Shown: one piece after another, positions 1 through 64,000 of the stretch | How the letters are laid out: the number at the start of each line of letters is the position of its first letter | Numbering within the stretch: position 1 is the stretch's first letter | Source of the DNA: an uncultured Acidobacteriota bacterium | GTDB lineage: Bacteria > Acidobacteriota > Thermoanaerobaculia > UBA5066 > Gp7-AA6 | Direction: 5' to 3' | Length of the DNA stretch: 64,000 nt | Assembly: GCA_963773905.1 (NCBI GenBank) | Contig: CAVZDB010000008.1 | Span: forward strand, 506,905-570,904 | The notes under the pieces: generated by a model | The model's database searches: none | The model's input: only the letters and a program-made list of their open reading frames with translations | Told to the model about the DNA's origin: nothing | Made by a program: the position numbers and the translations under genes

Positions 1-237
1 GACTACGGCTACGACCACCTGGAGGAGAAGGATTTCGAGGGCGCCATCGCGTTTCTGCGGCTCAACACCGACGAGCATCCCCGCTCCGGCGACGCCTGGG
101 ACAGCCTGGGGGAGGCCTACGCCGCCGCCGGGAAGCGCGAGCTTGCACGCATCGCGTACTCCAAGTCCCTCGAGCTCGACCCGGGCAACGAGAACACCGT
201 GAAGAAGCTGCGGGAGCTCGAGGCGCCGCATTCGTGA
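1..237 (+). CDS. TPR-repeat protein, C-terminal fragment (5' end outside window)
   Basis: Frame 1 reads '...DAWDSLGEAYAAAGKRELARIAYSKSLELDPGNEN...' (TPR-like helical repeats), stop TGA at 235-237. Confidence 0.55.
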   Translation, partial: DYGYDHLEEKDFEGAIAFLRLNTDEHPRSGDAWDSLGEAYAAAGKRELARIAYSKSLELDPGNENTVKKLRELEAPHS

Positions 238-298
238 CGCCGTGAACCCGTGAGACCGCGGGGCCGGTAGAATCGGGCCACTCCGAAGGAGGGGGCCC

Positions 299-2344
299 AT
301 GTCGAGGATGCTTCTGCGCGGCGCAGGTCTTCTGAGCTTGCTCCTGTCGTCGTCTCTCGTGGTCGGCCAGGCGTCGCCGCCCGCGGGGAAGGGCATCCAG
401 GTCTCGGACATGGACCGGTCGGTCGAGCCCTGCACCGATTTCTACGACTACGCGAACGGCGGCTGGCGCGCCGCCAACCCGATTCCTTCCTCGATGCCGC
501 GCTGGAGCCGGCGCTGGGAGGCCGGCGAAAACAGCAAGGACCGCCTCAAGGGGATCCTGGAGGAAGCGGCCGCGGTCCAGGAGCCCGAGAAGGGCTCGAC
601 CGACCAGCTGATCGGCGACTTCTACGCCGCCTGCATGGACATGGGTTTGCGCAACGCCGAGGGACTGAAGCCGCTCCAGCCGATGCTCGCGGAGATCGCC
701 GCCATGAAGACTCCGGCGGATGTCCAGCGCGAGATCGGACGCCTGCAGCGGCTCCGGATCCTCGTCCCCTTCGCCGTGACCTCGGGGCCCGACAACCACA
801 GCCCGAACGACGTCATCACGCAGGTCCTGGCGAGCGGCCTCGGCCTGCCCGACCGCGACTACTACTGGAAGACCGAGCCGCGCTTCGAGGAGGCTCGCGC
901 GAGGTATCGGAAGCACGTGGCCGCGATCTTCCGCCTCGCCGGCTCGGACGCCGCGTCGGCGAAGGCCGCCGCCGAGACCGTGTTCCGCGTCGAGAAGGCG
1001 TTCGCGGGCGAATCGCTCGACAACGTCGCGCTGCGCGATCCGCGGGCGACCGACCACAAGATGACGCTCGCGCGAGCTCCAGAAGCTGACGCCCCGCTTC
1101 GACTGGAGCGCCCTCGTCCGGACGCTCGACCTGCCGGCGAGCGACGTGAACGTGGCCGAGCCGAAGTTCCTGAAGGAGGTCGACCGCCAGCTCGCGAGCA
1201 CCCCGGTCGCCGACTGGAAGACGTATCTGAAGTGGCAGCTCCTGGCCTCCGCCGCGCCGTCGCTCTCGGAGGACTTCGTCCAGGAGAGCTTCGCCTTCGA
1301 CGTCGCCTACCTCCAGGGCGCGAAGGAGAGGAAGCCGCTCTGGAAGCTCTGCGCCGAGTCGACGGACCGGCTGCTCGGCGAGGCGCTGGGCCAGAAGTAC
1401 GTCGCGAAGTACTTCCCGCCGGAGGCCAAGGCCCGCATGCAGGAGATGGTCAAGAACCTGCGGCTCGCGATGGGGGAGACCATCGAGGGCCTGCAGTGGA
1501 TGAGCCCGGAGACCAAGAAGAAGGCGCTCGAGAAGCTGTCGACGTTCAACCCGAAGGTCGGCTATCCCGACAAGTGGAAGGACTACAGCCGGGTCTCCAT
1601 CCGCCGCGACGCGTTCTGGGAGGACGTGGCCGCGAGCCGGCGATTCGCCTCCGAGGACGACCTCGAGCAGATCGGCAAGCCGGTCGACCGCGGCCGCTGG
1701 GGCATGACGCCGCCGACCTCGGACGCTTACTACAACCCGCTTCTGAACGAGATCGTCTTCCCGGCCGGGATCCTCCAGCCGCCGGCCTTCTCGATGGAGG
1801 CCAACGACGCGGTCAACTACGGCGCGATCGGCGTCGTGATCGGCCACGAGATCAGCCACGGCTTCGACGACCAGGGCGCGCAGTACGACGCGCAGGGACG
1901 GCTCGAGAACTGGTGGACGGCCGAGGACCTCAAGAAGTTCCAGGAGAAGACCGCGTGCGTCGCCGAGCAGTTCGACGGCTACTTCGTCGAGCCCGGCATC
2001 CATCACAACGGCCGGCTCGTCCTCGGGCGAGAGCATCGGGGACCTCGCCGGCGCGAAGATCGCCTACCGCGCGTTTCAGATCGCGCAACGAGGCAAGCCG
2101 CCCCTGCCCACGATCGACGGGTTCACCCCCGACCAGCAGTTCTTCATCAGCTTGGGGCCAGTTCCGCGGCGATGCCGTGCGTCCCGAGTTCGCCCGGACG
2201 ATGGTTCAGGGCGACCCGCATCCCATCGGCCAATACCGCGTCATCGGGCCGCTGTCGAACCTGCCCGAGTTCCAGAAGGCCTTCGGCTGCAAGCCGGACG
2301 CGCCGATGGTCCGCTCCGCCGACAAGCGGTGCGAGGTCTGGTAA
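299..2344 (+). pseudogene. M13 family zinc metallopeptidase (neprilysin/PepO-like), interrupted by >=3 frameshifts
   Basis: ORF 299..2344 begins with a signal peptide and the M13 N-terminal domain. The frame is lost near 1080-1150 and continues in ORF 1146..2351, which holds the 'VIGHEISHGFDDQG' HExxH zinc motif. A third frame reads 'ESIGDLAGAKIAYRAF' (~2030), then the original frame returns at ~2150 ('WGQFRGDAVRPEF...KRCEVW*'). TAGAAT -10-like hexamer at 268-273 and GGAGGG at 286-291 precede the ATG. Confidence 0.8.
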
Positions 2345-2396
2345 GGAGTAGACGAGCGCCGGCCCGCGCGGGCTCACGATCGACGGCCGGCGCCTC

Positions 2397-3509
2397 TCAG
2401 CGCGAGTTCGCCTTGGGAAACAGCACCTTCTGCGGCTGCTCGTTGAGCCGCTCGAGGATCCGCTTCGTCAGGACCGTCTTCCGACGGCCCGCCCGTCGCG
2501 GAGTCACGAGGTAGCGCACCGTCGCGTCGATCCACGTGTTCGGGTTGACGCGGAACAGCACGGACGGCCGATCCTCGACCTCGAGGTGATCGACCGGCGT
2601 CTCGGCGAGGAGGTCGCGGTAGACGGCCACGCGTTCCGACATCCGGGAGCCCAGCTCCTCCTCGACCGTGCTCCTCATGACGCTCGCGACGAACTCGAGG
2701 TCGGTCTCGTACGCCACCTGCACGGTGATCTCGTTCCAGATGTACGGAAACAGCGGCCAGGAGTAGTTGAAGACGGTGGAATTGAAGATCGTCGAGTTGG
2801 GAAAGCGGATGATCCGTCCGCTCGGATGGTCGGTCGAGAGGAACTCGCCGCCGAACTCCCAGAGCGTCGTGTCGAGGTATCCGACCTCGATGACGTCGCC
2901 GGTGGCCTGGCCGATGCGGATGCGGTCGCCGATCCGGTACGGCGCGCGCGCGAGCAGGTAGATCCAGGCGAAGAAGCTGGTCAGCGGCGCCTGGAGGGCG
3001 AAGCCGAGGATGAGCGAGAGGAGCCCGAAGGACACCGCGGCGCCGTACCATCCGACGAACAGGATGGAGACTGCGGAGAACACGATCAGCAGGGTGGCGA
3101 GGAGCTGGAGAATCCGCCGCACGTTGTAGCGGACCACCCGGTGACGGATGCGGGACAGGACGACGGTCGAGACCGCGGCGTACAGGGCCGCCAGACCGGA
3201 GACCACGACGGCCGCGAGGAGGCCGCGGCGGAACGGCTCGTGATCGGTCAGCGTCGGCAGGAGCACGCCGCGGCTCGAGAGCGCATGGAGGATTCCGAGA
3301 GTCGCGGCGAGGACGCCAAACCCGAGGAGTCGGCGGAGGGGCGAGCGTGTCGCGTCGGGACGGGAGGCGCTCGAGGCCTCCTTGAGGGCGTCCTGGACGG
3401 ATCGCTGTTCCCGGATCTCCTCGGGCTCCAGGTTTTCGACGGCGGACTGCGGCTCGACGTCCTCGGCCCCCGGCGCCGTCCGAGCCTTTTCGGAGGGACG
3501 GTTGCTCAT
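2397..3509 (-). CDS. Small-conductance mechanosensitive channel (MscS family)
   Basis: Three TM helices followed by the MscS beta-domain motif 'GDRIRIGQATGDVIEVGYLDTTLWEFGG'. The likely start is the internal ATG at 3509 (MSNRPSEK...); the ORF extends to 3767. Confidence 0.8.
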   Translation of the reverse strand: MSNRPSEKARTAPGAEDVEPQSAVENLEPEEIREQRSVQDALKEASSASRPDATRSPLRRLLGFGVLAATLGILHALSSRGVLLPTLTDHEPFRRGLLAAVVVSGLAALYAAVSTVVLSRIRHRVVRYNVRRILQLLATLLIVFSAVSILFVGWYGAAVSFGLLSLILGFALQAPLTSFFAWIYLLARAPYRIGDRIRIGQATGDVIEVGYLDTTLWEFGGEFLSTDHPSGRIIRFPNSTIFNSTVFNYSWPLFPYIWNEITVQVAYETDLEFVASVMRSTVEEELGSRMSERVAVYRDLLAETPVDHLEVEDRPSVLFRVNPNTWIDATVRYLVTPRRAGRRKTVLTKRILERLNEQPQKVLFPKANSR

Positions 3510-3627
3510 GCCGTCCTCCGGCTGCAAGATCCGCACCTTCCCGGGGGTCCCCGCGCGTCTCGCGCGTCGCGACGATGGACCCGAAGGAGCGCTCGCAACA
3601 TAATCCCCCCGTGGCGAGCCGCACGGG

Positions 3628-5781
3628 ATGACGAGCAGCACGGGCGCCGACACCCGGGCGTCCCACCCGGCGACGAGCCGATTCACCGCCCGTCGTTTGC
3701 GCTCGGCGTTCGGGCTGTGGCGGGGCTCGGTCCGCCGCACCGACCTCCTGATCTGCACGATCTTCATCGCGCTCTCTCTGGGACTCGGGGCGTACGTGTA
3801 CGCGCGCGCTCACGCGGCCGCGCGCCTCGAATTCGGTCGGCAGGCGCAGGCCCTCCAGGCGGCGATTACGAAGAGCCTCAACGATCCGCTGGAGGACCTG
3901 AGCGCGCTGCAGAGCTTCCTCCAGGCCTACGGTTCCGTGACGCGGAAGCAGTTCCACCTCTCCACGGAGCCGCTGCTCGGGAAGCACCGCCACGTCTACG
4001 CGTTCGAGTGGCTGCCGGTGGTCCGGGCGGGCGAGCGCAGCGCGCTCGAGGGCGAGGCGCGCGCGGCGGGTCTGCCGAACTACAGCTTCTGGGAATCGGG
4101 CCCGGACGGGACCCCGCGGCCGGCGGGCCGCCGCGCGACGTACGTCCCGATCCAGTACATGGAGCCACCCAATTCGCTCGCGCTCGGCCTCGACATCAGC
4201 GCGAGCGCGGACCGCTGGGAGACCGCGCTGAAGGCCCGCGACTTGGGAGAACCGGCGGCCTCGGCGCCGTTCCGGCTCATCGAGGACGCGGGGCGGCAGG
4301 ACGCATCCGCCGCGGTCGCCGTGTACGCGCCGGTCTACGTCGAGCGCGATCCAGGCTCGACGGCGTCGCGGCGCGGCTCGCTGTACGGTTTCGTCAGCGC
4401 GATCTTCCGCGTCGGCCCGCTGGTTTCGTGGGCGGTCTCGGGCTCGGCCGCGACGGCGGGAGACGTGTCGGGCCTGGGCTACGTCTTGCGCGACCTCGAG
4501 GAGCCGGGCTCGCCGACGCTGGCGGAAAGGCCCAAGAGCGCGCTGTCGCTGCCGCGACGCGCGGGACTCGAGCTCGCCTCGCTGCCGGTGAGCTTCGCGG
4601 ACCGTCACCGGTGGAACCTCGACGTCTTCGCGCTCCCCGGGGCTTTTCTCACGGCCAAGCGGGGAGCGATCCTCGCCGCGATCGCCGGCATCGTGTTCGC
4701 GTTGCTCGGCCTCGTCATCCACACCTCGCTGCGCACGATCATTCGCCTCCGCCGCCAGATGGACAAGGTCGGGCCATACCGGCTCACCGCCAGGCTGGGC
4801 CGCGGCGCGATGGGCGTCGTCTGGGAGGCGCGCCACGCGCTCCTGCGGCGCCCGACCGCGATCAAGCTCCTCGCGCCGGGGACGGGCGGGGAGCGCGCGC
4901 TCGCGCGGTTCGAGCGCGAGGTGCAGTTGACGGCGGCCCTCACGCACCCGAGCACGATCGCGATCTACGACTACGGGCGGACCGGGGAGGGCGTCTTCTA
5001 TTACGCCATGGAGCTTCTCCAGGGCATCAACCTGCTGCAGCTCGTGACCTTCGACGGGCCGCTCCCGCCGGCTCGCGTCGTGCACCTGCTGCGCCAGGCG
5101 TGCGGCGCCCTGACCGAGGCCCACGCCGCGGGACTCATCCATCGCGACGTCAAGCCGGCCAACCTGATGGTCTGCGTCTATGGCGGCATCCCCGACTTCC
5201 TGAAGGTCCTCGACTTCGGTCTCGTCAAGGACCTGCGCGTCGAGCCGCTGGCAGCGGGGCAAGCGGGCCTCTCGAACCAGGAACCGAACGACGCCGAGCT
5301 GTCGCAGGACGGGTCGCTGCTCGGCACGCCCCTCTACATGGCGCCCGAGGGCATGAGCGATCCGACCAAGATCGACCCACGGGCGGACATCTTCGCGCTC
5401 GGGGCCGTCGGCTACTTCCTGCTGACCGGCCGCTCGCCGTTTCCCGGCCGGACCGCGATCGAGGTCTTCTCGAAGGAGCGGCAGGGCCCGCCGCCTCCGT
5501 TCGCGCAGGCCGCGCGGCACCCCGTGCCTGAGGACCTCGCGAGCGCCCTCCTCGCCTGCCTGGCGTTCAAGAAGGAGGACCGGCCCGACTCGGTCGAGGC
5601 CCTCGACGCCATGCTCGAGAAATGCTGCATTGCGCCCGCCTGGACGCGCGAAAACGCGCGGACCTGGTGGCGCGAGAGGGGCCCGGCGGCGCTCGACTCG
5701 GCGCGCGCCGAGCGGCAGGAGGGGGGCCGGCTCCTGGTCGTTTCGCCACCCGAGGACACCGAGGCGAGCTCGGGCGGCTAA
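3628..5781 (+). CDS. Membrane receptor Ser/Thr protein kinase with extracytoplasmic CHASE sensor domain
   Basis: N-terminal TM helix; a CHASE-like region ('YVPIQYMEPPNSLALGLDISASADRWETALKARDLGEPAASAPFRLIED'); a second TM helix; a Hanks kinase domain (HRDVKPANLMV, DFG, YMAPEG). CATAAT at 3597-3602 lies upstream. Confidence 0.8.
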   Translation: MTSSTGADTRASHPATSRFTARRLRSAFGLWRGSVRRTDLLICTIFIALSLGLGAYVYARAHAAARLEFGRQAQALQAAITKSLNDPLEDLSALQSFLQAYGSVTRKQFHLSTEPLLGKHRHVYAFEWLPVVRAGERSALEGEARAAGLPNYSFWESGPDGTPRPAGRRATYVPIQYMEPPNSLALGLDISASADRWETALKARDLGEPAASAPFRLIEDAGRQDASAAVAVYAPVYVERDPGSTASRRGSLYGFVSAIFRVGPLVSWAVSGSAATAGDVSGLGYVLRDLEEPGSPTLAERPKSALSLPRRAGLELASLPVSFADRHRWNLDVFALPGAFLTAKRGAILAAIAGIVFALLGLVIHTSLRTIIRLRRQMDKVGPYRLTARLGRGAMGVVWEARHALLRRPTAIKLLAPGTGGERALARFEREVQLTAALTHPSTIAIYDYGRTGEGVFYYAMELLQGINLLQLVTFDGPLPPARVVHLLRQACGALTEAHAAGLIHRDVKPANLMVCVYGGIPDFLKVLDFGLVKDLRVEPLAAGQAGLSNQEPNDAELSQDGSLLGTPLYMAPEGMSDPTKIDPRADIFALGAVGYFLLTGRSPFPGRTAIEVFSKERQGPPPPFAQAARHPVPEDLASALLACLAFKKEDRPDSVEALDAMLEKCCIAPAWTRENARTWWRERGPAALDSARAERQEGGRLLVVSPPEDTEASSGG

Positions 5782-5860
5782 AAGGGACGACCGCGAGACA
5801 GCCGGCGCTTGCGGCCCCGGCCCGCCATAGAATGTCCGGCAACAAACGACGAGGTTCGCC

Positions 5861-6172
5861 ATGTTGACCGTCGACACTGCCTTCGATCGACTCGGAACGG
5901 CACTCCGGCAGCGGGGATACGCCTTCAGCAGGGAGGAGACGCCGGAAGTCGTCGGCGACCGGATCTCCGTCTACACGTCCCCGAACATGTCGGTGCGCAT
6001 CGTCTGGTCGAGCAAGGCGAGGCTGCTGATCCTCCAGGTCAAGGTCGAGGGCGAATGGGTCGAGTTCGCGCGGCGCGGCTTCGGGCCCAACGGCCTGGAG
6101 GACACCGCCGTGGAGGCGCTGGTGCGCGCCGTGTTCAACGAGGTCGCGGAGACCTCGACGGACGCCGGGTGA
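5861..6172 (+). CDS. Hypothetical small protein (103 aa)
   Basis: Clean ORF with an ATG start, preceded by TAGAAT at 5828-5833; no recognisable domain. Confidence 0.4.
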   Translation: MLTVDTAFDRLGTALRQRGYAFSREETPEVVGDRISVYTSPNMSVRIVWSSKARLLILQVKVEGEWVEFARRGFGPNGLEDTAVEALVRAVFNEVAETSTDAG

Positions 6173-6480
6173 CGTCGCCGACGCGGCGCTCGGGATCTGC
6201 CGTTGGCGTCGTCTGCCGACGACGCCTCCTACTGCTGAGGGTCTGCCTTCGGTGGACGGATCGGGCACTGGCGGTCGGCTCGCCCAAAGGGGCTCGACCG
6301 ACCGCCTGATCCCTCGCTTCGCGTCGGCTCCCGCGGCGCGAGCCTCCTCCGCTGCCCTCGCGGAGACTTCTCGCGCCGCGGGCGATACGAGCAGTGCCTC
6401 TCGCGAGACGTGAAGGGGGCTTGATCCGAGGACGCGCATAGTGACACTCCCCTCGAGGCCATGACGGACGACGCGGCGCA

Positions 6481-7758
6481 ATGAGCGCGCGCCTCTCGCA
6501 GGGGCTCCGCGAGGTCCTGCGGCGGCTGCTCGGCCGGGCGCCGTCAGATTGGGCGGGACCCGATCCGGCGACCGAGGCCGTCCGGCGCGCCGCCCCTCCG
6601 GAGGAGGAGAACCGGCACGAAGTCGTCTGTCTCGGGCATACCGTCGACGATTTCGACGCGCGGCTGGCGTCGTCGGCCGCCGCGGGGCATCGCCTGTTCC
6701 TGGCGTCGGCCGGTCCGGTGGCCGAAGACGCGCCGTACGCGATCCGCGAACGGGGACCGCGCCTCTTCGAGGTCTTCCTCCGGGACCCCGCGGATGCCTT
6801 CGACGCGCTCGACCGGCTTCGGCGCGACGCGTCGCTGGGCGCGACGGTCGCCGTGGTCAAGGAGCGCGCGTGGCTCCCGCTCGCCGAGCGGCTCCGCGCG
6901 GAGCGCGGCTGGCGCGTGCTGGACCTCTCGGCAGGCGAGGGCCGGAGCCTCGGCGAGGCCGCGTTCGCCGCGGCGCTCGCGGACACCTTCCCGAAGATCT
7001 CGGTCGTCGTCGTCACGTTCAACAACCGTGAGCTCAACCGGGCCTGCCTCGAGAGCGTGTTCGCGCGCACCGGGTGGCCGCGCTACGAGGTGCTGGCCGT
7101 CGACAACGGGTCCACGGACGGGACTCCGGACCTCCTGGCGGAGCTCGCGCGCGCCCATGCGAATCTTCGGGTGATCGCGTTTCCCGAGAATCGGGGCTTT
7201 CCCGCCGCCTGCAACGCCGGTCTCGCGGCGGCGTCGGGAGATCCGGTCGTCCTCTTGAACAACGACACCGTCGTGACGCGCGGATGGCTGACCGCGCTCC
7301 ATCGCCACCTGGAGGCGAACACGAGGCTCGGGCTCGTGGGTCCGGTGACCAACGCGATCGCCAACGAGGCGCGGATCGAGGTCGGCTACGCGGACCTCGC
7401 CGAGCTGCCGCGCTGGGCGGCGGACTGGATCCGACGCCACGACGGCGAGACGTTCGACATCCCGATGCTTGCGTTCTTCTGCGTCGCGGCGCGGCGCGAG
7501 GTGCTCGCGGCCGTCGGTCCGCTCGACGAGCGCTTCGGCCTCGGGCTCTTCGAGGACGGCGACTACTGCCGCCGCGTGCGCGCGAAGGGATGGGACATCC
7601 GCTGCGCTCGCGATGCCTTCGTGCATCACTGGCAGAATGCCTCGTTCCGCCGTCTGGGGAAGGAGGCGTACTTCGCGCTCTACGAGGAGAACCGGCGCAA
7701 GTACGAGGCGAAGTGGGGGGAGAGGGCGGAATCTCCGAAGGAGACCGCGCCGCCCTAG
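6481..7758 (+). CDS. Family 2 glycosyltransferase with N-terminal domain of unknown function
   Basis: 'ISVVVVTFNNRELNRACLESV...LAVDNGSTDGT...NRGFPAACNAGL...LNND' GT-A/GT2 signature (DxD-type motifs). Confidence 0.8.
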   Translation: MSARLSQGLREVLRRLLGRAPSDWAGPDPATEAVRRAAPPEEENRHEVVCLGHTVDDFDARLASSAAAGHRLFLASAGPVAEDAPYAIRERGPRLFEVFLRDPADAFDALDRLRRDASLGATVAVVKERAWLPLAERLRAERGWRVLDLSAGEGRSLGEAAFAAALADTFPKISVVVVTFNNRELNRACLESVFARTGWPRYEVLAVDNGSTDGTPDLLAELARAHANLRVIAFPENRGFPAACNAGLAAASGDPVVLLNNDTVVTRGWLTALHRHLEANTRLGLVGPVTNAIANEARIEVGYADLAELPRWAADWIRRHDGETFDIPMLAFFCVAARREVLAAVGPLDERFGLGLFEDGDYCRRVRAKGWDIRCARDAFVHHWQNASFRRLGKEAYFALYEENRRKYEAKWGERAESPKETAPP

Positions 7759-10382
7759 GCGCTGTGCGGGACCACGGCCTCGAGCGCGCGGCGCAGGGCT
7801 GCGGCGACCTCCGGGCCGTGCTGCAGCACGAAGTCGGCGTGCGAGCCCGGGACCCGAAGGATCTCGCATTCGCCGCGGGCCAGCCGGCTCCAGGCCGCCG
7901 AGAATCCCCGGCGCTCTCCCTCCGCGCTCTCGATCAGCAGGACTCGTCCGTCGAACGGGGCCGGATCCCACGCGGCGGCGGCGGCCACGTAGGAGGCCCG
8001 GCGGCCGACGCGCTCCCAGTGGTGGCCCTCGGCGACGAGCCCGCGCGCCCCGACGCGCCCCATCCGCAGGACGTAGCCCGTCCGGCCGCGCTTCATCGCG
8101 CGGAGGACGGAGAGGTGATACGCGAGCCGCCGGCGGAAGTAGGAAACCCGCTCGAGGAGGCGGACCGCGCCCGGCGCATTGCGGCTCAGCCACACGCGCC
8201 GCCGCCGCGCGGGCGTGGGGTACGGCGCGTCCAGCAGGGCGAGGAGGGCCACCGACGCACCGTTCTCCCGCAGCCGCCGCGCCATCTCGAACGCGACCGT
8301 CCCGCCGACGCACTCGCCCACCAGAGCGTAGGGACCCTGCGGCGACCTCGCGCGCAGCTGCTCGAGGAAGCGCGCGGCGAGGACGGGCGCCGGGGGATGC
8401 GGCGGGGGCCCCGGGCGGAAGCAGAGGAACGGGAAGCCGCCTCCGGTCGATCGCGCGATCCTCCGGGCTCCGAAGACGTTCTCGCGGTCCCCCGCGCCTC
8501 CGGGGACCACGAAGACCGGCGTCCGGGTGCCGTCCTGGAGAACCAGCGGCGCGCTCTCCGTCGAGCCCCCGCTGCGGCGCGCCAAAGCCGCCAGGGCCGA
8601 GGGCGTCGGCGCCTCGAGCAGCTCCGCGGCGGAGAGCTCGACGCCGAGGGCGTCGGAGACGGCGGCGAGCGCCGTGACCGCCGCGAGGGAGTCGCCGCCG
8701 AGCTCGAAGAAGTCGTCGTCGACGCCGACGTGGCTCAGGTCGAGCGCCTCGCGGAACGCGCTTGCGACCGCGTCCTCCATCGGCTCGCACGGCGCGCGGA
8801 AGGGCGTCGCGAGCGGGGGCCGGCCGGAAGGCGGCGCCGGCAGCGCGGCGCGATCGACCTTTCCCGACGGCGTGCGCGGCAGCGCGTCCAGGAAGACGAA
8901 GGTGGACGGACACATCGAAGCCGGCAGCCGTTGCTCGAGCGACCGCCGCAGCGCGGAGAGCGTCGGCGGATTCTCGGTGCGGCGGACCACCCAGGCGGCG
9001 AGGCGCGTTCCCCGCGGCGTCTCGAACCCGCCCGCGGCCGCCTCGCGCACCCCCGCGACGTCGAGCAGCGCGGACTCCACCTCGGCGGTCTCGACGCGGT
9101 GGCCGCGCACCTTGAGGCGCGCGTCCTTGCGGCCGGCGTGCAGGAGGCAGCCGTCCGGCAGGAGGCGTCCGAGATCGCCGGTGCGGTAGAGGCGCCATCC
9201 CGCGCGGCCGGGCACCGGGAGAAACGCGGCGGCCGTCGCGCCGGGATCCTTCCAGTAGCCGAGCGCGAGCGTGCGGGCGCGCACGGCGATCTCGCCCTCG
9301 CCCTCGGTCTCGCGGCCCTCCTCGTCGAGCAGCACGACCTCGGTCTCGTCCACCCCGTACCCGAGCGGCGTGCCGCCGGGCCAGGGCGTGTCGTGCCCGG
9401 CCGACCAGTGCCGAATCACGTTCATCTCGGTCGCGCCGAATCCCAGATGGAAGGCGCAGGAGCGGGGGAAGCGGTTGCGGAAAAGGTCGAAGTCGGAGGC
9501 GAAAATGGGCTCGCCGCCGAGCCGCACGATGCGCAGGCTCGAGAGCTCCTCGCTCCCGTCGAGCGTCGCGGAGAAGCTGCGGAAGACGCTGGGAACCGAG
9601 TGACAGATCGTGATGGCTTCGCCGGCCAGGAACCGGGGCAGCCGGCGCAGGCCTTCGCCGCCGAGCGCGTAGGGGCACACCGCGGCCCCGTTGAGGAGAG
9701 CGCCGAAGACGTCGGACACCGATGCGCCCACGGAGACCGACGCGAGGAGCGCGAGCCGGTCGTCCGGCCGGATCGAGAGGGCGGCCGCGAGCTTGCGGAC
9801 GTTGTGGAGGACGTTGCGGTGGCTCTGCATCACGCCCTTGGGGGCGCCGGTCGAGCCCGACGTGAACAGCACGTACGCGAGCGCGTCGGGCGAGACCTCC
9901 CGGAGCTCGAGGGCAGCCGTCGTCTCGGCGCGGGGTCCGCCGTCCTCGAGCAGCTCTTCGGCGCACCAGATCGGGGCCCGGCCGCCGGCGAGGCCGCGCG
10001 CGGCGTCGCGCCTCGCTTCTCCCGCGACCAGGACCGCCGCGTCCAGGCCGCTCCCGATCGCCGAGAGCCGCGCCGCGGGCAGTCCCGGGTCGAGCGGGAC
10101 GTAGAAGCGTCCGGCCCGAAGGGCGCCCAGCATCGCCGCGAAGAGCGTCGCGCCGGGGTCCGCGAGGAGGGCGATCGGCCGGTCCGCTGACACGCCGGCG
10201 AGCCGCTCGGAGAAGGCGCGCGCGAAGCGAAGGGAGAGCGCGTCGAGCTCCGCGTAGGTCGTCAGACGGCCCGTAGCCGGCTCGCGGACGGCCGGCCGAT
10301 CGGGAACCGCGCGCGCGACCGACGCGAATCTTTCCCCGATCGATCGCTCGATCTCGGCCTTCTCGAAGGGGAGCGCGTCCAT
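7755..10382 (-). CDS. NRPS-like single module: adenylation - peptidyl carrier - thioesterase (A-PCP-TE), no condensation domain
   Basis: A-domain cores 'LAYVLFTSGSTGAPKGV', 'YRTGDLGR', 'GRKDARLKVRGHRVETAEVE', 'PSGKVDR'. PCP motif 'FFELGGDSLAAV'. C-terminal alpha/beta-hydrolase TE whose nucleophile motif is 'GECVGG', with Cys at 8310-8312. Confidence 0.85.
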   Translation of the reverse strand: MDALPFEKAEIERSIGERFASVARAVPDRPAVREPATGRLTTYAELDALSLRFARAFSERLAGVSADRPIALLADPGATLFAAMLGALRAGRFYVPLDPGLPAARLSAIGSGLDAAVLVAGEARRDAARGLAGGRAPIWCAEELLEDGGPRAETTAALELREVSPDALAYVLFTSGSTGAPKGVMQSHRNVLHNVRKLAAALSIRPDDRLALLASVSVGASVSDVFGALLNGAAVCPYALGGEGLRRLPRFLAGEAITICHSVPSVFRSFSATLDGSEELSSLRIVRLGGEPIFASDFDLFRNRFPRSCAFHLGFGATEMNVIRHWSAGHDTPWPGGTPLGYGVDETEVVLLDEEGRETEGEGEIAVRARTLALGYWKDPGATAAAFLPVPGRAGWRLYRTGDLGRLLPDGCLLHAGRKDARLKVRGHRVETAEVESALLDVAGVREAAAGGFETPRGTRLAAWVVRRTENPPTLSALRRSLEQRLPASMCPSTFVFLDALPRTPSGKVDRAALPAPPSGRPPLATPFRAPCEPMEDAVASAFREALDLSHVGVDDDFFELGGDSLAAVTALAAVSDALGVELSAAELLEAPTPSALAALARRSGGSTESAPLVLQDGTRTPVFVVPGGAGDRENVFGARRIARSTGGGFPFLCFRPGPPPHPPAPVLAARFLEQLRARSPQGPYALVGECVGGTVAFEMARRLRENGASVALLALLDAPYPTPARRRRVWLSRNAPGAVRLLERVSYFRRRLAYHLSVLRAMKRGRTGYVLRMGRVGARGLVAEGHHWERVGRRASYVAAAAAWDPAPFDGRVLLIESAEGERRGFSAAWSRLARGECEILRVPGSHADFVLQHGPEVAAALRRALEAVVPHSA

Positions 10383-10552
10383 AGCCGGCCGTTATTCGGC
10401 GGTCTTCGTCGGGCCGGGACTCGTCCCCGCCCGCAGTCGGCCGCGACCCGACCACCGAAGGCAAGCCCCCGGCAGTAGGGAACGTCGCGCCAGGCGCGCG
10501 ACGGTATCGCCGCCCCTACGTTCCTGTGGCGGTGCAGGGGAGAGGTCGCGGC

Positions 10553-12466
10553 TCATTCCGGCGCGCCGTACAGCGCCTGCAGGCGCGAATAGAACTCGAC
10601 GTTCCCCGGCCCGTGCTCGGGCGGGCCGATGCCGGAGGCCTTCCAGCCGCCGAACGGGGCGCTCGCGTCGGCGTCCGCCGTCGACAGGTTCCACTTGAGC
10701 ACGCCGCTTCGCGCCTCGCGGGCGAAGCGTTCGTTCCACGGTCCCGGCCCCGCGAAGAGCGCGGCGACGAGGCCCTGCGGCACGCCGTTGGCGAGGGCGA
10801 GCGCCTCCTCGAACGTCCGCGCCCGCTGAAGGACGAGGACGGGGCCGAAGGTTTCCTCCTGGACGATCGCGCTCTCGGGGGCCGCGTCGACGACCACGGT
10901 CGGCGGATGCCAGGCTCCCGCCCCGGCCGGAGCGGGAGAGCCGCGGTGCGGCGTCAGAACGCGCGCGCCGTCTGCGGCGGCCTCGGCGACCGCGGCCGCC
11001 ACGCGGTCCCGCGCCGGCGCGGAGACGAGCGGGCCGATCTCGGTCTCCGGATCGAGCGGGTCGCCCCAGCAGAGCGCGGCGACGGCGGCGAGCAGGCGCT
11101 CCAGGAGCTCGTCGAACAGCGAGTCGGCGAGGATGGCGCGCCGGTTCGCGGTGCACCGCTGTCCGGCGAACGCGAAGGCGCCGCGCGCCAGCGCCTCGGC
11201 CGCCCGCTCGAGGTCCGCGCCCGTCCAGACGATCGCGGCGTTGTTGCCGCCGAGCTCCGCCTGCAGCGGGATCCGGCGCCGCGCGCAGATCTCCTGCGCG
11301 GCCCAGCCCGCGGCCGAGGAGCCCGACAGCGTCACCGCATCGACGCTCGGATCGCTCATGACCGCCGCCGCGGCGCGATGGTCTCCGGCGACGAGGCCGA
11401 CGGCGCCGGCCGGGAGGCCCGCCGCGCGCGCCAGCTCGAGAGAGCGCTCGGCGAGGACGGTCCCCGCCGGCGCGGGCTTCCAGACCACGGTGTTCCCGAG
11501 CGCGAGGGCCGGACCGAGCTTGCCCCAGGGGATCGCGAGCGGGTTGTTCCAGGGCGTGATCGCGGCGATCACGCCGAGCGGCACGCGGCGAAAAGCGGAG
11601 CCAGGCCCCGCGGGCGCCGGCGCGGGCAAGGCGAGCGCCGCGGCGTGCCGAAGGAGCTCGGCGGTGCGCCGCACTTCCGCGCCGCCCTGCGTCACGGGCT
11701 TGCCGATGTCGACCGCCATCCGCCGCGCGAGCTCCGGACTCTCGAGCTCCAGCCGTTCCGCGAGGGCGAGGAGCACGCGGGCGCGGGCGTCGGGCGGGAG
11801 CGCGCTCCACCGCGCGTTCGCCGCGCGCGCGGAGCGTGCGGCCTGCGATCCGTCTTGCGCGAGCGCGGTCCGCGACGCGGTTCGCGCGGGCGCGTCGTTC
11901 GCGGATTCCGATCCTGCGTGGATCCGGGCGAGGAGCTCCGCGACGCTCGCGAAGCGCGCGGCGCGTCCCTCGAGGTAGCGGCGGGTCACGGCGGCGTGGA
12001 GCGGGTCGTCGCTCCCGACGGCGTCCTCGGCGATCCAGACCGCGAGACCCCGCTGGTAGGCGTCGAGCACCGTGGCGCGGACGCAGCCGTGGAGGTGCAC
12101 GCCGGCGACGAGGAGAGTGTCGGTCCGGGCGGCCGCGAGCGCGCGGTCGAGCTCGGGCGCGGAGAAGGCGGAGAAGAAGGCCTTCGAGACCGTCGCCTCG
12201 CCGGCCGCGGGCGAAAGCTCCGGCGGTTCCGCATGGCCCGGGGTGCCGCGGACGCAGCGCAGCCGCCGCTGCTCCCTCCAGTGCGGCATGGCGCCCTCGC
12301 CCGAGGCGTCGACGGACGTCACGGCGTGGATGACGGGCACGCCCGCCGCGCGCGCTCCCGCGAGCAGCCGCCGCGCGTTCGCGACCACGACCCGCGCCGC
12401 CGGCTCCAGTCCCGGGGCGCTCAGGAAATCGTCTTGCAGATCGACGAGGAGAAGGACCGGCCTCAT
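10553..12466 (-). CDS. Isochorismatase-family hydrolase fused to aldehyde dehydrogenase
   Basis: The N-terminal ~190 aa is isochorismatase-like ('LLLVDLQDDF...LVAGVHLHGCVRATVLDA'). The C-terminal ~440 aa is ALDH ('ELGGNNAAIV', catalytic 'FAGQRCTA'). Its start overlaps the upstream stop (ATGA at 12463-12466). Confidence 0.8.
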   Translation of the reverse strand: MRPVLLLVDLQDDFLSAPGLEPAARVVVANARRLLAGARAAGVPVIHAVTSVDASGEGAMPHWREQRRLRCVRGTPGHAEPPELSPAAGEATVSKAFFSAFSAPELDRALAAARTDTLLVAGVHLHGCVRATVLDAYQRGLAVWIAEDAVGSDDPLHAAVTRRYLEGRAARFASVAELLARIHAGSESANDAPARTASRTALAQDGSQAARSARAANARWSALPPDARARVLLALAERLELESPELARRMAVDIGKPVTQGGAEVRRTAELLRHAAALALPAPAPAGPGSAFRRVPLGVIAAITPWNNPLAIPWGKLGPALALGNTVVWKPAPAGTVLAERSLELARAAGLPAGAVGLVAGDHRAAAAVMSDPSVDAVTLSGSSAAGWAAQEICARRRIPLQAELGGNNAAIVWTGADLERAAEALARGAFAFAGQRCTANRRAILADSLFDELLERLLAAVAALCWGDPLDPETEIGPLVSAPARDRVAAAVAEAAADGARVLTPHRGSPAPAGAGAWHPPTVVVDAAPESAIVQEETFGPVLVLQRARTFEEALALANGVPQGLVAALFAGPGPWNERFAREARSGVLKWNLSTADADASAPFGGWKASGIGPPEHGPGNVEFYSRLQALYGAPE

Positions 12467-13540
12467 TCCGCCCGGCGCGCGCGCCGCTCGACCCTCGCGG
12501 CGATGCGCCGGCCCATCTCCTCCGTGCCGACGACGATGGTGCCCGGGGACGCCACGTCGAAGGTCCGGAAACCGAATTGGAGGACCTCCCCGGTCGCCTC
12601 CTCGATCCAGGCCGCCTCGCGGTGGAGGCCGAAGCTCTCGCGCAGCATCATGGCGAGCGAGGAGATCTGCCCGATGGGGTTTGCGCGGTCTTTGCCGGCG
12701 AGGTCCAGCGCGGAGCCGTGGTTGGTCTGGTAGACCGCCGCGCCCGTCTCGGAGAAGTTGCCCGAGAACGACATGCCGCGCGACGCGAGCAGGACGGCGC
12801 CGAGGTCGGCGAGCACGTCGCCGAAGAGGTTCGACGCGGCGATCACGTCGAACGCGAGCGGCTCCTGGATGAGCAGGTACGCGGTGAGGTCGATGTCGAG
12901 GACGCGCAGCGCGACGCCGGACGCCGCCGCCGCCTCGCGGCCGAGGTCGCGCCAGAGCGCGCTGACCGTCGGAAGGCCGCCGTCCTTGATCACGACCGTG
13001 AGCTTCTTGCGCCGCGACGCGGCGAGCTCGGCCGCCACCGAGAGGAGGCGGCGGACGTGCTCCTCGGCGTAGTGAAAGGCGTGGCGGCAGAGCCGTCCGC
13101 GCTTGGGGTCGAGGAGCCGTCCCACTCGCCGAGGTATTCGCCGCCCGTGTTTTCGCGGACGACGAGGATGTCGGCGCCCTCCACGCTCGAGCCCTTGAGT
13201 CGGCCGGCCTCCTGGAGGGCCGGAACGGGCCGGAGGGGAGAGAGCTTGCAGAAGAGATCGAAGCGCGGGCGGAGATCGTAGACGAAGCGGCTGCCCCCGG
13301 GCCCGGCGAGGACGGCGCCCCCTCCGCCGAAGACGTTCTCGCAGAAGCCGGAGACCTCCTCCGTCAGCGCCTTCCCGGAGAGCATCTCGGCGTCCCGCCC
13401 GATGGGACCTCCCCTCGTGATGGTGAAGCGCGCCCCCCCGCCTCCGCCGCCGACAGCACCTCGAGGGCCGCCGCGAGGACTTCGGGCCGACTCCTTCCCC
13501 GGGGAGGACGCCGACCGCGAAGCTCCCGCTCGACGGCGCG
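12463..13540 (-). pseudogene. Isocitrate/isopropylmalate dehydrogenase family (LeuB/tartrate dehydrogenase-like), >=3 frameshifts
   Basis: The C-terminal half is intact in ORF 12463..13812 ('...KKLTVVIKDGGLP...'). 'ILVVRENTGGEY' sits in the ORF 12990..13643 frame. The N-terminal 'AVGVLPGEGVGP' + 'PEVLAAALEVLSAAEAGG' pieces lie in two other frames. One frame switch coincides with a C7 run at 13431-13441; the 5' boundary is approximate. Confidence 0.7.
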
Positions 13541-13776
13541 AGCCGCGGCTCCCGGAAGACGGCGGCCGTCCACCGGCGTTCGCTCCTGACGAGATCGGAT
13601 GCTTGGCGCAAGCGGACCCCTTTTGCGCCGGAAGTGTATCCAACGCGGACGGTCCCGAGCCAGTCGCACGGGCGGACCGCAGGAAGGGGGAGGCGGCCGC
13701 CCGGGCGGCTCGCCTCGGGATGTCCTCCGAGCCTCCGCGCCGCGGTTCTCGGGCCGCGCGGGACGGCGGCCCGCGG

Positions 13777-14060
13777 ACTAAGCCGCGGGACGCGACCGGA
13801 CCCGCGACGCAACCACCTCCGCGACGTGCTCGGCGTCCCGGCCGACGCCGTGGATCATGGTCGAGGAGAGCGCGTAGAGGAAGAACAGCCCCACGAAGTA
13901 CAGGCCGGGCTCGCCGGCGGCGACGCCGCGCTCCTGGATCGGCTCGTGGTGCGCGCCGAACCCGAAGGTCGATCGGGGCTTCTTCCGATCCGCCCGCGAC
14001 AGCGCCTCGGCCGCCCGGCTCCAGGCCCGGCGCCTGTAGTGCTCGCGCGCCAGCTCGAGG
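13777..14060 (-). pseudogene. Remnant of an FAD-dependent monooxygenase C-terminus (gene fragment, no start)
   Basis: Minus-strand translation '...EPGLYFVGLFFLYALSSTMIHGVGRDAEHVAEVVAS...*' resembles the conserved C-terminal tail of flavin monooxygenase/CzcO-like oxidoreductases. It is bounded upstream by an in-frame TAA, with no room for a full gene. Confidence 0.3.
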
Positions 14061-14126
14061 TCCTTCAGCGCGAGCCTCGGAGCTTAACCTCCCCGCAGTG
14101 GGCCGGGCGGCGTACCCGCGCCGGCG

Positions 14127-14855
14127 TCAGGGCTGGTTCGGCGCCTTCGGGGGATCTCCCGGTCTTGCGACGACCGCGTTCGCCGGAGCGTACGCGTCGG
14201 TCACGCCGGGGACACCGTCGTAGTTCCAGTTGCTCGGCGGCGGCGAGGCCATGTCCGCGGGATTGACGGGCGCCGGCGGAGGCTCGCTGAAGTAGGTCAC
14301 CGAGCCGCCGCCCTCCATGGGCAGGTTCCCGATCAGCTTGGCGCCCTTCTCCTCCTGCTGTGCCTTGAAGGCCGGCAGCCCATGCAGATAGGACACCTGT
14401 TTCACGTCCGTCTGGCGCACGGTCATGAGCTTGCCTTCCTTCCAGGTATGGAAGACGTAGCTCTTTTGCTTCAGCTCCGGGATTTCCCGGGCGAGGATCC
14501 GTCCCGACGGCAGGAGCTCGATCTGGTAGACGGCGAACTTGTCGAGCTCCTGCGTCCGCTGCCGGACTCCCCGAACCCGGGCCTTGGGAAGGTGGACGAC
14601 GTCTCTGTCGGGCCACACCGTAAAGACGTAGGCGTCGCCCTCCAGCACGGGCTTGTTCAGCGCGAAGGCGGATCCGGAAGGCACGAGGTCGAGCTCCCAG
14701 ATCTCCATCACGTCGACCTTGGCCTGTCCCTGCATGCCGATCATCGGGGTGGCGCGGGGCGCCGGAGGCTGCTGCGCGGGAAGCGCGGAGGCGGCCAGGA
14801 CGAGCAAACCCGTCATCCATGCGGTTCGACGCATTTTGGACCTCGCTTTGTTCAC
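14127..14855 (-). CDS. Secreted hypothetical protein (signal peptide)
   Basis: N-terminus 'MRRTAWMTGLLVLAASALPAQQ' (alternative start at 14834), Pro-rich C-terminus, no known domain. Confidence 0.6.
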   Translation of the reverse strand: MNKARSKMRRTAWMTGLLVLAASALPAQQPPAPRATPMIGMQGQAKVDVMEIWELDLVPSGSAFALNKPVLEGDAYVFTVWPDRDVVHLPKARVRGVRQRTQELDKFAVYQIELLPSGRILAREIPELKQKSYVFHTWKEGKLMTVRQTDVKQVSYLHGLPAFKAQQEEKGAKLIGNLPMEGGGSVTYFSEPPPAPVNPADMASPPPSNWNYDGVPGVTDAYAPANAVVARPGDPPKAPNQP

Positions 14856-14952
14856 AGTTTAACCCACCGGCCCGAACCTTTTCGGTGGGCTCCCGTATCT
14901 CTTGTCGATTGACTACAGGAGCCCCCGCTGGGGCGGGGACAAGGAGGACCGC

Positions 14953-15888
14953 ATGAAACGCCGCGAGTTTCTCAAGTCATCGGCGGCCGTCGGCTTCGCC
15001 GCCGCCCTGCCGAACGCGTCCGGATGGCTCGGAAGGATCCCGGGCCCGGGCACGGGCAAGGAGGCGCCTGCCGAGAATCCCGTGCGGCCTCTGAAGCCGC
15101 CGGCGTTGGGGCAGATCCCGGTCGCGTTCCTGCTCACGGAAGGCGCGGTCCTCATCGACTTCGCGGGGCCGTGGGAGGTCTTCCAGGACGTCCTGGTTCC
15201 CAGCCGGGGCGCGTCGATGGAAGAGCAGATGCCGTTTCTCCTCTACACCGTGGGCGCCGACACGCGGCCCATCCGCGTCTCGGGCGGCCTGCAGATCGTG
15301 CCCGACTACGCCTTCGCGGATGCTCCCGCGCCGAAGGTCATCGTGATCCCGGCCCAGAAGGGAAGCCCCCAGGCCGAGGACTGGGTCCGCACCGCGGCGA
15401 AGTCGTCCGACGTCACACTGTCCGTCTGCACCGGCGCGTTCCTTCTGGCGCGCACCGGCCTTCTCGCCGGCAAGTCCGCGACGACCCACCACTCCTCCTA
15501 CCGCACCCTCGCCATGCAGTTCCCGGACATCCACGTCCGGCGCGGCGTTCGTTTCGTCGACGAGGGCTCGGTCGCGAGCGCCGGAGGCCTCTCCTCCGGG
15601 ATGGACCTCGCGCTGCACGTCGTCGAGCGCTACTTCGGCCGCGGGGTCGCGACCGAGACGGCGTACCAGATGGAGTACCAGGGCCAGGGCTGGCTCAACC
15701 CGGCGTCCAACGCGGTCTACCTGCAGGCGCGCAAGGCCCACGGGCATTCCTTCTGCCCGGTCTGCGACATGGAAGTGGATCCGGCGACCGCGCCGAAGTC
15801 CGTCTTCAAGGGGAAGACGTACTCCTTCTGCTCCGGAGAGCACAAGGAGACGTTCGACGCCGCCCCGGAGAAGTGGCTGGAGCCCTAG
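14953..15888 (+). CDS. Tat-exported DJ-1/PfpI-family protein with C-terminal YHS metal-binding domain
   Basis: Twin-arginine signal 'MKRREFLKSSAAVGFAAA'; DJ-1/PfpI core with nucleophile elbow 'VCTGAFLLA'; C-terminal 'CPVCDMEVDPATAPKSVFKGKTYSFCSGEHKETF' (YHS). RBS AAGGAGGA at 14940-14947. Confidence 0.8.
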   Translation: MKRREFLKSSAAVGFAAALPNASGWLGRIPGPGTGKEAPAENPVRPLKPPALGQIPVAFLLTEGAVLIDFAGPWEVFQDVLVPSRGASMEEQMPFLLYTVGADTRPIRVSGGLQIVPDYAFADAPAPKVIVIPAQKGSPQAEDWVRTAAKSSDVTLSVCTGAFLLARTGLLAGKSATTHHSSYRTLAMQFPDIHVRRGVRFVDEGSVASAGGLSSGMDLALHVVERYFGRGVATETAYQMEYQGQGWLNPASNAVYLQARKAHGHSFCPVCDMEVDPATAPKSVFKGKTYSFCSGEHKETFDAAPEKWLEP

Positions 15889-15944
15889 CCGCTCAGCGGC
15901 GCTTCGGCGGCGCCGGCGCCGACGCCGCCGTTGAAGGTTCGTCG

Positions 15945-18792
15945 TCAGGGCTGAGGAGGCAGCCCGCTCCAGTTCAGGATCCCGTTCCAGAGGAACCGGT
16001 AGTCGGAGTGGTTCAGGTCGCGGTGCATCGGGCTGAAGTTGAACGCGAGCACGCGGCCCTTCCCCGCGGGCACGTCCAGGATCGCGGGGTACCCCTCGAG
16101 CTTCTCCACGTTCTTCCCCCCGCCCGAGACGACGAGCTCGGTGTCGTCCTTCCCCTTCGCTCCCTTGTCCTTGCCCTCGTCGGTCTTCTCGTCCTTCTCC
16201 TTCTTCGACGCGTCCTCCTCGAAGTCGCGCTCCTCTTTGGTGGGCCGCTTCCCCATTGGAGCACGACGTCGCGGCGGTCGACCGGGCGGACGGAATACGT
16301 CGAGAGGTCCGTGCGAAACGCCGAGGTCACGACGGGATAGCCGTAGGCCACCGGGTGCTCGGGCCGCACGAACTTGACGCGCAGCTCCGAGCCGGGCGTG
16401 TAGGCGCCGGTGCGCTCGCTGACGCCGCGCACGAGGCCGCCCTCCAGCGGCAGCGCCGACCGTTGCCGAGCGTGATCATCAGGCCGCCGGCGTTCAGGTA
16501 CTCCTGCAGGTTGGCCATCCCGGCCCAGCCGATGCCGCCGGTGATGTCGTCCGAGGAGTCGGGCACGCCTGGCTCGGGAACTGCGCCGTCTTCGTGTAAG
16601 GCATCGGACCCCATTTCGTGTCGATGCCCTGGACCATGGCCTTCCAGCTCTCGTCGTTGTCGCCGAAGAGGAGGACGTCGTACTTGTCCTTGAGCTGGCC
16701 GGCACGGATCTCCTCGTCGCGGATGTAGGCGTACGGGATCTTCTCCTGGTCGAGCGCCAGGCGCAGCCAGCCCGTGGCCTCGGTGTCCGACCACAGGTGC
16801 CAGACCGCGATGCGAGGGATCGGCGACGGGTGTGCGGCGACGTCCGGCGCGGCGGCGGCGCTCGTCGAAGGAGAGGCCGAGCTCGCTCGCCACGTACTTG
16901 AGCGCTCCGCGAGGCCCCGCTGCACCGGAGAGGATCCAGGAGCCCGCCGGGTAATCCGTCTGCGCCCGACTTGAAGGGCTTCTCCGCGATCGCGACCTTG
17001 AAGTCCTTCAGCCGGAATCGCGCGGCGAGCAGCGCCTCCTGGCCGGTGTCGCGAAGCAGGATAGACGGGGCCGCCGCCGCGCGACCTTCCCGGCGACCGC
17101 GACCGTCTCCGTGACCGGCGTCAGGGCGGCCGACACGATCTTCGCGTCGTCGATGCGCTTCGCCTCCAGCCCATAGTGCACGGGGATCGCCCACGAGACG
17201 TCGTCGTACGGCGTGTAGGGCGTCTCCGGGAACTTCTGAGCCTCGAGCAGGTCCAGCGCGTAGTTGCGGTAGGGCTGATCCATCCGGACCACGAACGCGC
17301 CCTTCGCGAACGTTCCTTCCTTGACCGTGACGGCGGCCGACAGGCGCGAGACCTCGATCTGCTGGTTGCGCAGGACCTCGACCATCTGCCCGACGCGGCG
17401 GGGATCGCCCTGGTCCTCCGGGAATGACGAACGCGTAGGGATTGCCCTTCACGCCCTTCTGCCAGGAGTTGTAGCCCTTCCGATAGAAGTTGCGCAGCAT
17501 CTCCTGGGCGTTCTTCGCGGTGTAGTCGAGGATCGAGAGGCAGCCGGACTCCATGTAGTTCGTGTTGTCGCGCAGCGACCAGACGAACGTCTTGTCGGGC
17601 GGCCAAACCCGGTACCACTCGCGATCCGTGACGAGCTTGTCGACGAACCGCGAGTTGCGCAGCTTGCGCTCGACGGTCTCGGCGGTGCCGTTGCCGAAGG
17701 TCTCGTAGCCGCGGCCGAGCGAGTTGTGGTTGTTCGCGACCGAGTCGAGGAAGTGCAGGCCCCACTGCTCGCCATAGCCCCACGTCCAGACGCCGGGCAT
17801 CCCGAGCGCGGTCAGGGCCTGCACTTCGTGGAACGAGGTCTCCAGCCATTCGCTCAGCGCGATCGGGTCGAGGTGCGCGTTGTACGGGCCGGTTCCGTTC
17901 CAGGTGTGGAGCAGCGGGATCGACTCGTGCAGGTCGTGGACCACGGTCGGGTGGAAGTCCATAGAACATCCGGTGCACGGCCTGCGTCAGCTTGAGCGCC
18001 TGCTGGTGCGTGTCGCGGTTGTTGTCGTGGAAGACGTAGTAGCCCCAGTAGGGCGGCGACTTCTCGGGCAGGGTCTCGTAGTCCGTCTTTCCCTTGAGGT
18101 AGCGGTAGAACCAGTCGACGGCCTTGTCGCGGCCGTCGGGCTCGGAGACGGGGTTGATCAGCACGATCACGTTCTTGCGGATGTGCTGGATCATCGGCTG
18201 GTTCGAGACCGCCAGGCGGTAGGCGAGCTCCATGACCATCTCGGGGCTGCCCGTCTCGGTGGAGTGCAGCCCGGCGTTGAAGTAGTAGATGGGCCGCGCG
18301 GATGCGATGATCGCTTCCGCCTGCTCCGGCGAGGTCGTCGCGGGGGTCCGCGAGCTGCGCCGTCGCGGCCTTAGTACTGCTCGAGATCTGGCGAATGCCC
18401 TCCTCGTCGGCGATCGCGGCGAGCACGATGTCGCGGCCCTCCTCCGACTTCCCGATCACCTGGACTGTCACCCGCGGAGTCGTCTTCGCGAGCTCCCGGA
18501 AGTAGCCCTGGATCTGAGCAACGTGCGAGAGCTCGCCCGCGGCGCCGGCCACGTGGCCCAGGTACTTCGTCGGCGACGGAATCGAGTCCGAGGCCGGAAC
18601 GTAGGCGACCCAGGGGTTGCCGAACTTCGGGTCGGTCGTGAACTTCGCGATGGCCTCGACCGATCCGGCTTCGGGGGTATCGGGCCCATACGCGGCGGCG
18701 GGTCCGCCGGCGAGCGCCGGTGCGGGAGGCATCGCGCCGAGGGACCCGAAGATCACGGCGAGGCACAGAAGGCGGGCGGCTTGACGCGGCAT
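15945..18792 (-). pseudogene. M14 family zinc carboxypeptidase-like protein (secreted), broken into >=6 frame segments
   Basis: Ordered fragments on the minus strand: the signal peptide and N-terminus in 17854..18831, then pieces in 17121..18239, 17008..17385, 16013..17962, 16494..16925 and 16327..16893, ending with a KE-rich C-terminus in 15945..16256. Collinear M14-like sequence resumes in a different frame each time. Confidence 0.75.
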
Positions 18793-18954
18793 CGCGAGTT
18801 CCCTCCCGAAAGGCGGCGGCGCATCGACCATCCGCCGCGAACGAACGAATTTTGGGTCCCGCGGATTTTACACGCGCAGAGCCGCGGCGCTCGCGGGGAA
18901 CCCGCGGTCAGGGGCGGAGGCGCCTCAACGCGGATAATGGGAGCGCGGGACGGC

Positions 18955-19788
18955 ATGGAACCGGGCTCACGACGGGAGCGCGACGGGTGGAACGGGCGTG
19001 GCGAAAGACCGCGCGGCGCGGGCGCGCTTCCCGTGCTGTCGGTCGCCGCGTTGTCGGCGGTCCTCGTCGATCTGCTCCACGAGGCCGGGCATCTTGCGGC
19101 GACGGCCCTGCCCGTCGGCGTGCGGGCCCTCTCGATCTCGACGATCGGCGTCAGCAGCCGGGGCGCCAGCGCGGTCGTCGCGGGCGCCGGTCCCGCGACG
19201 AATCTCCTCTTCGCGGTGTTTCTCTTCGGCGCGTTCTCGCGTGCGCTGTCGCCGGCCTGGCGGTACTTCGCCTGGCTCTTCGGAACCGGCAGCCTGTTCA
19301 ACGCGACGGCGTACCTGATCTATTCGGCGGCCTCCGACAGCGGCGACTGGGCCTTCGTCTTCGACGCCCTGGCGCGCCCCGCGCTCTGGAGGCCACTGGT
19401 GGCGGCCGCCGGCTGCGGGCTCTACGTCGCCAGCATCCTCGCGTCCGCGCGCGCCCTGCACGCGCTCTGCGCGGCGAGCATCGTCGCGCCCTCGAGCGTG
19501 GAACGTCTCTGCGCTCTCTCCTACGTCGGCGGCGGTGTCGTCCTGACCGCCGGTGCCGTCTTCAACCCGGTGAGCCCCTGGTACATCCTCTCCTCCGGCG
19601 CGGCCACCGGATTCGGCGCCATGGCGGGGCTCCTGCTGCTCCCGGTTCGCCTCCGCGACGTTTCGACGGGACCGGCGAGCGCGGCGGGGGAGAGCCTCGA
19701 GCTCGGATGGCCATGGGTGACGGCCGGTGTCGTCGCGACCGCGGTCTTCGTCGGCGTCTTCGGTCCCGGCGTGCGGCTGGGACGCTAG
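18955..19788 (+). CDS. Polytopic membrane protein with HExxH motif (possible membrane metalloprotease)
   Basis: Hydrophobic throughout, with 'VDLLHEAGHLAAT' inside a predicted TM helix. The start is uncertain; the upstream part of ORF 18289..19788 is antisense to the M14 gene. Confidence 0.4.
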   Translation: MEPGSRRERDGWNGRGERPRGAGALPVLSVAALSAVLVDLLHEAGHLAATALPVGVRALSISTIGVSSRGASAVVAGAGPATNLLFAVFLFGAFSRALSPAWRYFAWLFGTGSLFNATAYLIYSAASDSGDWAFVFDALARPALWRPLVAAAGCGLYVASILASARALHALCAASIVAPSSVERLCALSYVGGGVVLTAGAVFNPVSPWYILSSGAATGFGAMAGLLLLPVRLRDVSTGPASAAGESLELGWPWVTAGVVATAVFVGVFGPGVRLGR

Positions 19789-21491
19789 GGAACCGGCCGC
19801 GGGGCGACTTCGGCAGCGCTCGGATCCTCCGGCGCGGCGTCCGGAGACGGGGTCCCGCGCACGTAGACGGTCTGGCTCGGGAATGCCACGGAGGTCCCGG
19901 CCTTCTCCACGATCTCGAGGATCCGCAGGAGCAGATCCTCCTGCACGGCCAGGAACTCGACGAGCGTGGCGGCCCGCACGTACGCGAACACGTCGACGTC
20001 GAGGGAGGATGCGCCGAGGCGCGCGAAGCGGGTCCGCGCATCCTCCGAGTCCACCCGGGGGTCGGCCTCCAGGAGAGCGCGGATCTCCTCCAGCACCCGC
20101 CGCATCTGGGCCGGCGTCGTCTCGTACGCGAGGCCCAGAGTCGGATGGAACCAGAACTTGTCGCGCCGGGACAGGTTCTCGATCAGACCGTTGGCCACCG
20201 TGCCGTTGGGGATGCTGACCACGACGCGCTCGTTGGTGCGCAGACGCGTCGCCCAGAGCGTGATGTCCTCGATCTCCCCGAGCTGGCCCGCGATGCGGCA
20301 GGTGTCCCCGACCCGCACGGTCTGGTTGGCGAGGATCGCGAGGCCGCCGAAGACGTTCTCGAGGCTCTTCTGGGCGGCGAACGCGAGCACCAGGCCGCCG
20401 ATGCCGAGACCCGCGATCGAGGCCGTGACGTTGACGCCGTAGGCCGACAGCGCGATGAGCGCCACGATCACGAAGGCGAGGAAGCGCAGGGCGCCGCGCG
20501 CGAGGCTGAGCGTCGGACGGCCGGCGGCCTGTCCGTACGGCATGATGCGGCGCAGAAGGTGCGCGTCGATCACGTCGATGAGCCGGTAGAGGAGCCAGAG
20601 GAGGCCCACGAAGAGGAGCACGTTGAGAACGCGGCTGTAGTACACGCGGTACAGGATCGGGACTCCGAGCCACGCCATCACGAAGCGGTGCAGGAACAGC
20701 GTGAGGATGACGGTGGCCGGGATGCGGGCGCCGCTGACCCGGTCGCGGGCACCGGGCACGGCCGGCGTGCGCCGGATACGTCGCACGACCCAGAGGAGCC
20801 CGGCGATGACCAGCCACGACACGCCGTAGAGGACCGGCAGGACGAGGAAGAACGCGAGGACCTGCCAGAGCGCAATGCTTCCGATCCGCGCCTCCTGGAG
20901 CACCGGCGGCAGGATCCGCTCGAGTTGCGGAAAGCGCCCGTGCTCGTAGAGCGCTCGCGCCTCCGACACGGTGTCCCACGAGAAGAGCCAGATCGGCGGG
21001 CCCTCCTTCGGCTGCTGGCGCACGAGGAGGACGTCGAACCGGCCGCGCTCGCCCAGCAATGAGCCGACGCTCTCGATCGCGGCGGGCAGACCGTCGTTGA
21101 TGTTTCCATCCCGAGCGCTGCTGATCTGATCGACCCGGGGGTTGACGAACCGGTGGTCGAGAACCGACTGGAACTCCCGCGCGATCTGCTCGCGCTGCGC
21201 GAGCAAAGCCGGCGGGATCTTGAGGTACTCCGCCGCGTTCGCATAGCGCCCGCCGCCGGCGGCGTGGAGGAACCCGAAGAAGGTCCCCCGGGGCGTCTCG
21301 CGCCCGTACGGATCCCGCGTCTCCTCGGCGGCCTCCGCCGGCGTCGAGCTCCCGCCCATTCCCGGCAGCTGAGGCTCGGCGAGCGCCGCCGCGGCGCCGC
21401 CGCACAGCGCCATCAGACCGGCCGCGCAGAGCCCGAGGGCCCGGAGGAGTCCCCGCCCGCGGCGGCGAATCGAGCGTCGAGGCTCGGCCAT
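19785..21491 (-). CDS. Mechanosensitive ion channel family protein (MscS-like, large periplasmic N-domain)
   Basis: Signal/TM N-terminus starting at MAEPRRS (ATG at 21491), then multiple TM helices and the MscS core 'TVRVGDTCRIAGQLGEIEDITLWATRLRTNERVVVSIPNG'. Confidence 0.8.
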   Translation of the reverse strand: MAEPRRSIRRRGRGLLRALGLCAAGLMALCGGAAAALAEPQLPGMGGSSTPAEAAEETRDPYGRETPRGTFFGFLHAAGGGRYANAAEYLKIPPALLAQREQIAREFQSVLDHRFVNPRVDQISSARDGNINDGLPAAIESVGSLLGERGRFDVLLVRQQPKEGPPIWLFSWDTVSEARALYEHGRFPQLERILPPVLQEARIGSIALWQVLAFFLVLPVLYGVSWLVIAGLLWVVRRIRRTPAVPGARDRVSGARIPATVILTLFLHRFVMAWLGVPILYRVYYSRVLNVLLFVGLLWLLYRLIDVIDAHLLRRIMPYGQAAGRPTLSLARGALRFLAFVIVALIALSAYGVNVTASIAGLGIGGLVLAFAAQKSLENVFGGLAILANQTVRVGDTCRIAGQLGEIEDITLWATRLRTNERVVVSIPNGTVANGLIENLSRRDKFWFHPTLGLAYETTPAQMRRVLEEIRALLEADPRVDSEDARTRFARLGASSLDVDVFAYVRAATLVEFLAVQEDLLLRILEIVEKAGTSVAFPSQTVYVRGTPSPDAAPEDPSAAEVAPRPVP

Positions 21492-21533
21492 GGGTGCGCC
21501 GAGTCTATCGCCCGGGCGACGTAGAATCCGGCC

Positions 21534-22871
21534 ATGCGACGAGGCCCCTCGGGCATTCTCCGACGGGCGCTCGGGATCCTCGCCTCCGGCGCGATGCTGG
21601 CCGGCCTCTGCGGCTGCGCGTATTTGCAGTGGAGGTCGGCCAAGCAACAGCAGCGCCAGCAACTCCGGAAGAATCCCGCCGACCTCGCCCTCGCGCGCGA
21701 CTACGCGCCGCAGGATTGCTTCGGCCTTGTCGGCCGGGTCCAGCTGCCGGAGCATCCCCGTCCGCTCCTCGCGGCGGCCTTCAGCCATGAGAAGACCGTG
21801 GCCCTGGTCGGCTGGGCCACCGTCGATCTCAAGAGAGGCTACTTCGCGATTCTCCTGCCCTCGGGCAGCTACGATCTGCTCTTCTTCGCCGACCAGGACG
21901 GAGACGGGCTGTACCTGACCGGCGAGGTCGTCGGGCGAACAGCGCCGGACTCACCGATCCCGGTGAACGCCGCGACGGCCGCGGACGGGATCGCGGTCGA
22001 GGCGCCGGACGTCGCGATCGACGTCGAGAACCGGACCGCGGCGCCGATCCCGGTGCGCGTGACGGTCAACCCGCAGCCCTCGGTGGTCGAGTCGGTCGAC
22101 GATCCGATCTTCTCGGCCGATCTCGGATCGCTCGGCGTCTACTATCCGAGCCGCTTCCTCGCGCGGACGCAGCGCTGGCTGTTCTCCATCGGGGTTCCCG
22201 ATTTTGCCAAGACGCAGGTCGTGCTCGTGCACGGAATCAACGGCACGCCGCGGGACTTCCGCTCCCTCATCGCCGCGCTCGACCGGGACCGCTACGAGGT
22301 CTGGCTCTTCTACTACCCGTCGGGGCTGTCGCTCGACCAGCTCGGCAATGCCCTCGCCAGCACGGTTCGCCGGCTCGCGGCGGGATCCGGAGCGCCGAGA
22401 CCGCGCGTGGCGATCGTCGCGCACAGCCTGGGAGGGCTCGTCGGCCGCCGCGCGGTGAACCAGCTGTGCGCCGACGGGCGGCCCGCCTACCTCCGGATGT
22501 ACGCCTCCTTCGACACGCCGTACGGCGGAGTGGAGTCCGCCGCCGGGGCGGTCCGCAGGGGAACCGAGCTCGTCCCGTCCTGGATCGACGTCGCCGCGGG
22601 CAGCCCGTTTCTGACGAGACTCCACGCGACGCCGCTGCCGCCGGATTTGCCCTTCGCTCTCTTCTTCGGATGGGGCGACAGCCGCGGCAGCGGCCCGAGC
22701 CCCGCCGGCGACGGAACGATCAGCCTCGCGAGTCAGCTCGACCCGCGGGTGCAGGACGCCGCGACCACGATGTCCGGCTTCGGAGACACGCACGTCGGCA
22801 TCCTCTCGGATCCGAAGGCGCTCGAGGCGCTGGCGCGGGCGCTGGATGCGGCGACGGCGGAAAAGCGCTAA
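21534..22871 (+). CDS. Alpha/beta-hydrolase lipoprotein (lipase/esterase-like)
   Basis: Lipobox 'LAGLCGC'; 'VVLVHGINGTPRDF' and nucleophile elbow 'VAHSLGG'. TAGAAT at 21519-21524 lies only 9 nt from the ATG. Confidence 0.75.
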   Translation: MRRGPSGILRRALGILASGAMLAGLCGCAYLQWRSAKQQQRQQLRKNPADLALARDYAPQDCFGLVGRVQLPEHPRPLLAAAFSHEKTVALVGWATVDLKRGYFAILLPSGSYDLLFFADQDGDGLYLTGEVVGRTAPDSPIPVNAATAADGIAVEAPDVAIDVENRTAAPIPVRVTVNPQPSVVESVDDPIFSADLGSLGVYYPSRFLARTQRWLFSIGVPDFAKTQVVLVHGINGTPRDFRSLIAALDRDRYEVWLFYYPSGLSLDQLGNALASTVRRLAAGSGAPRPRVAIVAHSLGGLVGRRAVNQLCADGRPAYLRMYASFDTPYGGVESAAGAVRRGTELVPSWIDVAAGSPFLTRLHATPLPPDLPFALFFGWGDSRGSGPSPAGDGTISLASQLDPRVQDAATTMSGFGDTHVGILSDPKALEALARALDAATAEKR

Positions 22872-22919
22872 GCGCTGAAGAGGGCGTGGCGCGCGCGCCG
22901 CGCGATGGGCGAGCGAGCC

Positions 22920-23373
22920 CTACTTCATCGGGGGGATGCGGGAGGTCGTGGTGATCTGCTTCACTCGGCCGCACCGGCACGCGCGCGAGTAGGTCTCGCC
23001 GACGCTCGCGCCCACGTCCACTCGATTCAGGGCCGCGCAGCGGTCGCAGGTCCACTCGACGGTGCGCACCTGCGAGCCCACGTAGTCGTGCCAGAACTGG
23101 AGACAGCTGCCGAGCCCCGACCAGGCTTCGAACACGGTGGTCTCCCCGTTGTCGGGTCGGAGGGCCTGGCGGATCGCCGCGACCTCGTTGGCGGAGTGCA
23201 GGTCGAAGTGAGCCAGCCGTCCCCGGAGGGCGGCGTCCGTCAGCGCTCCGACCTTTCGGGGAGGACGAGTCCCGTTCGAGGCGTCGATCGTCAGCACGAC
23301 GAGCCCGGGGGATTCGTCGACGCGGGGAAGCCGGCGCAGTCCGAGGGCGAAGACCTGCTTGGCCTTCATCACG
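22920..23373 (-). CDS. Hypothetical Cys-rich protein (150 aa)
   Basis: Start at internal Met (MKAKQVF...). The C-terminal 'CDRC...CRC' pair resembles a Zn ribbon. Overlaps the upstream gene by ATGA. Confidence 0.5.
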
Positions 23374-23875
23374 ATTCGATGCCCTCCGCGCGGGCGCCGA
23401 GGACGACCTCGGCGAAGTCCCGGGTCGCCGTGCGAAGCCGGCGCGCGGCCGCGCGGCGCGGATCGGCGACCCATTCCCCCGCTTCGTCCACGACCAGGGT
23501 GAGGGCGGGCGGAACCTCGCCGTCGAGCTCTCGCGCGAGGTCCTGCAGCCAGAGGAGGGCGAGCTGGGCGATCTCCCGGTCGAACGCCACGCCGTCCCAG
23601 GCCAGATTGCGCCGAGCGCCGATGATCCACTCGAGGTTGGCGTGGGCTTCCGTCGGGGACACGAGCCCGCGGGCCTCCGCATACTGGTCGCTCAGCCGCG
23701 AGAGCGCCTGGCTCCGAAGCCGCTCGTCGTCCGAGGCGGTCTCGGCCGGAGGATCGAGGCGGGCGCGGTGAGCGCACACTTCGCAGGTGGCCATGTCGTC
23801 GGCCGCGGCGGCGCCCTCGTTCCAGAGGCCGCACTGGCGACACTTCCACTTCCGCAGGATGGGATCCATGTGCAT
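23369..23875 (-). CDS. Hypothetical protein with N-terminal zinc-ribbon (168 aa)
   Basis: 'CRQCG...CEVC' in the first 35 aa. It is translationally coupled to the downstream gene. Confidence 0.5.
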   Translation of the reverse strand: MHMDPILRKWKCRQCGLWNEGAAAADDMATCEVCAHRARLDPPAETASDDERLRSQALSRLSDQYAEARGLVSPTEAHANLEWIIGARRNLAWDGVAFDREIAQLALLWLQDLARELDGEVPPALTLVVDEAGEWVADPRRAAARRLRTATRDFAEVVLGARAEGIES

Positions 23876-24000
23876 CTCGCCTTTGTCTCGCCGAAGGAAC
23901 CGGCGACGGGCGTCTTGGGAAGTGCACGCGTCCGTCGGAGGAGATCGGAGATTCGTAGCTTAACACGCCGTGCGGGCAGCGCTTCGCCGGGAGGACGTAA

Positions 24001-24025
24001 TGGCGGCCGACGGGACTCGAGCCGG
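24001..24025 (-). repeat. Direct repeat of the tRNA-Asp 3' end (att-like scar)
   Basis: 'tggcggccgacgggactcgagccgg' matches 26829-26855 'tggcggggccgacgggactcgaacccg' (23/25 identical with a 2-nt gap) in the same orientation. Confidence 0.55.
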
Positions 24026-24168
24026 AGGCTTCCCGTCTTACTCCAGTCAGGTCAAGGGTCGAGTATTCGGCTGCCCATGCTTCAGTTCCTCTCGCTGCTC
24101 CGCGCCCGCGCCGCGTCGCGTTCCGAGAGGTTCAACCGCCGCGTTGTCTACTTCTTCTCGAGCAACCC

Positions 24169-26508
24169 TCAAGGAAGAGAGAAGGTCTTCGTCACGAAGA
24201 CGGCCATCTGATCGCGAAGGACGGGATCGCCGGGGCAGAAAATGTCATTGCCGCAGCCCGCGGTGATCAGTTCGATGAAGAGCTGACTGATCCAGTCTGC
24301 GTACTGGGACGGGCAAGGGACGTCGGTGAAGAAGGGGTGACACGGTGGCGGCACGTAGGAAGCGCCGTGATGGGCTTTGAGCAGAAAAACCGCCATTTGC
24401 TCCCGGAGCACGGGGTCCGCGGGGCAGTAATTGCCTCCGCCGCAGCCGGCGGTGATGCCCTCCGCCGCGAGAGCTTCGATCCAGGGCGCAAATTGACTGG
24501 GGCAGGGCACGTCCGTGAAGACGCCCGAGCAGGGGGGCGGCGTGTAACACGCGCCGTGCCTGCCCTTGAGCAGGAAGACGGCCATCTGCTCGCGCAGAGT
24601 CGGATCGGTGCCCCCGTAGTTACCGTTACCCACGCCCGCCGCGACAGCGTTGCTCACCAGGTGCACGACGGCGTCGTGGAATTGATTGCTGGGAGGCATG
24701 TCCGCAAAGTCGGTCAGCCAGCCGTTCGGGAGCGTGCTCGACAGCCCGCTGGGGACGGCGACGGTAAGATCGTGGAGCGTCCCGGCCGGAAATGCCGGAA
24801 TGGTCGCCGTGATCGTCGTCTTGCTCGTGGCCGCGACATTCGTGGCGGGAACTCCGCCAACGGTGACGGTCGCGCCGATCTCGAACTCCATCCCCTTGAC
24901 CGTCACGCTCGTCGTCTGCCCCGCGGGGCCAGACAGCGGCGCCACCGTGAAAACGAGCCGCTGCGAGAACTCCGAGGTGTTCCCCTCGGGGTCGGTGGCG
25001 GTCGCGGTCACGAGCTGACCGGCGGACAGAACCACGGGAACGTCGGCGGCGAATGTGGCATTACCGAATCCGTCCGTCATGACGGACAGCGAGGTGAGGT
25101 AGGTCTCCCCCTCGAGAGGAGCGCGCGGCCGTGGCGGGCAGGCCGGGTTCGAGAAGAGGTCGATGCCGTAGGCCAATGAGGCCTTGCTGTTGAGCTTTCC
25201 TTCGATGTGGGTCGTCGACACTCCCGGCGTCACGCTCGTGACGATCGGGAAGTTCTGCAAACCGTTCGGGCCGTCGTCGACGTCGTTGGCGTCGTTCACG
25301 GTGATGAAATTGCCGTTGCCGTTGGAGTCTTCGAGATCGATGCCGATCGGGGCGTTTTCGAAGACACGGTTTCCTCGGATCGTCACCTGGCTGGCGAAGA
25401 CGTAGACGCCCGACTGATAACCGCCCTTGTTGAACGCGATGACATTTCCCTCTCCGGGTCCGGTTCCACCGATCAGAACGCCGTCGCTGAATACGGCGAT
25501 GCCGCCGCCCTCGCTGCCGGCGTTTTTTCCGAGATCGATCGTCGCGGTCTCGTCGGTGCCGATGAAGTTGCCCTGGATGACGGCGGCGATGGGTGCGGGG
25601 CCACCGACCACGATTCCGGTGCTCGTTGCGGCGATGACGTTGCCCTTGATCGTCGCGCCGTGGCCTCCCTGGATCATGATGCCCGAGCCGAGGACGGGTT
25701 TCGTCCCGGTGACGTCGGTGCCCATGTAGTTCCCCAGAATCTGGACTTGATCGGCTCCGTCCTGGACGATGATCCCTGTCCCGGAAATCACGTTTCGATC
25801 CTCAGGCGTATTCCCTCCGATGATCACGCCGGCAGAGCCAAATACCCACATCCCGAGGAGAGACTGGCCGAGCGGAGCGTTACCCGCAGCGTTGATTCCG
25901 ATGAAGTTTCCTTGGATCAGGGTGGCCGTGGCGTTGGCACCGAGAAAGGCCTCGGCGAGGACGTTGCCGCCGAGGACCCTGACGCCGACCGCGTTGTCGA
26001 TGAAGAGCCCACCCCCCGTCCAAGTGCTTCCGGACGCGTCGGTCCCGATGTAATTTCCGCTGAGGATCGCCCCGTCACTTCCTCCCGTGAAATGAATTCC
26101 CGGGACCACGAGCCCGGATACGACCATTTGGGGAAAGACTCCGCCGTTGCCCGCATTGACCTGGAGGGGCGGGCCGGTGATCTCGATCAAGAGGACGGAA
26201 TTCAAGCCGCTCCCCGGGGGAGCCGTGTTGGCGGCGGCACCCGGTTGAGAGTAGCCCTCGATGGCGACGGGCTGAGTGATGGGAGGCAGAGGCGACAGGG
26301 CCGCGATCGTCTGCACGCCGGTTCCGGGAATGTTGAAGTCGATCGTGTTGACGTCCATCGTGGCGTTCGAGTCGAGGATGGCCTGACGCAGCGAGCCCGG
26401 GCCGGAGTCGTTCGCATTCGTGACCAGGAACGTCGTGAAGGCATCGACGCGGGTGCTGAGAACGAGCAATGCCAGAAACGTCGAAACGAGGCGAAGGGAC
26501 GCTTTCAT
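24169..26508 (-). CDS. Secreted cell-surface protein: parallel beta-helix repeats, IPT/TIG-like domain and three C-terminal SLH domains
   Basis: Signal peptide 'MKASLRLVSTFLALLVLSTRVDA' (ATG at 26508). Gly/Asn-rich beta-helix repeats. Three repeats of 'F.DVPC...W/F..I..L...GIT.GCG.GNYCP.DPV.R.QMAVFL.K'. Confidence 0.8.
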   Translation of the reverse strand: MKASLRLVSTFLALLVLSTRVDAFTTFLVTNANDSGPGSLRQAILDSNATMDVNTIDFNIPGTGVQTIAALSPLPPITQPVAIEGYSQPGAAANTAPPGSGLNSVLLIEITGPPLQVNAGNGGVFPQMVVSGLVVPGIHFTGGSDGAILSGNYIGTDASGSTWTGGGLFIDNAVGVRVLGGNVLAEAFLGANATATLIQGNFIGINAAGNAPLGQSLLGMWVFGSAGVIIGGNTPEDRNVISGTGIIVQDGADQVQILGNYMGTDVTGTKPVLGSGIMIQGGHGATIKGNVIAATSTGIVVGGPAPIAAVIQGNFIGTDETATIDLGKNAGSEGGGIAVFSDGVLIGGTGPGEGNVIAFNKGGYQSGVYVFASQVTIRGNRVFENAPIGIDLEDSNGNGNFITVNDANDVDDGPNGLQNFPIVTSVTPGVSTTHIEGKLNSKASLAYGIDLFSNPACPPRPRAPLEGETYLTSLSVMTDGFGNATFAADVPVVLSAGQLVTATATDPEGNTSEFSQRLVFTVAPLSGPAGQTTSVTVKGMEFEIGATVTVGGVPATNVAATSKTTITATIPAFPAGTLHDLTVAVPSGLSSTLPNGWLTDFADMPPSNQFHDAVVHLVSNAVAAGVGNGNYGGTDPTLREQMAVFLLKGRHGACYTPPPCSGVFTDVPCPSQFAPWIEALAAEGITAGCGGGNYCPADPVLREQMAVFLLKAHHGASYVPPPCHPFFTDVPCPSQYADWISQLFIELITAGCGNDIFCPGDPVLRDQMAVFVTKTFSLP

Positions 26509-26828
26509 GGCCACCTCGGGGCGAGTCGACAGAGGCCGCTCTGCGATTCCGCGATCCGCCCGCGATGATATTCCAAAGGCCGCGCGGCGGACCTGCCCGA
26601 AGGGTTCAGTTTTGAGCGACCGCTCGTGCCGGCGCCGTGGCGGCGCTCCGGCTTCCGTTGGTCCGACACTCCTCTCTATTGCCGGCGCGCGAGGAAGGCC
26701 ACCCGAACGATGACGAGGCCGAGCCGAAAAACCGTCCCGACGCATGCGCTCGCCCGCTCCGCGCCGAGACATCGAGGATGCGCGCCAGGAGAAGAGCGGG
26801 ACCGAAGGACGGCTCGTCACCAAAGAAG

Positions 26829-26905
<77 letters not shown>

Positions 26906-27048
26906 GCGTCGTCATCGACGCAGACCCCGCATCGTCACCGATGCAGAGCCCGTGTCGAGTGAACGGCGCATGATACCGGAACGGGCTCGGCAGTCAAGGC
27001 GAGCCGGGCGTCGGAGAGCGGAGGCTCGAGGAAGACGGAGCCCGCTAC

Positions 27049-27112
27049 GGGACGACGTGATGCGTCCCTAAGGGACGACGTGATGCGTCCCTAAGGGACG
27101 ACGTGGAAGACG
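27049..27112. repeat. 23-bp tandem duplication (2 full copies + partial) containing a 6-bp-stem palindrome
   Basis: Unit 'gggacgacgtgatgcgtccctaa' at 27049-27071 and 27072-27094; a partial third copy at 27095 onward is the last codons (FHVVP*) of the gene at 27091..28407. Confidence 0.8.
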
Positions 27113-28407
27113 CCGATCATACCCTCGTGCTGATCAGAGGTGCCGCACGAGGTGTTCTTACACGAAAAGGTGTAGTCGCCGGGAGTCGATGGGCTGAACG
27201 TGAACGGTCCCCTGTTCTGGCCCTGCGGAATGATCTTGTCCGGGAGTCCGAATGCGGGAACCCCGTTGAATTCGTGCGACTGCGTGACGTCGGAGGAATC
27301 GCGGTTGAGGATCCACAACGTGTAGGTCTTGCCGGCCTGCAGGGTGATTTCAGTCAGCGGCGCATTTGGGCGCGGCACGGGCTGGCAAGGCGCGTACGGA
27401 GTGACGAGAGCGCAGGGGCCGCCGTTCGGGTCGAACCAGAAGTTCCACTGCCAGCTGATGACCTGCAGCACGATGAACCCCGGTCCCGGCGTCGGCGTGA
27501 GCGTCGGCGTGGGCGTGATCGTGGGCGTCGGCGTGATCGTCGGCGTCGGGGTCGCCGTCTTCGTCGGCCCCTTGGTGGGCGTCCTGGTGCGCGTGGGCGA
27601 CGGACCGTTCGGGATCGTCGGCACGGCGGTCGGGCCCGAGCCCGAGCCGCGGTCGACCATGCGGCCGCCGGGATTGCGGGGCGCCGCGGGCTGGGGCGGC
27701 AGCCGCTCGCCGATGAGCTCCTCGTCCTGCGTCGGGCGCGCGGAGCCAGGCGCCGGAGTCGGCACGAAGGGGAAGCTTCCGGCGTCGAGACCGGCGTCGG
27801 GAGCGGAAGAATCCTTGCGGTATATCCGAACCTGTCCCGTGGCCAGGTCGCGCACGGTCAGCTCGAACGGGAGGGTGGTCAGGCTTCCCCAGAAGACCCA
27901 GTAGTGCCCGGCCCACTCCGCCTCCACGATCTTGACCTCGACCTCCGGGTTCTCGGCGTCTCCCGTGATCTCGGGGAAGCTGAAGAACCCGGAGCGGTCG
28001 CCCTGCGCGAAGGCGCGGCCCGCCGAGGGCCGCCCCGTCTCGGGGTCGTCGGCCTGCGCGGTGACCTCGAACGGATGCGCCGCATTCAACCGGAGCGTAT
28101 CGGCGGGCGTGACGATCACGGACACACGCCCGCTGGCACCGACGCCCGTGAGCTCGACCGCATAGGTGCCGGGCTCGTTCCAGCGGTGCGAGGCGACCGG
28201 CGTCTTTGCGGACTCGCCGTCGCCGAAGGTCCAGAAGACCGGATCACTCGAATCTGAGGAGTCGTCCCGCACCTCCACGGTCTGACCCGCGGAGGGGTTG
28301 GCGGGGGAGACGCGAATCGCCGGGCTTCTCTCGGAGGCCGCTCTCGCCAGCCAGGAGACGAGCGCCAGGAGCGGAACGGCGGCGACTCTACGCAGCGTAG
28401 GGGTCAT
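27091..28407 (-). CDS. Secreted protein: PKD-like domain, Pro/Thr linker, C-terminal cupredoxin-like domain
   Basis: Signal peptide; 'PTPTITPTPTITPTPTLTPTP' linker; C-terminal 'YTFSCKNTSCGTSDQHEGMIGVFHV' (Cys...His...Met copper-ligand spacing). Confidence 0.65.
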   Translation of the reverse strand: MTPTLRRVAAVPLLALVSWLARAASERSPAIRVSPANPSAGQTVEVRDDSSDSSDPVFWTFGDGESAKTPVASHRWNEPGTYAVELTGVGASGRVSVIVTPADTLRLNAAHPFEVTAQADDPETGRPSAGRAFAQGDRSGFFSFPEITGDAENPEVEVKIVEAEWAGHYWVFWGSLTTLPFELTVRDLATGQVRIYRKDSSAPDAGLDAGSFPFVPTPAPGSARPTQDEELIGERLPPQPAAPRNPGGRMVDRGSGSGPTAVPTIPNGPSPTRTRTPTKGPTKTATPTPTITPTPTITPTPTLTPTPGPGFIVLQVISWQWNFWFDPNGGPCALVTPYAPCQPVPRPNAPLTEITLQAGKTYTLWILNRDSSDVTQSHEFNGVPAFGLPDKIIPQGQNRGPFTFSPSTPGDYTFSCKNTSCGTSDQHEGMIGVFHVVP

Positions 28408-28467
28408 CGATCCGAAGGGTAAACGGAAACGGGGGCGGCTCGCGCCGCCCCCGTGACCGAGGACCTT

Positions 28468-29922
28468 CTATACGAAGCCGAGTCCGTTGTACGGGGCCGA
28501 TTCGAAGTTGCCGATGAGCGGGAAGACCGTGGGGATGTCGCCCGAGGTCACGCCGAACCACTTGGCGAGCGAGACGCCGTACTCCTCGACCGCGGTGGCC
28601 GGGATCCAGCGGCCGCGGCCGTTGCTGCTGCTGCTCGTGTCGTCGAGCCCGCCGAACTGGTGAACCGGGAAGCGCGAGCCGGTGCCGGGGTTGATGTTTC
28701 CGTAGAAGTCGCCGCCCGTGACCGCGCCGCCCATGACGAACTGGTGGTTGCCCCAGCCGTGGTCGCTGCCGATGTTGCCGCCCGATCCGGAGGGCTGCAG
28801 CGTCCGCCCGAAGTCCGACAGGGTGAAGGTCGTCACGGCGTTCTGCATGCCGAGCTCCAGGGTCGCCGCGTAGAACGCGTCCATCGCCTTCGAGAGGTCC
28901 GTGAAGTTGTTGCCCTGATCGTTGATCTGGTTCTGGTGCGTGTCGTAGCCGCCCTGCGAGACGAAGAAGACCTGCCGGACCAGACCGAGCCCCGGAGGCG
29001 TCTGGTTCAGCTTCATGATCTTGGCGACCTGTTTCAGCTGGTTGGCGATGCCCGTGTTCGGGAAGACGGTGTTGATGACCGGGTCGACGCTGAAGATCGA
29101 GCTGATGTCGACGCCCTGCTGGGTCACGCCGCTCGTGCCGGCGATCATGGTGGCGGTGTTGTCGATCGTGCGCAGGAAATTCATCGAATTCTTGCGCGCG
29201 ACGTCCGTCGCCGAGCCGGTGAACCCGTTCAGGACGAGAACCGAGGTCAGCGCGCCGGTCCCGATCGAGAGCGGGCGCTGGTCGAGTCCGATGCAGAACG
29301 AGGTCGAGCCGGAGATCGAGGTCATCGTCGGGAAGTTCGAGCCGGCGTTGCACGGAAGGACGGAGTCGACGACACGGCCGCCCCAGCCCGTCGCGACCTT
29401 GCTGTCGGCCCGCGAGGTCTGCTGCGCCTGGACCTGGTCGGAGTGCGAGAAGAGCGAGAAGGGCTTCGGTACCGAGCCGTTGATGTACTCGGCCTGCGAG
29501 GTCGGCACGACGAGCGGGCCGACGTTGGAGACGACCGCGAGCTTGCTCTGGTTGAACAGCGAGGTCAGCTCGGGCATGTTGGGATGGAAGGCGAACTGGC
29601 GTCCCGCCATGCTCGGCGGATTGTTCATTGGCACCAGGGTGCTCTGCGGGATGGCGAGGGCTCCGCGGGTGGCGGCGTAGGCGGGGTAGTAGGTCCCGTC
29701 GTACGGGATGACCATGTTGTTTCCGTCGTTGCCGCCGTTCAGGAAGATACACACGAGGGCCTTGTAGCCGCCCGTGCAGTTCGGCGCCTGCGGGCTGTCC
29801 TTCACGCCGTCGACGGCGAGGAGATTGGCCAGGCCGAACTGTTTGACCGTGCTCTGGAACGCCGCGGCGCCGAGCGCCGCGCACGTCGAGCGAACCAGGA
29901 AATCCCTGCGACTGTGTGACAT
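28468..29922 (-). CDS. DUF1501 family protein (Tat signal, sulfatase-like fold)
   Basis: 'SRRDFLVRS' twin-arginine signal; 'SQGGYDTHQNQ' and 'SDFGRTLQPSGSGGNIGSDHGWGNH' motifs typical of DUF1501. Confidence 0.85.
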   Translation of the reverse strand: MSHSRRDFLVRSTCAALGAAAFQSTVKQFGLANLLAVDGVKDSPQAPNCTGGYKALVCIFLNGGNDGNNMVIPYDGTYYPAYAATRGALAIPQSTLVPMNNPPSMAGRQFAFHPNMPELTSLFNQSKLAVVSNVGPLVVPTSQAEYINGSVPKPFSLFSHSDQVQAQQTSRADSKVATGWGGRVVDSVLPCNAGSNFPTMTSISGSTSFCIGLDQRPLSIGTGALTSVLVLNGFTGSATDVARKNSMNFLRTIDNTATMIAGTSGVTQQGVDISSIFSVDPVINTVFPNTGIANQLKQVAKIMKLNQTPPGLGLVRQVFFVSQGGYDTHQNQINDQGNNFTDLSKAMDAFYAATLELGMQNAVTTFTLSDFGRTLQPSGSGGNIGSDHGWGNHQFVMGGAVTGGDFYGNINPGTGSRFPVHQFGGLDDTSSSSNGRGRWIPATAVEEYGVSLAKWFGVTSGDIPTVFPLIGNFESAPYNGLGFV

Positions 29923-29927
29923 GGCGA

Positions 29928-32447
29928 TTACCTCTGCGCCTGGTACTGCGACGACGTCGCGACCAGATAAAGCGCCTGTCGGGCGCGTTTGAGCGTGTCC
30001 GTCGCCGGCGTGACCGCGTTGACGGCCGTGATGATGGAGTTGCGCATGTCGTCGGACATCGTGCCGTGCATGAGCAGGCGGTTGAGCCGGTCGACGAGGT
30101 TGCCCGCATTGGGCGCCAGCTCCTGCAGCTCGGTGAAGTCGATCGAGGTCCCGTACGGCGTGTCCGTTCCGCTCGGCTGGATGCCGCCGCCGAAGGTCAT
30201 CGTGTTGACGAAGTTGGCGCGCCTCAGCGAGGTCGAGGCGTCCTCGATGCCGAACTCGGGGCCGAACACCTCCGCGGAAGCCGGCGGCGCGAAGTAGTCC
30301 TGCGGGAAGTAGCTGAACACCGTCGGCGGCCTGAGCAGGTCCTGGCCCATGTTGCGGTTCTGGGCGTTGATGTTGCCGTCGCTCTGGTTGAGCCGGTTGG
30401 TGGACTCCGGATCGAACGCTCTGAGCACGTTGAGCACGTAGAGCACGGGCTCCTTCAGCTTGCCGTAGTTGGGATCCGACGGGGCGACGCGCGCCTCGGG
30501 GTCGAGCAGGATGGCCTTGACCACGGCCCAGAGGCTGCCGCGGACGCCGTTGCCGTCGTCGTTGAACGCCCAGGCCACGCGCTCGACGTAGGCCGTACTC
30601 GGGTTGGACGTCACGAGGTTGTGGATGAGCTCGCGGGCGACGTAGGGTCCGATGTTCGGGTGGTTGAAGAGCGCGTCGATCGCCGCGTTGAGCTCGGGGA
30701 AGCCCTGCACGTTGCCGGGGATGGAGGTCGGCGCCCCGACGCCGTCCTTGTTGGGAAGGAAGCCCTGGAACAGGACCTTGTCGGTGACGTCGTGCTTGGT
30801 GTCGTCGAAGATCATCGGGTTCAGGTAGTCCGCGCAGACCGAGCCCTGCTGGCTGGCCGGATCACACGCGACGTTGCTCTGGATCTTCCAGCCCGTCAGG
30901 ACCAGCTTGAGGTTGTCGATGACCGACTGGTCGTAGGTGGGCATCGCCTCGCCGCCGCCGTCGACCTGGACCGTGCCGTCCATGCTGAGGAGGTCCGTCC
31001 CGATCGAGAACAGCTGCATGATCTCGCGCGCGTAGTTCTCGTTCGGGTTGGTCTTCGTGTTGGTGTTCATGTTGAGGTAGAGACCCATTCCCGGATTGAG
31101 CGAGACGTTGTAGAGGATGTCGCGGTAGTTGCCGAACGCGTTGTTGTAGAGGAGGCTCAGGTACGAAGTCATCTGGCTCGGACGCGTCAGCACGACGCCC
31201 GAGGTGACGTCGATCTTGTGCAGCGCCCAGGCGACCCGCTGGCGAAGCTGGTCCGGGTTGTACATCGCGTTCCTGAAGAACCCCACCTGGAGCTGATACA
31301 GCGTGTAGTTGTCGCGGTGGCAGATGCCGGTGGTGCAGTCGACCGGGGTCGACGGCGCGTTGTCCGGCCAGAGAGGCATCAGGGGCGGGGCCGAGTTGAA
31401 CAGGGAGAACTGTCCCCCCATCCACGGCAGGTAGCCCTGCGCCAGAACCAGGCCGACGTCGGCGTCGCTCGGTCCCCAGCTCGCCTGCTCGAGGAACCGG
31501 ATGCCTTCGGGGCGGTGGAACGCCTTCGCCATGAAGACCGCCATCTGGCCGCGGGTGTTCGCCAGGTTGGGGCAGAAGTCGTCGTTGCCGCAGCCGACGG
31601 TGACCTTCAGCCGCGCGAGCTCCTCGATCCAGGGGATCAGGGGCGCGAGGGACGGATCGCTGAGCGGGCAGTCCGGGAACACACCGGTCGCCGGGGGCGG
31701 AACGTGGTCGACGCCCTCGTATACCTTGAGGAGGAACACGGCCATCTGGGCGCGGGTCACCGAGTTGTTCGGGCAGTAGGCCGGCAGGCCGCCATGGCCC
31801 GGATCCGGGCCCGTGCAGCCGCCCGTGATTCCCTCGGCATGGAGCTGCTCGATCCAGTCGGCCGCGAAGTCGGACGCACCGACGTCCCAGAAGACGGTGC
31901 CGGAGGCTCCCGGCGGAACGTATCCGCCGCCGTGCTCGGCGCGCAGCAGGAACACGGCCATCTGCGCGCGCGTCACCGGGTCGTTCGGGCAGTAGTTGCC
32001 GTTGAGGCATCCTGCCGTGATCCCATCACGCAGGATGCGCTCGACCGGCGCATGGAACGGGCTCGCCGCCGGCACGTCGCTGAAGTCGGCGAACCATCCG
32101 AACGGGATCGTGGAGTCGCCGCCTCCGCCCGGATTGGTGACGACGACGTCGTACAGTGCGCCCGCCGCGAGCGCCGGCATCGTCGCGCCGATTCGGGTGG
32201 GGTTGTGGTACGTGACCGAGACGGGCACTCCACCCACCGTCACGGTCGCCCCGTTTTGAAACTGGTTGCCCACGATTGGCACAACCGTTCCTCCCGATGC
32301 GGGGCCGGACGCCGTATAGAGATACGACGCCTGAAAGGTCGTGGCCCCGTGGAGGAGAGCGGCGGATCCGAAGATCGCTGCGAGCGCCGCCACGCCCGTT
32401 CGTCGTGCGAGAACCTTCCCGCGAGAGCCGGTCACCCGTTCCCTCAT
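29928..32447 (-). CDS. DUF1800 family protein with N-terminal IPT/TIG-like domain and three SLH domains
   Basis: The C-terminal ~550 aa carry the DUF1800 hallmark 'NENYAREIMQLFSIG'. The N-terminus has an IPT-like beta domain then 3x 'F.DVP...W/F.IE.L...GIT.GC...YCP....TRAQMAVFLLK'. This is the canonical DUF1800/DUF1501 pair. Confidence 0.85.
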   Translation of the reverse strand: MRERVTGSRGKVLARRTGVAALAAIFGSAALLHGATTFQASYLYTASGPASGGTVVPIVGNQFQNGATVTVGGVPVSVTYHNPTRIGATMPALAAGALYDVVVTNPGGGGDSTIPFGWFADFSDVPAASPFHAPVERILRDGITAGCLNGNYCPNDPVTRAQMAVFLLRAEHGGGYVPPGASGTVFWDVGASDFAADWIEQLHAEGITGGCTGPDPGHGGLPAYCPNNSVTRAQMAVFLLKVYEGVDHVPPPATGVFPDCPLSDPSLAPLIPWIEELARLKVTVGCGNDDFCPNLANTRGQMAVFMAKAFHRPEGIRFLEQASWGPSDADVGLVLAQGYLPWMGGQFSLFNSAPPLMPLWPDNAPSTPVDCTTGICHRDNYTLYQLQVGFFRNAMYNPDQLRQRVAWALHKIDVTSGVVLTRPSQMTSYLSLLYNNAFGNYRDILYNVSLNPGMGLYLNMNTNTKTNPNENYAREIMQLFSIGTDLLSMDGTVQVDGGGEAMPTYDQSVIDNLKLVLTGWKIQSNVACDPASQQGSVCADYLNPMIFDDTKHDVTDKVLFQGFLPNKDGVGAPTSIPGNVQGFPELNAAIDALFNHPNIGPYVARELIHNLVTSNPSTAYVERVAWAFNDDGNGVRGSLWAVVKAILLDPEARVAPSDPNYGKLKEPVLYVLNVLRAFDPESTNRLNQSDGNINAQNRNMGQDLLRPPTVFSYFPQDYFAPPASAEVFGPEFGIEDASTSLRRANFVNTMTFGGGIQPSGTDTPYGTSIDFTELQELAPNAGNLVDRLNRLLMHGTMSDDMRNSIITAVNAVTPATDTLKRARQALYLVATSSQYQAQR

Positions 32448-32763
32448 AGAGACATTCCTTCCTGACGTCTGTCAATGACGCCAAAAAGCCGGCTTGTGGG
32501 AGTGCCGTGCACTATATCACAGGCCTGGCGGGTCAAGGCCCCGCCGGCAGGACCCGCCGAAAGAGGCGTGCATGCCGGGGAAAACCCGAGCAGTTGAACG
32601 AAGCGGGGCAAGATCCTGAGAGACTAGGCGGTTAGCGCCGCAGGATCGACTGCCCAGCGGGGCGAAAGAAGGACACTGACCTTGTGGGGGCCTCCACTCT
32701 GGCCGTTCGGGCAGGTGTCATTCCCGGGGGGCGCGGCCGATAATCGCTCAAATACCGACACCC

Positions 32764-34983
32764 ATGGCATCTCCTCCGGCGGCCCTTCGACGGCTCACGC
32801 GAGGCGGCGCGCTCGCGCTGCAAATCGCCGTCGGGCTCGCCATGTCCGGGGTTTCCCTCGCTGCGGGAGATGGAGGGCGCGCGGCCGTGTCGGGCGTCCA
32901 TCGTCCGGCTAAGGCCCGGGCAAAGCGCGGAGATTCCGCGCCGCCGCCGGCGTCGCTCGCCGCGCGTCTCGAGACGAGCCTGCCGGGCCCGTGGCCGCTC
33001 TTCCCGCCGACCAACTGGTGGAACACCGAGGTCGCGAGCGCGCCGCTCGACACCGACTCCGCTGCCTACATCGGGTTCATCAACCAGGGAGGCGTCAAGC
33101 ACCTGCACCCCGACCTCGGCGGAACGCTCGACGACGGCATCCACATCTACGGGATGCCCTACCTCGTGGTCGACGGCGCGCAGCCCAAGAAGACCGTCAA
33201 CTTCCACTACTACGACGAGAGCGACGGCGTGAACCACCCGGGGAACAATCCCTATCCGTTCTACCCGATCCCCGACCAGGCGATCACCCAGGCGCACTGG
33301 ATCGAGGGCGGCGATCCGGGCAACGTGGACGACCGCGGGTCCGAGGATCGCCACATGCTGATCGTGGACCGGGATCACCGCCGCCTCTACGAGCTCTACA
33401 ACGTCTACTACGACTCCGGCCTGCAGCAGTGGCAGGCGGGTTCCGGAGCGTTCTTCGACCTGACGCGCGACGACCGGCGTCCGGAAGGCTGGACGTCGGC
33501 GGACGCGGCCGGCCTCGCGATCCTGCCGGGCCTGCTCCGCTACGAGGAGGTCTACGGCCCGGACGAGATCCGCCACGCCCTGCGGTTCACGGTGCGGGCC
33601 ACCAACGGGTACGTCTATCCCGCGAGCCACGTGGCCGGCTCGACCAGCGGCGCTCTCCCGATGGGCGCGCGCCTGCGGCTCAAGGCCTCCAGGGACATCT
33701 CCGGCTACGACCCCGCGGTGCAGAAGATCTTCCGCGCGATGAAGACCTATGGGCTTCTGGTCGCCGACAACGGCACCGACATGTACATCGGCGGAACATG
33801 GGACGACCGCTGGGACAACGACGTCCTGAATCCGGCTTTCAATGATCTGACCGCCTCCGACTTCGAGGTGGTGAAGCTCGGCTGGTCGCCGCCGCTCGCG
33901 GCCGCGCTCACCGTCGACGCGGTCCCGGGAGCCGGAGGCTCCTCCAACGGCAACGGCATGCTCGAGCCGGGGGAGGCGGTCACGGTCGCGCCGAGCTGGC
34001 AGGGCTCCTCCACCGATCCGCCCGCCGCCCTCTCCGGCGTGGCCTCGGCGGCGAGCGGTCCGGGCGGCGCGACCTACGCGCTCGACGACGCCTCCGCGGC
34101 GTACGGCTCTCCGGGAGCCGGCGCGCCGGCGAGCTGCGCCGACGCCACCGGGAATTGCTACGCCTTCTCCGTCTCGAACCCGGCGTCGCGTCCGGCGGCG
34201 CACTGGGACGCAAGCTTCCACGAAACGGTGAACGGCTCGGCGGCGAGGTCGTGGACGCTCCACGTCGGGAAGAGCTTCGCCGACGTGCCGGCCGATCATC
34301 CCTTCTACGCCGCGATCGAGACGCTGTTCCACGGCGGCGTGACCGCCGGCTGCGGACCCGGGATCGACTGCCCCGACGCCGGTGTCACGCGCGCCGAGAT
34401 GGCGATCTTTCTTCTGAAGGCGAAGCTCGGTACCGACTACGCTCCGCCGCCGGGATCGGGCACGGTGTTCGGCGACGTCCCTCCCGGCTCCTTCGGCCAG
34501 AGCTGGATCGAGGACCTCTTCGCGGCAGGCATCTCGGCGGGCTGCGGAAACGGCAACTACTGCCCGGACGAGGTCGTCACGCGCGCGCAGATGGCGGTCT
34601 TTCTTCTCAAGGCGAGCCGGGGCAGCGACTACGTCCCGCCCCCCGCGGCGGGCGTGTTCGACGACGTGCCCTTCGACGATCCCTACGCGCCGTGGATCGA
34701 GGAGCTCTTCCACTCGGGGATCACCGCCGGCTGCGGAGGCGCCGAATACTGCCCGAACGACCCCAACACGCGCGGGCAGATGGCGGTGTTCCTGGAGCTT
34801 GACGTTCGGGCTGAAGTTGTACGGACCTTAGTACGGGCCGTAGGGGCGGGGCTTGCCCCCGCCCGGGCGGCCGCAAGGGCCGCCCCTACACCGGAAAGAG
34901 AAGCGCGAAGCCCGATCTACCGCAGCGCCTGCGTCAGCAGTTTGTGGAAGTGGTGCACACCGTTTTCCCGCAGCACCGAGTAG
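32764..34983 (+). CDS. Secreted protein with uncharacterised N-terminal ~370-aa domain and three C-terminal SLH domains (C-terminus uncertain)
   Basis: 3x SLH-like repeats at the C-terminus. The ORF has no stop after the last SLH and reads through the REP-like element at 34839-34886; the start is also ambiguous. Confidence 0.65.
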   Translation: MASPPAALRRLTRGGALALQIAVGLAMSGVSLAAGDGGRAAVSGVHRPAKARAKRGDSAPPPASLAARLETSLPGPWPLFPPTNWWNTEVASAPLDTDSAAYIGFINQGGVKHLHPDLGGTLDDGIHIYGMPYLVVDGAQPKKTVNFHYYDESDGVNHPGNNPYPFYPIPDQAITQAHWIEGGDPGNVDDRGSEDRHMLIVDRDHRRLYELYNVYYDSGLQQWQAGSGAFFDLTRDDRRPEGWTSADAAGLAILPGLLRYEEVYGPDEIRHALRFTVRATNGYVYPASHVAGSTSGALPMGARLRLKASRDISGYDPAVQKIFRAMKTYGLLVADNGTDMYIGGTWDDRWDNDVLNPAFNDLTASDFEVVKLGWSPPLAAALTVDAVPGAGGSSNGNGMLEPGEAVTVAPSWQGSSTDPPAALSGVASAASGPGGATYALDDASAAYGSPGAGAPASCADATGNCYAFSVSNPASRPAAHWDASFHETVNGSAARSWTLHVGKSFADVPADHPFYAAIETLFHGGVTAGCGPGIDCPDAGVTRAEMAIFLLKAKLGTDYAPPPGSGTVFGDVPPGSFGQSWIEDLFAAGISAGCGNGNYCPDEVVTRAQMAVFLLKASRGSDYVPPPAAGVFDDVPFDDPYAPWIEELFHSGITAGCGGAEYCPNDPNTRGQMAVFLELDVRAEVVRTLVRAVGAGLAPARAAARAAPTPEREARSPIYRSACVSSLWKWCTPFSRSTE
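34839..34886. repeat. REP-like twin-hairpin element, copy 1
   Basis: 'cgtaggggcggggcttgcccccgcccgggcggccgcaagggccgcccct': GGGCGGGG-CUUGC-CCCCGCCC and GGGCGGCC-GCAAG-GGCCGCCC stem-loops; nearly identical to 53286-53343. Confidence 0.6.
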
Positions 34984-35999
34984 CGCCCCTGGTGATAGGT
35001 CCGCGAGCGCAGGCCCTTCTGGACGGCCTCGCAGATGCCGATGTCCTCCTGCTGGACCTGGTCGCTGAAGGCGAAGGAGCGCGCGAACTCCTCGGCGACG
35101 CCGGGGCTGTTGGGCTCGAGCACGTACCACTCGAAGCGCGTCAGCGTGCGCTCGGCCGAGAGCGGCAGGATGATGTTGGTCTGCAGGTTGTCGGGGTAGA
35201 GGTTCAGCATCAGGTTGGGGAACACCCAGTAGTAGAGCGCCTCGGGCGCCGCGCCCTCGGGAAGCCCGCGGCGGTAGAGCGAGTCCTCTTTCTTCGAACG
35301 GATCGGCGCGTGCTGCTTCGAGTGGTACGACGCCGTCTCGACCCTGTAGGCGCGGTAGTCGATCTCCTGGAAGAGCTCCGGGTGGACGATGGGGATGTGG
35401 TAGCCCTCGAGGTAGTTGTCGACGTAGACCTTCCAATTGCACTCGACCTCGTAGTCGTGCTTCTTGAAGAGGGTCATGTGCTCGAGCGGAAGGTGCTTCG
35501 TCTCGTCCGGGATCGTACCGAGGACCTCCGCGAGCGAGGGGATCGCGGGATCCAGGCAGACGAAGAGGAACGGTCCCCAGGTCTCGACGCGGACCGCGGG
35601 CAGGATCTGCTCCGACTTCTCGAAGCACTTCACGCCGTCCCACTCGGGAGTCGTCAGCAGCTTGCCGTCCAGGCTGTACGTCCAGCCGTGATAGCCGCAC
35701 ATCAGCGCCTTGCGGTGCCCGGCGCCGCGTGCAACGGGCCCCGCGCGGTGCCGGCACACGTTCGAGAACGCGTGGATCGCGTTGTCCTCGCCGCGCGTGA
35801 CGACGAGGGGCTCGCCGGCGACCGTGCAGGTGAAGTAGTCCCCGGGAAGGCGCACCTGCTCGGAGTGGCCGACGAGCTGCCAGGTCCGGGCGAAGATCCG
35901 GTTCTCCTCCAGCTCGAGGACCCGGGGATCGCGATACCAGGTCGACGGCAGCGTGTGGGCCGACGCGAGGTCGGCCTCGAACGCGTACTCGGCCGTCAT
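34917..35999 (-). CDS. Rieske [2Fe-2S] aromatic-ring-hydroxylating oxygenase, alpha subunit
   Basis: 'CRHRAGPV...CGYHGW' Rieske CxH/CxxH, then a non-haem-iron catalytic domain. ATG at 35999; the long ORF extension up to 37202 is spurious. Confidence 0.85.
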   Translation of the reverse strand: MTAEYAFEADLASAHTLPSTWYRDPRVLELEENRIFARTWQLVGHSEQVRLPGDYFTCTVAGEPLVVTRGEDNAIHAFSNVCRHRAGPVARGAGHRKALMCGYHGWTYSLDGKLLTTPEWDGVKCFEKSEQILPAVRVETWGPFLFVCLDPAIPSLAEVLGTIPDETKHLPLEHMTLFKKHDYEVECNWKVYVDNYLEGYHIPIVHPELFQEIDYRAYRVETASYHSKQHAPIRSKKEDSLYRRGLPEGAAPEALYYWVFPNLMLNLYPDNLQTNIILPLSAERTLTRFEWYVLEPNSPGVAEEFARSFAFSDQVQQEDIGICEAVQKGLRSRTYHQGRYSVLRENGVHHFHKLLTQALR

Positions 36000-36721
36000 T
36001 GCTCGTCGGTTGGACGGGAGGCGCGTGCGCCCTCGCGGGGCTTCTTCACGGGCGTCGCGGCGGCTCCCTTCAGGAGGGTCAGGAACTGGTCGATGCGGGC
36101 CGCCGTCTTCTCGGGCGTCTTGCCCTGGCGCGAGAACAGGCCGGGATCGAGCTCCTCGGTGAGCAACTCGTCCTGGAAGCGCTCGACCGTCCAGTCGAGG
36201 AGCGAGACGATCATCTCCTGGGCGACGTCGGCGCGGACCTCGCCCCGCTCGATCCCCATGCGGACGAACGCGGCCGTGCCGTACGGATCGCGCTCGCGCA
36301 GGAAGCGGTTGATCTCCTGCCGCAGGCGCAGGTCGGTCCCGTAGTTGCCGAGGAGCGAGACCCGATAGGGAATCCAGTTCTCCCGCACCATGCGGTCGGT
36401 CCGCTCGAGCCAGTAGCGGAGGGTCTCGAAGAACCCGCGGGCGAGCACCGGCGCGGGCGCGTCGAGGTAGGCCGAGAAGGAGGAGACCGCCTTCTGGTAG
36501 GCCACCAGGAAGAGGCCCTCCTTGCTGCCGAAGTGCTGAAAGACGGAGCCCTTCGCGATCGAGAGCTCGGTGGCGATGTCCTCGATGCGCGCCGCGTGGT
36601 AGCCGCGCTCGGCGAAATGGCGCATCGCGGTCTCCAGAATGCGCGCTCTCTTGGCCTCCGAGCGCGGTCCGCTCGGAGGGCGCGGAATGGTGGCGGGGGA
36701 ACGCACTTCGAGGTTCTTCAT
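35996..36721 (-). CDS. TetR family transcriptional regulator
   Basis: N-terminal HTH 'ILETAMRHFAERGYHAARIEDIATELSIAKGSVFQHFGSKEGL'. Its stop overlaps the Rieske gene start (ATGA). Confidence 0.85.
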   Translation of the reverse strand: MKNLEVRSPATIPRPPSGPRSEAKRARILETAMRHFAERGYHAARIEDIATELSIAKGSVFQHFGSKEGLFLVAYQKAVSSFSAYLDAPAPVLARGFFETLRYWLERTDRMVRENWIPYRVSLLGNYGTDLRLRQEINRFLRERDPYGTAAFVRMGIERGEVRADVAQEMIVSLLDWTVERFQDELLTEELDPGLFSRQGKTPEKTAARIDQFLTLLKGAAATPVKKPREGARASRPTDEQ

Positions 36722-36796
36722 GACTGGAGGTCATCCTATTTGAGAGAGCTGGCAAATTGCAACCCGTGCTATTTTCCGAAAGATTACTCTTCCGCA

Positions 36797-38430
36797 ATGA
36801 CTCAAAGTCATAGCGAGCGTCGCTTCGACGCCATCGTGGTCGGCGGCGGACACAACGGTCTGACCGCAGCCGCTTACCTCGCGCGGGCGGGCCTCTCGAC
36901 GCTGGTGCTCGAGCGGCGCGACGGTCGTCGGCGGCGCCTGCGTCACGGAGGAGATCGCGCCCGGTTGCCGCGCGTCGACGACGTCCTACATCGCGAGCAT
37001 GCTGAGGCCCGAGGTCATCCGCGATCTCTCGCTCGCGCGGCACGGGCTGCGGATGGTGCCCTGCGACCCGGCGCTCCTGGTTCCGTTTCCGGACGGGACC
37101 GTCGTGCCGTGGTGGGCCGACCGCGACCGGACGGTGCGCGAGATCGCGAAGCTCTCGCGCCGAAGACGCCCGCACCTTCGTGCGCGTGGACGACGAGCTC
37201 AAGAAGCTCGCGCGCTACCTGCAGCCGTTCTTCCTCGAGCCGCCGCCCGACGTCCACGCGCGCGGGATCGCGGGCGTCCTCGAGGCCTTGCGCGTGGGCC
37301 GGCGCTTCCACGGGATCTCCGGGCGACGAGATCGGCCGGATGATCGCGTTCCTGACCGGGAGCCTGGGCGACTTCCTCGACCGCAACTACGAGTCGGAGA
37401 AGGTGAAGACGCTCTTCCTGGCCAACAACGTCTACGGCAAGCACGGCGGGCCGTATCAGCCGGGGACCGCGCTCGGGCTGCTCTTCCACCTGCTGTCGGG
37501 CGGCGACGCACGAGCTGCAGGGGTTCTACGGGCACGTGATCGGCGGCATGGGCCGATCACGCAGGCGATGGCCGCGGCCGCGCGCGAGTTCGGCGCCGAG
37601 ATCCGGACCTCGGCCCCCGTCGCGGGGATCTCGTCCGGAACGGGAGGGCCCGGGCGTGGAGCTCGAGGACGGCACCGGCTCGAGGCGCGCGTCGTGCTCT
37701 CCAACGCCGACCCGAAGCGCACGTTCCTCTCGCTGGTCGACGCGGACGCGCTGCCGCCGAAGTTCCGGCAGGCGGTCGAGGGGATCAAGATGGACGGCCC
37801 CTGCGCCAAGGTGAACCTCGTTCTCTCCGAGGAGCCGCGCGTCCACGGCATGCCGGCGGACGCCGTTCTCGAAGTCCGAGCGCGCCCTGTTCACGCTGGT
37901 GCCCTCGCTGGAGTTCGCCGAGCGCTGCTACGCACAGGCGCGGACGGGCGAGGTCCCGGAGGAGCTCTGGGTGGACTGCGTCGTCGCGTCCAACGTGGAC
38001 CGAGCCTCGCGCCGCCGGGCCGCCACGTCATGACCTGCTTCGTGCAGTACGTCCCGTACCGGCTCGCGAGACGGGACCTGGGACGTCGATGCGGGAGGCG
38101 CTGGGGGACCGCGTCCTGCGGAAGATCGGCGAGTACGCGCCGAATGTGCCCGGCGCCGTCGTCGCGCGCCAGGTGCTCACGCCGCTGGACCTCGAGCGCG
38201 TGTACGGCCTGACCGAGGGCAACATCTTCCACGGCGATCTCTCTCTCGAGCAGCTCTTCTTCCTGCGTCCCGTGGCTGGCTGGGCGCAGTACCGGACGCC
38301 TGTCGAGGGCCTGTACCTCTGCGGCGCCGGTGCGCATCCCGGCGGCGGGGTCACGGGCGCGCCGGGCCACAACGCGGCGCATCAGGTTCTGAGGGATCTG
38401 AAGAGGCTTTGGCCACGGAGCGCCGCGTGA
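36797..38430 (+). pseudogene. FAD-dependent oxidoreductase (phytoene desaturase/amine-oxidase family), >=5 frameshifts
   Basis: Rossmann motif 'FDAIVVGGGHNGLTAAAYLARAGLSTLVLERRD'. Collinear pieces continue in ORFs 36999..37343, 37180..37539, the 35999..38212 frame (37320-37900), a third frame (~37900-38030) and 38089..38430. Confidence 0.7.
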
Positions 38431-39626
38431 GCGCCTCCGCCCTCGAGCCCACCGCCGACTTCGTCATCCTCGGCGCCGGGGTGATGGGCGCGTCGATCGC
38501 GTTCCACCTCGCGCGGCGGCGCGCCGGCCGGATCGTGGTCGTGGACAAGGGCGACGTCGCCGGCGGCGGCAGCGGGCGCTCGTCGGCGCTCGTGCGAATG
38601 CACTACAGCTACCCGATCGAGGTGGACCTCGCGGTCAAGAGCCTGGAGATTTTTCGGGGTTGGAGGGATTACGTCGGCCGGCCCGGAGACTTCCGGCAGA
38701 CCGGCTTCGTGCGGATCGTTCCCGAGGGCGAGCTCGACAAGCTGGAGAAGAACGTCGCCATGCAGCGCGCGCACGGCGTCGACGCGGCGGTCGTGACGCG
38801 CCGCGAGCTCGCCGCGATCGTGCCGGACTGGAACGTCGACGACGTTCCCGAGGCCGCGTGGGAGCCCGGCTCGGGCTACGGCGACGGGGCGGGCGTCGCC
38901 GGCGACTTTCTCGAGCGCGCCCGCGAGATGGGCGTCGTCTATCGCTCGCAGACGCGCGTCACTGGCTTCCGCGTCGAGAGCGGACGCGTGAAGGGCGTGG
39001 CCACCGACCGCGGCGACTGCGCCGCGCCGGTCGTCGTGGCGGCGTCCGGCCCGTGGAGCCGGCCGCTCCTGGCCGGCGTGGGATTCGACCTCCCGGTGGA
39101 GGGCGAGTACCACCAGGTGGCGATCCTCCAGAACCCGCCCGGCCTGCGCGAGCCGGCCCCCGCGTGCATCGACGGGATCACGGAGACCTATTTCCGATCC
39201 GAGGTCGGCGGGCTGACGCTCGTCGGGGACTTCTGGGGCAAGCGCGGGGCGGATCCCGACGACTTCCCGCAGGCGGCCTCGTCCGAGTCGCTCGCGAGCC
39301 TGGTCGAGCGCGTCATCGACAGAGTGCCCGCGCTGGCCGACGCCGGGATCCGGCGCGGCGTCACGGGCGTCTACGATCTGAGCCCGGACTGGCGGCCGCT
39401 GATCGGCGAGATCCCCGGCGTGTCGGGTCTCTTCGTCGCGGCGGGTTTCTCGGGGATGGGATTCAAGATCTCGCCCGCGGTGGGGCTCGTGGTCTCGGAG
39501 CTGCTGCTCGACGGGAAGGCGGCGACGGTCGACATCCGCGAGCTCGCGCCCGACCGGTTCGCGAGAGGGAAATTCATCAAGGCGGAGTTCGAGTACGGCG
39601 ACGAGGAGCCGACGGCGTATACGTGA
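38409..39626 (+). CDS. FAD-dependent oxidoreductase (DadA/sarcosine-oxidase beta-like)
   Basis: 'DFVILGAGVMGASIAFHLARR' dinucleotide-binding motif, DAO-family C-terminus. The N-terminal start is uncertain (overlaps the upstream pseudogene). Confidence 0.8.
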   Translation: MATERRVSASALEPTADFVILGAGVMGASIAFHLARRRAGRIVVVDKGDVAGGGSGRSSALVRMHYSYPIEVDLAVKSLEIFRGWRDYVGRPGDFRQTGFVRIVPEGELDKLEKNVAMQRAHGVDAAVVTRRELAAIVPDWNVDDVPEAAWEPGSGYGDGAGVAGDFLERAREMGVVYRSQTRVTGFRVESGRVKGVATDRGDCAAPVVVAASGPWSRPLLAGVGFDLPVEGEYHQVAILQNPPGLREPAPACIDGITETYFRSEVGGLTLVGDFWGKRGADPDDFPQAASSESLASLVERVIDRVPALADAGIRRGVTGVYDLSPDWRPLIGEIPGVSGLFVAAGFSGMGFKISPAVGLVVSELLLDGKAATVDIRELAPDRFARGKFIKAEFEYGDEEPTAYT

Positions 39627-39630
39627 GGTC

Positions 39631-39665
39631 GATTTTGGATTTTGGATTTTGGATTTTGGATTCGG
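39631..39665. repeat. Heptanucleotide microsatellite (GATTTTG)x4 plus degenerate fifth unit
   Basis: 'gattttggattttggattttggattttggattcgg' in the 64-nt spacer between the DadA-like stop and the next ATG. Confidence 0.85.
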
Positions 39666-39690
39666 GCCCGACAATTCTTTCAAAGAGAGG

Positions 39691-40685
39691 ATGACGTTCT
39701 TGGCCAAGAAAAAAGGAATTCTCGAAAGACTCGCCGACGGGCCCGTCCTCGGCGATGGCGGATACCTGCTCGAGCTCGAGAAGCGGGGTTGGGTGCGGGC
39801 CGGGCCGTTTACGCCCGAGGTGGCGCTGACGCGGCCGGAGGCGCTGCGCGATCTGCACGTCGAGTTTCGCGAGGCGGGCGCGGACGTGCTTCAGGCGCTC
39901 ACGTTCTACGCCAGCCGCGACAAGCTCGCGACGGTCGGGCTCGAGAACCGGCTGGAGGAGCTCAACCGCGCCGCCGTGCGCATCGCGAAGGAAGTCGCGG
40001 GGGATCGCTGCCTCGTCGCCGGGAACCTCTCGCTCACCTGGATGTACGAGCACGGCAGCCCGTCCTCCTACGACCGCGTGCGGAAGACCTTCGACGAGCA
40101 GCTCGCCGTGCAGGTCGAGGAGGGGATCGATTTCGTGATCGGCGAGACCTTCTCGTGGCTGGGGGAGGCGCTCCTCGCGGTCGAGCGCGGGAAGAAGACG
40201 GGGCTGCCGACGATGGTCACGGTCTGCTTCGAGAACAAGCCCGTGACCTCCGACGGCCAGTCCCCGCCGACTGCGCCAAGGCGCTGCAGGATGCCGGGGC
40301 GGACATCGTCGGCATCAACTGCCTGCGCGGGCCCGAGCACACGCTCGCGCTGATCGAGGAGATGCGCGGTGCGGTCGACGGCTTCATCGCCTGTCAGCCG
40401 GTCGGCTACCGCACGCCGGCGGACAAGCCGGATTTCACCAGCCTGCCGGAGTTCCCTTCGAGCTCGACCCGCTCCAGCTGACCCGCCGCGAGATGGCGCG
40501 CTGGGCCGAGCAGGCGCGCGAGATCGGCGTCAACTACATCGGCTCCTGCTGCGGCTCGGTCGCGACCCACGTCCGCGGAGATGGCCCGCGCTCTCGGCAA
40601 GGTCTCGAAGGACGACCGGCCTTGGACGATCGACTACACCAAGCCGATGTCGGCGTACGAGTACTACGAGCACAAGGGGAAATAG
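39691..40685 (+). pseudogene. Betaine/homocysteine S-methyltransferase (BHMT-like), >=3 frameshifts
   Basis: 'ILERLADGPVLGDGGYLLELEKRG...LTFYAS' Hcy-binding domain in ORF 39649..40353. It continues as 'DCAKALQDAGADIVGINC' (ORF 39642..40481 frame), 'MARWAEQAREIGVNYIGSCCGS' (40493..40894 frame), and a final frame to 'YYEHKGK*'. Confidence 0.75.
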
Positions 40686-40771
40686 GAGGCGACTCTCGAG
40701 CGAGGCGCCAGGATTTCGTAGGGACCGAGACGACTGCCTTCCGCTGTCGCCATCTCACCCGAGCCTGCTCG

Positions 40772-43327
40772 CTACTTCATTCCCTCGGCCACGAAGAGAT
40801 CTGCCTCCCACCTCGTGTAACCGTAGACGTAGGACTTGCCGTCGGGCGTCGGAATCACCCTGATCAAGCCCACGTCGCTCGCCGGCGAACCTGAGAATTC
40901 CTTCCAGAGCTCGCGGCGACCGGAGGAGAGATCCAGCCGATACACCTTGTAGGACTTGATCGAGCCCTCGCCGACGAAAACCGACCCTTGATCGGTGGAC
41001 CATCGAATGATGTCGAGGCCCTCCGCACCGGGCACGGGCCGAGCCGGACCGCCGTCGACATCGAAGAGGAAGGTCTTCCCGTCGGCTCCCGCGGCGAACA
41101 GGGTCTTGCCGTCCGGAGAAAGAGCCGCGCCCCGCCAGGCACTGCCTTCCGGCGTGATTGGCCGCGCTTTGCCGCTCTCGATCTCGAGAGCGTAGAGCCG
41201 AACCTTCTGGCCTGGCTCGATGGCCCCGATGAGAACCCGCTTTCCGTCCGGAAAGAAGAAGCTCTGGCCCGTTCCCAATATCTTCAGGCTCCCGAGCGAC
41301 ACCGTGCGCGGCTGGCCCGCCCCGGTCGGCAGCAGAGCAAGCTGGGAGGGGGCGTCGTCCGAATGGGAAAGGGCCCATTGCCCGTCCGGGGACAGCGCGA
41401 GGGCCACGCCGTCGCCGAGCCTCACCGGGGGCGAGCCATCGGTCTTGCGCTTGTAAACCGACTTGTTGGGGCCGCCTCCCTGGCCGGCCTCGGTGAACAG
41501 AAGGAGCGATCCATCCGCCGCGAGGTCGGCCGGGACCGAGCCGTCGAGCCACGACAGGGAGCGTTCTTCGGCCTGGCCGGTGAACCGGCCGATCATCTCC
41601 CTCACTTCGACGGTCAGATCCAGAAGAACCCGCCCGTCCCGGGAGACATCATCCAGGGTGAAGTCTCCGGGGAACGAGGCGACGGAGCGCTTGCGGCCGG
41701 AGAGGCTCACGGCCTGGATCGTGGTCATGCCGTCCCGAACGTCGTTGAACCAGAGTTCGTCGCCTCGAGGCGACCATCGGAACTCATAGGGAACCCTCAG
41801 GATGCTCCTCTCGTGGCCGGACAGGTCCGTGACGAACACATCGCTGTCGTTGCGACCCGAGACCAGCCATCCGGGCCGCTCGCTGAAGGCGATGAGATCG
41901 CCGTTCGGCGAGATGAACCCGCCGCCCATCAGTCCCGACGACTCGACAAGGACCTTTCCGATCGGGAACTCCAGGCGCGCCCTTCCGTTCACGCCGTGGA
42001 TGACGGCGAGATTCTTTCCGTCGGGAGCCCAGTCGGCCGTCCCGACGTTCTCCAGCAGCTCCCGAGGCGCGCCCCCGCCGGCCAGCGGTACCGTCGCGAG
42101 GGTCCCGCCACGCCTGGTACCTGCCAGGATCGCGAGCTCTCCCGAAGACGAGATGGACATCACGTTGGCCCTCGGCAGGCCGAGCGGTCTGGGCTCGCGC
42201 GTGCCGGGCCGCGTCGAAAAAAGCTCGAGAGATCCGTCCGCATACACGATCTGGCCGTCGGGGGCGAAACGGGCATCGGTGACCGTAGCCCGGCGAAACG
42301 TGATCTGTCGGAGTGTCGGGTGAGCGGAGAACCGCGCCTTCCACAGGGGCTGTCCAGCAAAGACCCCGGCCCCGATCGCCACAGCAAAGGCGAGTCCGAG
42401 CGCGGGCGCCGGAAGCCGGATCCCTCTCCGCGCGACGCCGGGCGCCACGGCAGGCAGCGACGATTCCGATAGATGGTCCCGCACCGTCGCGAGCTCGCGC
42501 GCCAGGTCCTTCGTCGAGGCGTAGCGGCCCTCGGGGTCCTTGGCGAGGCAGCGGTCGGCGATCCAGCGCAGCGGGGCCGGAACTTGCGGGTTGAGCTGCG
42601 CGATCGGCTCGGGCTCCGTGTTCAGAATCGCGCCGAGCGTGTCGATGGCGGTCTTCTTCTGAAACGCCCGCCTTCCCGTCGCCATCTCGTGGAGCACCGA
42701 CCCGAACGAGAACTGATCCGACCGGAAGTCCAGAGCCTCTCCGCTGACCTGCTCGGGCGACATGTAACCCACCGTGCCGACGACCACACCGGGCGTCGTT
42801 CCCGTCATCGTTGGCAGGGCCGATCCCTCGCCGCTCCCTGACATGGTGGAGGTCAGCTTCGCCAGGCCGAAGTCCAGGATCTTGACCAGGCCGTCCCTGG
42901 TGACCATCACGTTCTCGGGCTTCAGATCCCGATGCACGATCCCCGCTTCGTGCGCCTTGGCCAGGCCCTCGGCGACCGAGGTGGCGAGCTGGAGCACTCG
43001 CTTCACCGGCAAGGCGCCGGAGGCCAGCAGCTCCCGCAGCGTCTTGCCGTCGACCAGCTCCATCGCGATCCAGGAGACGCCGTCGGTGGACCCGATGTCG
43101 TAGATCGTGACGATGTTGGGATGGTTGAGGGCCGAGGCCGAACGTGCCTCCTTCTCGAACCGCTTCAGACGCTCGGGATCCGAGGCGACGGCCGCCGGCA
43201 GCACCTTGATCGCCACTTCGCGCGAGAGCCGCTCGTCTCTCGCCCGATACACCTCGCCCATCCCGCCAGCGCCAAGAGGGGCGACGATCTCGTAGGGACC
43301 CAACCGAGAACCGGCCGAAAGCTTCAC
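40772..43327 (-). CDS. Ser/Thr protein kinase fused to TolB-like (WD40-like/PD40) beta-propeller domain, paralog 1 (intact)
   Basis: Hanks kinase (HRDLKPENVMV, DFGLAK, YMSPEQ), TM segment, then PD40-type repeats ('WAPDGKNLA', 'SPDGQW', 'SPDGKTL', 'TPDGKSY'). Confidence 0.85.
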   Translation of the reverse strand: MKLSAGSRLGPYEIVAPLGAGGMGEVYRARDERLSREVAIKVLPAAVASDPERLKRFEKEARSASALNHPNIVTIYDIGSTDGVSWIAMELVDGKTLRELLASGALPVKRVLQLATSVAEGLAKAHEAGIVHRDLKPENVMVTRDGLVKILDFGLAKLTSTMSGSGEGSALPTMTGTTPGVVVGTVGYMSPEQVSGEALDFRSDQFSFGSVLHEMATGRRAFQKKTAIDTLGAILNTEPEPIAQLNPQVPAPLRWIADRCLAKDPEGRYASTKDLARELATVRDHLSESSLPAVAPGVARRGIRLPAPALGLAFAVAIGAGVFAGQPLWKARFSAHPTLRQITFRRATVTDARFAPDGQIVYADGSLELFSTRPGTREPRPLGLPRANVMSISSSGELAILAGTRRGGTLATVPLAGGGAPRELLENVGTADWAPDGKNLAVIHGVNGRARLEFPIGKVLVESSGLMGGGFISPNGDLIAFSERPGWLVSGRNDSDVFVTDLSGHERSILRVPYEFRWSPRGDELWFNDVRDGMTTIQAVSLSGRKRSVASFPGDFTLDDVSRDGRVLLDLTVEVREMIGRFTGQAEERSLSWLDGSVPADLAADGSLLLFTEAGQGGGPNKSVYKRKTDGSPPVRLGDGVALALSPDGQWALSHSDDAPSQLALLPTGAGQPRTVSLGSLKILGTGQSFFFPDGKRVLIGAIEPGQKVRLYALEIESGKARPITPEGSAWRGAALSPDGKTLFAAGADGKTFLFDVDGGPARPVPGAEGLDIIRWSTDQGSVFVGEGSIKSYKVYRLDLSSGRRELWKEFSGSPASDVGLIRVIPTPDGKSYVYGYTRWEADLFVAEGMK

Positions 43328-45863
43328 TTCAATCCCTCGAGCACGAAGAGATCCGAAAGCCAGCGTTCGTACGTGTGAACGTAGGACTGCCCGTCCCGAG
43401 AGAGACGAACCTTGCCCCAGAGGTCGCCGGGGCTCGGTCCCAACTGGAGGGGCTGCAGCTCCTTGAAGAGCCGCCGCTGGCCGGTCGACCGATCGAGCAA
43501 CCAGATCTTGCCCGGGGAATCGTCCCTTTGAAGATAGAGAGCCCTACCGTCGATGCTCCACTGAGTCGGGAGATCGCCCGACAGAAGTCCCTGGATGGGA
43601 AGTGCGTCACCCCCCGTCGACGGGATAGAGCGCGGCGACTCCGTCCCGCAGACCGACGACGAGCTTCCCGTCCGGCGAGACTGCCTTCGCAAACCGAATC
43701 ATCGGGACGCCCTCTGGTGTGACCGGAGCTGGCGGAGATCCCTTCACGGATTGGACGAAAATGCGCTCTGGATGACCCGGCTGCTGCGCGGTAAAAAGGA
43801 ACCCTTCTCCGTCCGGTAGCCAATCGACCCCGAACGCCCCCGGATACTCGAGTCCGTCGCTCGGGAGGTTGCGCGTTTCGCCCGATGTGGACTGCAACCG
43901 AATGCTTGGCGCGAAGAACTCCGGGCGGCACACCGCCCACTTCCCGTCCGGAGACAGTGCCGAGCAGAACCCCTCGCCCAGCGGCACGGCGGCGGACCCG
44001 TCCGTCTTGCGGACGTAGCTCATCGCGCTTTCCCATCCCGGCTCCTTCTCGGCGAAGAGCAGCAGCCTGCCATCCGCCGACAGATCCAGCGGCACCGTGG
44101 CGTCGAGCCACGTGTATCCGTGCTCGTGCTCGTCGCCGGGAAACCGCCCGAGAACCTCCCACCGCTCGGAGCCACGCTCGAAGAGTGCCCGGCCTTCGCG
44201 GGAAATGTCGAACAGACTGAAGTCTCCAGGCAGGGAGATGAGCGCTCGCTCCCGGCCGGCAAGCGTCGTCGCGAACAGGTTGGTCGAGCCATTGACGATC
44301 CGGGTGAACCAGATTCGTCGCCCACCGGGCGACCAACCGAACTCGCCTCCCCCGGTGGCCAGCTTCGTCGCGGTCTTGCTCCGGTCCACGACGACCAGTC
44401 CGACGCCGGACTCACGGGCGACGACGAGATCACCCCGGGGCGAGACCCGAATGCGACCTCCACATTTTTCGCAGACCGTGTTCCCGATGGGGAACTCGAC
44501 CCGAGGTCCATTGCCCCCTGTTCGCACGATGGCCAGGCTCTTCCCGTCGGGCGCCCAGTCCGCTTGGGCGACGTCGCGTTCGCGCACTCGCGGCTCTCCG
44601 CCTCCTAGAGACGCGATCGCAAGAACCTGGGCGCCGTCGGATTCCCGCATCAACGCCATCTCGCCCGATGTCGAGACGGACAGGATGACCGCGTCGAAGA
44701 TGCCGAGAGATCGCGACCCGTGGCTGCCCGGCCGCGTCTGCAGGAGCTCCAGCTTCTCGCCGCCTCGCCCCACGCTGTAGACGATGGTCTCGCCGTCCGG
44801 CTCGAACCGCGCGTTGTGGATGTTCTCCTTCTTAAACGTCACCTGCTGGAAGCGGGGCACCGAGACGTTCTTCGGCCGCCAGAGCCAGCGGGCCGCGAGG
44901 GCCCCGATCGCAAGCGAGATCGCCATAGCCGCGAGCACGAGAGCGCGAAGAGAACGGCGCGGCCGATCGATCGCGACTGAGCCGCCGGACGTTGCGGCCT
45001 CGAACAGGCGGTCGCGGACCGTGGCGAGCTCGCGCGCCAGGTCCTTGGTCGAGGCGTAGCGATTCTCGCGGATCTTTCGCGAGGCAGCGCTCGGCGATCC
45101 AGCGCAACGGGGCCGGCACTTGCGGATTGAGCTGCGCGATGGGCTCCGGCTCCGTGTTCAGGATCGCGCCCAGCGTGTCGATGGCGGTCTTCTTCAGGAA
45201 GGCACGCTTGCCCGTCGCCATCTCGTAGAGCACCGACCCGAACGAGAATTGATCCGACCGAAAGTCCAGGGCCTCGCCGCTGGCCTGCTCCGGCGACATG
45301 TAGCCGACCGTGCCGACGACGACCCCCGGCGTGGTTCCCGTCATCGTGGGCAGATGCGAGCCCTCGCCGCTGCCCGAACCCGTCGAGCTCAGCTTGGCCA
45401 GACCGAAGTCCAGGATCTTGACCAAGCCGTCCCTGGTGACCATCACGTTCTCGGGCTTCAGGTCCCGATGCACGATCCCCGCCTCGTGCGCCTTGGCCAG
45501 GCCCTCGGCGACCGAGGTGGCGAGCGGGAGCAGGCGCTTCACCGGCAACGCGCCGGAGGCCAGCAGCTCTCGCAGCGTCTTGCCCTCGACCAGCTCCATC
45601 GCGATCCAGGAGACGCCGTCGGTAGAACCGATGTCGTAGATCGTGACGATGCACGGGTGGTTCAGGGCCGAGGCGGCGCGGGATTCCTTCTCGAAGCGCT
45701 TGAGCCGCTCGGGATCCGAGGCGACCGCCGCGGGCAGGACCTTGATCGCCACCTCGCGCGCCAGCCGCGTGTCCCGCGCGCGAAAGACCTCGCCCATCCC
45801 GCCCGCGCCGAGCGGCGAAAGAATCTCGTAGGGCCCCAGTCGCGATCCGGCCGCCAGGGTCAT
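43324..45863 (-). pseudogene. Ser/Thr kinase-beta-propeller paralog 2, >=2 frameshifts
   Basis: The kinase domain (ORF 44832..45863) is ~90% identical to paralog 1. The propeller continues in ORF 43607..44938 and ORF 43324..43692. One shift is at a C6 run 43610-43615, another near 45060-45100. Confidence 0.75.
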
Positions 45864-45927
45864 TCGAGGACCTGAACCGGACTCTCGCCGGTTTGGGACG
45901 CACGCCTCGGCGATCGGCGGAAGGCGC

Positions 45928-48434
45928 TCACGGCTTCAGGCCGTCGATCAGCCAGAGGTTCGAGAGCGATTGGCCAATTTCGTAGACGTAACCTCGTCCA
46001 TCCGGGGTCATCCATGCAGCCGACGAGCCCGGAAGCTCCTTGACGAGCTCCCGCCGTCCCGACGCCAGGTCGACACGCGCGATGCTGCCGTCCGTCGTCG
46101 AACGAACGTACAGAGATCGCCCGTTCGGGGTAAAGCAAATCACTTCTTCATTCTGCCCGCTCGCCGGCTCGGGAACGGTCGCTCCCTTCTCGATGGGATA
46201 GAGCGACCAGACGCCAGCCGAACGGTTCCAGGCCGCGACGAGCTTTCCGTCCGGCGAGACCGCGTGCCAACCGAAAGGAAGGAAGACTCCGTCGGCGGTC
46301 ACCGGATGCGCGTCTTCACCCTCCAGAGTCACGCTGTAGAGCCGATGCTTGTCGTCCGCCGTCTTCCCGGCCAGGAGCACCCGCTTCCCGTCGGGGAAAA
46401 AGGTCCCTCCACTGTCGAACTCGGCACCGGGGGGGCCTTGAGGACTCGGGGCAGGCCCGCCCCTGTGGGCAGAAGGATCGTGTCGTCCCCACGCCGGCAC
46501 AGCGCCCACTTCCCATCCGGTGAGAGCGCCATGGCCCCTCCGTCGCCCAGTCGGATTGCGGGGGAGCCGTCCATTCGGCGCAGGTACACGCCCGCTCTCG
46601 ATTCGCCGCCTCCCTCGATGAAGAGAACCGTCTGGCCGTCCGGGGAAATGTCCGCGGGAAACGACTCGTTGAGCCAGGAAAGGTCCCTCTCCCGGGTTTC
46701 GCCCGATGCCTGTCCTTTCATCTGGGCCCGGTTCAGGGTCCGCTCCGCCAGAATGCGCTCGTCCTTGCCGATGTCGTGCAGCAGGAACTTCCCGGGAAGC
46801 GTCGCGATCAGTCGCGCGGGGCCGCCGACCTTCATTGCGAGGACCTCGGTCGTGGCGCCCGCAGCCGACAGCATCCAGATCTGATCGGAGCTCGTCGACC
46901 AGCCGTAGCCCGAGACGCTGCCCTCGAAGACCTTTCTCTGCTTTCCCGTCCCTGGATCCACGAGCATCAGCGACTCGGGACTTGAAATCAGGATTCCATC
47001 TCCGCGGGGCGAGAACCGGGGACGGCCCAGCCAGCCTTTCTTCTCGAGTAGAGCCTTGCCGAGCGGATACTCCAGACGTTGGCCGGTTCCGTCGGTCGCA
47101 ACTACCGCCGCGAGTCCGGTCCCGTCCGGACTCCACTCCGCGAAAAAGACGCGTTCGAGCAGCTCCCGTGGCGCACCTCCCGCGAGGGGCACTTCCGCCA
47201 GCGTACCGGGCCAGCTGGGGCCCCCGAGCAGGATTGCCATCTCGCCGGAGGAGGAAATGGACTCGATGTCCGCGTTCATCCCCAGTGGGCGGGACTCGGG
47301 AGCGTCCAGCCGAGTCGAGAGCAGCTCGAACGGCTTGAAATCCCGTGTGACGCCATAGACGACCGTCTGGCCGTCGGGCGCGAACCGCGCCGATAGGACC
47401 GTCGCATCACCGAAGGTGAGCTGCTTGAAGCGGGGGAGGGATGGCGCAGGCGCCTTCCAGAGCAGCTTGCCGGCCAGGAGTCCGAGAGCGAGCGCGACGG
47501 CCAGTGCCGCAGCCGGCACGAGGATCGGCCGCTTCCGTGCGGTCGCCGCCACTTCGCTGGTCGCCGACGCCTCGGTGAGGCGTTCTCGGAGGGTCGCGAG
47601 ATCGCGCGCGAGGTCGCCGGTGGTCCCATAGCGGCCCTCCGGCTCCTTGGAGAGGCAGCGCTCGACGATCCAGCGCAGGGGAGCTGGGACCGACGGGTTG
47701 ATCGACGCGATCGGCGGCGGATCCTCGTTCAGGATCGCGCCGAGCGTGTCGATCGCCGTCTTCTTCTGAAATGCCCGCTTGCCCGTCGCCATCTCGTAGA
47801 GGATCGAGCCGAACGAGAACTGGTCCGACCGAAAGTCCAGGGCCTCGCCGCTGGCCTGCTCCGGCGACATGTAGCCGACCGTTCCCACCACGACACCGGG
47901 CGTCGTCCCCGTCATCGTCGGCAGGGCCGATCCCTCGCCGCTGCCGGACATCGTCGAGGTCAGCTTCGCCAGACCGAAGTCCAGCACCTTGACGAGGCCG
48001 CTCTTCGTCACCATCACGTTCTCGGGCTTCAGGTCCCGGTGCACGATCCCGGCCTCGTGCGCCTTGGCCAGGCCATCGGCAATCTGCGGCGCGATCTGCA
48101 GCAGCCTCTTGACCGGCAGGGCGCCGCTCGCCAGCAGCTCCCGCAGCGTCGCCCCCTCCACCTTCTCCATCGCGATCCAGGAGACGCCCCCGGTGGAACC
48201 GATGTCGTAGATCGTGACGATGTTGGGATGGTTGAGGGCCGAGGCCGAACGTGCCTCCTTCTCGAACCGCTTGAGCCGCTCGGCGTCCGAGGCGACGGCC
48301 GCCGGCAGCACCTTGATCGCCACTTCGCGAGAGAGTCGCTCGTCCTTCGCCCGATACACCTCGCCCATGCCCCCGGCGCCGATGGGAGAGAGGATCTCGT
48401 AAGGGCCCAGGCGCGTTCCCGTCTCGATCGTCAT
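45928..48434 (-). pseudogene. Ser/Thr kinase-beta-propeller paralog 3, one frameshift
   Basis: Kinase and most of the propeller lie in ORF 46329..48434; the C-terminal ~160 aa lie in the ORF 45928..47136 frame. The shift is at a G7 run 46429-46435. Confidence 0.75.
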
Positions 48435-48444
48435 CGCGTACTCG

Positions 48445-51407
48445 TCAGAACGAGACGCGGACCGCCGCGCGGAAGAGCCGTGCTCCTGAGCGATCGGTGA
48501 TCAGGCCGTAGTTGGGGTTGTTCGAGGCTTGATTCGGATCGTAGATGGTATCCGGGTAGCCGACCTGTTGCTGATCCCTCCACGTCGCGTCCTGCGCGGT
48601 GCGAATCTGGTTGTTGAAGAGATTGAAGACGTAGGCCTGAAGCGTGGCTGTGACCGGGCCGAGGAGGATCGGATACGAGAGCGTGAGGTTGGAGTCCCAC
48701 TCCATCGGGAGGCGGCCGGCGTAGCCCTTGGGAACGAGGTGGATCGTCCCGCCGTAGAGGTCGTTGAAGTACCCGTACTGGTTGAACGGAGGACCGGAGC
48801 GCAGCCAGGTCTGAAGCCCGGCCGACAGGCCGAACGGTGCGGTGTAGAAGCCGTCGACCCGCAGCTGGTGCGGCCGGTCCAGATAGAGGCGGCCATAGGC
48901 GTTGTGAAGAAGCTGCGGATAGTCGAAGTCGGCATTGATACCCGGATCGGTCTGGCCTCCGAAGAGCTCACTGACCTCGCCGTCGTAGTTGCCGCGCAGG
49001 GACGAGAACACGTAGGACGCCTGAATCCAGAGACTTGGCGAGGGAGAGGCGCGGGCCACGAGCTCGATGCCGCGATAGATCCGCTTGGCCTCCGGCATCG
49101 GGGGCGCGCCAAACAGACTCTCCCCGGTGTTGCAGTTGTTAAAGTCGCCGTTGAGCCCGGTGCAGTAGTGGAAGTCGCCGCGGGAGATGGGGCCGTCCGA
49201 GCCCGGATTCATGAGGCCGCAGCTCGACCCTCCGTTCTCCGGAGCGCTGTAGTCCAGGTCGCAGCGGTCTTCGATCGCGCTCGAGAGTGTGCGATAGGTC
49301 GCCTTCAACCCCACAGAGAACTTGCCGCCCGATAGAGTCTTCTCGACTCCGAACGTCAGTTCCTCCTGCGAGATCCCCTTCAGGCCGTCGTCCACCGGTT
49401 CCCCGTTCGAGTTGCCCGAGATGTTCGAGGTCTCATGGTGGATGACGTTTTGGTCTTGAGCCACCCCGACCGGATCGAAGTTGTAGGTTTGGGCGAAGAA
49501 GTTGCCGCTGTAGACGCGAATGGCGAGGTCCGTGGGCAGGCCGTAGGAGAAACGCCCGGCGAACGCATAGACCTTCGAAGACCCGTCGCCCAGGGGATCC
49601 CAGACGATGCCCAATCGCGGTTGCCACTCGTTCGTCCGGATGACGGTCTCGTTCAGGAAGTTGATGACCCATTCGCGGTCGAAGCGAAGGCCCGCGTTGA
49701 CCGTGAGGTTCGGCAACCCCTTCCAGGAGTCCTGAAGGTAGGCGCCGAAGTCTCGCGTGACCGCCGAGCTGGCCCAGTTCGTTGGGGTCAGGTCTTCGGT
49801 GCTGGTGGCGTAGAAGTCGTGGCGGTAGTAGTCCTGCCCGTACTCGTTGTAATGCCGGACGCGCTGTTTGCCCGAGAAGGCGGTTACGGTGTCCGTCTGT
49901 CCCGCCTGATAGTCCCCGCCGACCTTGAGCTCGTGGGAGCCCCGGTAGATCGCCGCGTCGGCCCGAATCTGGTCGCGGTGCGACTTGCTGTTGTTGGCGG
50001 GCCCGAACACGAAGCCGAGCCCCCCTTGCACGGAGTTCGGCTCCCCCGGCGTGTCGCAGGGCGCGTCGGGGGTTCCGACTCCCTCTGGGCAGGTCCAGTC
50101 CTCGGTGCGCACCTGCAGCCCCGGGCCCGTGGGCACGAGGCTGTACCGGTCCTGATGCCGCGCGGCCTGCAGCGTGAGCAGGGCCGCAGACCCGAAGAGC
50201 TGATTCGCGCGCAGGCCGAAGTCGGTTCCGCCGATGGAGCGGGTGGATTCCCAGGTTCCGGGGTCCGGATTGGAGATCGGCGGCCCGCCCTGGCGTGGAT
50301 CGGAGAGATTCGCCCCGTCATTCGTGGTCGGGTCGGCGAAGACGCTGCCGACGAGGGTCGTGCCTGCGGCGAGGTTCCAGGTCAGCTTTCCCGAGTAGAG
50401 GTTGTCGGTGTTTCCGACCGGAAACTCGAGTGTGTCGGGTACGAGCTCGCTCGAGACGTAGCGCGAGATCTGCGCGGGATTGGTGACCCGGTCGTACGCG
50501 CCGAAGAACCAGAGCCGGTCCTTGACGAGAAATCCCCCGAGGTCGACCCCGTAGTCCGCGCGCGTGTAGCTCGCGATCCGCATTCCGGTCAGGTCCGAGT
50601 CGACTCCGGGCTCGAACGTGCGCTCGGCCTGCAGCGCATCCGAGTCGTAGTAGACGAAGCCCTCGCCGTGGAAGTTATTGCCGCCCGACTTGGTGATCAC
50701 GTTGATGACGCCGCCGAGCGCCCGGCCGTACTCGGCCTGGTAGCCGCCGGTCTTGACCTCGACCTCCTGGATGAACTCGTTGTTGATGGCCTTGCCCTGC
50801 ATTCCCTTCAGGACGTTGGTGGTGTTGACTCCGTCGATGACCCACTGGTGTCCACCGAGGTCGAGCCGTAGATCGAGAGCGCGAGGGAGCGTCCCTGCGT
50901 TTCGCCCAGGTCCGGCAAGACCCCGGGATTCGAACGCACGATGTCCGCGTAGTTGCGAGCGACGGGAAGGTGCGTGATCACCCGGCTGCTGTAATTCGTG
51001 CCGGTCGTCGTCGACGTCGTGTCCACCAGGGGCGTCGTGCCCGTGACTGCCACCGACTCCTGCAATTCGGGCTCCAGCGTGAAGTCGGCGGTGACCGTCG
51101 CGTCGAGCGTGACCGTGGCCTCCATCTCGGCGTCGTGGAATCCGGGCATCGAGGCCTTGACTATGTAGACCCCGGGAGGCAGCGCGGGGAAGCGAAACCG
51201 CCCATCCCCTTCGGTCGTCGCGGTGCGCACGCCCTGCAGATTCGGACTCGAGATCTGGACAGCGACGCCGGGCAGCGGACCCCGAGCCGTGTCGCGGGCC
51301 GTGCCACTGATGGTGCCCGTGGTCGTCTGCGCGTCGACCGGCGCGTACAGAAGCAGCCACAGACTGACGGCCGCCAGGGCCTCGCCGAAGCCCATCCTTT
51401 GTGCCAA
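48445..51407 (-). pseudogene. TonB-dependent receptor with N-terminal carboxypeptidase-regulatory-like domain, one frameshift
   Basis: Signal peptide and the CarbopepD_reg-like domain lie in ORF 50808..51407. The plug ('NEFIQEVEVKTGGYQAEYGRALGGVINVITKSGGN') and barrel lie in ORF 48445..51360, ending in a C-terminal Phe. Total span is not a multiple of 3; the shift is near 50855-50875. Confidence 0.8.
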
Positions 51408-51435
51408 GAGGGGGAGACCTCCCCGCTGGGAGGGA

Positions 51436-52893
51436 TTATTTCACGAAGTCGCGGATCCTCTGCTCCACATACGGGAAAAACGGATTGCAGTTGAGCCGCA
51501 TGAACTGATCGATCGAGACCGTGAGCACGCCGCGTTCTCCGCGCGGCGCGAGCAGGCCGAGCCGGAGTCCGTAGCTCACGCTCATGTCCGGCGCGATGCC
51601 GAAGAGCGGGTCGTCGGGGCGGAACGGCACCGCGAGGTGCGAGAGCGAGAAGATCTGGGGCGGCCACGCCATCCCGAGCGGAATCACCGTGGGCTCCGTC
51701 GCGTGCGGAGCCTCGACGCGGGCGACGACGTCCCGGGTGTCGGCCGACGCGTTCGTCACGAGCGCCAGCCGGTAGGATCGTGACGCGTCGGAGAAGAGCC
51801 CGGCGACCTCGCGGTCGTAGGTGCGCTTGAGCAGCGGGGCCACGTTCTCGAACCGGTTCTGGTCGAAGAGCACGAGCTCGCTGCCGTTCTCGGGAAGGTA
51901 CCGGAAGAGGCGGTCGAAGGTGGCGGGCGTCTCGACGGTGGAGTCCACGAGGGAGACGAACGCCAGGATCGGCGCGAGATCCTTGATGCGGCCCGAGACC
52001 GACGCGTGCTGCACGGCGGTCGCGATCTCGGCGGTCAGCTCGGCGGTCTGAATGGCCGCGTGCGCGGGGAACGAGTCGTACTTGAACGGGATGTACTCGG
52101 GCAGCACGTCCATCCAGCGCGACCGCGCGAAGTAGGGGATCGCGCCGACCGCCACGACGGCGCGCGCCAGGCCGGCGAACGGCGACACGCCGATCATCGG
52201 CGAGAAGAGGAGGATCCGATCGGGCCTCGGTAGCCGCGGCTGGTCGAGCGCGTCGAGGGCGTATTGGACCGAGAGCGCGCCGCCGTTGGAGTATCCCCCC
52301 AGCACGAGCGGGACCTTCGCGCCGACGCGCTGCCTCACGTGCCGGACGCCCAGCCGGACGGCCGCGCGCCAGTCCTTCCAGTTCGCCTCCGTCAGCGCGC
52401 CGGGAACCGTCCCGTGTCCCGGCATCCGCAGGCAGAGCGCGTAGTAGCCGAGCGATCGCAGCAGCTCCGCCTCGGCCTTGACGCTGTAGGGCGAGTCGGT
52501 CAGGCCGTGGATCAGGAGCGCGCCGCCGCGGACCTCGCCCTCGGGGAGGAGCTCGTAGGTTCGGTTCCAGTTCTTCGGGAACTTCTCCGGGTTGATCGGG
52601 CTGTCGGGCCAGTAGCGGTTGGAGAGGGTCCGGTCCTCGGGCGCGGCGGCCGGCAGCACGGTCTCGTTCATTTGCCGGAAGACCGCGTCCTCGCGGCGCA
52701 GGTACTCGTCGAGCGTCCAGGCGTCGGTGATGTCCCGGGCGGTGACCTCGGCGCTCAGCGCGTGGTGCCAGGGCTTGAGGGGCGGGAGCCGCCGGCTGGC
52801 GAAGGCGCGCGCGAAGAGGAGCGTGGCGAAGACGAGGAGGACCCCGGCCGCGGCGTACAGCATCCACTTCAGGAGGCGCCGGAGCGCCTTCAT
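51436..52893 (-). CDS. Membrane-anchored alpha/beta-hydrolase family protein
   Basis: N-terminal TM helix; 'LLIHGLTDSPYS', 'GGYSNGGAL' nucleophile elbow. Confidence 0.7.
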   Translation of the reverse strand: MKALRRLLKWMLYAAAGVLLVFATLLFARAFASRRLPPLKPWHHALSAEVTARDITDAWTLDEYLRREDAVFRQMNETVLPAAAPEDRTLSNRYWPDSPINPEKFPKNWNRTYELLPEGEVRGGALLIHGLTDSPYSVKAEAELLRSLGYYALCLRMPGHGTVPGALTEANWKDWRAAVRLGVRHVRQRVGAKVPLVLGGYSNGGALSVQYALDALDQPRLPRPDRILLFSPMIGVSPFAGLARAVVAVGAIPYFARSRWMDVLPEYIPFKYDSFPAHAAIQTAELTAEIATAVQHASVSGRIKDLAPILAFVSLVDSTVETPATFDRLFRYLPENGSELVLFDQNRFENVAPLLKRTYDREVAGLFSDASRSYRLALVTNASADTRDVVARVEAPHATEPTVIPLGMAWPPQIFSLSHLAVPFRPDDPLFGIAPDMSVSYGLRLGLLAPRGERGVLTVSIDQFMRLNCNPFFPYVEQRIRDFVK

Positions 52894-53261
52894 CCGCCGC
52901 TCTCGAGCCAGGAGAGCGCGAGGTCGGGTTCCGTGAAGACCTCGGTCCGGGCGCCCGCCCTCTCGGACTTCTCGACGAAGGCCTTCGCGATGCCGAACTG
53001 GGCGCCGCGCCGGACGAGGATGGCGATGGGGTGTCCGGCGAAGAGTCCCTGACCCGCTCGCGACGCGAACGTGGCGACCTCCGGGGGGGTCGCCAGATAC
53101 TCGAGCTCGCGCACGTCCATCAGGACGGGCATGCCTGGCTGCAGGCGCGGATCCTCTCCGAGCTTCTGGAGCGCCTCGGTCGTGGACGCGAAATCGTCCC
53201 GTCCCCAGGCTCGGACCCGGGCCAGAGACTCACCGGGTGTGACGCGAAGCTCGAAGGGCAT
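52890..53261 (-). CDS. Hypothetical protein (123 aa)
   Basis: Clean ORF, translationally coupled to the downstream hydrolase (ATGA); no known domain. Confidence 0.5.
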   Translation of the reverse strand: MPFELRVTPGESLARVRAWGRDDFASTTEALQKLGEDPRLQPGMPVLMDVRELEYLATPPEVATFASRAGQGLFAGHPIAILVRRGAQFGIAKAFVEKSERAGARTEVFTEPDLALSWLESGG

Positions 53262-53285
53262 CGACTTTCCTCGTCGCCGGTATTC

Positions 53286-53343
53286 CGTAGGGGCGGGGCT
53301 TGCCCCCGCCCGGATTCGACGGGCGGCCGCAAGGGCCGCCCCT
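53286..53343. repeat. REP-like twin-hairpin element, copy 2
   Basis: Same two stem-loops as 34839-34886, with a 7-nt insert ('attcgac') between them. It sits in the 93-nt spacer between two minus-strand genes. Confidence 0.6.
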
Positions 53344-53354
53344 GCGGCGCCAGC

Positions 53355-56300
53355 CTATCGCGCGGCGGTCGCCTTGGTGTCGTGCCTCCAGAAGAAGGTC
53401 GGCGCCGCCTCCTCGCGCGGCCAGACCTTCTTCAGCGTCTCGGCCTCCCAGACCTCGCCGTTCTTGACGACCCAGTGGATCTTCAGGGTGTTGTGGATGT
53501 CCGCGAGCGGGTCCGCGTCGAGGACGATGAAGTCGGCGAGCTTGCCGGTCTCGATGGAGCCGAGGTCCGGCGCGAAGCCGATCTTGTCGGCGGCGAGGAT
53601 CGTGGACGCGCGGATCGCCTCCATCGGCGTCATCGCGGAGTCCTTCGTCGGCCCGCCCTCGCCGGCCATCGCCCAGATCTCCCAGTGCGGACCGAGGCCC
53701 TGCACCTGGCCGTGGGCGCCCAGCGACACGTTGCCGCCGGCGCGCAGGACCTGCGCGGCCCCGGTGGCGACCGTGGGGAAGGTGTACTCGGACGGCCAGA
53801 TCCACGGGTAGCGGCGCGCCTTCTGGTCGATGATGTCGTGCGGCGTGAAGCGATTGAGCTTCGCGTCGTCGTGCGCGTTGTGCGTCTGCCAGTAGTACTC
53901 CTCGCCCCACGGGCCGCCGTACGCGACGAGGAGCGTGGGCGTGTAGTAGGTCCCGGACTTCGCGACGAACTGGATGACGTCGTTCTGCAGCCGGACCGGC
54001 AGCGCGTGCTCCCACGCGGTGAAGCCGTCCATCACCATCGTCATGTCGGTCGCGAGCTCGCCGCCGCCCTCCGCGGTCAGCAGCATGTGCTCGTCGCGGC
54101 ACGCCTGTGCGAAGTACATGCGCTGCGAGCGGCGCGGCTGCTGGTAGACCTTGATCATGCGCGCGCCGTAGGCCTTCATCCGCTTGACCTGGTGCTTCGC
54201 GTCGTCGAGGTTGTTGACCTCCGCGAAAACGTCCTCCTGCTGGCCGCCGTAGAGGACGTCGCCCGACGAGTAGATGCGGGGCCCGACCATGAGCCCCGCC
54301 TCGACTTCTTCGCCCTGCGCGAAGACGTCGAGCGACGGCGCCGACGGGTCGTAGACCGTGGTCACGCCGTAGGCGAGGTTCGCCACGTACTCCCACTTCG
54401 TCTCCGGGAAGAGCTCGAAACCCGAGTAGTGCAGGTGCGCATGCGTGTCGATGAAGCCGGGGATGACGGTCTTGCCGGTTCCGTCGAAGGTCCGCGCGCC
54501 GGAGGGGACCTGGACGCTCCCGGAGGGGCCGACCGCGGCGATGCGATTGTCCGTCACCACGATGTCCGCGTTCGGGAGGACCTCGTCGCCCTTCATCGTC
54601 ACGACGCGCGCGCCGTGGAGCACGTACGAGCCGGTCGGCTTCGCACGCGGCTCGCTCACCGCGATCGCGATCGTCTCGGCCGTGGGGACCCGCGCCTCCT
54701 GGACCTTCTCCTTTTCCTTCTCCTCCTTCTCCTTGTCGCTCGATGAAGCCGAGTCCTTGGCGCCCTTTTCAGCCGCCTCCTTCTTCTCCTTCTCCTCGGC
54801 CTTGCGGCGCTGCTCGCGCGCGAACTCGACCGCGCCGGTGAGCGGCAGGCGGTAGAAGGTGTTGCCGAGCGCCCACGTGATCGTGCGTCCTCCGTCGGCC
54901 CAGCGGACGTAGCCGCCGGCGTCGTCGGAAAGCCGGTAGACGGGGAGCGCGCCCTCCTTGAGGCCGACCTCGGGCGGCTCCTTCAGCAGGATGCCCGGCA
55001 GCGCGGTGACGTAGACGTTGTCCCGCGAGGTGAAGACGACCCACTGGCCGTCGGGAGACGGCACGATGTCGTCGACGGGCGGGAAGCGCATCAGGTGGCG
55101 GCGGTCCGTTCCGTCGAGCCTTACGGAGACGAGGTCGTTCTTCGGGTCGTCGGTCGGCTTCTTCCGTTCGACCGGATCGCGGTAGTAGAGGCGCGTGCCG
55201 TCGCCGCTCCAGAAGACCTCCGGATGGAAGTGGAGCGCATTGGCGAGCTTGATCACGACGACCGGCTTGAGCTCGCCGCCGGCGGCGTCGACCACGACGG
55301 CCTCGAAGAACTCCTCCTCCTCGGGCTGATGCCCGCGGAACTCGAGTCCGGACCCGCGCACGAGCGCGATCTTGTCGCCCTTCGGCGACCACGCGGGGTT
55401 GGCGTAGTGCCCGGCGACCTTCGTCAGCTTCACCGGCGCGCCCCCGGCGGCCGGCGCCTTCCACAGGTGGCCGCCCTCGGCGTCGCTCCACGAGACGTAG
55501 GCGATCGACTTCCCGTCGGGCGACCAGGCCGGGCCGTACTCGCGCTTCGGCAGCGCGGCGTCGTCCTTCGTGAGCCGCTTCGGCGTCCCCGAGGCCTTTG
55601 CGCCGTCGAGCGCCTGGAGCCAGATGCGTCCGAACGCCTCGAAGGCGATCGTCTTCCCGTCCGGCGACTGGCTGGGCCAGCGCAGGATCTTCGCCACCAC
55701 CGGCCCGGACTCCACCTTCTCCTGCCAGGTCACCCGCGGCGCGACCGCGAGCGAGACCGGCGCCGTGAACGGGATGTCGCGGATCTCCAGGCTGGCGAGG
55801 TCGAGGCGGACGATCTTGCCCTTGTTGGAGAAAACGAGCGATTTGCCGTCGGGCGTGAAGGCGTAGTTGGGCCAGAGGTCCGCCTGCGCGAACCCCTCCT
55901 CCTCGTCGCGCGTGACGCCGCGGGCGAGGATGCGCTCGGATCCGGTGGGGAGATCGCGCGCGACGAGAACGCTTTCGCCGTCGCGCCGCGAGACGTACGT
56001 CATCGTCTTGCCGTCGGGGGAGAGCGCCGGACGGACCGCACCGCCGAAGCCTTCCGCGACCGGGAAGGTGTCGGCGAGCTCGCGGTCGTAGCGCCAGATC
56101 TGCCACAGGCCGTCGTTCAGATCGGGCGTGTAGCTGAACTTGCGCTGCCGCGCCGAGAAGTAGATGGAGCGGCCGTCCCGCGAGACGACCGCGCCGCCCG
56201 CGTTGTTGACGTCGTCCGAGGACGTCAATTTGATGCCGCCTCCGCCCTCGCGGTTGTAGATCCAGAGCTCGACGGGCGGGATGCCCGCGCGCTTGCCGGT

Positions 56301-56816
56301 CTCCTTGCGCGCGATCAGGTAGTTGCCGTCCGGGGTCCAGGCGGCGCTGCGGACGTACTCGTCCTTCTCGGCGGAGATGGCGCGCGGATTGCCGCCGTCG
56401 GCGTCCATGATCCAGACGTTCTCAATGCCGCTGCGGTCGCTCGTGAACGCGATCGTCTTGCCGTCGGGGGAGTAGCGCGGGTGGTAGTCCCACGCGGGGC
56501 CCGAGGTCAACGGCCTGGCCCGGCCGCCCGCGATGGGCATGGCGTAGATGTCGCCGAGCAGGTCGAACGCCACGGTCTGGCCGTCCGGCGACACGTCGAG
56601 GGACATCCACGTCCCCTCGCTCGCCTCGAAGGCGATCGTGCGGGCGTCGGCTCGGGGCTTGTTGATGTCCGCGGCGACGTCGGGCTTCTTGTCCTGGGCT
56701 CCTTCCTTCGGGGGGTCCGCCGCGCGAGCGGCCGGGGCGGGCGAGAGGGTGAAGAGGACGGTCAGCGAGAGGATCGCTGCGAACGTGGGCAGCCTCTTGC
56801 GCATCGGGGCCTCCAT
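53355..56816 (-). CDS. TolB-like beta-propeller (PD40 repeats) fused to amidohydrolase domain, secreted (1153 aa)
   Basis: Signal peptide; >=2 PD40 propeller regions; a KE-rich linker; a C-terminal metal-dependent amidohydrolase ('VIPGFIDTHAHL', '...GAHG...'). Confidence 0.85.
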   Translation of the reverse strand: MEAPMRKRLPTFAAILSLTVLFTLSPAPAARAADPPKEGAQDKKPDVAADINKPRADARTIAFEASEGTWMSLDVSPDGQTVAFDLLGDIYAMPIAGGRARPLTSGPAWDYHPRYSPDGKTIAFTSDRSGIENVWIMDADGGNPRAISAEKDEYVRSAAWTPDGNYLIARKETGKRAGIPPVELWIYNREGGGGIKLTSSDDVNNAGGAVVSRDGRSIYFSARQRKFSYTPDLNDGLWQIWRYDRELADTFPVAEGFGGAVRPALSPDGKTMTYVSRRDGESVLVARDLPTGSERILARGVTRDEEEGFAQADLWPNYAFTPDGKSLVFSNKGKIVRLDLASLEIRDIPFTAPVSLAVAPRVTWQEKVESGPVVAKILRWPSQSPDGKTIAFEAFGRIWLQALDGAKASGTPKRLTKDDAALPKREYGPAWSPDGKSIAYVSWSDAEGGHLWKAPAAGGAPVKLTKVAGHYANPAWSPKGDKIALVRGSGLEFRGHQPEEEEFFEAVVVDAAGGELKPVVVIKLANALHFHPEVFWSGDGTRLYYRDPVERKKPTDDPKNDLVSVRLDGTDRRHLMRFPPVDDIVPSPDGQWVVFTSRDNVYVTALPGILLKEPPEVGLKEGALPVYRLSDDAGGYVRWADGGRTITWALGNTFYRLPLTGAVEFAREQRRKAEEKEKKEAAEKGAKDSASSSDKEKEEKEKEKVQEARVPTAETIAIAVSEPRAKPTGSYVLHGARVVTMKGDEVLPNADIVVTDNRIAAVGPSGSVQVPSGARTFDGTGKTVIPGFIDTHAHLHYSGFELFPETKWEYVANLAYGVTTVYDPSAPSLDVFAQGEEVEAGLMVGPRIYSSGDVLYGGQQEDVFAEVNNLDDAKHQVKRMKAYGARMIKVYQQPRRSQRMYFAQACRDEHMLLTAEGGGELATDMTMVMDGFTAWEHALPVRLQNDVIQFVAKSGTYYTPTLLVAYGGPWGEEYYWQTHNAHDDAKLNRFTPHDIIDQKARRYPWIWPSEYTFPTVATGAAQVLRAGGNVSLGAHGQVQGLGPHWEIWAMAGEGGPTKDSAMTPMEAIRASTILAADKIGFAPDLGSIETGKLADFIVLDADPLADIHNTLKIHWVVKNGEVWEAETLKKVWPREEAAPTFFWRHDTKATAAR

Positions 56817-56944
56817 CGTGAGCGGACGAAAAGCGAATCGTGCGAGTCGAGCGGTAGAAGGAGCGGATTATCTGCTTGGGCCCCTTCGCCTTGTCAATAC
56901 ACAAATCCTTGGGAAGCGCGTCACCGTTCGGCGACAATCGATCC

Positions 56945-57580
56945 ATGCGGCCCCGGATCCAGGCTCTCCTCGTCGGAGGAGCCCTGCTCCTCTTTCTGCT
57001 TCGCCACCCGGTCGAGCTGCGCCTGCTGCGCCATCGCACGGCGCAGCTCCCGGACTCATCCGTTGAGCCGAAGCAGCTTCCGGACACGCGGCCGCCCTTT
57101 CCGCATTCCGCGGGAGGGCATCGCTATAGGGTGATCCCGCGCTTCCGGTGGGACGAATCGGCTCGGGTCGTCGGAGCAGAATCGCATCATTTTGGCGCAG
57201 CCGCGTCGCTTCTCCCCGTGGACCTCGCGCTCGCCTGGGGCCCGCTCCTCGCGCCGCCCTACGCCGGCAAGATCTCGTACAGCCAGTATGCGCGGTACTA
57301 CTTCTGGCGGACGCGCGACGGTTCCCTCGACCGCGGCATCATCGTGTCGCACTCCGCCAATACCCACCTGATCCCGGCGACCTCGCGCCTGAGCACGGCG
57401 ATCGCCTGCGTCGCGAAGGGCGACGACGTGCGGCTCGAGGGCTGGCTCGTCGACGTCGAGGGCATCGACGATCCGGGATTTCGCTGGGGTACGAGCACGA
57501 CGCGCGAGGACGAGGGACCGAACTCCTGCGAGACGGTCTACCTCGAGAGGTTGACGATCAACCGGAGGGTGTACGAGTAG
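56945..57580 (+). CDS. Hypothetical membrane-anchored protein
   Basis: ATG at 56945 ('MRPRIQALLVGGALLLFLL'); no recognisable domain. Confidence 0.45.
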   Translation: MRPRIQALLVGGALLLFLLRHPVELRLLRHRTAQLPDSSVEPKQLPDTRPPFPHSAGGHRYRVIPRFRWDESARVVGAESHHFGAAASLLPVDLALAWGPLLAPPYAGKISYSQYARYYFWRTRDGSLDRGIIVSHSANTHLIPATSRLSTAIACVAKGDDVRLEGWLVDVEGIDDPGFRWGTSTTREDEGPNSCETVYLERLTINRRVYE

Positions 57581-58759
57581 CTAGAAGCGAAGCAGCTCTG
57601 CAGGCGCCTGGCCCGGGTTTCCTGAGGCAATCCAGAATTCGAGGCCGTCGCTACAAGCTCCCCAAGGAAATGTCGATCCCGCGGTGGAATTGCCGATCGG
57701 CGCAAGGTCGGAAGCATTCCAAACAGAGACGCTCGGCGGCGCCGTCTGATTCGTAATCAAGACACGTTGTCCGTCGAACGCTGTGCCGTAAGGATTGCCA
57801 AGGCCGTTCCCCCTCAAAGTGGCGATGAGCAGCCCCGTCGACGCCTGCACGACGGCCACGGTGTTCGAGCCGTTGATCGGGACCCAGATGTTTACTCCGT
57901 CAAACACGGGGAAGAGAGGATGGGTTCCGACCGGGACCGTCTGGATGACACTCCCGCTCGAGTCGAGCCTCAGGAGGGCGCCGGCGCCGAAATCGGAAAT
58001 CCAGATATCGCTACCGTCGAAGAGCGCTCCCTCGGGAAGCGAGAATCCAGTCGTCACCGTCATGACCGTCCATGGCAGGCTGGTACTCGGAGTCACCCGC
58101 GAGACAGAAGCGCCTCCATAGTTCGCAGTCCAGAGAGATGCTCCGTCGAAGGCGATGCCGAGTGGAACTCCACCGAGGTTCGAGGCGACTTCCGTCGCAT
58201 CTCCCGCAGGTTGGCTCGGGTCGATGAGGAAGAGCCCACCGGTGTTGCCGCCCGGAGTTCCGTCGCCTGTTACGAAGATTCGGCCCATTGCGGGTAAGAG
58301 GCCAAATCCCCCGGGGATACCGGTCCAGGCTTCGAGAAGCCTCCCGTCGTTCGCACGCACCCGCGCCGCGCCTCCGTTCACGGCCGCCCAGACGTCCATT
58401 CCATCAGCGGCACATGATTTCGGATAGTTCCCGAGAATCGTCGAGCCGAGCCCGATGTCCCAGTGCGGCGTCGTCGTCCACCACTGCCCGAGCGCCGCCC
58501 GGCGGCTGTTGCGAGCGAGCGACTGGTTGAGCCCCTTCGCGATGAAGACCGCGCCCTGGCCGCGGGTCAGCGGATCGTCGGGCGAGAACGTCGTCGCCGA
58601 GGTGCCGGCGGTGATGCCGAGGTAGTAGAGCTCCAGGATGAACGGACAGAAGGCGGGCGTCACGTCGGTGAACGGCCCGCATTGGTCCTGGACGATCTTC
58701 ACGGCGCCGCCGGCGAGGACGGCGGCGAGGGCGAGGGGGAGAATCAGGATCTTCTTCAT
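57581..58759 (-). CDS. Secreted SLH-domain + YVTN/NHL-like beta-propeller protein, paralog 1
   Basis: Signal 'MKKILILPLALAAVLAGGA'; 'FTDVTPAFCPFILELYYLGITAGTSATTFSPDDPLTRGQGAVFIAKGL' (SLH-like); ~40-aa propeller repeats ('DGxxIWVxN...V..V.AS.G'). Confidence 0.75.
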   Translation of the reverse strand: MKKILILPLALAAVLAGGAVKIVQDQCGPFTDVTPAFCPFILELYYLGITAGTSATTFSPDDPLTRGQGAVFIAKGLNQSLARNSRRAALGQWWTTTPHWDIGLGSTILGNYPKSCAADGMDVWAAVNGGAARVRANDGRLLEAWTGIPGGFGLLPAMGRIFVTGDGTPGGNTGGLFLIDPSQPAGDATEVASNLGGVPLGIAFDGASLWTANYGGASVSRVTPSTSLPWTVMTVTTGFSLPEGALFDGSDIWISDFGAGALLRLDSSGSVIQTVPVGTHPLFPVFDGVNIWVPINGSNTVAVVQASTGLLIATLRGNGLGNPYGTAFDGQRVLITNQTAPPSVSVWNASDLAPIGNSTAGSTFPWGACSDGLEFWIASGNPGQAPAELLRF

Positions 58760-59936
58760 CAGAATCTGGCGAGCTGTCCGGTCCCCGCGAGCGAGATCCA
58801 GAAGTTGAGCCCGTCGCTGCACGCGAAGTAGGGGAGCGACGCGGTTCCCGTCGAGACGAAACCGAGCGGCCGCAGGTCCGCCGCGTTCCAGAACGAGATG
58901 GTGTCCGCGTTGGGGCTCGTGACGAGCACGCGCTGCCCGTCGAAGGCGACCGCGTTGCCGCCGGAGACGCCGTTGCCGGAGAGAGTCGCGGCGATCGTGC
59001 CGTCGCTCGCACGCACCACCGTGACGCCGTCGGGGTTGGGAACCCAGAGGTTCGCGCCGTCGAACGCGATGAACTGATTCGTGCCGGTGTGGACGTTCTG
59101 GATGACCGCACCGCTGGCGTCGAGCCGGAGGAGATCGCCGAGTGCGGGATCCGCGACCCAGACGCTCGTGCCGTCGAAGGTGATGCCGATGGGCAGGGAG
59201 AACCCGGTCGTGACCGTCGTGACCGGCCAGGGGGCGGACGAGGCCGGCGTGACGATCGCGACGGAGGACCCGCCGGGGACCACGGGGTTCGTGACCCAGA
59301 TCCGGGATCCGTCGAACGCGAGGTCGATCGGGTTGTTGCCAATGTCGGTCGCGACCGTCGTCACCGGGCCCGCGGGCTGGCCGGGATCGATCATGTAGAG
59401 AACGCCCGGAGTCGTCTGGGCGATCGCGCCTCCATTCGTGCCCGCGACGAAGATGCGTCCCATCGCGGCGAGGAGCCCGTAGCCGCCGGCGGCGCCGGTC
59501 CAGGTCTCGAGGAGCTTGCCGTCGCTCGCACGAACCCGATAGACCGTGCCGGAGCGAATTACCCAGAGGTCGGCGCCGTCGCTGACGACCTGGCGGATCC
59601 CCTCATCGAGGGAGGTGACGCCGAGCCCGAGGTCCCAGTGCGGCGTCGTCGTCCACCACTGGCCGAGCGCGGCGCGGCGGCTGTTGCGGGCGAGCGACTG
59701 GTTGAGCCCCTTCGCGATGAAAACCGCGCCCTGGCCGCGCGTCAGCGGGTCGTCCGGCGAGAAGGTCGTCGCGGAGGTCCCGGCGGTGATCCCGAGGTAG
59801 TAGAGCTCGAGGATGTACGGACAGAAGGCCGGCGTCACGTCGGTGAACGGCCCGCACTGGTCCTGCACGATCCGGGTCGCGCCGCCGGCGAGCACCGCGC
59901 AGAGCGCCGCCGCAACCAGAATCCACAACCGTTTCA
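58759..59936 (-). CDS. SLH + YVTN-like beta-propeller protein, paralog 2
   Basis: Same architecture; probable TTG start at 59936 ('LKRLWILVAAALCAVLAGG'). Its stop overlaps the paralog 1 start. Confidence 0.7.
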
Positions 59937-59938
59937 AC

Positions 59939-61081
59939 TCAGTACCTCGCGATCTGGCCGATGTTCGAAAGCGACAGCCAGAAGCCGTTTCCGTCGCTGC
60001 ACGCGATGAGCGGATGCGACGCGTCGCCCGTCGGAAAGCTGCCGAGCGCGGTGAAGTCCGCGGCCCGGAAGAGGGAGACGGCGTTGGCGTTGTAGCTGGT
60101 GACCAGCATGCGCGCTCCATCGAACGCGACGGAGGACGGGCTCTCCGGGAGGCCGGACAGCGTCGTCACGATTTCTCCCGTGGAGGCCCGCACGACGGTG
60201 ACGCTGTCGTCCAGCCAGTTCGGTACCCAGATGTTCTCGCCGTCGAAGGCGGGAAAGGACGCTCCGAGCCCGACCGGCACGGTCTGAAGGATGGCGCCGC
60301 TCGCATCCAGCCGAAGCAGCGTCCCGACTTGGTAGTCCGTGATCCAGATGTTGGTTCCGTCGAAGAGGACGCCCTCGGGCGTCGCGAACCCGGTCGTGAC
60401 GTTGGTGATCGCCCAGGGGATCGAGGGCCCGGGCGTGACGATCGAGACGGAGCCGCCGTTGTTCGCGACCCAGATCTTTGAGCCGTCGAACGTGATGCCC
60501 GCCGAGATGCCAAGGGCCGCCACGGTGGTGACCGGTCCCGGCGGCTGGCTCGGATCGATCATCATGAGCGGACCGACGCCGGAGGTCACGAAGACGCGGC
60601 CCATCGCGACGAGGACGCAGGTCGCGTTGTTGACGTTGGTCCAGGTGTCGAGGACCTTCCCGTCGGACGCACGTACCCGAGCCACCGTGCTGTCCGCCTG
60701 GTTCGCCACCCAGAGGTCCGCGCCGTCCGAGGCGATGCCGATGGGGTGTGTCCCGACCGTCACGACGCCGAGCCCGACGTCCCAGTGCGGCGTCGTCGTC
60801 CACCACTGCCCGAGCGCCGCGCGGCGCGAGGAGCGCGCGAGCGACTGGTTCAAGCCCTTCGCGATGAACACGGCGCCCTGGCCGCGCGTGAGCGGGTCAT
60901 CCGGCGAGAAGGTCGTCGCCGAGGTGCCGGCGGTGATGCCGAGGTAGTAGAGCTCGAGGATGTACGGGCAGAACGCCGGCGTCACATCGGTGAACGGGCC
61001 GCACTGGTCCTGCACGATCCGGGTCGCGCCGCCGGCGAAGACGGCGGCGAGGGCGAGAGGCAGGGCCAGGAGCTTCCTCAC
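59939..61081 (-). CDS. SLH + YVTN-like beta-propeller protein, paralog 3
   Basis: 'MRKLLALPLALAAVFAGGATRIVQDQCGPFTDVTPAFCPYILELYYLGITAG...' followed by propeller repeats. Confidence 0.75.
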   Translation of the reverse strand: MRKLLALPLALAAVFAGGATRIVQDQCGPFTDVTPAFCPYILELYYLGITAGTSATTFSPDDPLTRGQGAVFIAKGLNQSLARSSRRAALGQWWTTTPHWDVGLGVVTVGTHPIGIASDGADLWVANQADSTVARVRASDGKVLDTWTNVNNATCVLVAMGRVFVTSGVGPLMMIDPSQPPGPVTTVAALGISAGITFDGSKIWVANNGGSVSIVTPGPSIPWAITNVTTGFATPEGVLFDGTNIWITDYQVGTLLRLDASGAILQTVPVGLGASFPAFDGENIWVPNWLDDSVTVVRASTGEIVTTLSGLPESPSSVAFDGARMLVTSYNANAVSLFRAADFTALGSFPTGDASHPLIACSDGNGFWLSLSNIGQIARY

Positions 61082-61084
61082 GGG

Positions 61085-62266
61085 TCAAAAGCGGGCGAGC
61101 TCGCCGACGTCGCTCAGCGTCATCCAGAAGTTCAGCCCATCGCTGCACACGCCGAGCGGCGAGGTGTTCGTTCCGAGCGGCAAGGAGCCGAGCGGGCTCA
61201 GATCGGCGGCCTTCCAGAAGAAGGCGAGGTGATTGCTCTCGTCGGCGATCGCGATTCGCTCCCCGTCGAAGCCCGCGGCGATCGCGTAGCCGAGGCCGTC
61301 CTGGGTGAGGCTGGCAACGATCGAGCCATCTGAGGCGCGAACCACGTCGACACGGCTGTTCGCGTTGGGTACCCAGATGTTCGCCCCGTCGAACACGGGT
61401 GCGTTCGGATTTCCGTCCACGAAGACAGGCTGAACGACGTTGCCGCTCGAATCGAGCCTCAACAGGTATCCCGCGCCAGAGCTCGTCGCCCAGACGTCCG
61501 TGCCGTCGAACAGCAGCCCGCGGAGGCCGGGGTAGGTGCTGTCGACGTTGACGACGGTCCAGGGCGTCGTTGCGCCTGGCGTCACGATCGAGACGGAAGA
61601 GGATCCCGAGAATCCTCCGTAGTTCGCCGTCCAGATCCGTGAGCCGTCGAAGGCGACTGCGAATGGAGAGTCGCCGAGGTCGGTCGCGACGGCAACGACG
61701 TCGCCCGCGGGCAGGCTCGGATCGATCATGTAGAGCTTGCCGGGATTGCTCTGGCCGGTGACGAACACCCGACCCATTGCGATGAGCACTGCGGTCGCGT
61801 TGGTGGCGCCGGTCCACGTTTCCAGAAGCCTGCCATCGCTCGCGCGGACTCGCGAGACGGTTGCGCTGTCGATGTTGGCCACCCAGATGTCGGCTCCGTC
61901 CGAGGCGACTCCCGATGGCCTCGTACCGACGGCGGTCAGCGCGAGATTCGACGCCGACTTCGTCGTCCACCACTGCCCGAGCGCGGCGCGACGGCTGTTG
62001 CGCGCGAGCGACTGATTCAGCCCCTTCGCGATGAAGACCGCGCCCTGGCCGCGCGTGAGCGGATCGTCGGGCGAGAACGTCGTCGGCGAGGTGCCGGCGG
62101 TGATGCCGAGGTAGTAGAGCTCGAGGATGTACGGACAGAACGCCGGTGTCACGTCGGTGAACGGTCCGCACTGGTCCTGGACGATCTTGACGGCGCCTCC
62201 GGCGAGGACGGCGCAGATCACCACCGTGCCGAGAAGGAGGGGTCGAACCGAAGAGGTAACCCTCAT
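61085..62266 (-). CDS. SLH + YVTN-like beta-propeller protein, paralog 4
   Basis: Same N-terminal module and repeats. Upstream is TTGACA-N17-GCATAT plus GGAGG (62275-62330, minus strand). Confidence 0.75.
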   Translation of the reverse strand: MRVTSSVRPLLLGTVVICAVLAGGAVKIVQDQCGPFTDVTPAFCPYILELYYLGITAGTSPTTFSPDDPLTRGQGAVFIAKGLNQSLARNSRRAALGQWWTTKSASNLALTAVGTRPSGVASDGADIWVANIDSATVSRVRASDGRLLETWTGATNATAVLIAMGRVFVTGQSNPGKLYMIDPSLPAGDVVAVATDLGDSPFAVAFDGSRIWTANYGGFSGSSSVSIVTPGATTPWTVVNVDSTYPGLRGLLFDGTDVWATSSGAGYLLRLDSSGNVVQPVFVDGNPNAPVFDGANIWVPNANSRVDVVRASDGSIVASLTQDGLGYAIAAGFDGERIAIADESNHLAFFWKAADLSPLGSLPLGTNTSPLGVCSDGLNFWMTLSDVGELARF

Positions 62267-62337
62267 AGGCGTCCTCCCAGGAAGTTGGGAGGAGCATATG
62301 CCATTACAGCATAGAGCGTGTCAAGAAAAGAAGAACT

Positions 62338-63654
62338 TCAGGCGAACTCCCAGCGGCGGGCGACCCGGCGCGCGATCAGGAAGAAAAGGACGCCAAGCCC
62401 CGTCAGGACGAGCACTTGCGGCCAGATGTTCCACACCGGCTCGTCCCGCCAGAAGATCTTCTGGAAGCCGTCGAGCGCCCACGCGTTGATCGTGATCAAC
62501 CCGAACTTCTGCATCCCCTCCGGCATCAGGAACCGCGGGTAGAGGCTCCCCCCGAGGGCCGACATCACGAGGATCGAGAGGTTCGCCAGCGCGACGAGCT
62601 GCATGCGCGAGTGGCAGACCGAGGCCAGCATGAGACCGAAGGTCGAGGCGGCGATCGCGGTCGCGACCGTCATGATCAGGAATCCCGGGAAGTGCCCCGG
62701 GGTGAAGAGCTCGATCCCGAAGAGGAGCGCGCCCCACGTGAACATGAGCAGGAGCTGCACGATCCCGACGCCGGCCAGGTAGAGCAGCTTGCCGAGGAGG
62801 AGGCGCGTCATCGAGACGCGGGTCGCGAGGATGCGGTCGAGCGTGCCGCTCTCGGCCTCCTCGATGAGCGCGCCGCCCGCGCCCGTCGCGGAGAAGAGGA
62901 GGAACATCACGCCGAGCCCGGCCGCGTAGAAGGTCACGGTCGGGTTGCGCTTCTTCTCGCCCAGGATGTCGCGGACGTCCACGGCGACGATCCCTCCGCC
63001 GAAGCCGCCATTTGGTTCGGCGGAGCCGGACGCGGATGCGCCCGGACTCGTCCGGGGCGACGCGCTCGCGCGATCGAGCGCGCCCAGGACCGTCTCCATC
63101 CGCTCCTTCTGCTCCGGGGTCAGGCCGCCGCTCCAGCGGTCCACCTCGTCCATGCCGGTGCGCGCGAGCGACGCCGGCATCGCCGTGATCGCGACCTTCT
63201 GGATCAGGCCGAAGACGACCTGCGGCGCGATGGGGTCGGAGCTGTCGGACAGGAGCCTGAGCGCGAGCCGTTCCTTTCCCGGCCCGAACGCCAGCGGCCG
63301 CTCGCCGAAGCCCTTCGGGATGACGAGCGCGACGGGGACGTCGCCCTTCTTGACGGCCTGCTCCGCCGTGGCCGCCGTGTAGAGCGGACCGTTCGGGTCC
63401 TTCTCGTCGCCCGGCTTCATCCCGACCGAGAGGCCGGCCTCCGCCTTCAACCCCGAGACGAAGCGTCGCGACGTCGGCGACTGGTCTTCGTCCACGACGA
63501 CCAAACTGACCTTGCGCGTGGTCGAGCGGCCGCTGCCCGCGAAGATGCCCGCGAAGATCGAGAAGAAGGCGACGGGCAGGACGAAGGCCAGCACGAATGC
63601 CGCGCGGTCGCGGCGCAGGTTCATCAGCCGGTTCCAGGCGACGGCGAGGATCAT
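62338..63654 (-). CDS. ABC-2 family transporter permease
   Basis: N-terminal TM, a large extracytoplasmic loop, and five C-terminal TM helices typical of ABC-2 permeases. Confidence 0.8.
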   Translation of the reverse strand: MILAVAWNRLMNLRRDRAAFVLAFVLPVAFFSIFAGIFAGSGRSTTRKVSLVVVDEDQSPTSRRFVSGLKAEAGLSVGMKPGDEKDPNGPLYTAATAEQAVKKGDVPVALVIPKGFGERPLAFGPGKERLALRLLSDSSDPIAPQVVFGLIQKVAITAMPASLARTGMDEVDRWSGGLTPEQKERMETVLGALDRASASPRTSPGASASGSAEPNGGFGGGIVAVDVRDILGEKKRNPTVTFYAAGLGVMFLLFSATGAGGALIEEAESGTLDRILATRVSMTRLLLGKLLYLAGVGIVQLLLMFTWGALLFGIELFTPGHFPGFLIMTVATAIAASTFGLMLASVCHSRMQLVALANLSILVMSALGGSLYPRFLMPEGMQKFGLITINAWALDGFQKIFWRDEPVWNIWPQVLVLTGLGVLFFLIARRVARRWEFA

Positions 63655-64000
63655 TCGCGCAGCCCCCGTCCCGTCAGCTGGAGGAAGACCTGCTCGAGCG
63701 TCGCGCTCTTGAGCGTCAGGTCCCTCACCCCGACGTTGCCGGCGTGCAGCGTCTCCAGCAGCTGCCGGATCTGCGCCGCCGGATCCTCGACCGACGCCTG
63801 GATGCGGGCGCCGTCGCCCGGACCGTCGTCTTGGACCTTCGCCCCCGCGCGGCTGAGCCTCTCCTGGACTGCCTGGGGAACCGGCGAGATCGTGTCGATC
63901 GTGAGGGCCTGCTTGGCGCCCACCGTCTCCCGGATCAGCGCCTCGGTGGTGCCGAGCGCGATGATCCGGCCGTTGTCGATGATCGCGATGCGGTCGCAGA
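63651..64000 (-). CDS. ABC transporter ATP-binding protein, C-terminal part (5' end outside window)
   Basis: The reverse translation of the window end gives '...CDRIAIIDNGRIIALGTTEALIRETVGAKQ...'. Its stop overlaps the permease start (ATGA). Confidence 0.75.
   Translation of the reverse strand, partial: CDRIAIIDNGRIIALGTTEALIRETVGAKQALTIDTISPVPQAVQERLSRAGAKVQDDGPGDGARIQASVEDPAAQIRQLLETLHAGNVGVRDLTLKSATLEQVFLQLTGRGLRE

Follow-up and report, generated by a model that had tools for sequence, protein, structure and literature searches.

Several described systems resemble parts of the operon reported here. The closest in domain order are the A-T-TE NRPS-like synthetases, represented by fungal AtrA, TdiA and HapA and by bacterial RalA and EchA, which consist of a single adenylation (A), carrier (T or PCP) and thioesterase (TE) module with no condensation domain, possess an A domain devoid of the alpha-amine-binding Asp, take a 2-oxo acid from a clustered enzyme and dimerise aromatic 2-oxo acids made by an aminotransferase. 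Type I TEs with Cys for Ser in the GxCxG motif are known from the termini of ObiF1 (beta-lactone), SulM (beta-lactam) and AB3403, which are C-A-T-TE modules acting on amino-acid-derived peptides. The order of adenylation, carrier thioester and sugar-containing acceptor is followed by DltABCD, AlmEFG and the TE of Pks13; the latter hands its mycolate chain to trehalose, while in Dlt and Alm the loaded residue is D-Ala or Gly and its transfer is left to separate acyltransferases of the membrane. Finally, pantothenate catabolism of Pseudomonas proceeds through pantothenase, dehydropantoate dehydrogenase and 3,3-dimethylmalate dehydrogenase (EC 3.5.1.22, 1.2.1.33 and 1.1.1.84), that is, an amidase, an aldehyde dehydrogenase (ALDH) that gives a substituted malate its beta-carboxylate, and a decarboxylating dehydrogenase yielding a 2-oxo acid. 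To our knowledge, the genes of this pathway have not been defined.

The locus examined here belongs to a member of the Acidobacteriota, a phylum abundant in soil, mostly uncultured and with largely unexplored chemistry, and was analysed within a stretch of 64 kb, referred to below as the window. Three minus-strand genes starting at 13540 and a convergent glycosyltransferase had been predicted from the sequence. The features of the locus, as revised, are the following.

6481 to 7758, plus strand: convergent family-2 glycosyltransferase (GT2); ORF from the ATG at 6481, with ortholog homology starting near 6580
7800 to 8519, minus strand: type I TE domain; triad Cys691 (8310-8312), Asp718 and His848
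8583 to 8771, minus strand: peptidyl carrier domain; phosphopantetheine-bearing Ser565 (nt 8688-8690) in FFELGGDSL
8859 to 10322, minus strand: A domain of the 875-aa A-PCP-TE (gene 7755-10382); specificity code without Asp235
10383 to 10552, minus strand: 170-nt intergenic spacer separating the fusion gene from that of the A-PCP-TE; contains a structured repeat
10577 to 11866, minus strand: ALDH domain, residues 201-630 of the fusion (gene 10553-12466); Cys438, Glu404 and Asn307
11969 to 12457, minus strand: isochorismatase-like cysteine-hydrolase domain, residues 4-166 of the 637-aa fusion; triad Asp9-Lys95-Cys128
12463 to 13611, minus strand: gene of an Iso_dh-family (IPMDH-like) dehydrogenase; TTG start at 13611, three 1-nt deletions, restored product of 383 aa
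13781 to 13960, minus strand: last 60 codons of a flavin-monooxygenase-like (FMO-like) gene, a remnant of a gene that is intact in the related locus L088

Domain searches of the 875-aa product led to the identification of AMP-binding (E=8e-62), AMP-binding_C, PP-binding and Thioesterase domains, and those of the 637-aa product to Isochorismatase (E=9e-37) and Aldedh (E=5e-115), which bears out the predicted fusion; the E-values exclude chance as the source of these matches. A condensation domain (PF00668) was matched neither in the A-PCP-TE nor in any neighbouring ORF, setting the protein apart from canonical NRPS elongation or termination modules, and since the A core motifs, the phosphopantetheine-attachment Ser and a complete TE triad were all found, the description of a stand-alone A-PCP-TE holds. 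The ATGA stop/start overlap at 12463-12466 and the 170-nt gap were likewise confirmed in the sequence, as was the convergence of the GT2, the end of which overlaps the A-PCP-TE stop by 4 nt. The three genes and their families thus stand as predicted, but the start and the intact frame assumed for the dehydrogenase do not.

The Pfam match of the dehydrogenase ORF covers profile positions 157-347 only, because the N-terminal 40% sits in other frames. Comparison with the 85%-identical syntenic L088 moved the start from 13540 to the TTG at 13611, which is preceded by AAAAGGGG, and revealed single-nucleotide deletions at 13484, 13437 and 13118; with the missing bases restored, the product shares 86-93% identity with intact orthologs. 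Since at least nine frame breaks occur in the window, scattered over unrelated genes (an M13 peptidase, two kinase paralogs and Iso_dh), the deletions are probably errors of long-read assembly. Given the frame-broken Iso_dh in the assembly, the operon might be non-functional in this genome. A broader claim would be that it is decaying here, with Iso_dh a true pseudogene, the flanking monooxygenase gene truncated and no product made; the clustering of all three deletions inside 370 nt of one gene agrees with this, and so does the loss, relative to L088, of ~2.7 kb comprising a GerE regulator and the larger part of the FMO-like gene, which in L088 lies directly upstream of Iso_dh and outside the conserved unit. 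We nevertheless consider decay unlikely. Besides the scatter of the frame breaks, G/C runs are present at two of the three deletion sites, pN/pS does not differ between the frame-shifted segments of Iso_dh and the remainder of the gene (pN 0.06-0.09, pS 0.37-0.39), and the remaining two operon genes are intact. Sister long-read contigs display the same artefacts: genes of L089 are fragmented, and the 1501-aa P0061 of L081, at first sight a natural Isochorismatase-ALDH-A-PCP-TE fusion, was rejected as an out-of-frame read-through resulting from an indel. High-GC long-read MAGs can conceal frameshifts in long open "ORFs" and generate false fusion proteins.

Every informative related locus (L081-L089 and L090-L114; ~25 contigs, with A-PCP-TE 40-100% identical) carries the three genes as a unit, and dN/dS values of 0.19-0.32 indicate purifying selection on the operon. 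The neighbourhood is thus conserved as far as these three genes are concerned, and the predicted linkage of the two upstream redox/hydrolase genes to the A-PCP-TE is upheld. The Isochorismatase-ALDH fusion is universal and an Iso_dh-Isochorismatase fusion occurs in L129 and L118, both fusions being genuine. Neighbours of the Iso_dh or isochorismatase type were found in none of the 80 unrelated NRPS loci (L001-L080) retrieved by generic A-domain motifs. In agreement with the suggested Acidobacteria-like origin, the named homologs come from Thermoanaerobaculia/Acidobacteriota MAGs, and the operon, found only in uncultured Acidobacteriota, appears to be restricted to them.

Tyr139 and the metal ligands Asp217/241/245 are invariant in the 118 members of the Iso_dh family, and Lys185 of the Tyr139/Lys185 catalytic pair is aligned by HMMER, as expected for a predicted member of the Iso_dh superfamily of metal-dependent beta-hydroxyacid dehydrogenases. 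The predicted NAD(P) dehydrogenase is ~36% identical to IPMDH/LeuB and also keeps Arg94 and Arg132. It differs, however, in having Ser at the position of Arg104 (118/118) and Lys at that of Asn102 (117/118), in a 12-residue deletion that takes out the Glu87 substrate loop, and in being always clustered with the NRPS-like gene. One of the three putative substrate-carboxylate arginines is thus invariantly lost from the family. The loss of an active-site arginine in Iso_dh enzymes can switch their chemistry to 2-oxo-acid reduction (PMC10638295). With the Arg94/Arg104/Arg132 triad broken, the Glu87 loop deleted and a score of 215 bits against a cutoff of 353 for the leuB model (TIGR00169), identity with LeuB was rejected. 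The lost arginine is presumably the equivalent of IDH1 R109, which is not the residue mutated in the IDH1/HICDH precedent.

Of 117 orthologs, 115-117 retain the residues of the hydrolase triad, and the domain is accordingly classed, by residue pattern, as a putative isochorismatase-like cysteine hydrolase of the amidase type; in the PDB it comes closest to 3hu5 and to N-carbamoylsarcosine amidases, and it reaches no NCBIfam equivalog cutoff. As the catalytic Cys438, Glu404 and Asn307 of the ALDH are present as well, both active sites of the fusion are predicted to be intact. The name given to the orthologs by JGI, alpha-ketoglutaric semialdehyde dehydrogenase, was rejected: NF042993 yields 277 bits against a cutoff of 770, and many ALDH subfamilies score alike. 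All enzyme assignments within the operon fall below NCBIfam equivalog cutoffs. A 2,3-dihydroxybenzoate pathway of the EntB/EntE type was also discarded, given the amidase-type Cys of the hydrolase, the lack of an isochorismate synthase or SDR, and a specificity code that does not look like those for aryl acids.

The automatic ortholog names, the above one and "3-isopropylmalate dehydrogenase", would fit a set of unrelated housekeeping or catabolic neighbours, namely LeuB, a semialdehyde dehydrogenase and an acyl-CoA-ligase-like enzyme. Such an explanation seems highly improbable, since both HMM scores lie far below the equivalog cutoffs, the active-site substitutions of the Iso_dh family are invariant, and the A domain is of the NRPS type with a carrier and TE of its own. 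The genes moreover co-occur strictly, overlap at start and stop codons and take part in two domain fusions, and these conservation and fusion data effectively refute it.

The A domain scores 307 bits against TIGR01733 (cutoff 317) and has LgrA as the best PDB match (E=6e-118). Its motifs A3 (TSGSTGxPKG), A5 (TE), A7 (YRTGD), A8 (GRxDxQxKxRG) and A10 (PxxxxGK) are invariant in 21 orthologs, which assigns it to the predicted NRPS-type domains of the ANL superfamily. In A domains for alpha-amino acids, Asp235 (PheA numbering) binds the alpha-amine and A5 reads GPTE with a conserved Pro. The position of Asp235 is occupied here by Gly in 20 of the 21 orthologs and by Ala in one, and because of this Gly an amino acid can almost certainly be dismissed as the substrate; A5 reads GATE, its Pro being replaced by Ala, Ser or Thr among the orthologs. 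A domains for alpha-hydroxy acids have a small aliphatic residue in place of Asp235 and the alpha-keto-acid domain of StsA has Ile; StsA has likewise exchanged its A5 Pro, and the P483A mutant of LgrA gains keto-acid activity (PMC11253843). Alignment to the A domain of FscH places Gly opposite Asp235 and His278 opposite the FscH His. The complete code (G219, A220, S223, H261, R287, G289, G314, V322, I323, K508; a local indel in the alignment makes positions 322, 330 and 331 of the code less secure) reads GASH[K/R]GGVIK in 20 of 21 orthologs, down to 42% identity, as well as in a distant clade. With His278 and Lys/Arg299, it suggests a 2-oxo or 2-hydroxy acid whose side chain is polar or anionic. 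Consequently, of the amino, aryl or hydroxy acid originally predicted, the amino acid has to be dropped, and the acid loaded by the A-PCP-TE is very probably a non-amino one (2-oxo or 2-hydroxy). As for 2-oxoglutarate or 2-hydroxyglutarate in particular, the hints, a Glu-like His278/Gly/Gly/Val pocket pattern and alpha-ketoglutaric semialdehyde dehydrogenase as the best HMM of the ALDH, were too weak to settle on this candidate.

The carrier domain (PP-binding, E=7e-15) has the GGxS signature of peptidyl carriers, with Ser565 invariant, in accordance with the expected attachment site; a PPTase gene was found nowhere within the window. The TE has Cys691 as its nucleophile, at the position where NocB and EntF carry their catalytic Ser and AB3403 a Cys. 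This residue is Cys in 19 of 21 orthologs and Ser in the remaining two, and Asp718 and His848, which complete the nucleophile-Asp-His triad, are invariant. An AF2 model of the domain (pLDDT 86) matched NRPS and PKS TEs with a Foldseek probability of 1.0, the best matches being the TEs of AB3403, EntF, NocB, Vlm2 and Pks13. The nearest by sequence are NocB, AB3403 and EntF, which makes AB3403 a top neighbour in both sequence and fold, whereas ObiF1 and SulM, no nearer to this TE than Ser-TEs are, were absent among the sequence matches at E<0.01.

Taken together, these features suggest, at something short of even confidence, a self-contained carrier-dependent pathway in which a 2-oxo or 2-hydroxy acid is made, loaded and then offloaded by the TE onto a likely sugar-containing acceptor. 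The three genes would be co-transcribed. The hydrolase would free an aldehyde-bearing precursor, the ALDH would convert its aldehyde to a carboxylate, and the Iso_dh-like enzyme would fix the 2-oxo/2-hydroxy state, whether through the oxidative decarboxylation of a substituted malate or through simple redox between the 2-oxo and 2-hydroxy forms. The acid so formed, with its polar or anionic side chain, would be adenylated, bound as a thioester to Ser565 and passed to Cys691, from which the TE would transfer it to a hydroxyl or amine acceptor instead of simply hydrolysing it. The order of amidase, ALDH and dehydrogenase recalls pantothenate catabolism, but the analogy is one of logic only: there is no alcohol dehydrogenase step here, and the pocket seems unsuited to 2-oxoisovalerate.

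Alternatively, in a refinement of the original prediction, the operon could be a minimal secondary-metabolite cassette. The 2-oxo or 2-hydroxy acid supplied by the two upstream enzymes would then leave the TE as a free small molecule, formed by cyclisation (lactone or, as with Cys-TEs, beta-lactone), oligomerisation or dimerisation, the last as in the A-T-TE NRPS-like synthetases of quinones and furanones, and the GT2 would be a mere syntenic neighbour. We regard this as a serious, if somewhat doubtful, possibility. The A-T-TE order without Asp235 is that of non-reducing NRPS-like enzymes condensing two alpha-keto acids, such as RalA and EchA (PMC9047271, PMC10316625), Cys-TEs form strained rings in ObiF1 and SulM (PMC6668435, PMC11298585), and the oligomerising TE of Vlm2 is among the fold neighbours. 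On the other hand, the aminotransferase that is clustered with the keto-acid-dimerising synthetases was found in none of ~30 neighbourhoods; here the A-PCP-TE is accompanied by the IPMDH-like dehydrogenase and the fusion of amidase and ALDH, its TE uses Cys as nucleophile, and its pocket with His278 and Lys299 (Lys/Arg in the family) seems unsuited to aromatic keto acids. The greater sequence proximity of the TE to NocB, AB3403 and EntF than to ObiF1 or SulM, and the Ser of two orthologs, also count against this alternative.

The gene neighbourhood bears on the same choice. The GT2 product is soluble, and its gene is convergent and adjacent in ~14 of 23 close loci (~60%), even where the other neighbours differ; it is missing from ~40% of them (L085, L087, L093, L103-105 and L114). 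The adjacency of the GT2 claimed for the four-gene neighbourhood is therefore real in this genome, but its conservation is confined to ~60% of close loci, and the occurrence of the three-gene core without any glycosyltransferase in L085, L087, L093, L104 and L114 counts in favour of a free metabolite. Being convergent, the GT2 is not co-transcribed with the operon. No other glycan genes adjoin the operon in the window. In a distant clade with the same code and a Cys-TE, however, a Wzt gene (ABC_tran + Wzt_C) lies directly downstream, and a PMT_2-like GT-C and a GT4 are found beside the A-PCP-TE gene, which hints at a glycoconjugate destination. Four glycan-related gene families thus recur beside the A-PCP-TE gene across lineages, an argument against a free product.

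The transfer pathway proposed above would then share the logic of DltABCD, AlmEFG and the Pks13 TE, to the extent that gene adjacency reveals the acceptor here, with glycan genes in the vicinity, namely the GT2 in this locus and Wzt, GT-C and GT4 in the distant clade. The Pks13 TE, being one of the fold neighbours and a transferase to trehalose, also counts in favour of a link to glycans. Unlike in Dlt and Alm, the fused TE would itself serve as the transferase and the substrate would be a non-amino acid. The acceptor would most likely contain sugar, so that the operon would provide a glycoconjugate with an unusual acyl group, and in this genome the convergent GT2 may act on the same molecule. 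The "undescribed small metabolite" of the original prediction was itself inferred, and because relatives adjoin glycan synthesis and export genes, an acyl donor for a glycoconjugate is at least as likely. A more specific proposal, which we offer as speculation of low probability, is an as yet unrecognised Acidobacteriota route for decorating or capping cell-surface glycans, in which the Cys-TE A-PCP-TE would put an unusual 2-oxo or 2-hydroxy (di)carboxylic acid directly on a sugar, the acid would come from a naturally "neomorphic" IPMDH-like enzyme, short of one substrate arginine, and the amidase-ALDH fusion, and in relatives the acyl group could be a terminal signal read by the adjacent Wzt exporter.

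Literature searches on the gene combination, on Thermoanaerobaculia BGCs and on the roles of IPMDH arginines returned nothing relevant, and the operon is rated as an uncharacterised variant of NRPS-like systems, with no characterised system like it. In it, an A domain for a non-amino acid meets a Cys thioesterase, a fusion of amidase and ALDH, and a paralog of IPMDH whose carboxylate site is remodelled, a combination not known to have been studied as a whole. The compact size of the three-gene cassette (5.9 kb) and a substrate code nearly invariant across the whole lineage make it a realistic target for heterologous expression. Its solution would provide a new substrate class for A-domain prediction tools and a natural function for an arginine-less member of the isocitrate/isopropylmalate dehydrogenase family, and might show how Acidobacteriota acylate surface glycans.

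The spacer between the fusion and A-PCP-TE genes measures 0-14 nt in orthologs (13 nt in L088). The 170-nt version found here contains a structured repeat at 10444-10487 (fold z-score -2.5), a second, inverted copy of which lies at 6220-6263. An Rfam search of 6000-15000 detected no riboswitch or other RNA, and sigma-70 and terminator scans of the locus were uninformative. The higher GC content of the operon (75.2% versus 68.4%) was considered as a sign of HGT and rejected, an offset of +2 to +7 points being repeated in most orthologous loci and thus probably compositional.

Three co-oriented genes on the minus strand, extending from 7755 to 13611, constitute the operon:

7755-10382, minus strand: A-PCP-TE gene, 875 aa, with AMP-binding (E=8e-62), AMP-binding_C, PP-binding and Thioesterase matches
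10553-12466, minus strand: Isochorismatase-ALDH fusion gene, 637 aa, with Isochorismatase at residues 4-166 and Aldedh at residues 201-630
13611, minus strand: TTG start of the Iso_dh gene

In agreement with the original prediction, the domains, the ATGA overlap at 12463-12466, the 170-nt gap (10383-10552) between the fusion and A-PCP-TE genes and the tail-to-tail position of the GT2 gene, which ends at 7758 and overlaps the A-PCP-TE gene by 4 nt, were all recovered. The Iso_dh gene, taken there for an intact frame, proved to be frame-broken, the Iso_dh match of the third ORF being confined to profile positions 157-347. Domain search detected no condensation domain in the 875-aa A-PCP-TE. The GC content of the operon (7755-13611) is 75.2% vs 68.4% for the remaining window, and an excess of 2 to 7 points is found in most orthologous loci, L087 being an exception.

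As revealed by three-frame translation and a GC3 scan, the N-terminal 40% of Iso_dh is scattered over other frames. The gene was rebuilt by tblastn and blastn comparison with L088, a syntenic contig of 85% identity taken from a short-read assembly. This comparison placed the start at TTG 13611, with AAAAGGGG just before it, and identified single-base deletions at 13484 (GGGG to GGG), 13437 (CCCCGCCC to CCCCCCC) and 13118; with the three bases restored, a 383-aa protein is obtained that shares 86% identity with its L088 ortholog and 93% with the best intact homolog. The pN/pS of the shifted segments equals that of the remaining gene. Such frame breaks might be read as those of a true pseudogene, which we consider unlikely: at least nine occur in the 64-kb window, including those in an M13 peptidase gene and two Ser/Thr-kinase paralogs, and the related contigs are Flye-style long-read assemblies, of which L089 has fragmented genes and L081 a false fusion protein. 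Hence, the three deletions are probably assembly errors. The M13 peptidase gene (299-2341, plus strand) is split over frames 2, 3 and 1/2 with reference to the intact 686-aa L088 ortholog, with at least three breaks, one of which, near 2027, falls in a GG to GGG run. Three tandem Ser/Thr-kinase paralogs with PD40/WD40 repeats follow one another every ~2.5 kb over 40772-48434; the last two (43327-45863 and 45934-48434, minus strand) are broken over frames -3/-1/-2 and -3/-2, respectively, lending added support to indel errors in the assembly.

The three-gene NRPS-like operon is real, conserved, selected and restricted to uncultured Acidobacteriota. More than 100 full-length A-PCP-TE orthologs (41-85% identity, all ~860-900 aa) and at least 117 close homologs each of the fusion and of Iso_dh were found, the few named ones coming from Thermoanaerobaculia/Acidobacteriota MAGs. 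A HMMER search of the full database with the TE domain returned only 14 cluster representatives at E<=1e-30, indicating that the A-PCP-TE family is compact and lineage-restricted. Neighbourhoods were obtained via exact-protein look-ups (loci L081-L089) and from a metagenome scan using an alignment of the TE domain only (L090-L130). The hydrolase-ALDH gene lies directly upstream of A-PCP-TE in every locus with an at least 50% identical A-PCP-TE and enough upstream sequence, Iso_dh precedes it in every such locus whose contig reaches that far, and the genes of the related loci overlap or are 0-14 nt apart. The dN/dS values between the window and L088 are 0.19 for Iso_dh, 0.32 for the fusion and 0.24 for A-PCP-TE. 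Furthermore, two genuine domain fusions link the operon enzymes to each other: Isochorismatase-ALDH, which is universal, and Iso_dh-Isochorismatase, found in a distant lower-GC sister clade, where L129 carries it in frame, joined by a short linker, and L118 shows 99% identity across the junction. Literature searches yielded no description of this gene combination, and the operon, an NRPS-like A-T-TE system with several unusual, testable features, is a good target for experiment.

A 1501-aa database protein from L081 (P0061, L081 10001-14506), with the Pfam architecture Isochorismatase-Aldedh-A-PCP-TE, was rejected as a natural five-domain fusion: its ALDH C-terminus is out of frame, an indel near L081:11437 having put it in the reading frame of the gene that follows, a frame kept open by the high GC content. 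It is a warning against "Rosetta stone" inferences from long-read MAGs.

The A domain is of the NRPS type by sequence (best PDB match LgrA, E=6e-118; TIGR01733, 307 bits), and the phosphopantetheine-site Ser565 is invariant among the orthologs. Its specificity code reads G-A-S-H-R-G-G-V-I-K, positions 322, 330 and 331 being less certain owing to a local indel in the alignment with the Ser-activating FscH A domain; in the same alignment the alpha-amine-binding Asp235 is matched by Gly and His278 by His. The code GASH[K/R]GGVIK, with at most one other substitution, is present in 20 of 21 orthologs down to 42% identity and recurs in the distant clade, and the Pro of the A5 motif "GPTE" is replaced by Ala, Ser or Thr across the whole family. 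According to a 2024 review (PMC11253843), Asp235 gives way to a small aliphatic residue in alpha-hydroxy-acid A domains (Gly in enniatin synthetase A1), position 235 is Ile and the A5 Pro is replaced by Met in the alpha-keto-acid domain of StsA, and the LgrA P483A mutant gained keto-acid activity. In view of these precedents, the Gly at 235 and the replaced A5 Pro, the predicted substrate of the family is almost certainly a 2-oxo or 2-hydroxy acid rather than an amino acid; of the amino, aryl or hydroxy acids originally proposed, the first can thus be dropped. Its side chain may well be polar or anionic, to judge from the conserved His278 and Lys/Arg299.

The Iso_dh homolog shares ~36% identity with IPMDHs and reaches 215 bits against the leuB model (cutoff 353). 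In what we take to be T. thermophilus IPMDH numbering, Arg94, Arg132, Tyr139 and Asp217/241/245 are invariant in 118 family members, Arg104 is replaced by Ser in all 118 and Asn102 by Lys in 117, while a 12-residue deletion takes out the Glu87 loop, which shapes the alkyl pocket; the distant-clade Iso_dh-Isochorismatase fusion likewise has Lys102 and lacks Arg104. The lost Arg is presumably a different member of the triad from IDH1 R132. When an enzyme of this superfamily loses an active-site Arg, oxidative decarboxylation can give way to 2-oxo-acid reduction, as known for IDH1 R132H transplanted into homoisocitrate dehydrogenase (PMC10638295). By analogy, a switch to 2-oxo-acid reduction in Iso_dh may be regarded as a lead. 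The hydrolase domain has an amidase-type Asp-Lys-Cys triad and the ALDH domain its catalytic Cys, Glu and Asn, all kept in 115-117 of 117 orthologs. Among known structures, the two domains come nearest to uncharacterised isochorismatase-family proteins, N-carbamoylsarcosine amidases and muconic-semialdehyde-type ALDHs, and neither domain approaches an NCBIfam equivalog cutoff. A chemically coherent scheme can be proposed in which the amidase would free an aldehyde-bearing precursor, the ALDH would make the carboxylate and the Iso_dh-like enzyme would set the 2-oxo or 2-hydroxy function. Pantothenate catabolism, which reaches 2-oxoisovalerate by the same three chemistries, resembles this scheme.

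The TE nucleophile is Cys691, at the alignment position of the catalytic Ser in NocB and EntF and of the Cys in AB3403; 19 of the 21 orthologs share this Cys, the other two having Ser, and Asp718 and His848 are invariant. The AF2 model (pLDDT 86) matches type I TEs of NRPS/PKS, the best being AB3403, EntF, NocB, Vlm2 and Pks13. Cys-TEs are known in beta-lactone/beta-lactam formation (ObiF1, SulM; PMC6668435, PMC11298585). The operon TE does not appear specifically related to these two, neither of which is among the sequence hits of its domain at E<0.01.

The GT2 is soluble and has MftF as its best NCBIfam match, at only 81 bits. It is convergent and adjacent in the window, L081-84, L088-92, L094-96 and L098-100, even where other neighbours vary, and absent beside the operon in L085, L087, L093, L103-105 and L114; the suggested four-gene neighbourhood is therefore frequent, with GT2 as a facultative member. 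In the distant clade (GC 55-57%, A-PCP-TE ~40% identical, with the same code, a GATE motif and a Cys-TE) the operon is embedded among glycan genes:

L113, 2-10906: PhyH-like, Iso_dh, hydrolase-ALDH, A-PCP-TE, Wzt (ABC_tran + Wzt_C), PhyH-like paralog, PMT_2-like GT-C
L125: Wzt directly after A-PCP-TE
L116: convergent GT4

Since four unrelated glycan-related families recur beside A-PCP-TE in different lineages, it is plausible that the acyl group is destined for a glycoconjugate. The TE would then serve as an acyltransferase on the pattern of the Pks13 TE, the acyltransferase for trehalose, with Dlt and AlmEFG as functional analogues. Release of a free metabolite by cyclisation, oligomerisation or dimerisation is nearly as likely, because the three-gene core also exists without any glycan-type neighbour; dimerising A-T-TE quinone/furanone synthetases include the bacterial RalA and EchA (PMC9047271, PMC10316625).

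The A-PCP-TE clusters of the sister clade are larger (L113 2-10906; L116 1672-8134; L121 26-6825; L129 3732-5384) and contain two or three paralogous 327-339-aa proteins with an HxD...H motif and a weak PhyH match, along with a Wzt ABC-transporter ATPase, PMT_2-like GT-C, GT4, SSF symporter and the Iso_dh-Isochorismatase fusion.

Two copies of a ~44-nt element (core CCTACTGCNGRGGGYYTGCCTTCGGTGG) are present, inverted relative to each other, one in the spacer that separates the fusion and A-PCP-TE genes (10444-10487) and one in that before the GT2 gene (6220-6263). A chance match is not expected, none of the 89 loci searched contains the element, and it may be REP- or MITE-like. The fold of the 170-nt spacer has z = -2.5, a similar palindrome (GTAGGGGCGG...CCCCTAC) lies at 34840-34889, and Rfam gave no family match within 6000-15000. 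Compared with L088, the window lacks ~2.7 kb between a 242-aa secreted-protein gene and Iso_dh, comprising a GerE/TPR regulator and most of a flavin-monooxygenase-like gene, of which only the last 60 codons persist (13781-13960, minus strand; 93% identical to L088 residues 357-416). The divergent pair at 14127-15888, encoding the secreted 242-aa protein without family match and a TAT-signal DJ-1/PfpI-YHS protein, has counterparts close to the operon in L082/83, L087 and L088, on the opposite side in L087.

No other NRPS or PKS gene, PPTase or MbtH gene was detected within the window, in the rest of which the encoded functions are those usual for Acidobacteriota: Ser/Thr kinases carrying PD40/WD40 repeats, SLH proteins, a DUF1501/DUF1800 pair and TonB-type receptors. 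The sole tRNA gene is tRNA-Asp(GTC) (26829-26905, minus strand). Four tandem SLH-domain paralogs (57584-62266, minus strand) of ~1.17 kb each share 57-59% protein identity, and SLH repeats are also present at 29928-34983, adjoining the DUF1800/DUF1501 pair, which is found again close to the operon in L081, L084 and L089.

Follow-up and report, generated by a model that had tools for sequence, protein, structure and literature searches.

A conserved cysteine nucleophile in the thioesterase of a C-less A-PCP-TE operon from Acidobacteriota, on balance probably a variant of the AB3403 type

This study analyzed a 64-kb stretch of DNA from an uncultured Acidobacteriota bacterium (hereafter, the window), in which a stand-alone NRPS-like gene encodes a protein ending in a thioesterase (TE) domain with the nucleophile Cys691. 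The explanation that accounts best for the findings, and that we regard as somewhat probable when taken as a whole, is that the protein is an A-PCP-TE enzyme lacking a C domain, belongs to a three-gene operon, acts on a non-amino anionic acid, and releases its product by bond formation through a TE whose triad Asp is located at position I. The features are listed in Table 1.

Table 1. Features of the A-PCP-TE locus, with positions in the window
Feature	Positions	Strand	Evidence
GT2 glycosyltransferase, convergent	6481..7758	+	Pfam
A-PCP-TE gene (NRPS-like, stand-alone)	7755..10382	-	Translation (875 aa), Pfam domains, homologues at 97-100% coverage
Adenylation domain, residues 21-508	8859..10322	-	Pfam, NCBIfam
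Peptidyl carrier domain, residues 538-600	8583..8771	-	PF00550 match
Type I thioesterase domain, residues about 613-875	7758..8546	-	PF00975, AF2 model, Foldseek
Cys691 codon TGC, predicted TE nucleophile in GECVGG	8310..8312	-	Translation, alignments, codon check
Asp718 codon GAC, predicted triad Asp at position I (+27 from nucleophile)	8229..8231	-	Alignment, family conservation, model
His848 codon CAC, predicted triad His in PGSHAD	7839..7841	-	Alignment, family conservation, model
Isochorismatase-family cysteine hydrolase/aldehyde dehydrogenase fusion, upstream operon partner	10553..12466	-	Pfam, NCBIfam, PDB, motifs, synteny
LeuB-like (Iso_dh) dehydrogenase, first operon gene	12463..13650 (start approximate)	-	Pfam, tblastn, nucleotide alignment

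Domain organization and catalytic triad

The A-PCP-TE reading frame begins with ATG at 10382-10380 and ends with TAG at 7757-7755 on the minus strand, and its translation includes ...PQGPYALVGECVGGTVAFEMARRL.... Pfam placed AMP-binding at residues 21-377, AMP-binding_C at 434-508, PP-binding at 538-600, and Thioesterase (PF00975) at 658-861; the domain order of the 875-aa protein is therefore A-PCP-TE, as the first-pass annotation had described it. The phosphopantetheine-attachment residue Ser565 is located in LGGDS (codon 8688-8690) and is invariant across the A-PCP-TE family. Directly downstream of this carrier domain, with its invariant GGDS565, lies the TE domain, which matched PF00975 at 9.7e-16 and 59.1 bits against a cut-off of 26.4. 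Pfam detected no C domain in the protein, none was present among the ORFs scanned in the window, and the large ORFs scanned over the 64 kb included no other NRPS or PKS gene.

The plus strand reads gca at 8310-8312, and the minus-strand codon 8312-8310 is TGC; translation and the codon check thus agree exactly with the Cys that the first-pass annotation had reported in GECVGG. Its assignment of this residue to the nucleophile elbow was borne out by the PF00975 match, by phmmer alignment against the PDB, and by an AlphaFold2 model. In the phmmer alignment, Cys691 aligned with the nucleophilic Ser of the NocB (GGWSFGG) and EntF (GYSLGG) TEs and with the Cys of AB3403 (GWCFGG). The Asp and His that would complete the triad are both present: Asp718 (LLD718AP) was opposite the catalytic Asp of the EntF, NocB, and AB3403 TEs, and His848 (PGSH848AD) was opposite the His of NocB and AB3403. 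The model (pLDDT 89.6) comprised a strand-helix core and an 80-residue four-helix lid, with the Cys between strand 86-91 and helix 94-107, forming the nucleophile elbow, the Asp immediately after strand 112-118, and the His where the last helix begins, after strand 240-245. As part of the favored explanation, and at the same strength, the domain is predicted to be a type I thioesterase that functions through a Cys-Asp-His triad.

Conservation of the cysteine

The clade comprised 108 homologue clusters (46-100% identity); Cys occupied the nucleophile column in every one, the Asp was likewise present in 108/108, and the His was present in 104/108. The homologous codon was TGC in 15 independently assembled loci, that is, in every orthologue checked. 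Judged from these comparisons, Cys691 is neither a chance occurrence nor a sequencing error, because Cys is found in every cluster and TGC in independently assembled loci. The probability is negligible that a Ser codon (TCC or AGC) was miscalled here or that the gene is a decaying pseudogene. One base separates TGC from TCC, the codon used by a Ser-bearing sister clade, and single-base indel errors are present in the adjoining LeuB-like gene of the assembly; however, the assembly errors seen were homopolymer deletions and not substitutions, the A-PCP-TE gene is full length and in frame with all catalytic motifs intact, and the recurrence of TGC and Cys across loci and clusters argues against both forms of artefact.

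The sister clade with Ser at the nucleophile shares the three-gene operon and does not differ in its A-domain code. As this clade shows, Cys is not obligatory for the pathway, which weakens the claim that Cys dictates the chemistry. Among 231 TE-domain matches drawn from the 148 nearest 50%-identity representative proteins, the nucleophile was Cys in 118 and Ser in 84. The rarity attributed to Cys TEs in the first-pass annotation thus holds among characterized enzymes but not in this set. The large Acidobacteriota family of A-PCP-TE proteins with the conserved Cys is uncharacterized.

Adenylation domain and predicted substrate

The A-domain code comprises G219, A220, S223, H261, R287, G289, G314, V322, I323, and K508, corresponding to GrsA positions 235-517. 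The equivalent of Asp235 is Gly219 (codon 9726-9728), which alignment placed opposite the Asp of FD(235)xS in the FscH A domain (6ea3), and position 299 holds a basic residue (codon 9522-9524). The code G-A-S-H-[K/R]-G-G-V-I-K is conserved in the family (113 members), with Gly at position 235 in all members but one (112/113). Because Asp235 is absent, the activated acid is probably anionic and without an amino group. An alpha-amino acid of the beta-hydroxy-amino acid or 2,3-diaminopropionate type, the kind of residue with a beta-nucleophile that the last-module A domain selects in ObiF/SulM-type systems, would not be selected, although a beta-hydroxy di-acid might be. The pocket also carries His278 and Lys/Arg299, which argue against an aromatic side chain in the substrate.

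Operon partners and neighbors

The operon consists of the LeuB-like dehydrogenase gene, the hydrolase-ALDH fusion gene, and finally the A-PCP-TE gene. Synteny of the operon was observed in the window and at the orthologous loci L001-L010, L025, and L080-L087, and the fusion is syntenic with A-PCP-TE at all orthologous loci; the operon is conserved in Acidobacteriota, in Thermoanaerobaculia and relatives. In one genome the last two genes are fused into a single 1501-aa ICH-ALDH-A-PCP-TE protein (P0061), the corresponding called genes overlap at L082, and they abut without a spacer at L085-L087. At the Verrucomicrobia loci L031 and L033 the operon contains extra genes. This version is methyltransferase-fused and exporter-linked, adjoining a surface Ig-domain protein and an ABC exporter.

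The hydrolase part of the fusion has a D-K-C triad in VDLQD, SK95, and HGC128, and the aldehyde dehydrogenase part has ELGGNN and GQRC438TA. Enzymes of the LeuB family convert 2-hydroxy acids into 2-oxo acids and back, and the products of ALDHs are carboxylates. Among ALDH families, the alpha-ketoglutarate-semialdehyde and 2,5-dioxovalerate dehydrogenases matched best, with no match reaching its cut-off. Because every match of the upstream enzymes to curated families was below cut-off, their chemistry was assigned at class level only. The LeuB-like enzyme has Ser at the equivalent of the substrate-binding Arg104 and a 9-residue loop deletion, and its reaction may therefore differ from classical oxidative decarboxylation.

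In the window, the LeuB-like gene is broken by three single-base deletions at about 13487, 13437, and 13118. A tblastn search with an intact orthologue matched it in three frame segments, and nucleotide alignment with L003 revealed 1-nt gaps in G/C runs; the gene is intact in L080-L087. If the frameshifts are real, the operon is defective in this genome.

The stop codon of the convergent GT2 gene overlaps that of the A-PCP-TE gene (CTAG at 7755-7758). GT2 was present in the window and at L001-L004, L007, L081, and L082, and absent at L080, L083, L085, and L086. It is thus a frequent but not universal neighbor, and its membership in the system is uncertain.

Relationship to AB3403, ObiF, and SulM

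In a search with the family profile, the best solved match was AB3403 (6.9e-29, whole domain), followed by Pks13 (full length), EntF, and NocB, each at about 1e-23, whereas RifR reached 2e-4 and ObiF1 only 1e-5 over a fragment; SulM was not among the best 60 matches. Foldseek with the TE model also ranked AB3403 first, the other best matches being the EntF, Vlm2, Pks13 (from 6th), and NocB TEs, and its best 50 matches were all TEs. AB3403 (ABBFA_003403, PDB 4ZXH/4ZXI) of Acinetobacter baumannii likewise combines a Cys nucleophile with a position-I Asp (PMC11298585). However, AB3403 is a termination module of C-A-PCP-TE organization whose TE receives a condensed product, whereas the protein studied here has no C domain; the identity is only about 20%, and the lid differs (TM about 0.6). 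The product and release chemistry of AB3403 are uncharacterized, and no function was therefore transferred. Within the favored explanation, and no more firmly than the whole, the Cys would be lineage-level variation in an otherwise ordinary AB3403-type TE with its Asp at position I. Related G-E-C-x-G-G TEs terminate synthetases of 1.4-2.5 kaa elsewhere.

The first-pass annotation had likened the domain to the TEs of ObiF (obafluorin beta-lactone) and SulM (sulfazecin beta-lactam), with which it shares the GxCxG Cys. The defining traits of those TEs are a triad Asp moved to position II, which lies in the loop that follows the next strand, a Gly or non-acidic residue at position I, and grouping with type II TEs (PMC6668435, PMC11298585), among them RifR and RedJ. 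An Asp moved to position I in ObiF failed to restore the activity lost without the position-II Asp (PMC11298585, PMC6668435), and a Cys-to-Ser change in SulM led to hydrolysis (PMC11298585). By contrast, the TE family studied here resembles EntF and AB3403 in having its Asp, which is invariant, at position I, as revealed by alignment, by the model, and by the Cys and Ser clades alike, Asp718 being invariant in both. The Q-C-N motif of SulM was absent from the family, which has E/D-C-V/M or, more broadly, [D/E]-C-[V/M/A/I]. The ObiF and SulM TEs also act on peptidyl chains from C-domain-containing modules.

We considered whether a Cys-bound acyl group bearing a beta-hydroxyl or beta-amino group might close to a beta-lactone or beta-lactam in the ObiF/SulM manner; counted from the C4 carboxyl, the C2-OH of a substituted malate would be one such beta-hydroxyl. 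The Cys nucleophile and the LeuB-family partner are compatible with this chemistry, the substrates of that family being 3-substituted malates and hence, viewed from C4, beta-hydroxy acids. The TE core and lid carry nearly invariant R57, R78, R153, H157, R168, and Y199 (TE numbering), a putative cationic pocket that fits an anionic acyl group, and a small anionic acyl substrate, as predicted here, together with a cationic TE pocket has been described for SulM (PMC11298585). Nevertheless, strained-ring release is very unlikely. The Asp is at position I, the site at which it gave no rescue in ObiF; the profile is far nearer to AB3403, EntF, Pks13, and NocB than to ObiF, with SulM outside the best 60; Q-C-N is missing; and natural orthologues with Ser (TCC) in the same operon and with the same A-domain code argue against strict dependence on Cys, in contrast to SulM, which hydrolyzes when its Cys is replaced. 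The comparison thus did not uphold the analogy, and under the favored explanation, with the same modest degree of confidence, the Cys would not be a marker of ObiF/SulM-type strained-ring formation. The accompanying generalization that characterized Cys TEs perform strained-ring release is correct for ObiF and SulM, but the polymyxin TE (plain macrolactamization) and the BulbE TE (N-acylindole) differ (PMC11792885). Compared by description, the latter two resemble the present TE in a Cys nucleophile that raises acyl-enzyme reactivity and in non-hydrolytic release (PMC11792885), which is predicted for the present TE, whereas they terminate multimodular NRPSs and macrocyclize long peptides there.

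Possible release chemistries

A single C-less module that hydrolyzed its own acyl-thioester would run a futile ATP cycle, and non-hydrolytic release is therefore probable. This consideration follows from the architecture and not from the Cys; the non-hydrolytic off-loading proposed in the first-pass annotation is thus probably right, but the A-PCP-TE architecture without a C domain, and not the Cys, is the reason.

Dimerization of alpha-keto acids is one such exit. Two identical 2-oxo acids, supplied by the LeuB-like dehydrogenase and loaded in turn so that the TE and the PCP each carry one, would be joined by Claisen/Dieckmann chemistry. A thioester acyl-enzyme would be the better Claisen partner, as established in the chemistry of thiolases and ketosynthases, and 2-oxo acids are products of LeuB-family enzymes. 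The TdiA/AtrA/RalA-type synthetases (terphenylquinone, furanone, butyrolactone) share the A-T-TE architecture without a C domain and an A domain without Asp235, their release has to be self-condensation, and all characterized non-reducing NRPS-like enzymes join two alpha-keto acids (PMC9047271). However, the known members take aromatic keto acids and have a Ser nucleophile in GYSYGG (10.1101/2020.03.25.008516), whereas this protein has Cys691 and a pocket with His278 and Lys/Arg299 that does not appear suited to aromatic groups. The aminotransferase partner of those enzymes is missing here, where the partners are a LeuB-like dehydrogenase and an amidohydrolase-ALDH fusion, and the searches run revealed no specific TE kinship to them. 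We consider this route unlikely.

The TE might instead act as an acyltransferase, passing the Cys-bound acyl group to an external acceptor that the neighboring GT2 makes, for instance a sugar, glycolipid, or polysaccharide, similar to the Pks13 TE of Mycobacterium tuberculosis, which transfers mycolate to trehalose and is an acyltransferase to a sugar and not a hydrolase. Pks13 was among the best profile and fold matches, the convergent GT2 with overlapping stop codons recurs in 8 loci including the window, and the Verrucomicrobia version has its surface-protein and exporter neighbors. Nevertheless, EntF, NocB, and Vlm2 score like Pks13, and type I TEs in general thus share this similarity; the Pks13 TE has a Ser nucleophile and a very long lipid substrate and is part of a PKS; and the GT2 is convergent, and hence not co-transcribed, and is missing at four orthologous loci. 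Acyl transfer of this kind is quite unlikely.

A further candidate is an oligo- or polyester synthase, in which a 2-hydroxy di-acid would be loaded and esterified iteratively in the manner of EntF and Vlm2 at a PHA-synthase-like GxCxGG center, yielding a cyclic or linear oligoester. The EntF and Vlm2 TEs, which oligomerize and form esters, were among the top fold matches, and a lone C-less module would need a self-condensing release. The code begins with G-A, as in fungal D-hydroxy-acid A domains, which may offer a lead, and the Cys-Asp-His triad with the G-x-C-V-G-G-T box resembles the PhaC lipase box. However, this motif resemblance is generic to alpha/beta hydrolases, no sequence search tied the TE to PhaC families, and Pfam returned PF00975 only; we regard polyester synthesis as highly improbable.

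Proposed mechanism and implications

Under the favored explanation, the two upstream enzymes would make a non-amino carboxylic acid bearing another anionic group, with a 2-oxo- or 2-hydroxy-dicarboxylate as the likeliest candidate; such an anionic acyl group would also suit the putative cationic pocket of the TE. The A domain, with Gly for Asp235 and with Lys/Arg299, would adenylate this putative substrate and load it onto the phosphopantetheine of Ser565, from which the acyl group would pass to Cys691 by energy-neutral transthioesterification. The Cys would give a more reactive acyl-enzyme. Given the missing C domain, the exit would be bond-forming and not hydrolytic, whether by ester- or C-C-forming self-condensation or cyclization or by transfer to an external nucleophile.

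A more far-reaching and decidedly tentative reading is that the operon, widespread in Acidobacteriota, is a self-contained, previously undescribed pathway, in which the substrate taken up by the C-less enzyme is an aliphatic anionic 2-oxo- or 2-hydroxy-dicarboxylate and in which self-condensation through a Cys thioester would be new to bacteria. Possible products would be an aliphatic keto-acid dimer, a lactone derived from malate, or an oligo- or polyester built on a carrier protein in a PHA-synthase-like manner.

The few characterized Cys TEs, namely ObiF, SulM, and BulbE, perform unusual chemistry, and GxCxG is therefore a tempting flag for beta-lactone or beta-lactam formation. The motif alone is not diagnostic; the position of the Asp (I or II) and the TE clade need checking first, and environmental genomes hold many position-I Cys TEs of the AB3403 kind. 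The analysis delimits a compact, conserved, uncharacterized operon with a Rosetta-stone fusion and a natural Cys/Ser alternation. This operon is a tractable target for assigning a function for the first time to an AB3403-type Cys TE and also to a bacterial C-less A-T-TE that apparently uses a non-aromatic substrate. If the operon does prove to be a self-contained pathway, the pair of Cys and Ser clades would be a ready-made experiment on the contribution of the nucleophile.

Catalytic residues of the A-PCP-TE protein

The thioesterase (TE) domain of the A-PCP-TE protein carries a Cys in place of the usual Ser. The reverse complement of positions 8327..8295 reads GCT CTG GTG GGC GAG TGC GTC GGC GGG ACG GTC and translates into ALVGECVGGTV, and both this sequence and its coordinates agree with the GECVGG elbow and Cys codon reported in the first-pass annotation. 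Pfam resolved four domains, whereas the NCBIfam matches of the protein were confined to generic entries ("amino acid adenylation domain" and NRPS).

Coordinates of the A-PCP-TE gene, its domains and the genes upstream of it
Feature	Position	Strand	Note
A-PCP-TE ORF	7755..10382	minus	875 aa
AMP-binding domain of A-PCP-TE	residues 21-377		Pfam
AMP-binding_C domain of A-PCP-TE	residues 434-508		Pfam
PP-binding domain of A-PCP-TE	residues 538-600		Pfam
Thioesterase PF00975 domain of A-PCP-TE	residues 658-861		Pfam
Cys691 codon TGC	8312-8310	minus	translation
Cysteine hydrolase (isochorismatase-family)-ALDH fusion	10553-12466	minus	directly upstream of A-PCP-TE
LeuB-like Iso_dh dehydrogenase	about 12463-13650	minus	upstream of ICH-ALDH fusion

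Comparison with PDB sequences by using phmmer placed the TE-region Cys opposite the Ser of the NocB (GGWSFGG) and EntF (GYSLGG) TEs and opposite the Cys of AB3403 (GWCFGG). Asp718 (LLDAP, +27) was aligned with the Asp of all three TEs, and His848 (PGSHAD) with its counterpart in NocB and AB3403. In a model of the TE built with AlphaFold2 (input alignment, 23 sequences; mean pLDDT, 89.6), the Cys sits at the nucleophile elbow, between strand 86-91 and helix 94-107; the Asp directly follows strand 112-118, the lid comprises four helices (125-204), and the last helix has the His at its start. The Cys thus occupies the nucleophile position, as had been proposed, and the Asp and His of the triad are present. 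The catalytic residues of the A, PCP, and TE domains are intact, and the triad is Cys-Asp-His with the Asp at position I, one of the two alternative places of this residue in TEs.

Conservation of the Cys and a natural Ser counterpart

Approximately 108 of the top 120 homologues (identity, 41-100%) carried an elbow of the G[DE]C[VMAI]GG type. When 113 full-length family members were aligned with MAFFT, the clade with a Cys nucleophile (Cys clade) retained the Cys, the Asp, and the PCP Ser in 108/108 members each and the His in 104/108. The homologous codon was TGC in 15 independently assembled loci. We rejected a read error or a pseudogene as the origin of the Cys, because the residue and its codon are kept across independent assemblies; from these two counts, a base-call error at the codon can be considered excluded for practical purposes. 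The observation of the Cys is correct and robust.

The sister clade with a Ser nucleophile (proteins P0109, P0111, and P0113-P0115; loci L009, L010, L085 [10001-12715], L086, and L087) exhibited the elbow GGHS[FL]GG with the nucleophile codon TCC. Apart from L009, whose flanking sequence was too short, every Ser-clade locus contained the same three-gene operon, and the A-domain specificity code was identical in the two clades. The Cys and Ser TEs could be aligned over their whole length, with an invariant Asp and a conserved His in both, whereas the N-terminal TE motif was FFCVHAIGG in the Ser clade and VFVVPGGAGD in the Cys clade. Because the Ser clade shares the operon and the A code, the pathway appears to work with either nucleophile, which counts against a chemistry that strictly needs Cys.

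Classification of the thioesterase

The TE family profile was searched against all PDB sequences. Among the 60 matches listed, AB3403 scored 6.9e-29 over profile positions 3-267; 7CRN/7DXO and the Pks13 TE scored 1e-23 to 1e-24 with a full-length best-scoring stretch, and EntF and NocB scored in the same range with a partial one. ObiF1 reached 1e-5 over profile positions 22-116 only, RifR reached 2e-4 over a partial stretch, and SulM was absent from the 60 matches. The Foldseek order for the TE model (4ZXH, 7DXO, EntF, Vlm2, Pks13, and NocB) agreed with the profile ranking. The beta-lactone and beta-lactam TEs are defined by a Cys, an Asp at position II, and type II TE affinity, and among solved structures AB3403 has been singled out as the only further Cys TE, its Asp occupying the canonical position I (PMC6668435, PMC11298585). 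Similar to AB3403, the TE in the window combines a Cys nucleophile with a position-I Asp. The comparison places it in the AB3403 (position-I) Cys type as a new, uncharacterized member. Membership in the ObiF/SulM class was rejected, and the analogy drawn in the first-pass annotation failed on three of its defining points, namely the Asp position, the motif, and the similarity.

The accompanying claim that characterized Cys TEs catalyze strained-ring release was incomplete. The polymyxin TE performs an ordinary macrolactamization and the BulbE TE yields an N-acylindole product, and both are characterized Cys TEs (PMC11792885); therefore, a Cys alone does not indicate a strained ring. Literature searches yielded no paper on this gene combination and no usable information on a product of AB3403, and the hits for GXCXG mostly concerned SAT domains of fungal PKSs. 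A PhaC-like relationship of the GxCVGGT box was unsupported by any profile search, and the likeness is kept only as an analogy.

When the TE profile was run exhaustively against 1.84 billion representatives (clustered at 50% identity), 8,398 proteins were returned at E<=1e-30. In the best 148 of these 8,398 proteins, the nucleophile column of the TE-domain matches contained Cys in 118/231 and Ser in 84/231. TEs with G-E-C-[IV]-G-G also occurred at the ends of synthetases of 1,385 to 2,478 aa, and G-Y-C-F-G-G TEs were both internal and terminal in NRPSs of 2,200 to 4,500 aa. The Cys TEs of this clade, essentially uncharacterized, are therefore common in sequence space, and it is only among characterized enzymes that Cys TEs are rare.

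Many of the closest TE relatives (among proteins P0243-P0310) had two TEs, either as a tandem TE-TE didomain or as an internal and a terminal TE of an NRPS. The paired TEs were often Cys and Cys, Cys and Ser, or an active elbow and a degenerate one (e.g., GRCFGG with GIGFGG and GKDIGG with GRCTGG).

Multi-A-domain loci unrelated to the window operon, among them loci of Binatia and Syntrophobacteraceae, contained further TEs. L017 has three (near 6973-7596, 9972-10499, and 15994-16545), and others lie in L054 (6160-6450 and 9987-10142), L011, and L016. Their elbows are GG[MWFA]C[NK]GG or GGFC[LM]GA, with Ala, Gly, or Leu in place of the position-I Asp. A Cys-Asn motif together with the absence of this Asp is reminiscent of the SulM/ObiF criteria, which would make such TEs better strained-ring candidates than the window gene.

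Operon and genomic neighborhood

The closest species representative, the Thermoanaerobaculia MAG L003, showed 83% identity and ten neighbor genes in the same order, which assigns the window to Acidobacteriota. The operon order was found in L001-L008, L010, L025, and L080-L087, and in L082, L083, and L085-L087 the genes as called abut or overlap. The hydrolase and ALDH are two separate genes in L081, and in one genome ICH-ALDH and A-PCP-TE are fused into a 1,501-aa protein (P0061; L080 10001-14506). This fusion provides Rosetta-stone evidence that all four activities belong to one pathway. The operon genes are coupled, gene fusion included.

In two Verrucomicrobia loci (L031, 310-12425, and L033), the genes encoding the dehydrogenase and the ICH-ALDH fusion are conserved (51-54% identity). 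There, the fusion is followed by two ORFs (159 and 399 aa) with no Pfam match, a Big_7/Glucodextran_B surface Ig-domain protein, and an A-PCP-TE with a fused N-terminal methyltransferase, the Cys in GTCMGG, and an A code of G-Q-G-V-R-A-T-S-L-K (read by eye); a convergent ABC exporter comes next.

A convergent GT2 glycosyltransferase lies beside A-PCP-TE in the window and seven other loci and is missing in at least four. In the window, the CTAG palindrome at 7755-7758 ends both GT2 (plus strand) and A-PCP-TE (minus strand), such that the stops overlap and neither a spacer nor a terminator separates the two genes. A scan of the large ORFs of the 64-kb window revealed no other NRPS or PKS genes. 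A larger biosynthetic cluster was rejected; the other large ORFs encode kinases, channels, peptidases, and S-layer or DUF1800 proteins.

In the ICH-ALDH fusion, the D-K-C triad of the hydrolase part is intact, with N-carbamoylsarcosine-amidase-like proteins as the nearest structures, and the ALDH part retains the ELGGNN and GQRCTA motifs. Curated names for the upstream enzymes were rejected, as all NCBIfam matches fell below the cut-off; the ALDH scored 278 bits against 770 for alpha-KG-semialdehyde DH. No known catabolic context emerged for ICH-ALDH, 120/120 best matches being the same unnamed fusion in the same lineages. At 200 bits, the LeuB-like enzyme fell short of the LeuB cut-off (353); it is therefore a distinct subfamily, probably with an altered substrate or reaction. 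In L082 (6998-8149) and its orthologues (at about 13100-13430 in the window), the enzyme retains the Asp, Lys, and Tyr of the Mg/catalytic site, Ser occupies the position equivalent to the substrate-binding Arg104 (NLRPVK to KISPLK), and the loop before Arg94 is shorter by approximately 9 residues.

The LeuB-like gene of the window is broken into three segments in different reading frames. Compared with the L003 orthologue at the nucleotide level, it has three 1-base deletions in G/C runs near 13487, 13437, and 13118 (GTCGG-CCCG, GGCGGG-GGGG, and GACG-GC), which match the typical long-read homopolymer error pattern; a real pseudogene is possible. The match of a short ORF at 13778-14083 (minus strand) to an MSMEG_0569-type flavin oxidoreductase is confined to the C-terminal ~50 residues of the latter, and this ORF may be another truncated or frameshifted gene; at this site L003 carries approximately 2.8 kb of extra sequence.

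Predicted substrate and release

The ten-residue A code, G-A-S-H-[K/R]-G-G-V-I-K, is essentially invariant in the family. Alignment to the solved FscH A domain placed Gly219 opposite the alpha-amino-binding Asp235, a conserved ligand that is replaced in keto-acid-activating domains (PMC11355689, PMC10949194). Position 299 of the A domain is basic, and the TE has conserved Arg, His, and Tyr residues (R57, R78, R153, H157, R168, and Y199), of which R153, H157, R168, and Y199 belong to the lid. ALDH is a carboxylate-forming enzyme, and LeuB-family enzymes interconvert 2-hydroxy and 2-oxo acids. On the basis of these residues and the two upstream enzymes, we infer that the substrate is a small anionic acid of the non-amino kind; the most plausible choice would be a 2-oxo- or 2-hydroxy-dicarboxylate.

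The acid supplied by the upstream enzymes would be adenylated, loaded on Ser565 of the PCP, and handed to Cys691, from which it would leave by a bond-forming step. In a single module without a C domain, hydrolysis would spend ATP just to give back the substrate, which argues for release by bond formation. The general idea of non-hydrolytic off-loading in the first-pass annotation is hence reasonable, but its ObiF/SulM strained-ring version is not supported. Candidate release steps are self-condensation, as in the A-T-TE quinone and furanone synthetases (PMC9047271), ester-forming oligomerization or cyclization, and acyl transfer to an acceptor.

The Cys residue itself is no surprise for the field. 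The A-PCP-TE protein, set in an orphan, well-delimited three-gene operon, is a clean target for a first functional assignment within the position-I Cys TE type.

What the first reader, a model, noticed from the sequence alone, without database searches (positions are those of the whole stretch)
40772..51407. Operon of a TonB-dependent receptor followed by three tandem Ser/Thr kinase-beta-propeller paralogs with near-identical kinase domains
On the minus strand, a TonB-dependent receptor (51407-48445) is followed with 10- to 64-nt spacers by three paralogous genes, each a Hanks kinase, a TM segment and a TolB/PD40 propeller. The kinase domains are ~90% identical at DNA level, so opposite-strand ORFs 42774..43103, 45310..45639 and 47989..48210 encode near-identical artefact proteins. 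The extracytoplasmic propellers are diverged. This pattern fits gene conversion or recent duplication that keeps the signalling domain constant while the sensor domain diversifies. The array may be a family of receptors coupled to an outer-membrane importer. Two paralogs and the receptor carry frameshifts, at a C6 run (43610-43615), a G7 run (46429-46435) and near 50860.
Basis: seen in the sequence. Interest (0 to 1): 0.6.

Follow-up and report, generated by a model that had tools for sequence, protein, structure and literature searches.

The report
Receptor kinase array with homogenised kinase domains
Three neighbouring membrane kinases in a soil Acidobacteriota genome have old, very different sensor domains, but their kinase domains are kept alike by gene-to-gene copying; the reported frameshifts are most likely assembly errors.

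Summary
On the minus strand an Oar-type TonB-dependent transporter (48445-51407) is followed by three paralogous receptor Ser/Thr kinases: g3 (45928-48434), g2 (43324-45863) and g1 (40772-43327). Kinase domains are 82-87% identical in DNA (85-91% protein). Ectodomains are only 38-43% identical.

The cause is gene conversion, not recent duplication.
- Each ectodomain has a closer ortholog in another genome (bootstrap 99-100%).
- Kinase domains group by genome.
- Kinase dS is 0.46-0.57, against a saturated 1.2-1.4 in the ectodomains.
- Site patterns in the kinase domain are mosaic (0 of 10,000 shuffles).
- Only nt ~100-850 of each gene is closer to a paralog; both flanks are closer to the ortholog.
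- Intact arrays from other assemblies show the same pattern.

The ectodomain is a tandem double beta-propeller, not a single TolB propeller.

There are four frameshifts, not three. About 20 more break other genes in the window, so they are most likely assembly errors.

Linkage to Oar-type transporters recurs in relatives. A wHTH-FHA regulator often heads such arrays, but none lies in this window. Function is inferred only. This is a new member of a large, annotated, uncharacterised family, with an interesting evolutionary pattern.

The parts
48445..51407 (-). Oar-type TonB-dependent outer-membrane transporter: signal peptide, CarboxypepD_reg N-terminal extension, Plug, 22-strand-type barrel, C-terminal Phe. 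It has one single-base frameshift.
   Evidence: Pfam hits. After adding one A, Plug scores 35.2 bits (cut-off 23.9), CarboxypepD_reg 67 bits and OMP_b-brl_4 117 bits. No STN domain was found. Repaired translation.
50842..50855 (-). Frameshift site in the transporter gene. The minus strand reads GTGGACACCAGTGG, and one A appears to be missing (expected GTGGACAACCAGTGG, giving VDNQWVIDG). It is not in a homopolymer run.
45928..48434 (-). g3: receptor Ser/Thr kinase (835 aa after repair), made of kinase, TM helix and periplasmic double propeller. It lies 10 nt after the transporter stop codon.
   Evidence: Pfam; repair. Its ectodomain groups with L014, L005 and L006 (100% bootstrap).
46429..46435 (.). 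G7 run (C7 on the coding strand) where g3 changes frame. Adding one C (or removing two) restores the frame.
43324..45863 (-). g2: receptor Ser/Thr kinase (845 aa after repair). It starts 64 nt after the g3 stop, and its own stop overlaps the g1 start (GTGA). It has two single-base frameshifts.
   Evidence: Its ectodomain is 78% identical to L003_15991.
45068..45068 (.). Extra base in g2 (minus strand GATCCGCGAGAAT against GACCC-CGAGGGC in g1).
   Evidence: An M13 peptidase frameshift at ~1070 lies in a similar GCGCGAG context.
43610..43615 (.). C6 run (G6 on the coding strand) where g2 changes frame a second time. Removing one G restores VDGGDALPIQ.
40772..43327 (-). g1: intact receptor Ser/Thr kinase (851 aa, GTG start). 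Kinase domain aa 1-289, TM helix aa 307-333, periplasmic all-beta domain aa 336-851.
42478..43227 (-). Gene-conversion region of g1 (nt ~100-850 of the gene), where g1 is closer to its paralog g2 than to its ortholog.
   Evidence: identity to the paralog is 0.85-0.95 and to the ortholog 0.73-0.86 over nt 101-800. The order reverses in nt 1-100 and from nt ~900 on.
45014..45763 (-). Gene-conversion region of g2 (nt ~100-850 of the gene).
47586..48334 (-). Gene-conversion region of g3 (nt ~100-850 of the gene). In some blocks g3 matches g1 (nt 61-240 and 481-540), in one block it matches g2 (nt 541-600).
40775..42322 (-). Periplasmic sensor domain of g1: tandem double beta-propeller built from PD40/Tricorn-type blades.
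   Evidence: AlphaFold2 pLDDT 94, pTM 0.90. Best Foldseek hits are double propellers (2ymu, LRP6) and TolB. PDB sequence hits to 2ymu and TolB.
51436..52893 (-). Alpha/beta hydrolase (Hydrolase_4, S33-like), 28 nt upstream of the transporter gene. It is a conserved upstream neighbour of g3-type kinases.
   Evidence: Pfam. Synteny with L005, L006 and L014.
52890..53261 (-). Small ORF with no Pfam match. Its stop overlaps the hydrolase start. It is conserved in L006.
53355..56816 (-). PD40-propeller plus amidohydrolase protein (1153 aa), probably the first gene of the co-directional block.
   Evidence: Pfam. It is 73-88% identical to the syntenic genes in L005 and L006.

Best explanation
This is a co-directional block, probably one operon, in an Acidobacteriota (Thermoanaerobaculia-like) genome. 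It encodes a PD40-amidohydrolase, a small protein, an alpha/beta hydrolase, an Oar-type TonB-dependent transporter and three single-pass receptor Ser/Thr kinases.

Each kinase has a cytoplasmic PknB-like catalytic domain, one TM helix and a ~515-aa periplasmic tandem double beta-propeller.

Shown here:
- The three propeller ectodomains belong to distinct lineages that are older than the species and are under purifying selection.
- An internal tract of each kinase domain (about nt 100-850) is repeatedly overwritten by gene conversion between paralogs. Kinase domains therefore evolve in concert within a genome and are decoupled from their sensors.
- This holds across the family, not only in this window.

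Inferred:
- The different sensors feed one common cytoplasmic output. In many relatives the array is headed by a 220-aa winged-helix plus FHA regulator. That regulator is the likely shared phospho-dependent partner, working as EmbR does with PknH.
- The output probably controls the adjacent transporter and hydrolase genes.
- Sharing one partner would explain why homogenised kinase domains are tolerated or favoured.

The four frameshifts are most likely assembly indel errors.
For: Architecture:
- Pfam domains.
- AlphaFold2 models with pLDDT 87 and 94.
- Foldseek matches the kinase to PknB/PknA (E 1e-21, TMt 0.8-0.88) and the ectodomain to double propellers and TolB.

Gene conversion:
- Kinase dS is 0.46-0.57. 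Ectodomain dS is 1.2-1.4, which is saturated.
- Informative sites in the kinase domain are clustered: 102 runs observed, and 0 of 10,000 permutations gave as few.
- Propeller NJ tree: g2+L003_15991 100%, the g3 group 100%, the g1 group 99%, the three window copies together 0%.
- Kinase tree: g1+g2 97%, the four kinases of one MAG on two contigs 99%, propeller-ortholog pairs 0%.
- For the ortholog pair g1/L078_b, kinase and ectodomain are both 81% identical, so the kinase domain is not intrinsically slower.
- Paralog kinase dS (0.46-0.57) is lower than ortholog kinase dS (0.63-0.95).
- Sliding comparison shows the paralog closer only in nt ~100-850, and the ortholog closer on both flanks.
- Across 99 family members, kinase identity and ectodomain identity do not correlate (r = 0.00). 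Same-contig pairs have higher kinase identity (median 0.84 against 0.76, P = 4e-4).
- Intact arrays repeat the pattern: L081 has kinase 81-90% and ectodomain 33-47%; L078 has 88% and 43%.

Neighbourhood:
- An Oar-type transporter lies within 10 kb in 13 of 17 kinase-propeller loci.
- A wHTH-FHA regulator is next to arrays in L001, L002, L003, L007, L080, L081, L082 and L084.

Frameshifts:
- The background of frameshifts across the window.
Against: - No wHTH-FHA regulator lies in this 64-kb window, so the proposed output partner is not shown for this genome.
- Transporter linkage is not universal: L005 and L006 have hydrolase followed by a g3-type kinase with no transporter, and L083 has none.
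- The control set for the linkage count is weak, because many of the other-kinase loci come from Gram-positive bacteria, which do not have outer-membrane TonB-dependent transporters.
- Homogenisation is uneven. The middle kinase of L014 is only 74-76% identical to its neighbours.
- Kinase dS of about 0.5 means conversion is not very recent overall.
- No expression, phosphorylation or ligand data exist.
- No sequencing reads were available, so real frameshift mutations cannot be strictly excluded.
Confidence: 0.7

Rival explanations
1. Recent tandem duplication followed by very fast, positively selected divergence of the ectodomains, with the kinase domain simply not yet diverged.
For: The genes are arranged in tandem. 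The kinase domains are similar and the ectodomains diverged.
Against: - Each ectodomain has a closer ortholog in another genome (78%, 60-85% and 55-81% identity, against 38-43% between the paralogs). Cross-genome groups have 99-100% bootstrap support.
- Ectodomain dS is saturated.
- Orthologous ectodomains have dN/dS of 0.17-0.31, which indicates purifying selection.
- The first 100 nt of the genes also follow the orthologs, not the paralogs.
Confidence: 0.03
2. No gene conversion: the kinase domain is simply under much stronger purifying selection than the ectodomain.
For: Kinase dN/dS is 0.10-0.20 and ectodomain dN/dS is 0.41-0.56 between the paralogs. Catalytic domains are usually conserved.
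Against: - Synonymous divergence is also 2-3 times lower in the kinase domain.
- Between orthologs the kinase is no more conserved than the ectodomain (81% against 81%).
- Kinase trees follow genomes rather than orthology.
- The nearest relative switches in blocks along the domain.
Confidence: 0.04
3. Cassette shuffling: the kinase 5' halves stay in place, and the ectodomain-encoding 3' halves are swapped in from a pool by recombination or horizontal transfer. This would decouple the two domain histories without conversion of the kinase domain.
For: - Arrays in different genomes combine ectodomain types in different orders and numbers.
- The correlation between the domain identities is zero across the family.
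- Toxin-antitoxin genes are interleaved in some arrays.
Against: - The paralog-like tract is internal. The first ~100 nt and everything after nt ~900 follow the ortholog, which fits a conversion tract but not a 3' swap.
- Within the tract the donor alternates between the paralogs.
- The g3-type gene keeps its place next to the hydrolase in four genomes.
- Both processes may operate together.
Confidence: 0.12
4. Assembly or polishing artefact: reads mis-assigned between the paralogs created artificial similarity or mosaics, or the array is a mis-assembled repeat.
For: The window clearly comes from an error-prone assembly with many indels.
Against: - Ectodomains at 52-54% DNA identity anchor each copy uniquely.
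- The same synteny occurs in L014.
- Frameshift-free contigs from other projects show the same pattern (L081, L078).
- The pattern also holds for eight same-contig pairs.
Confidence: 0.03
5. The frameshifts are real. The operon is decaying into pseudogenes, or the G/C runs act as phase-variable switches for individual receptors.
For: - Two of the four sites are G/C runs of 6-7 bases.
- There are four frameshifts in 10.6 kb.
- Only 3 runs of 7 or more bases exist in the whole window.
Against: - About 20 further single-base frameshifts break unrelated enzyme genes across the window, at a similar density.
- Two of the four sites here are not homopolymers.
- Sequence downstream of each shift is still conserved, free of stops and under constraint.
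- Orthologs are intact.
Confidence: 0.07

Closest known systems
Mycobacterium tuberculosis PknD (receptor Ser/Thr kinase with an extracytoplasmic beta-propeller sensor)
   Same: - Single-pass topology with an N-terminal PknB-like Hanks kinase and a C-terminal beta-propeller outside the cytoplasm. The kinase fold matches PknB/PknA/PknE/PknF at 30-37% identity.
- The PknD sensor is described as a six-bladed propeller in PMC2877116.
   Different: - The ectodomain here is a ~515-aa tandem double propeller of PD40/Tricorn type, not a single NHL propeller.
- It sits in a Gram-negative periplasm.
- The genes form tandem arrays with homogenised kinase domains and lie next to a TonB-dependent transporter.
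Pkinase-PD40 architecture ('serine/threonine protein kinase / Tol biopolymer transport system component')
   Same: The domain order is the same. At least 8000 database relatives have E < 1e-20, many carrying exactly this name. PD40 is listed among the domains most often tethered to prokaryotic kinases (PMC2877116).
   Different: I found no experimental study of this family, and no description of its arrays, its transporter or regulator neighbours, or its concerted evolution. A search for the combined terms returned 0 papers.
PknH-EmbR pair (receptor kinase plus adjacent winged-helix/FHA transcription factor)
   Same: In many relatives a Trans_reg_C + FHA protein is encoded directly upstream of the kinase array. 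This resembles the EmbR-PknH pairing through an FHA domain (PMC8636726).
   Different: - The regulator is only ~220 aa. Pfam finds Trans_reg_C and FHA but no BTAD domain.
- Several kinases may share one regulator.
- No such gene lies in this window.
Oar subclass of TonB-dependent transporters (Myxococcus xanthus Oar)
   Same: It has a CarboxypepD_reg N-terminal extension, a Plug and a barrel, and it lacks an STN domain. That is how PMC6434023 defines the subclass.
   Different: - The substrate and the direction of transport are unknown here. Oar is needed for secretion of the protease PopC.
- Co-directional linkage with receptor kinases is not a described feature of Oar.
FecA-FecR-FecI type cell-surface signalling
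   Same: Conceptually similar: an outer-membrane TonB-dependent protein encoded together with inner-membrane signal transducers.
   Different: There is no STN signalling domain and no FecR or ECF sigma gene in the operon. The transducers are Ser/Thr kinases.
Gene conversion in tandem receptor paralogs, e.g. mammalian TLR1/TLR6
   Same: Tandem receptor paralogs whose divergence is limited by gene conversion in part of the gene (PMC2077338). Paralogs are more alike than orthologs, which is the definition used for prokaryotic concerted evolution in PMC6053082.
   Different: This is a bacterial kinase family. The word 'kinase' does not occur in the text of the prokaryote survey that reports 26 concertedly evolving genes (PMC6053082). 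Here conversion is confined to an internal tract of ~750 nt and involves many paralogs.

Membership tests
Hanks-type (eukaryote-like) Ser/Thr protein kinase | Pkinase domain scoring above the Pfam gathering threshold | tested here: met
   g1 162.5 bits, g2 151.6 bits and g3 159.3 bits against a cut-off of 31.7.
Hanks-type (eukaryote-like) Ser/Thr protein kinase | Catalytic motifs: Gly-rich loop, VAIK lysine, HRDLKPEN catalytic loop, DFG, activation-loop SPE | tested here: met
   GAGGMGEV, VAIKVL, HRDLKPEN, DFGLAK and YMSPEQ are present in all three genes (alignment). They are invariant across the 99 homologs.
Hanks-type (eukaryote-like) Ser/Thr protein kinase | Bilobal kinase fold | tested here: met
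   The AlphaFold2 model matches PknB, PknA and Stk1 with E 1e-19 to 1e-21 and TMt 0.77-0.89.
Hanks-type (eukaryote-like) Ser/Thr protein kinase | Phosphotransfer activity | not testable with these tools
   Needs a biochemical assay.
Oar subclass of TonB-dependent transporters | N-terminal extension with CarboxypepD_reg (PF13620), not STN | tested here: met
   CarboxypepD_reg scores 67-68 bits against a cut-off of 32.3. There is no STN hit. The definition is taken from PMC6434023.
Oar subclass of TonB-dependent transporters | Plug domain and TonB-dependent beta-barrel | tested here: met
   After the one-base repair, Plug scores 35.2 bits (cut-off 23.9), TonB_dep_Rec_b-barrel 29.1 bits (cut-off 27) and OMP_b-brl_4 117.5 bits (cut-off 30). 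As assembled, the Plug is split by the frameshift and scores below the cut-off.
Oar subclass of TonB-dependent transporters | TonB box and dependence on ExbB/ExbD/TonB | not tested
   I did not align the TonB box. No ton genes were seen in the window.
PD40/TolB-like beta-propeller proteins | PD40 repeats and a beta-propeller fold | tested here: met
   - PD40 scores: g1 29.6 bits, g2 57 bits, g3 20.7 and 21.5 bits (borderline), against a cut-off of 20.9.
- Precomputed Tricorn_N and Tricorn_2nd hits in homologs.
- All-beta model with pLDDT 94.
- Foldseek hits to double propellers and TolB at E ~1e-11 to 1e-16.
TolB (Tol-Pal system component) | Soluble periplasmic protein with an N-terminal alpha/beta domain, encoded in a tol-pal operon | tested here: not met
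   The proteins are membrane-anchored kinases with no TolB N-terminal domain hit. No tol or pal genes are nearby. Only the repeat type is shared.
TonB-dependent cell-surface signalling (FecA/FecR/FecI type) | STN domain on the transporter plus an adjacent FecR-like anti-sigma factor and an ECF sigma factor | tested here: not met
   There is no STN hit. No sigma or anti-sigma genes were found in the ORFs scanned between 39.4 and 57.6 kb.
Concerted evolution by interparalog gene conversion | Paralogs within a genome more similar than orthologs between genomes | tested here: met
   - Kinase identity is 85-91% within the window and 78-86% to the ectodomain-defined orthologs.
- The domain trees conflict with high bootstrap support.
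- Replicated in L081 and L078.
Concerted evolution by interparalog gene conversion | Reduced synonymous divergence and mosaic tracts with defined borders | tested here: met
   dS is 0.46-0.57 in the kinase domain and 1.2-1.4 in the ectodomain. The runs test gave 0 of 10,000. The tract spans nt ~100-850 with ortholog-like flanks.
EmbR/PknH-like kinase-FHA regulator pair | An FHA-containing DNA-binding regulator encoded next to the kinase | tested here: not met
   Absent from this window (tblastn). Present next to arrays in at least 8 related loci.

The most novel reading that the evidence does not exclude
Thermoanaerobaculia-type Acidobacteriota may use a previously undescribed, phosphorylation-based counterpart of TonB-dependent cell-surface signalling. 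In this reading, banks of receptor Ser/Thr kinases carry ancient, distinct double-propeller sensors that monitor the periplasm served by Oar-type transporters. All of them signal through one wHTH-FHA transcription factor. Gene conversion acts as the mechanism that keeps every kinase compatible with that single partner.
Probability: 0.2. Interest if true: 0.7.

Novelty: new member of a known kind. Interest (0 to 1): 0.4.

Why it matters
Bacterial receptor Ser/Thr kinases are far less well understood than two-component systems, and very few have known ligands or outputs. This family has at least 8000 database relatives and no experimental study that I could find.

The results give three things to work with:
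- Clear, quantified concerted evolution limited to one domain of a bacterial signalling protein. A survey of prokaryotes found long-lasting concerted evolution to be rare (PMC6053082).
- A recurring gene neighbourhood of wHTH-FHA regulator, kinase array, Oar-type transporter and hydrolases. This turns an anonymous family into a testable pathway.
- A caution: frameshifts in this kind of assembly should not be read as biology.

Tried and rejected
- An exact-sequence look-up of g1 in public assemblies found no record, so the source genome stays unidentified.
- A full-text search for kinase, TonB-dependent, propeller and Acidobacteria together returned 0 papers.
- The promoter and terminator scan of 40-58 kb was no better than shuffled sequence: 0 promoters, and 10 terminator-like sites against 8.1 expected. 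Operon structure therefore rests on spacing and strand only.
- Foldseek with the full-length model returned only kinase hits. A second model of the ectodomain alone was needed.
- ECF sigma and anti-sigma genes near the closest g1 ortholog (L078) suggested an ECF link. They are absent from the window and from the other contexts I fetched, so I dropped the idea.
- A search for the wHTH-FHA regulator in the window found nothing, even at E = 20.
- I considered phase variation at the G/C runs and rejected it because of the window-wide frameshift background.
- The Fisher test on transporter linkage (13/17 against 0/39, P = 1e-9) is reported only with a caveat. The loci are not independent, and many controls are Gram-positive.
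Full report
**1. What is in the sequence**

The window is 64-76% G+C. Its closest relatives are uncultured Acidobacteriota and Thermoanaerobaculia MAGs.

Between 40772 and 51407 the minus strand carries four genes.
- Transporter gene, 48445-51407. It has CarboxypepD_reg, Plug and OMP_b-brl_4/TonB_dep_Rec barrel domains and no STN domain. That is the architecture of the Oar subclass of TonB-dependent transporters as defined in PMC6434023.
- g3 (45928-48434), g2 (43324-45863) and g1 (40772-43327). Each has a Pkinase domain and PD40 repeats.

The junctions are a 10-nt spacer, a 64-nt spacer and a 4-nt GTGA overlap.

Upstream on the same strand, with 28-nt or overlapping junctions, lie three more genes:
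- an alpha/beta hydrolase (51436-52893);
- a small ORF (52890-53261);
- a 1153-aa PD40-amidohydrolase (53355-56816).

The block ends at g1, which converges on a homocysteine S-methyltransferase gene.

**2. Protein architecture**

An AlphaFold2 model of g1, built with 98 homologs, has mean pLDDT 87. It shows a kinase domain (aa 1-289), a TM helix (aa 307-333) and an all-beta C-terminal region. The kinase domain matches PknB, PknA and related kinases (E ~1e-21, about 36% identity). All catalytic motifs are present in all three genes.

Modelled alone, the 516-aa ectodomain reaches pLDDT 94 and pTM 0.90. Its best structural matches are tandem double propellers (2ymu, LRP6 and others), followed by TolB. 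Homologs carry precomputed Tricorn_N and Tricorn_2nd hits. The sensor is therefore a double propeller, not a single TolB-like propeller.

**3. The similarity contrast is real**

| Region | DNA identity | Protein identity | dS | dN/dS |
|---|---|---|---|---|
| Kinase domain | 82-87% (to 95% in 150-nt windows) | 85-91% | 0.46-0.57 | 0.10-0.20 |
| Ectodomain | 52-54% | 38-43% | 1.2-1.4 | 0.41-0.56 |

At this GC3, a pS of about 0.6 is what unrelated sequences would give, so the ectodomain dS is saturated.

**4. Gene conversion, not recent duplication**

I compared the three genes with tandem arrays in related genomes.

Ectodomains form orthogroups that cross genomes.
- g2 is 78% identical to L003_15991.
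- g3 groups with L014, L005 and L006.
- g1 groups with L001, L002 and L011, and is 81% identical to L078_b.
- Bootstrap support is 99-100%. The three window copies never group together.

Kinase domains group by genome instead.
- g1+g2 has 97% support.
- Four kinases from one MAG, spread over two contigs, have 99%.
- Three kinases of L003 have 99%.
- Pairs that are orthologs by ectodomain have 0%.

The kinase domain is not intrinsically slow. In the ortholog pair g1/L078_b, kinase and ectodomain are both 81% identical, with dS 0.72 and 0.64. Paralog kinases inside the window are closer than that.

Inside the kinase domain, the sites that tell the three copies apart are strongly clustered. Blocks where g1 matches g3, where g1 matches g2 and where g2 matches g3 alternate. 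I counted 102 runs, and none of 10,000 permutations gave as few.

A sliding comparison of each gene with its paralog and its ortholog defines the tract. The paralog is closer from about nt 100 to nt 850. The ortholog is closer in the first 100 nt and from about nt 900 onward. An internal tract with ortholog-like flanks is what gene conversion predicts. It argues against both recent duplication and a simple swap of the 3' half.

Kinase GC3 (0.88-0.91) is higher than ectodomain GC3 (0.79-0.82). That fits GC-biased conversion but does not prove it.

**5. The pattern is general in the family**
- Among 99 homologs, kinase identity and ectodomain identity are uncorrelated (r = 0.00).
- Pairs that I infer share a contig (from equal contig lengths; checked for P0041/P0104) have higher kinase identity than other pairs with diverged ectodomains: median 0.84 against 0.76, P = 4e-4.
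- L081 has four intact tandem genes with kinase identity 81-90% and ectodomain identity 33-47%. All four share the genome-specific motif GEVWRAR.
- L078 shows 88% against 43%.

These contigs have no frameshifts, which argues against a polishing artefact.

**6. The frameshifts**

There are four: at 45068 and 43610-43615 in g2, at 46429-46435 in g3, and near 50850 in the transporter gene.

Each is repaired by a single base. The repairs restore full-length proteins with conserved C-terminal motifs, a C-terminal Phe on the transporter, and a Plug domain that then scores above the cut-off.

A GC3-based frame segmentation, checked by reading the translations, shows the same kind of break in unrelated genes across the window:
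- an M13 peptidase (3 shifts);
- an M14-like gene cut into 9 segments;
- an oxidoreductase cut into 6 segments;
- a homocysteine S-methyltransferase cut into 3 segments;
- an isocitrate/isopropylmalate dehydrogenase (at least 2 shifts).

That is roughly 20 shifts in 53 kb, about the same density as 4 in 10.6 kb. Many related MAGs are also full of such breaks. The simplest reading is assembly indel error. Only the reads could prove it.

**7. Gene neighbourhood and likely function**

An Oar-type transporter lies within 10 kb of 13 of 17 kinase-propeller loci. It often sits directly upstream with a spacer of 10-64 nt. L014 repeats the arrangement hydrolase, transporter, three kinases. The control set for this count is weak.

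The PD40-amidohydrolase, small ORF, hydrolase and g3-type kinase order is conserved in L006 (L005 lacks a small-ORF hit), both without a transporter. The transporter is therefore a frequent partner but not an obligatory one.

A 220-aa protein with a winged-helix (Trans_reg_C) domain and an FHA domain is encoded directly upstream of arrays in L003, L007, L080, L081 and L082, upstream of a kinase gene in L001 and L002, and nearby in L016 and L084. None is present in this window.

From this I infer a working model. The double propellers bind different periplasmic ligands. The kinases autophosphorylate. A shared FHA regulator docks on the phosphothreonines, as EmbR does with PknH (PMC8636726). The regulator then controls the transporter and hydrolase genes. 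A single shared partner would explain why homogenised kinase domains are tolerated or favoured. None of these steps is shown.

**8. Comparison with what is known**

Kinase-PD40 is a common, annotated domain combination (PMC2877116) with at least 8000 database relatives. The nearest studied analogue is PknD of M. tuberculosis, which differs in propeller type and number. The transporter meets the tested Oar-subclass features. The locus does not meet the definition of FecA-type cell-surface signalling or of a Tol-Pal locus.

Domain-limited gene conversion in tandem receptor genes is known in animals (TLR1/TLR6, PMC2077338). The text of the survey reporting 26 concertedly evolving prokaryotic genes contains no occurrence of the word 'kinase' (PMC6053082).

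**9. Verdict**

Recent duplication and real frameshifts are not supported. The genes are new members of a known but uncharacterised family. Interest is moderate. It rests on the clean case of domain-limited concerted evolution and on the recurring regulator-kinase-transporter neighbourhood.

Noticed in passing
window 332-2341 (+), 12467-14078 (-), 15959-18766 (-), 36902-38408 (+), 39730-40577 (+): Single-base frameshifts break many unrelated genes: an M13 peptidase (3), Iso_dh (at least 2), an M14-like carboxypeptidase gene (9 frame segments), an oxidoreductase (6 segments) and a homocysteine S-methyltransferase (3 segments). The window comes from an error-prone assembly. Two of the sites examined (about 1070 and 45068) share a GCGCGAG-like context.
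   Followed up: partly
L081 9283-9942; L080 8061-8723; L082 9101-9781; L003 6674-7318; L007 2-523; L001 4726-5376, 16937-17578, 19221-19850; L084 15550-16206: A 220-aa winged-helix (Trans_reg_C) + FHA protein is encoded next to kinase-propeller arrays in many relatives, usually directly upstream of the first kinase. It is absent from this window. It is a candidate shared substrate.
   Followed up: partly
window 53355-56816 (-), 52890-53261 (-), 51436-52893 (-): A PD40-propeller plus amidohydrolase protein (1153 aa), a small ORF of unknown function and an alpha/beta hydrolase precede the transporter on the same strand. This trio is syntenic with g3-type kinases in L006 and, without a small-ORF hit, in L005; L014 shares the hydrolase.
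   Followed up: partly
window 3604-5781 (+): Another receptor Ser/Thr kinase, with a CHASE sensor domain. It is 38% identical to g1 in the kinase domain.
   Followed up: no
window 24169-34983 and 58759-62320: A cluster of large proteins with SLH domains, combined with TIG, PKD and beta-helix domains, plus a DUF1800/DUF1501 pair. SLH-anchored surface proteins seemed to me an unusual feature for an Acidobacteriota genome.
   Followed up: no
L014 2955-5839 compared with window 48445-51407: The syntenic transporter of L014 is 62-76% identical in the N-terminal extension and Plug but only 38% in the barrel. Transporter genes may therefore also be mosaic between domains.
   Followed up: no
L080 18725-22442; L083 1804-2202 and 7589-8301: Toxin-antitoxin genes (PemK, PhdYeFM/PIN) are interleaved with kinase-propeller genes in some arrays.
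   Followed up: no
window 40772-48434 (-): GC3 is higher in the kinase domains (0.88-0.91) than in the ectodomains (0.79-0.82) of all three genes. This fits GC-biased gene conversion or stronger codon selection.
   Followed up: partly
window 7755-13363 (-): An NRPS-like A-PCP-TE protein (878 aa) is followed by a single open frame that joins an isochorismatase domain and an aldehyde dehydrogenase domain.
   Followed up: no
L078 12706-13452; L079 4946-5692: In the closest g1 ortholog locus, the kinase pair is followed by a 248-aa protein with a CarboxypepD_reg domain only. It may be a remnant or a stand-alone form of the transporter's N-terminal extension.
   Followed up: no
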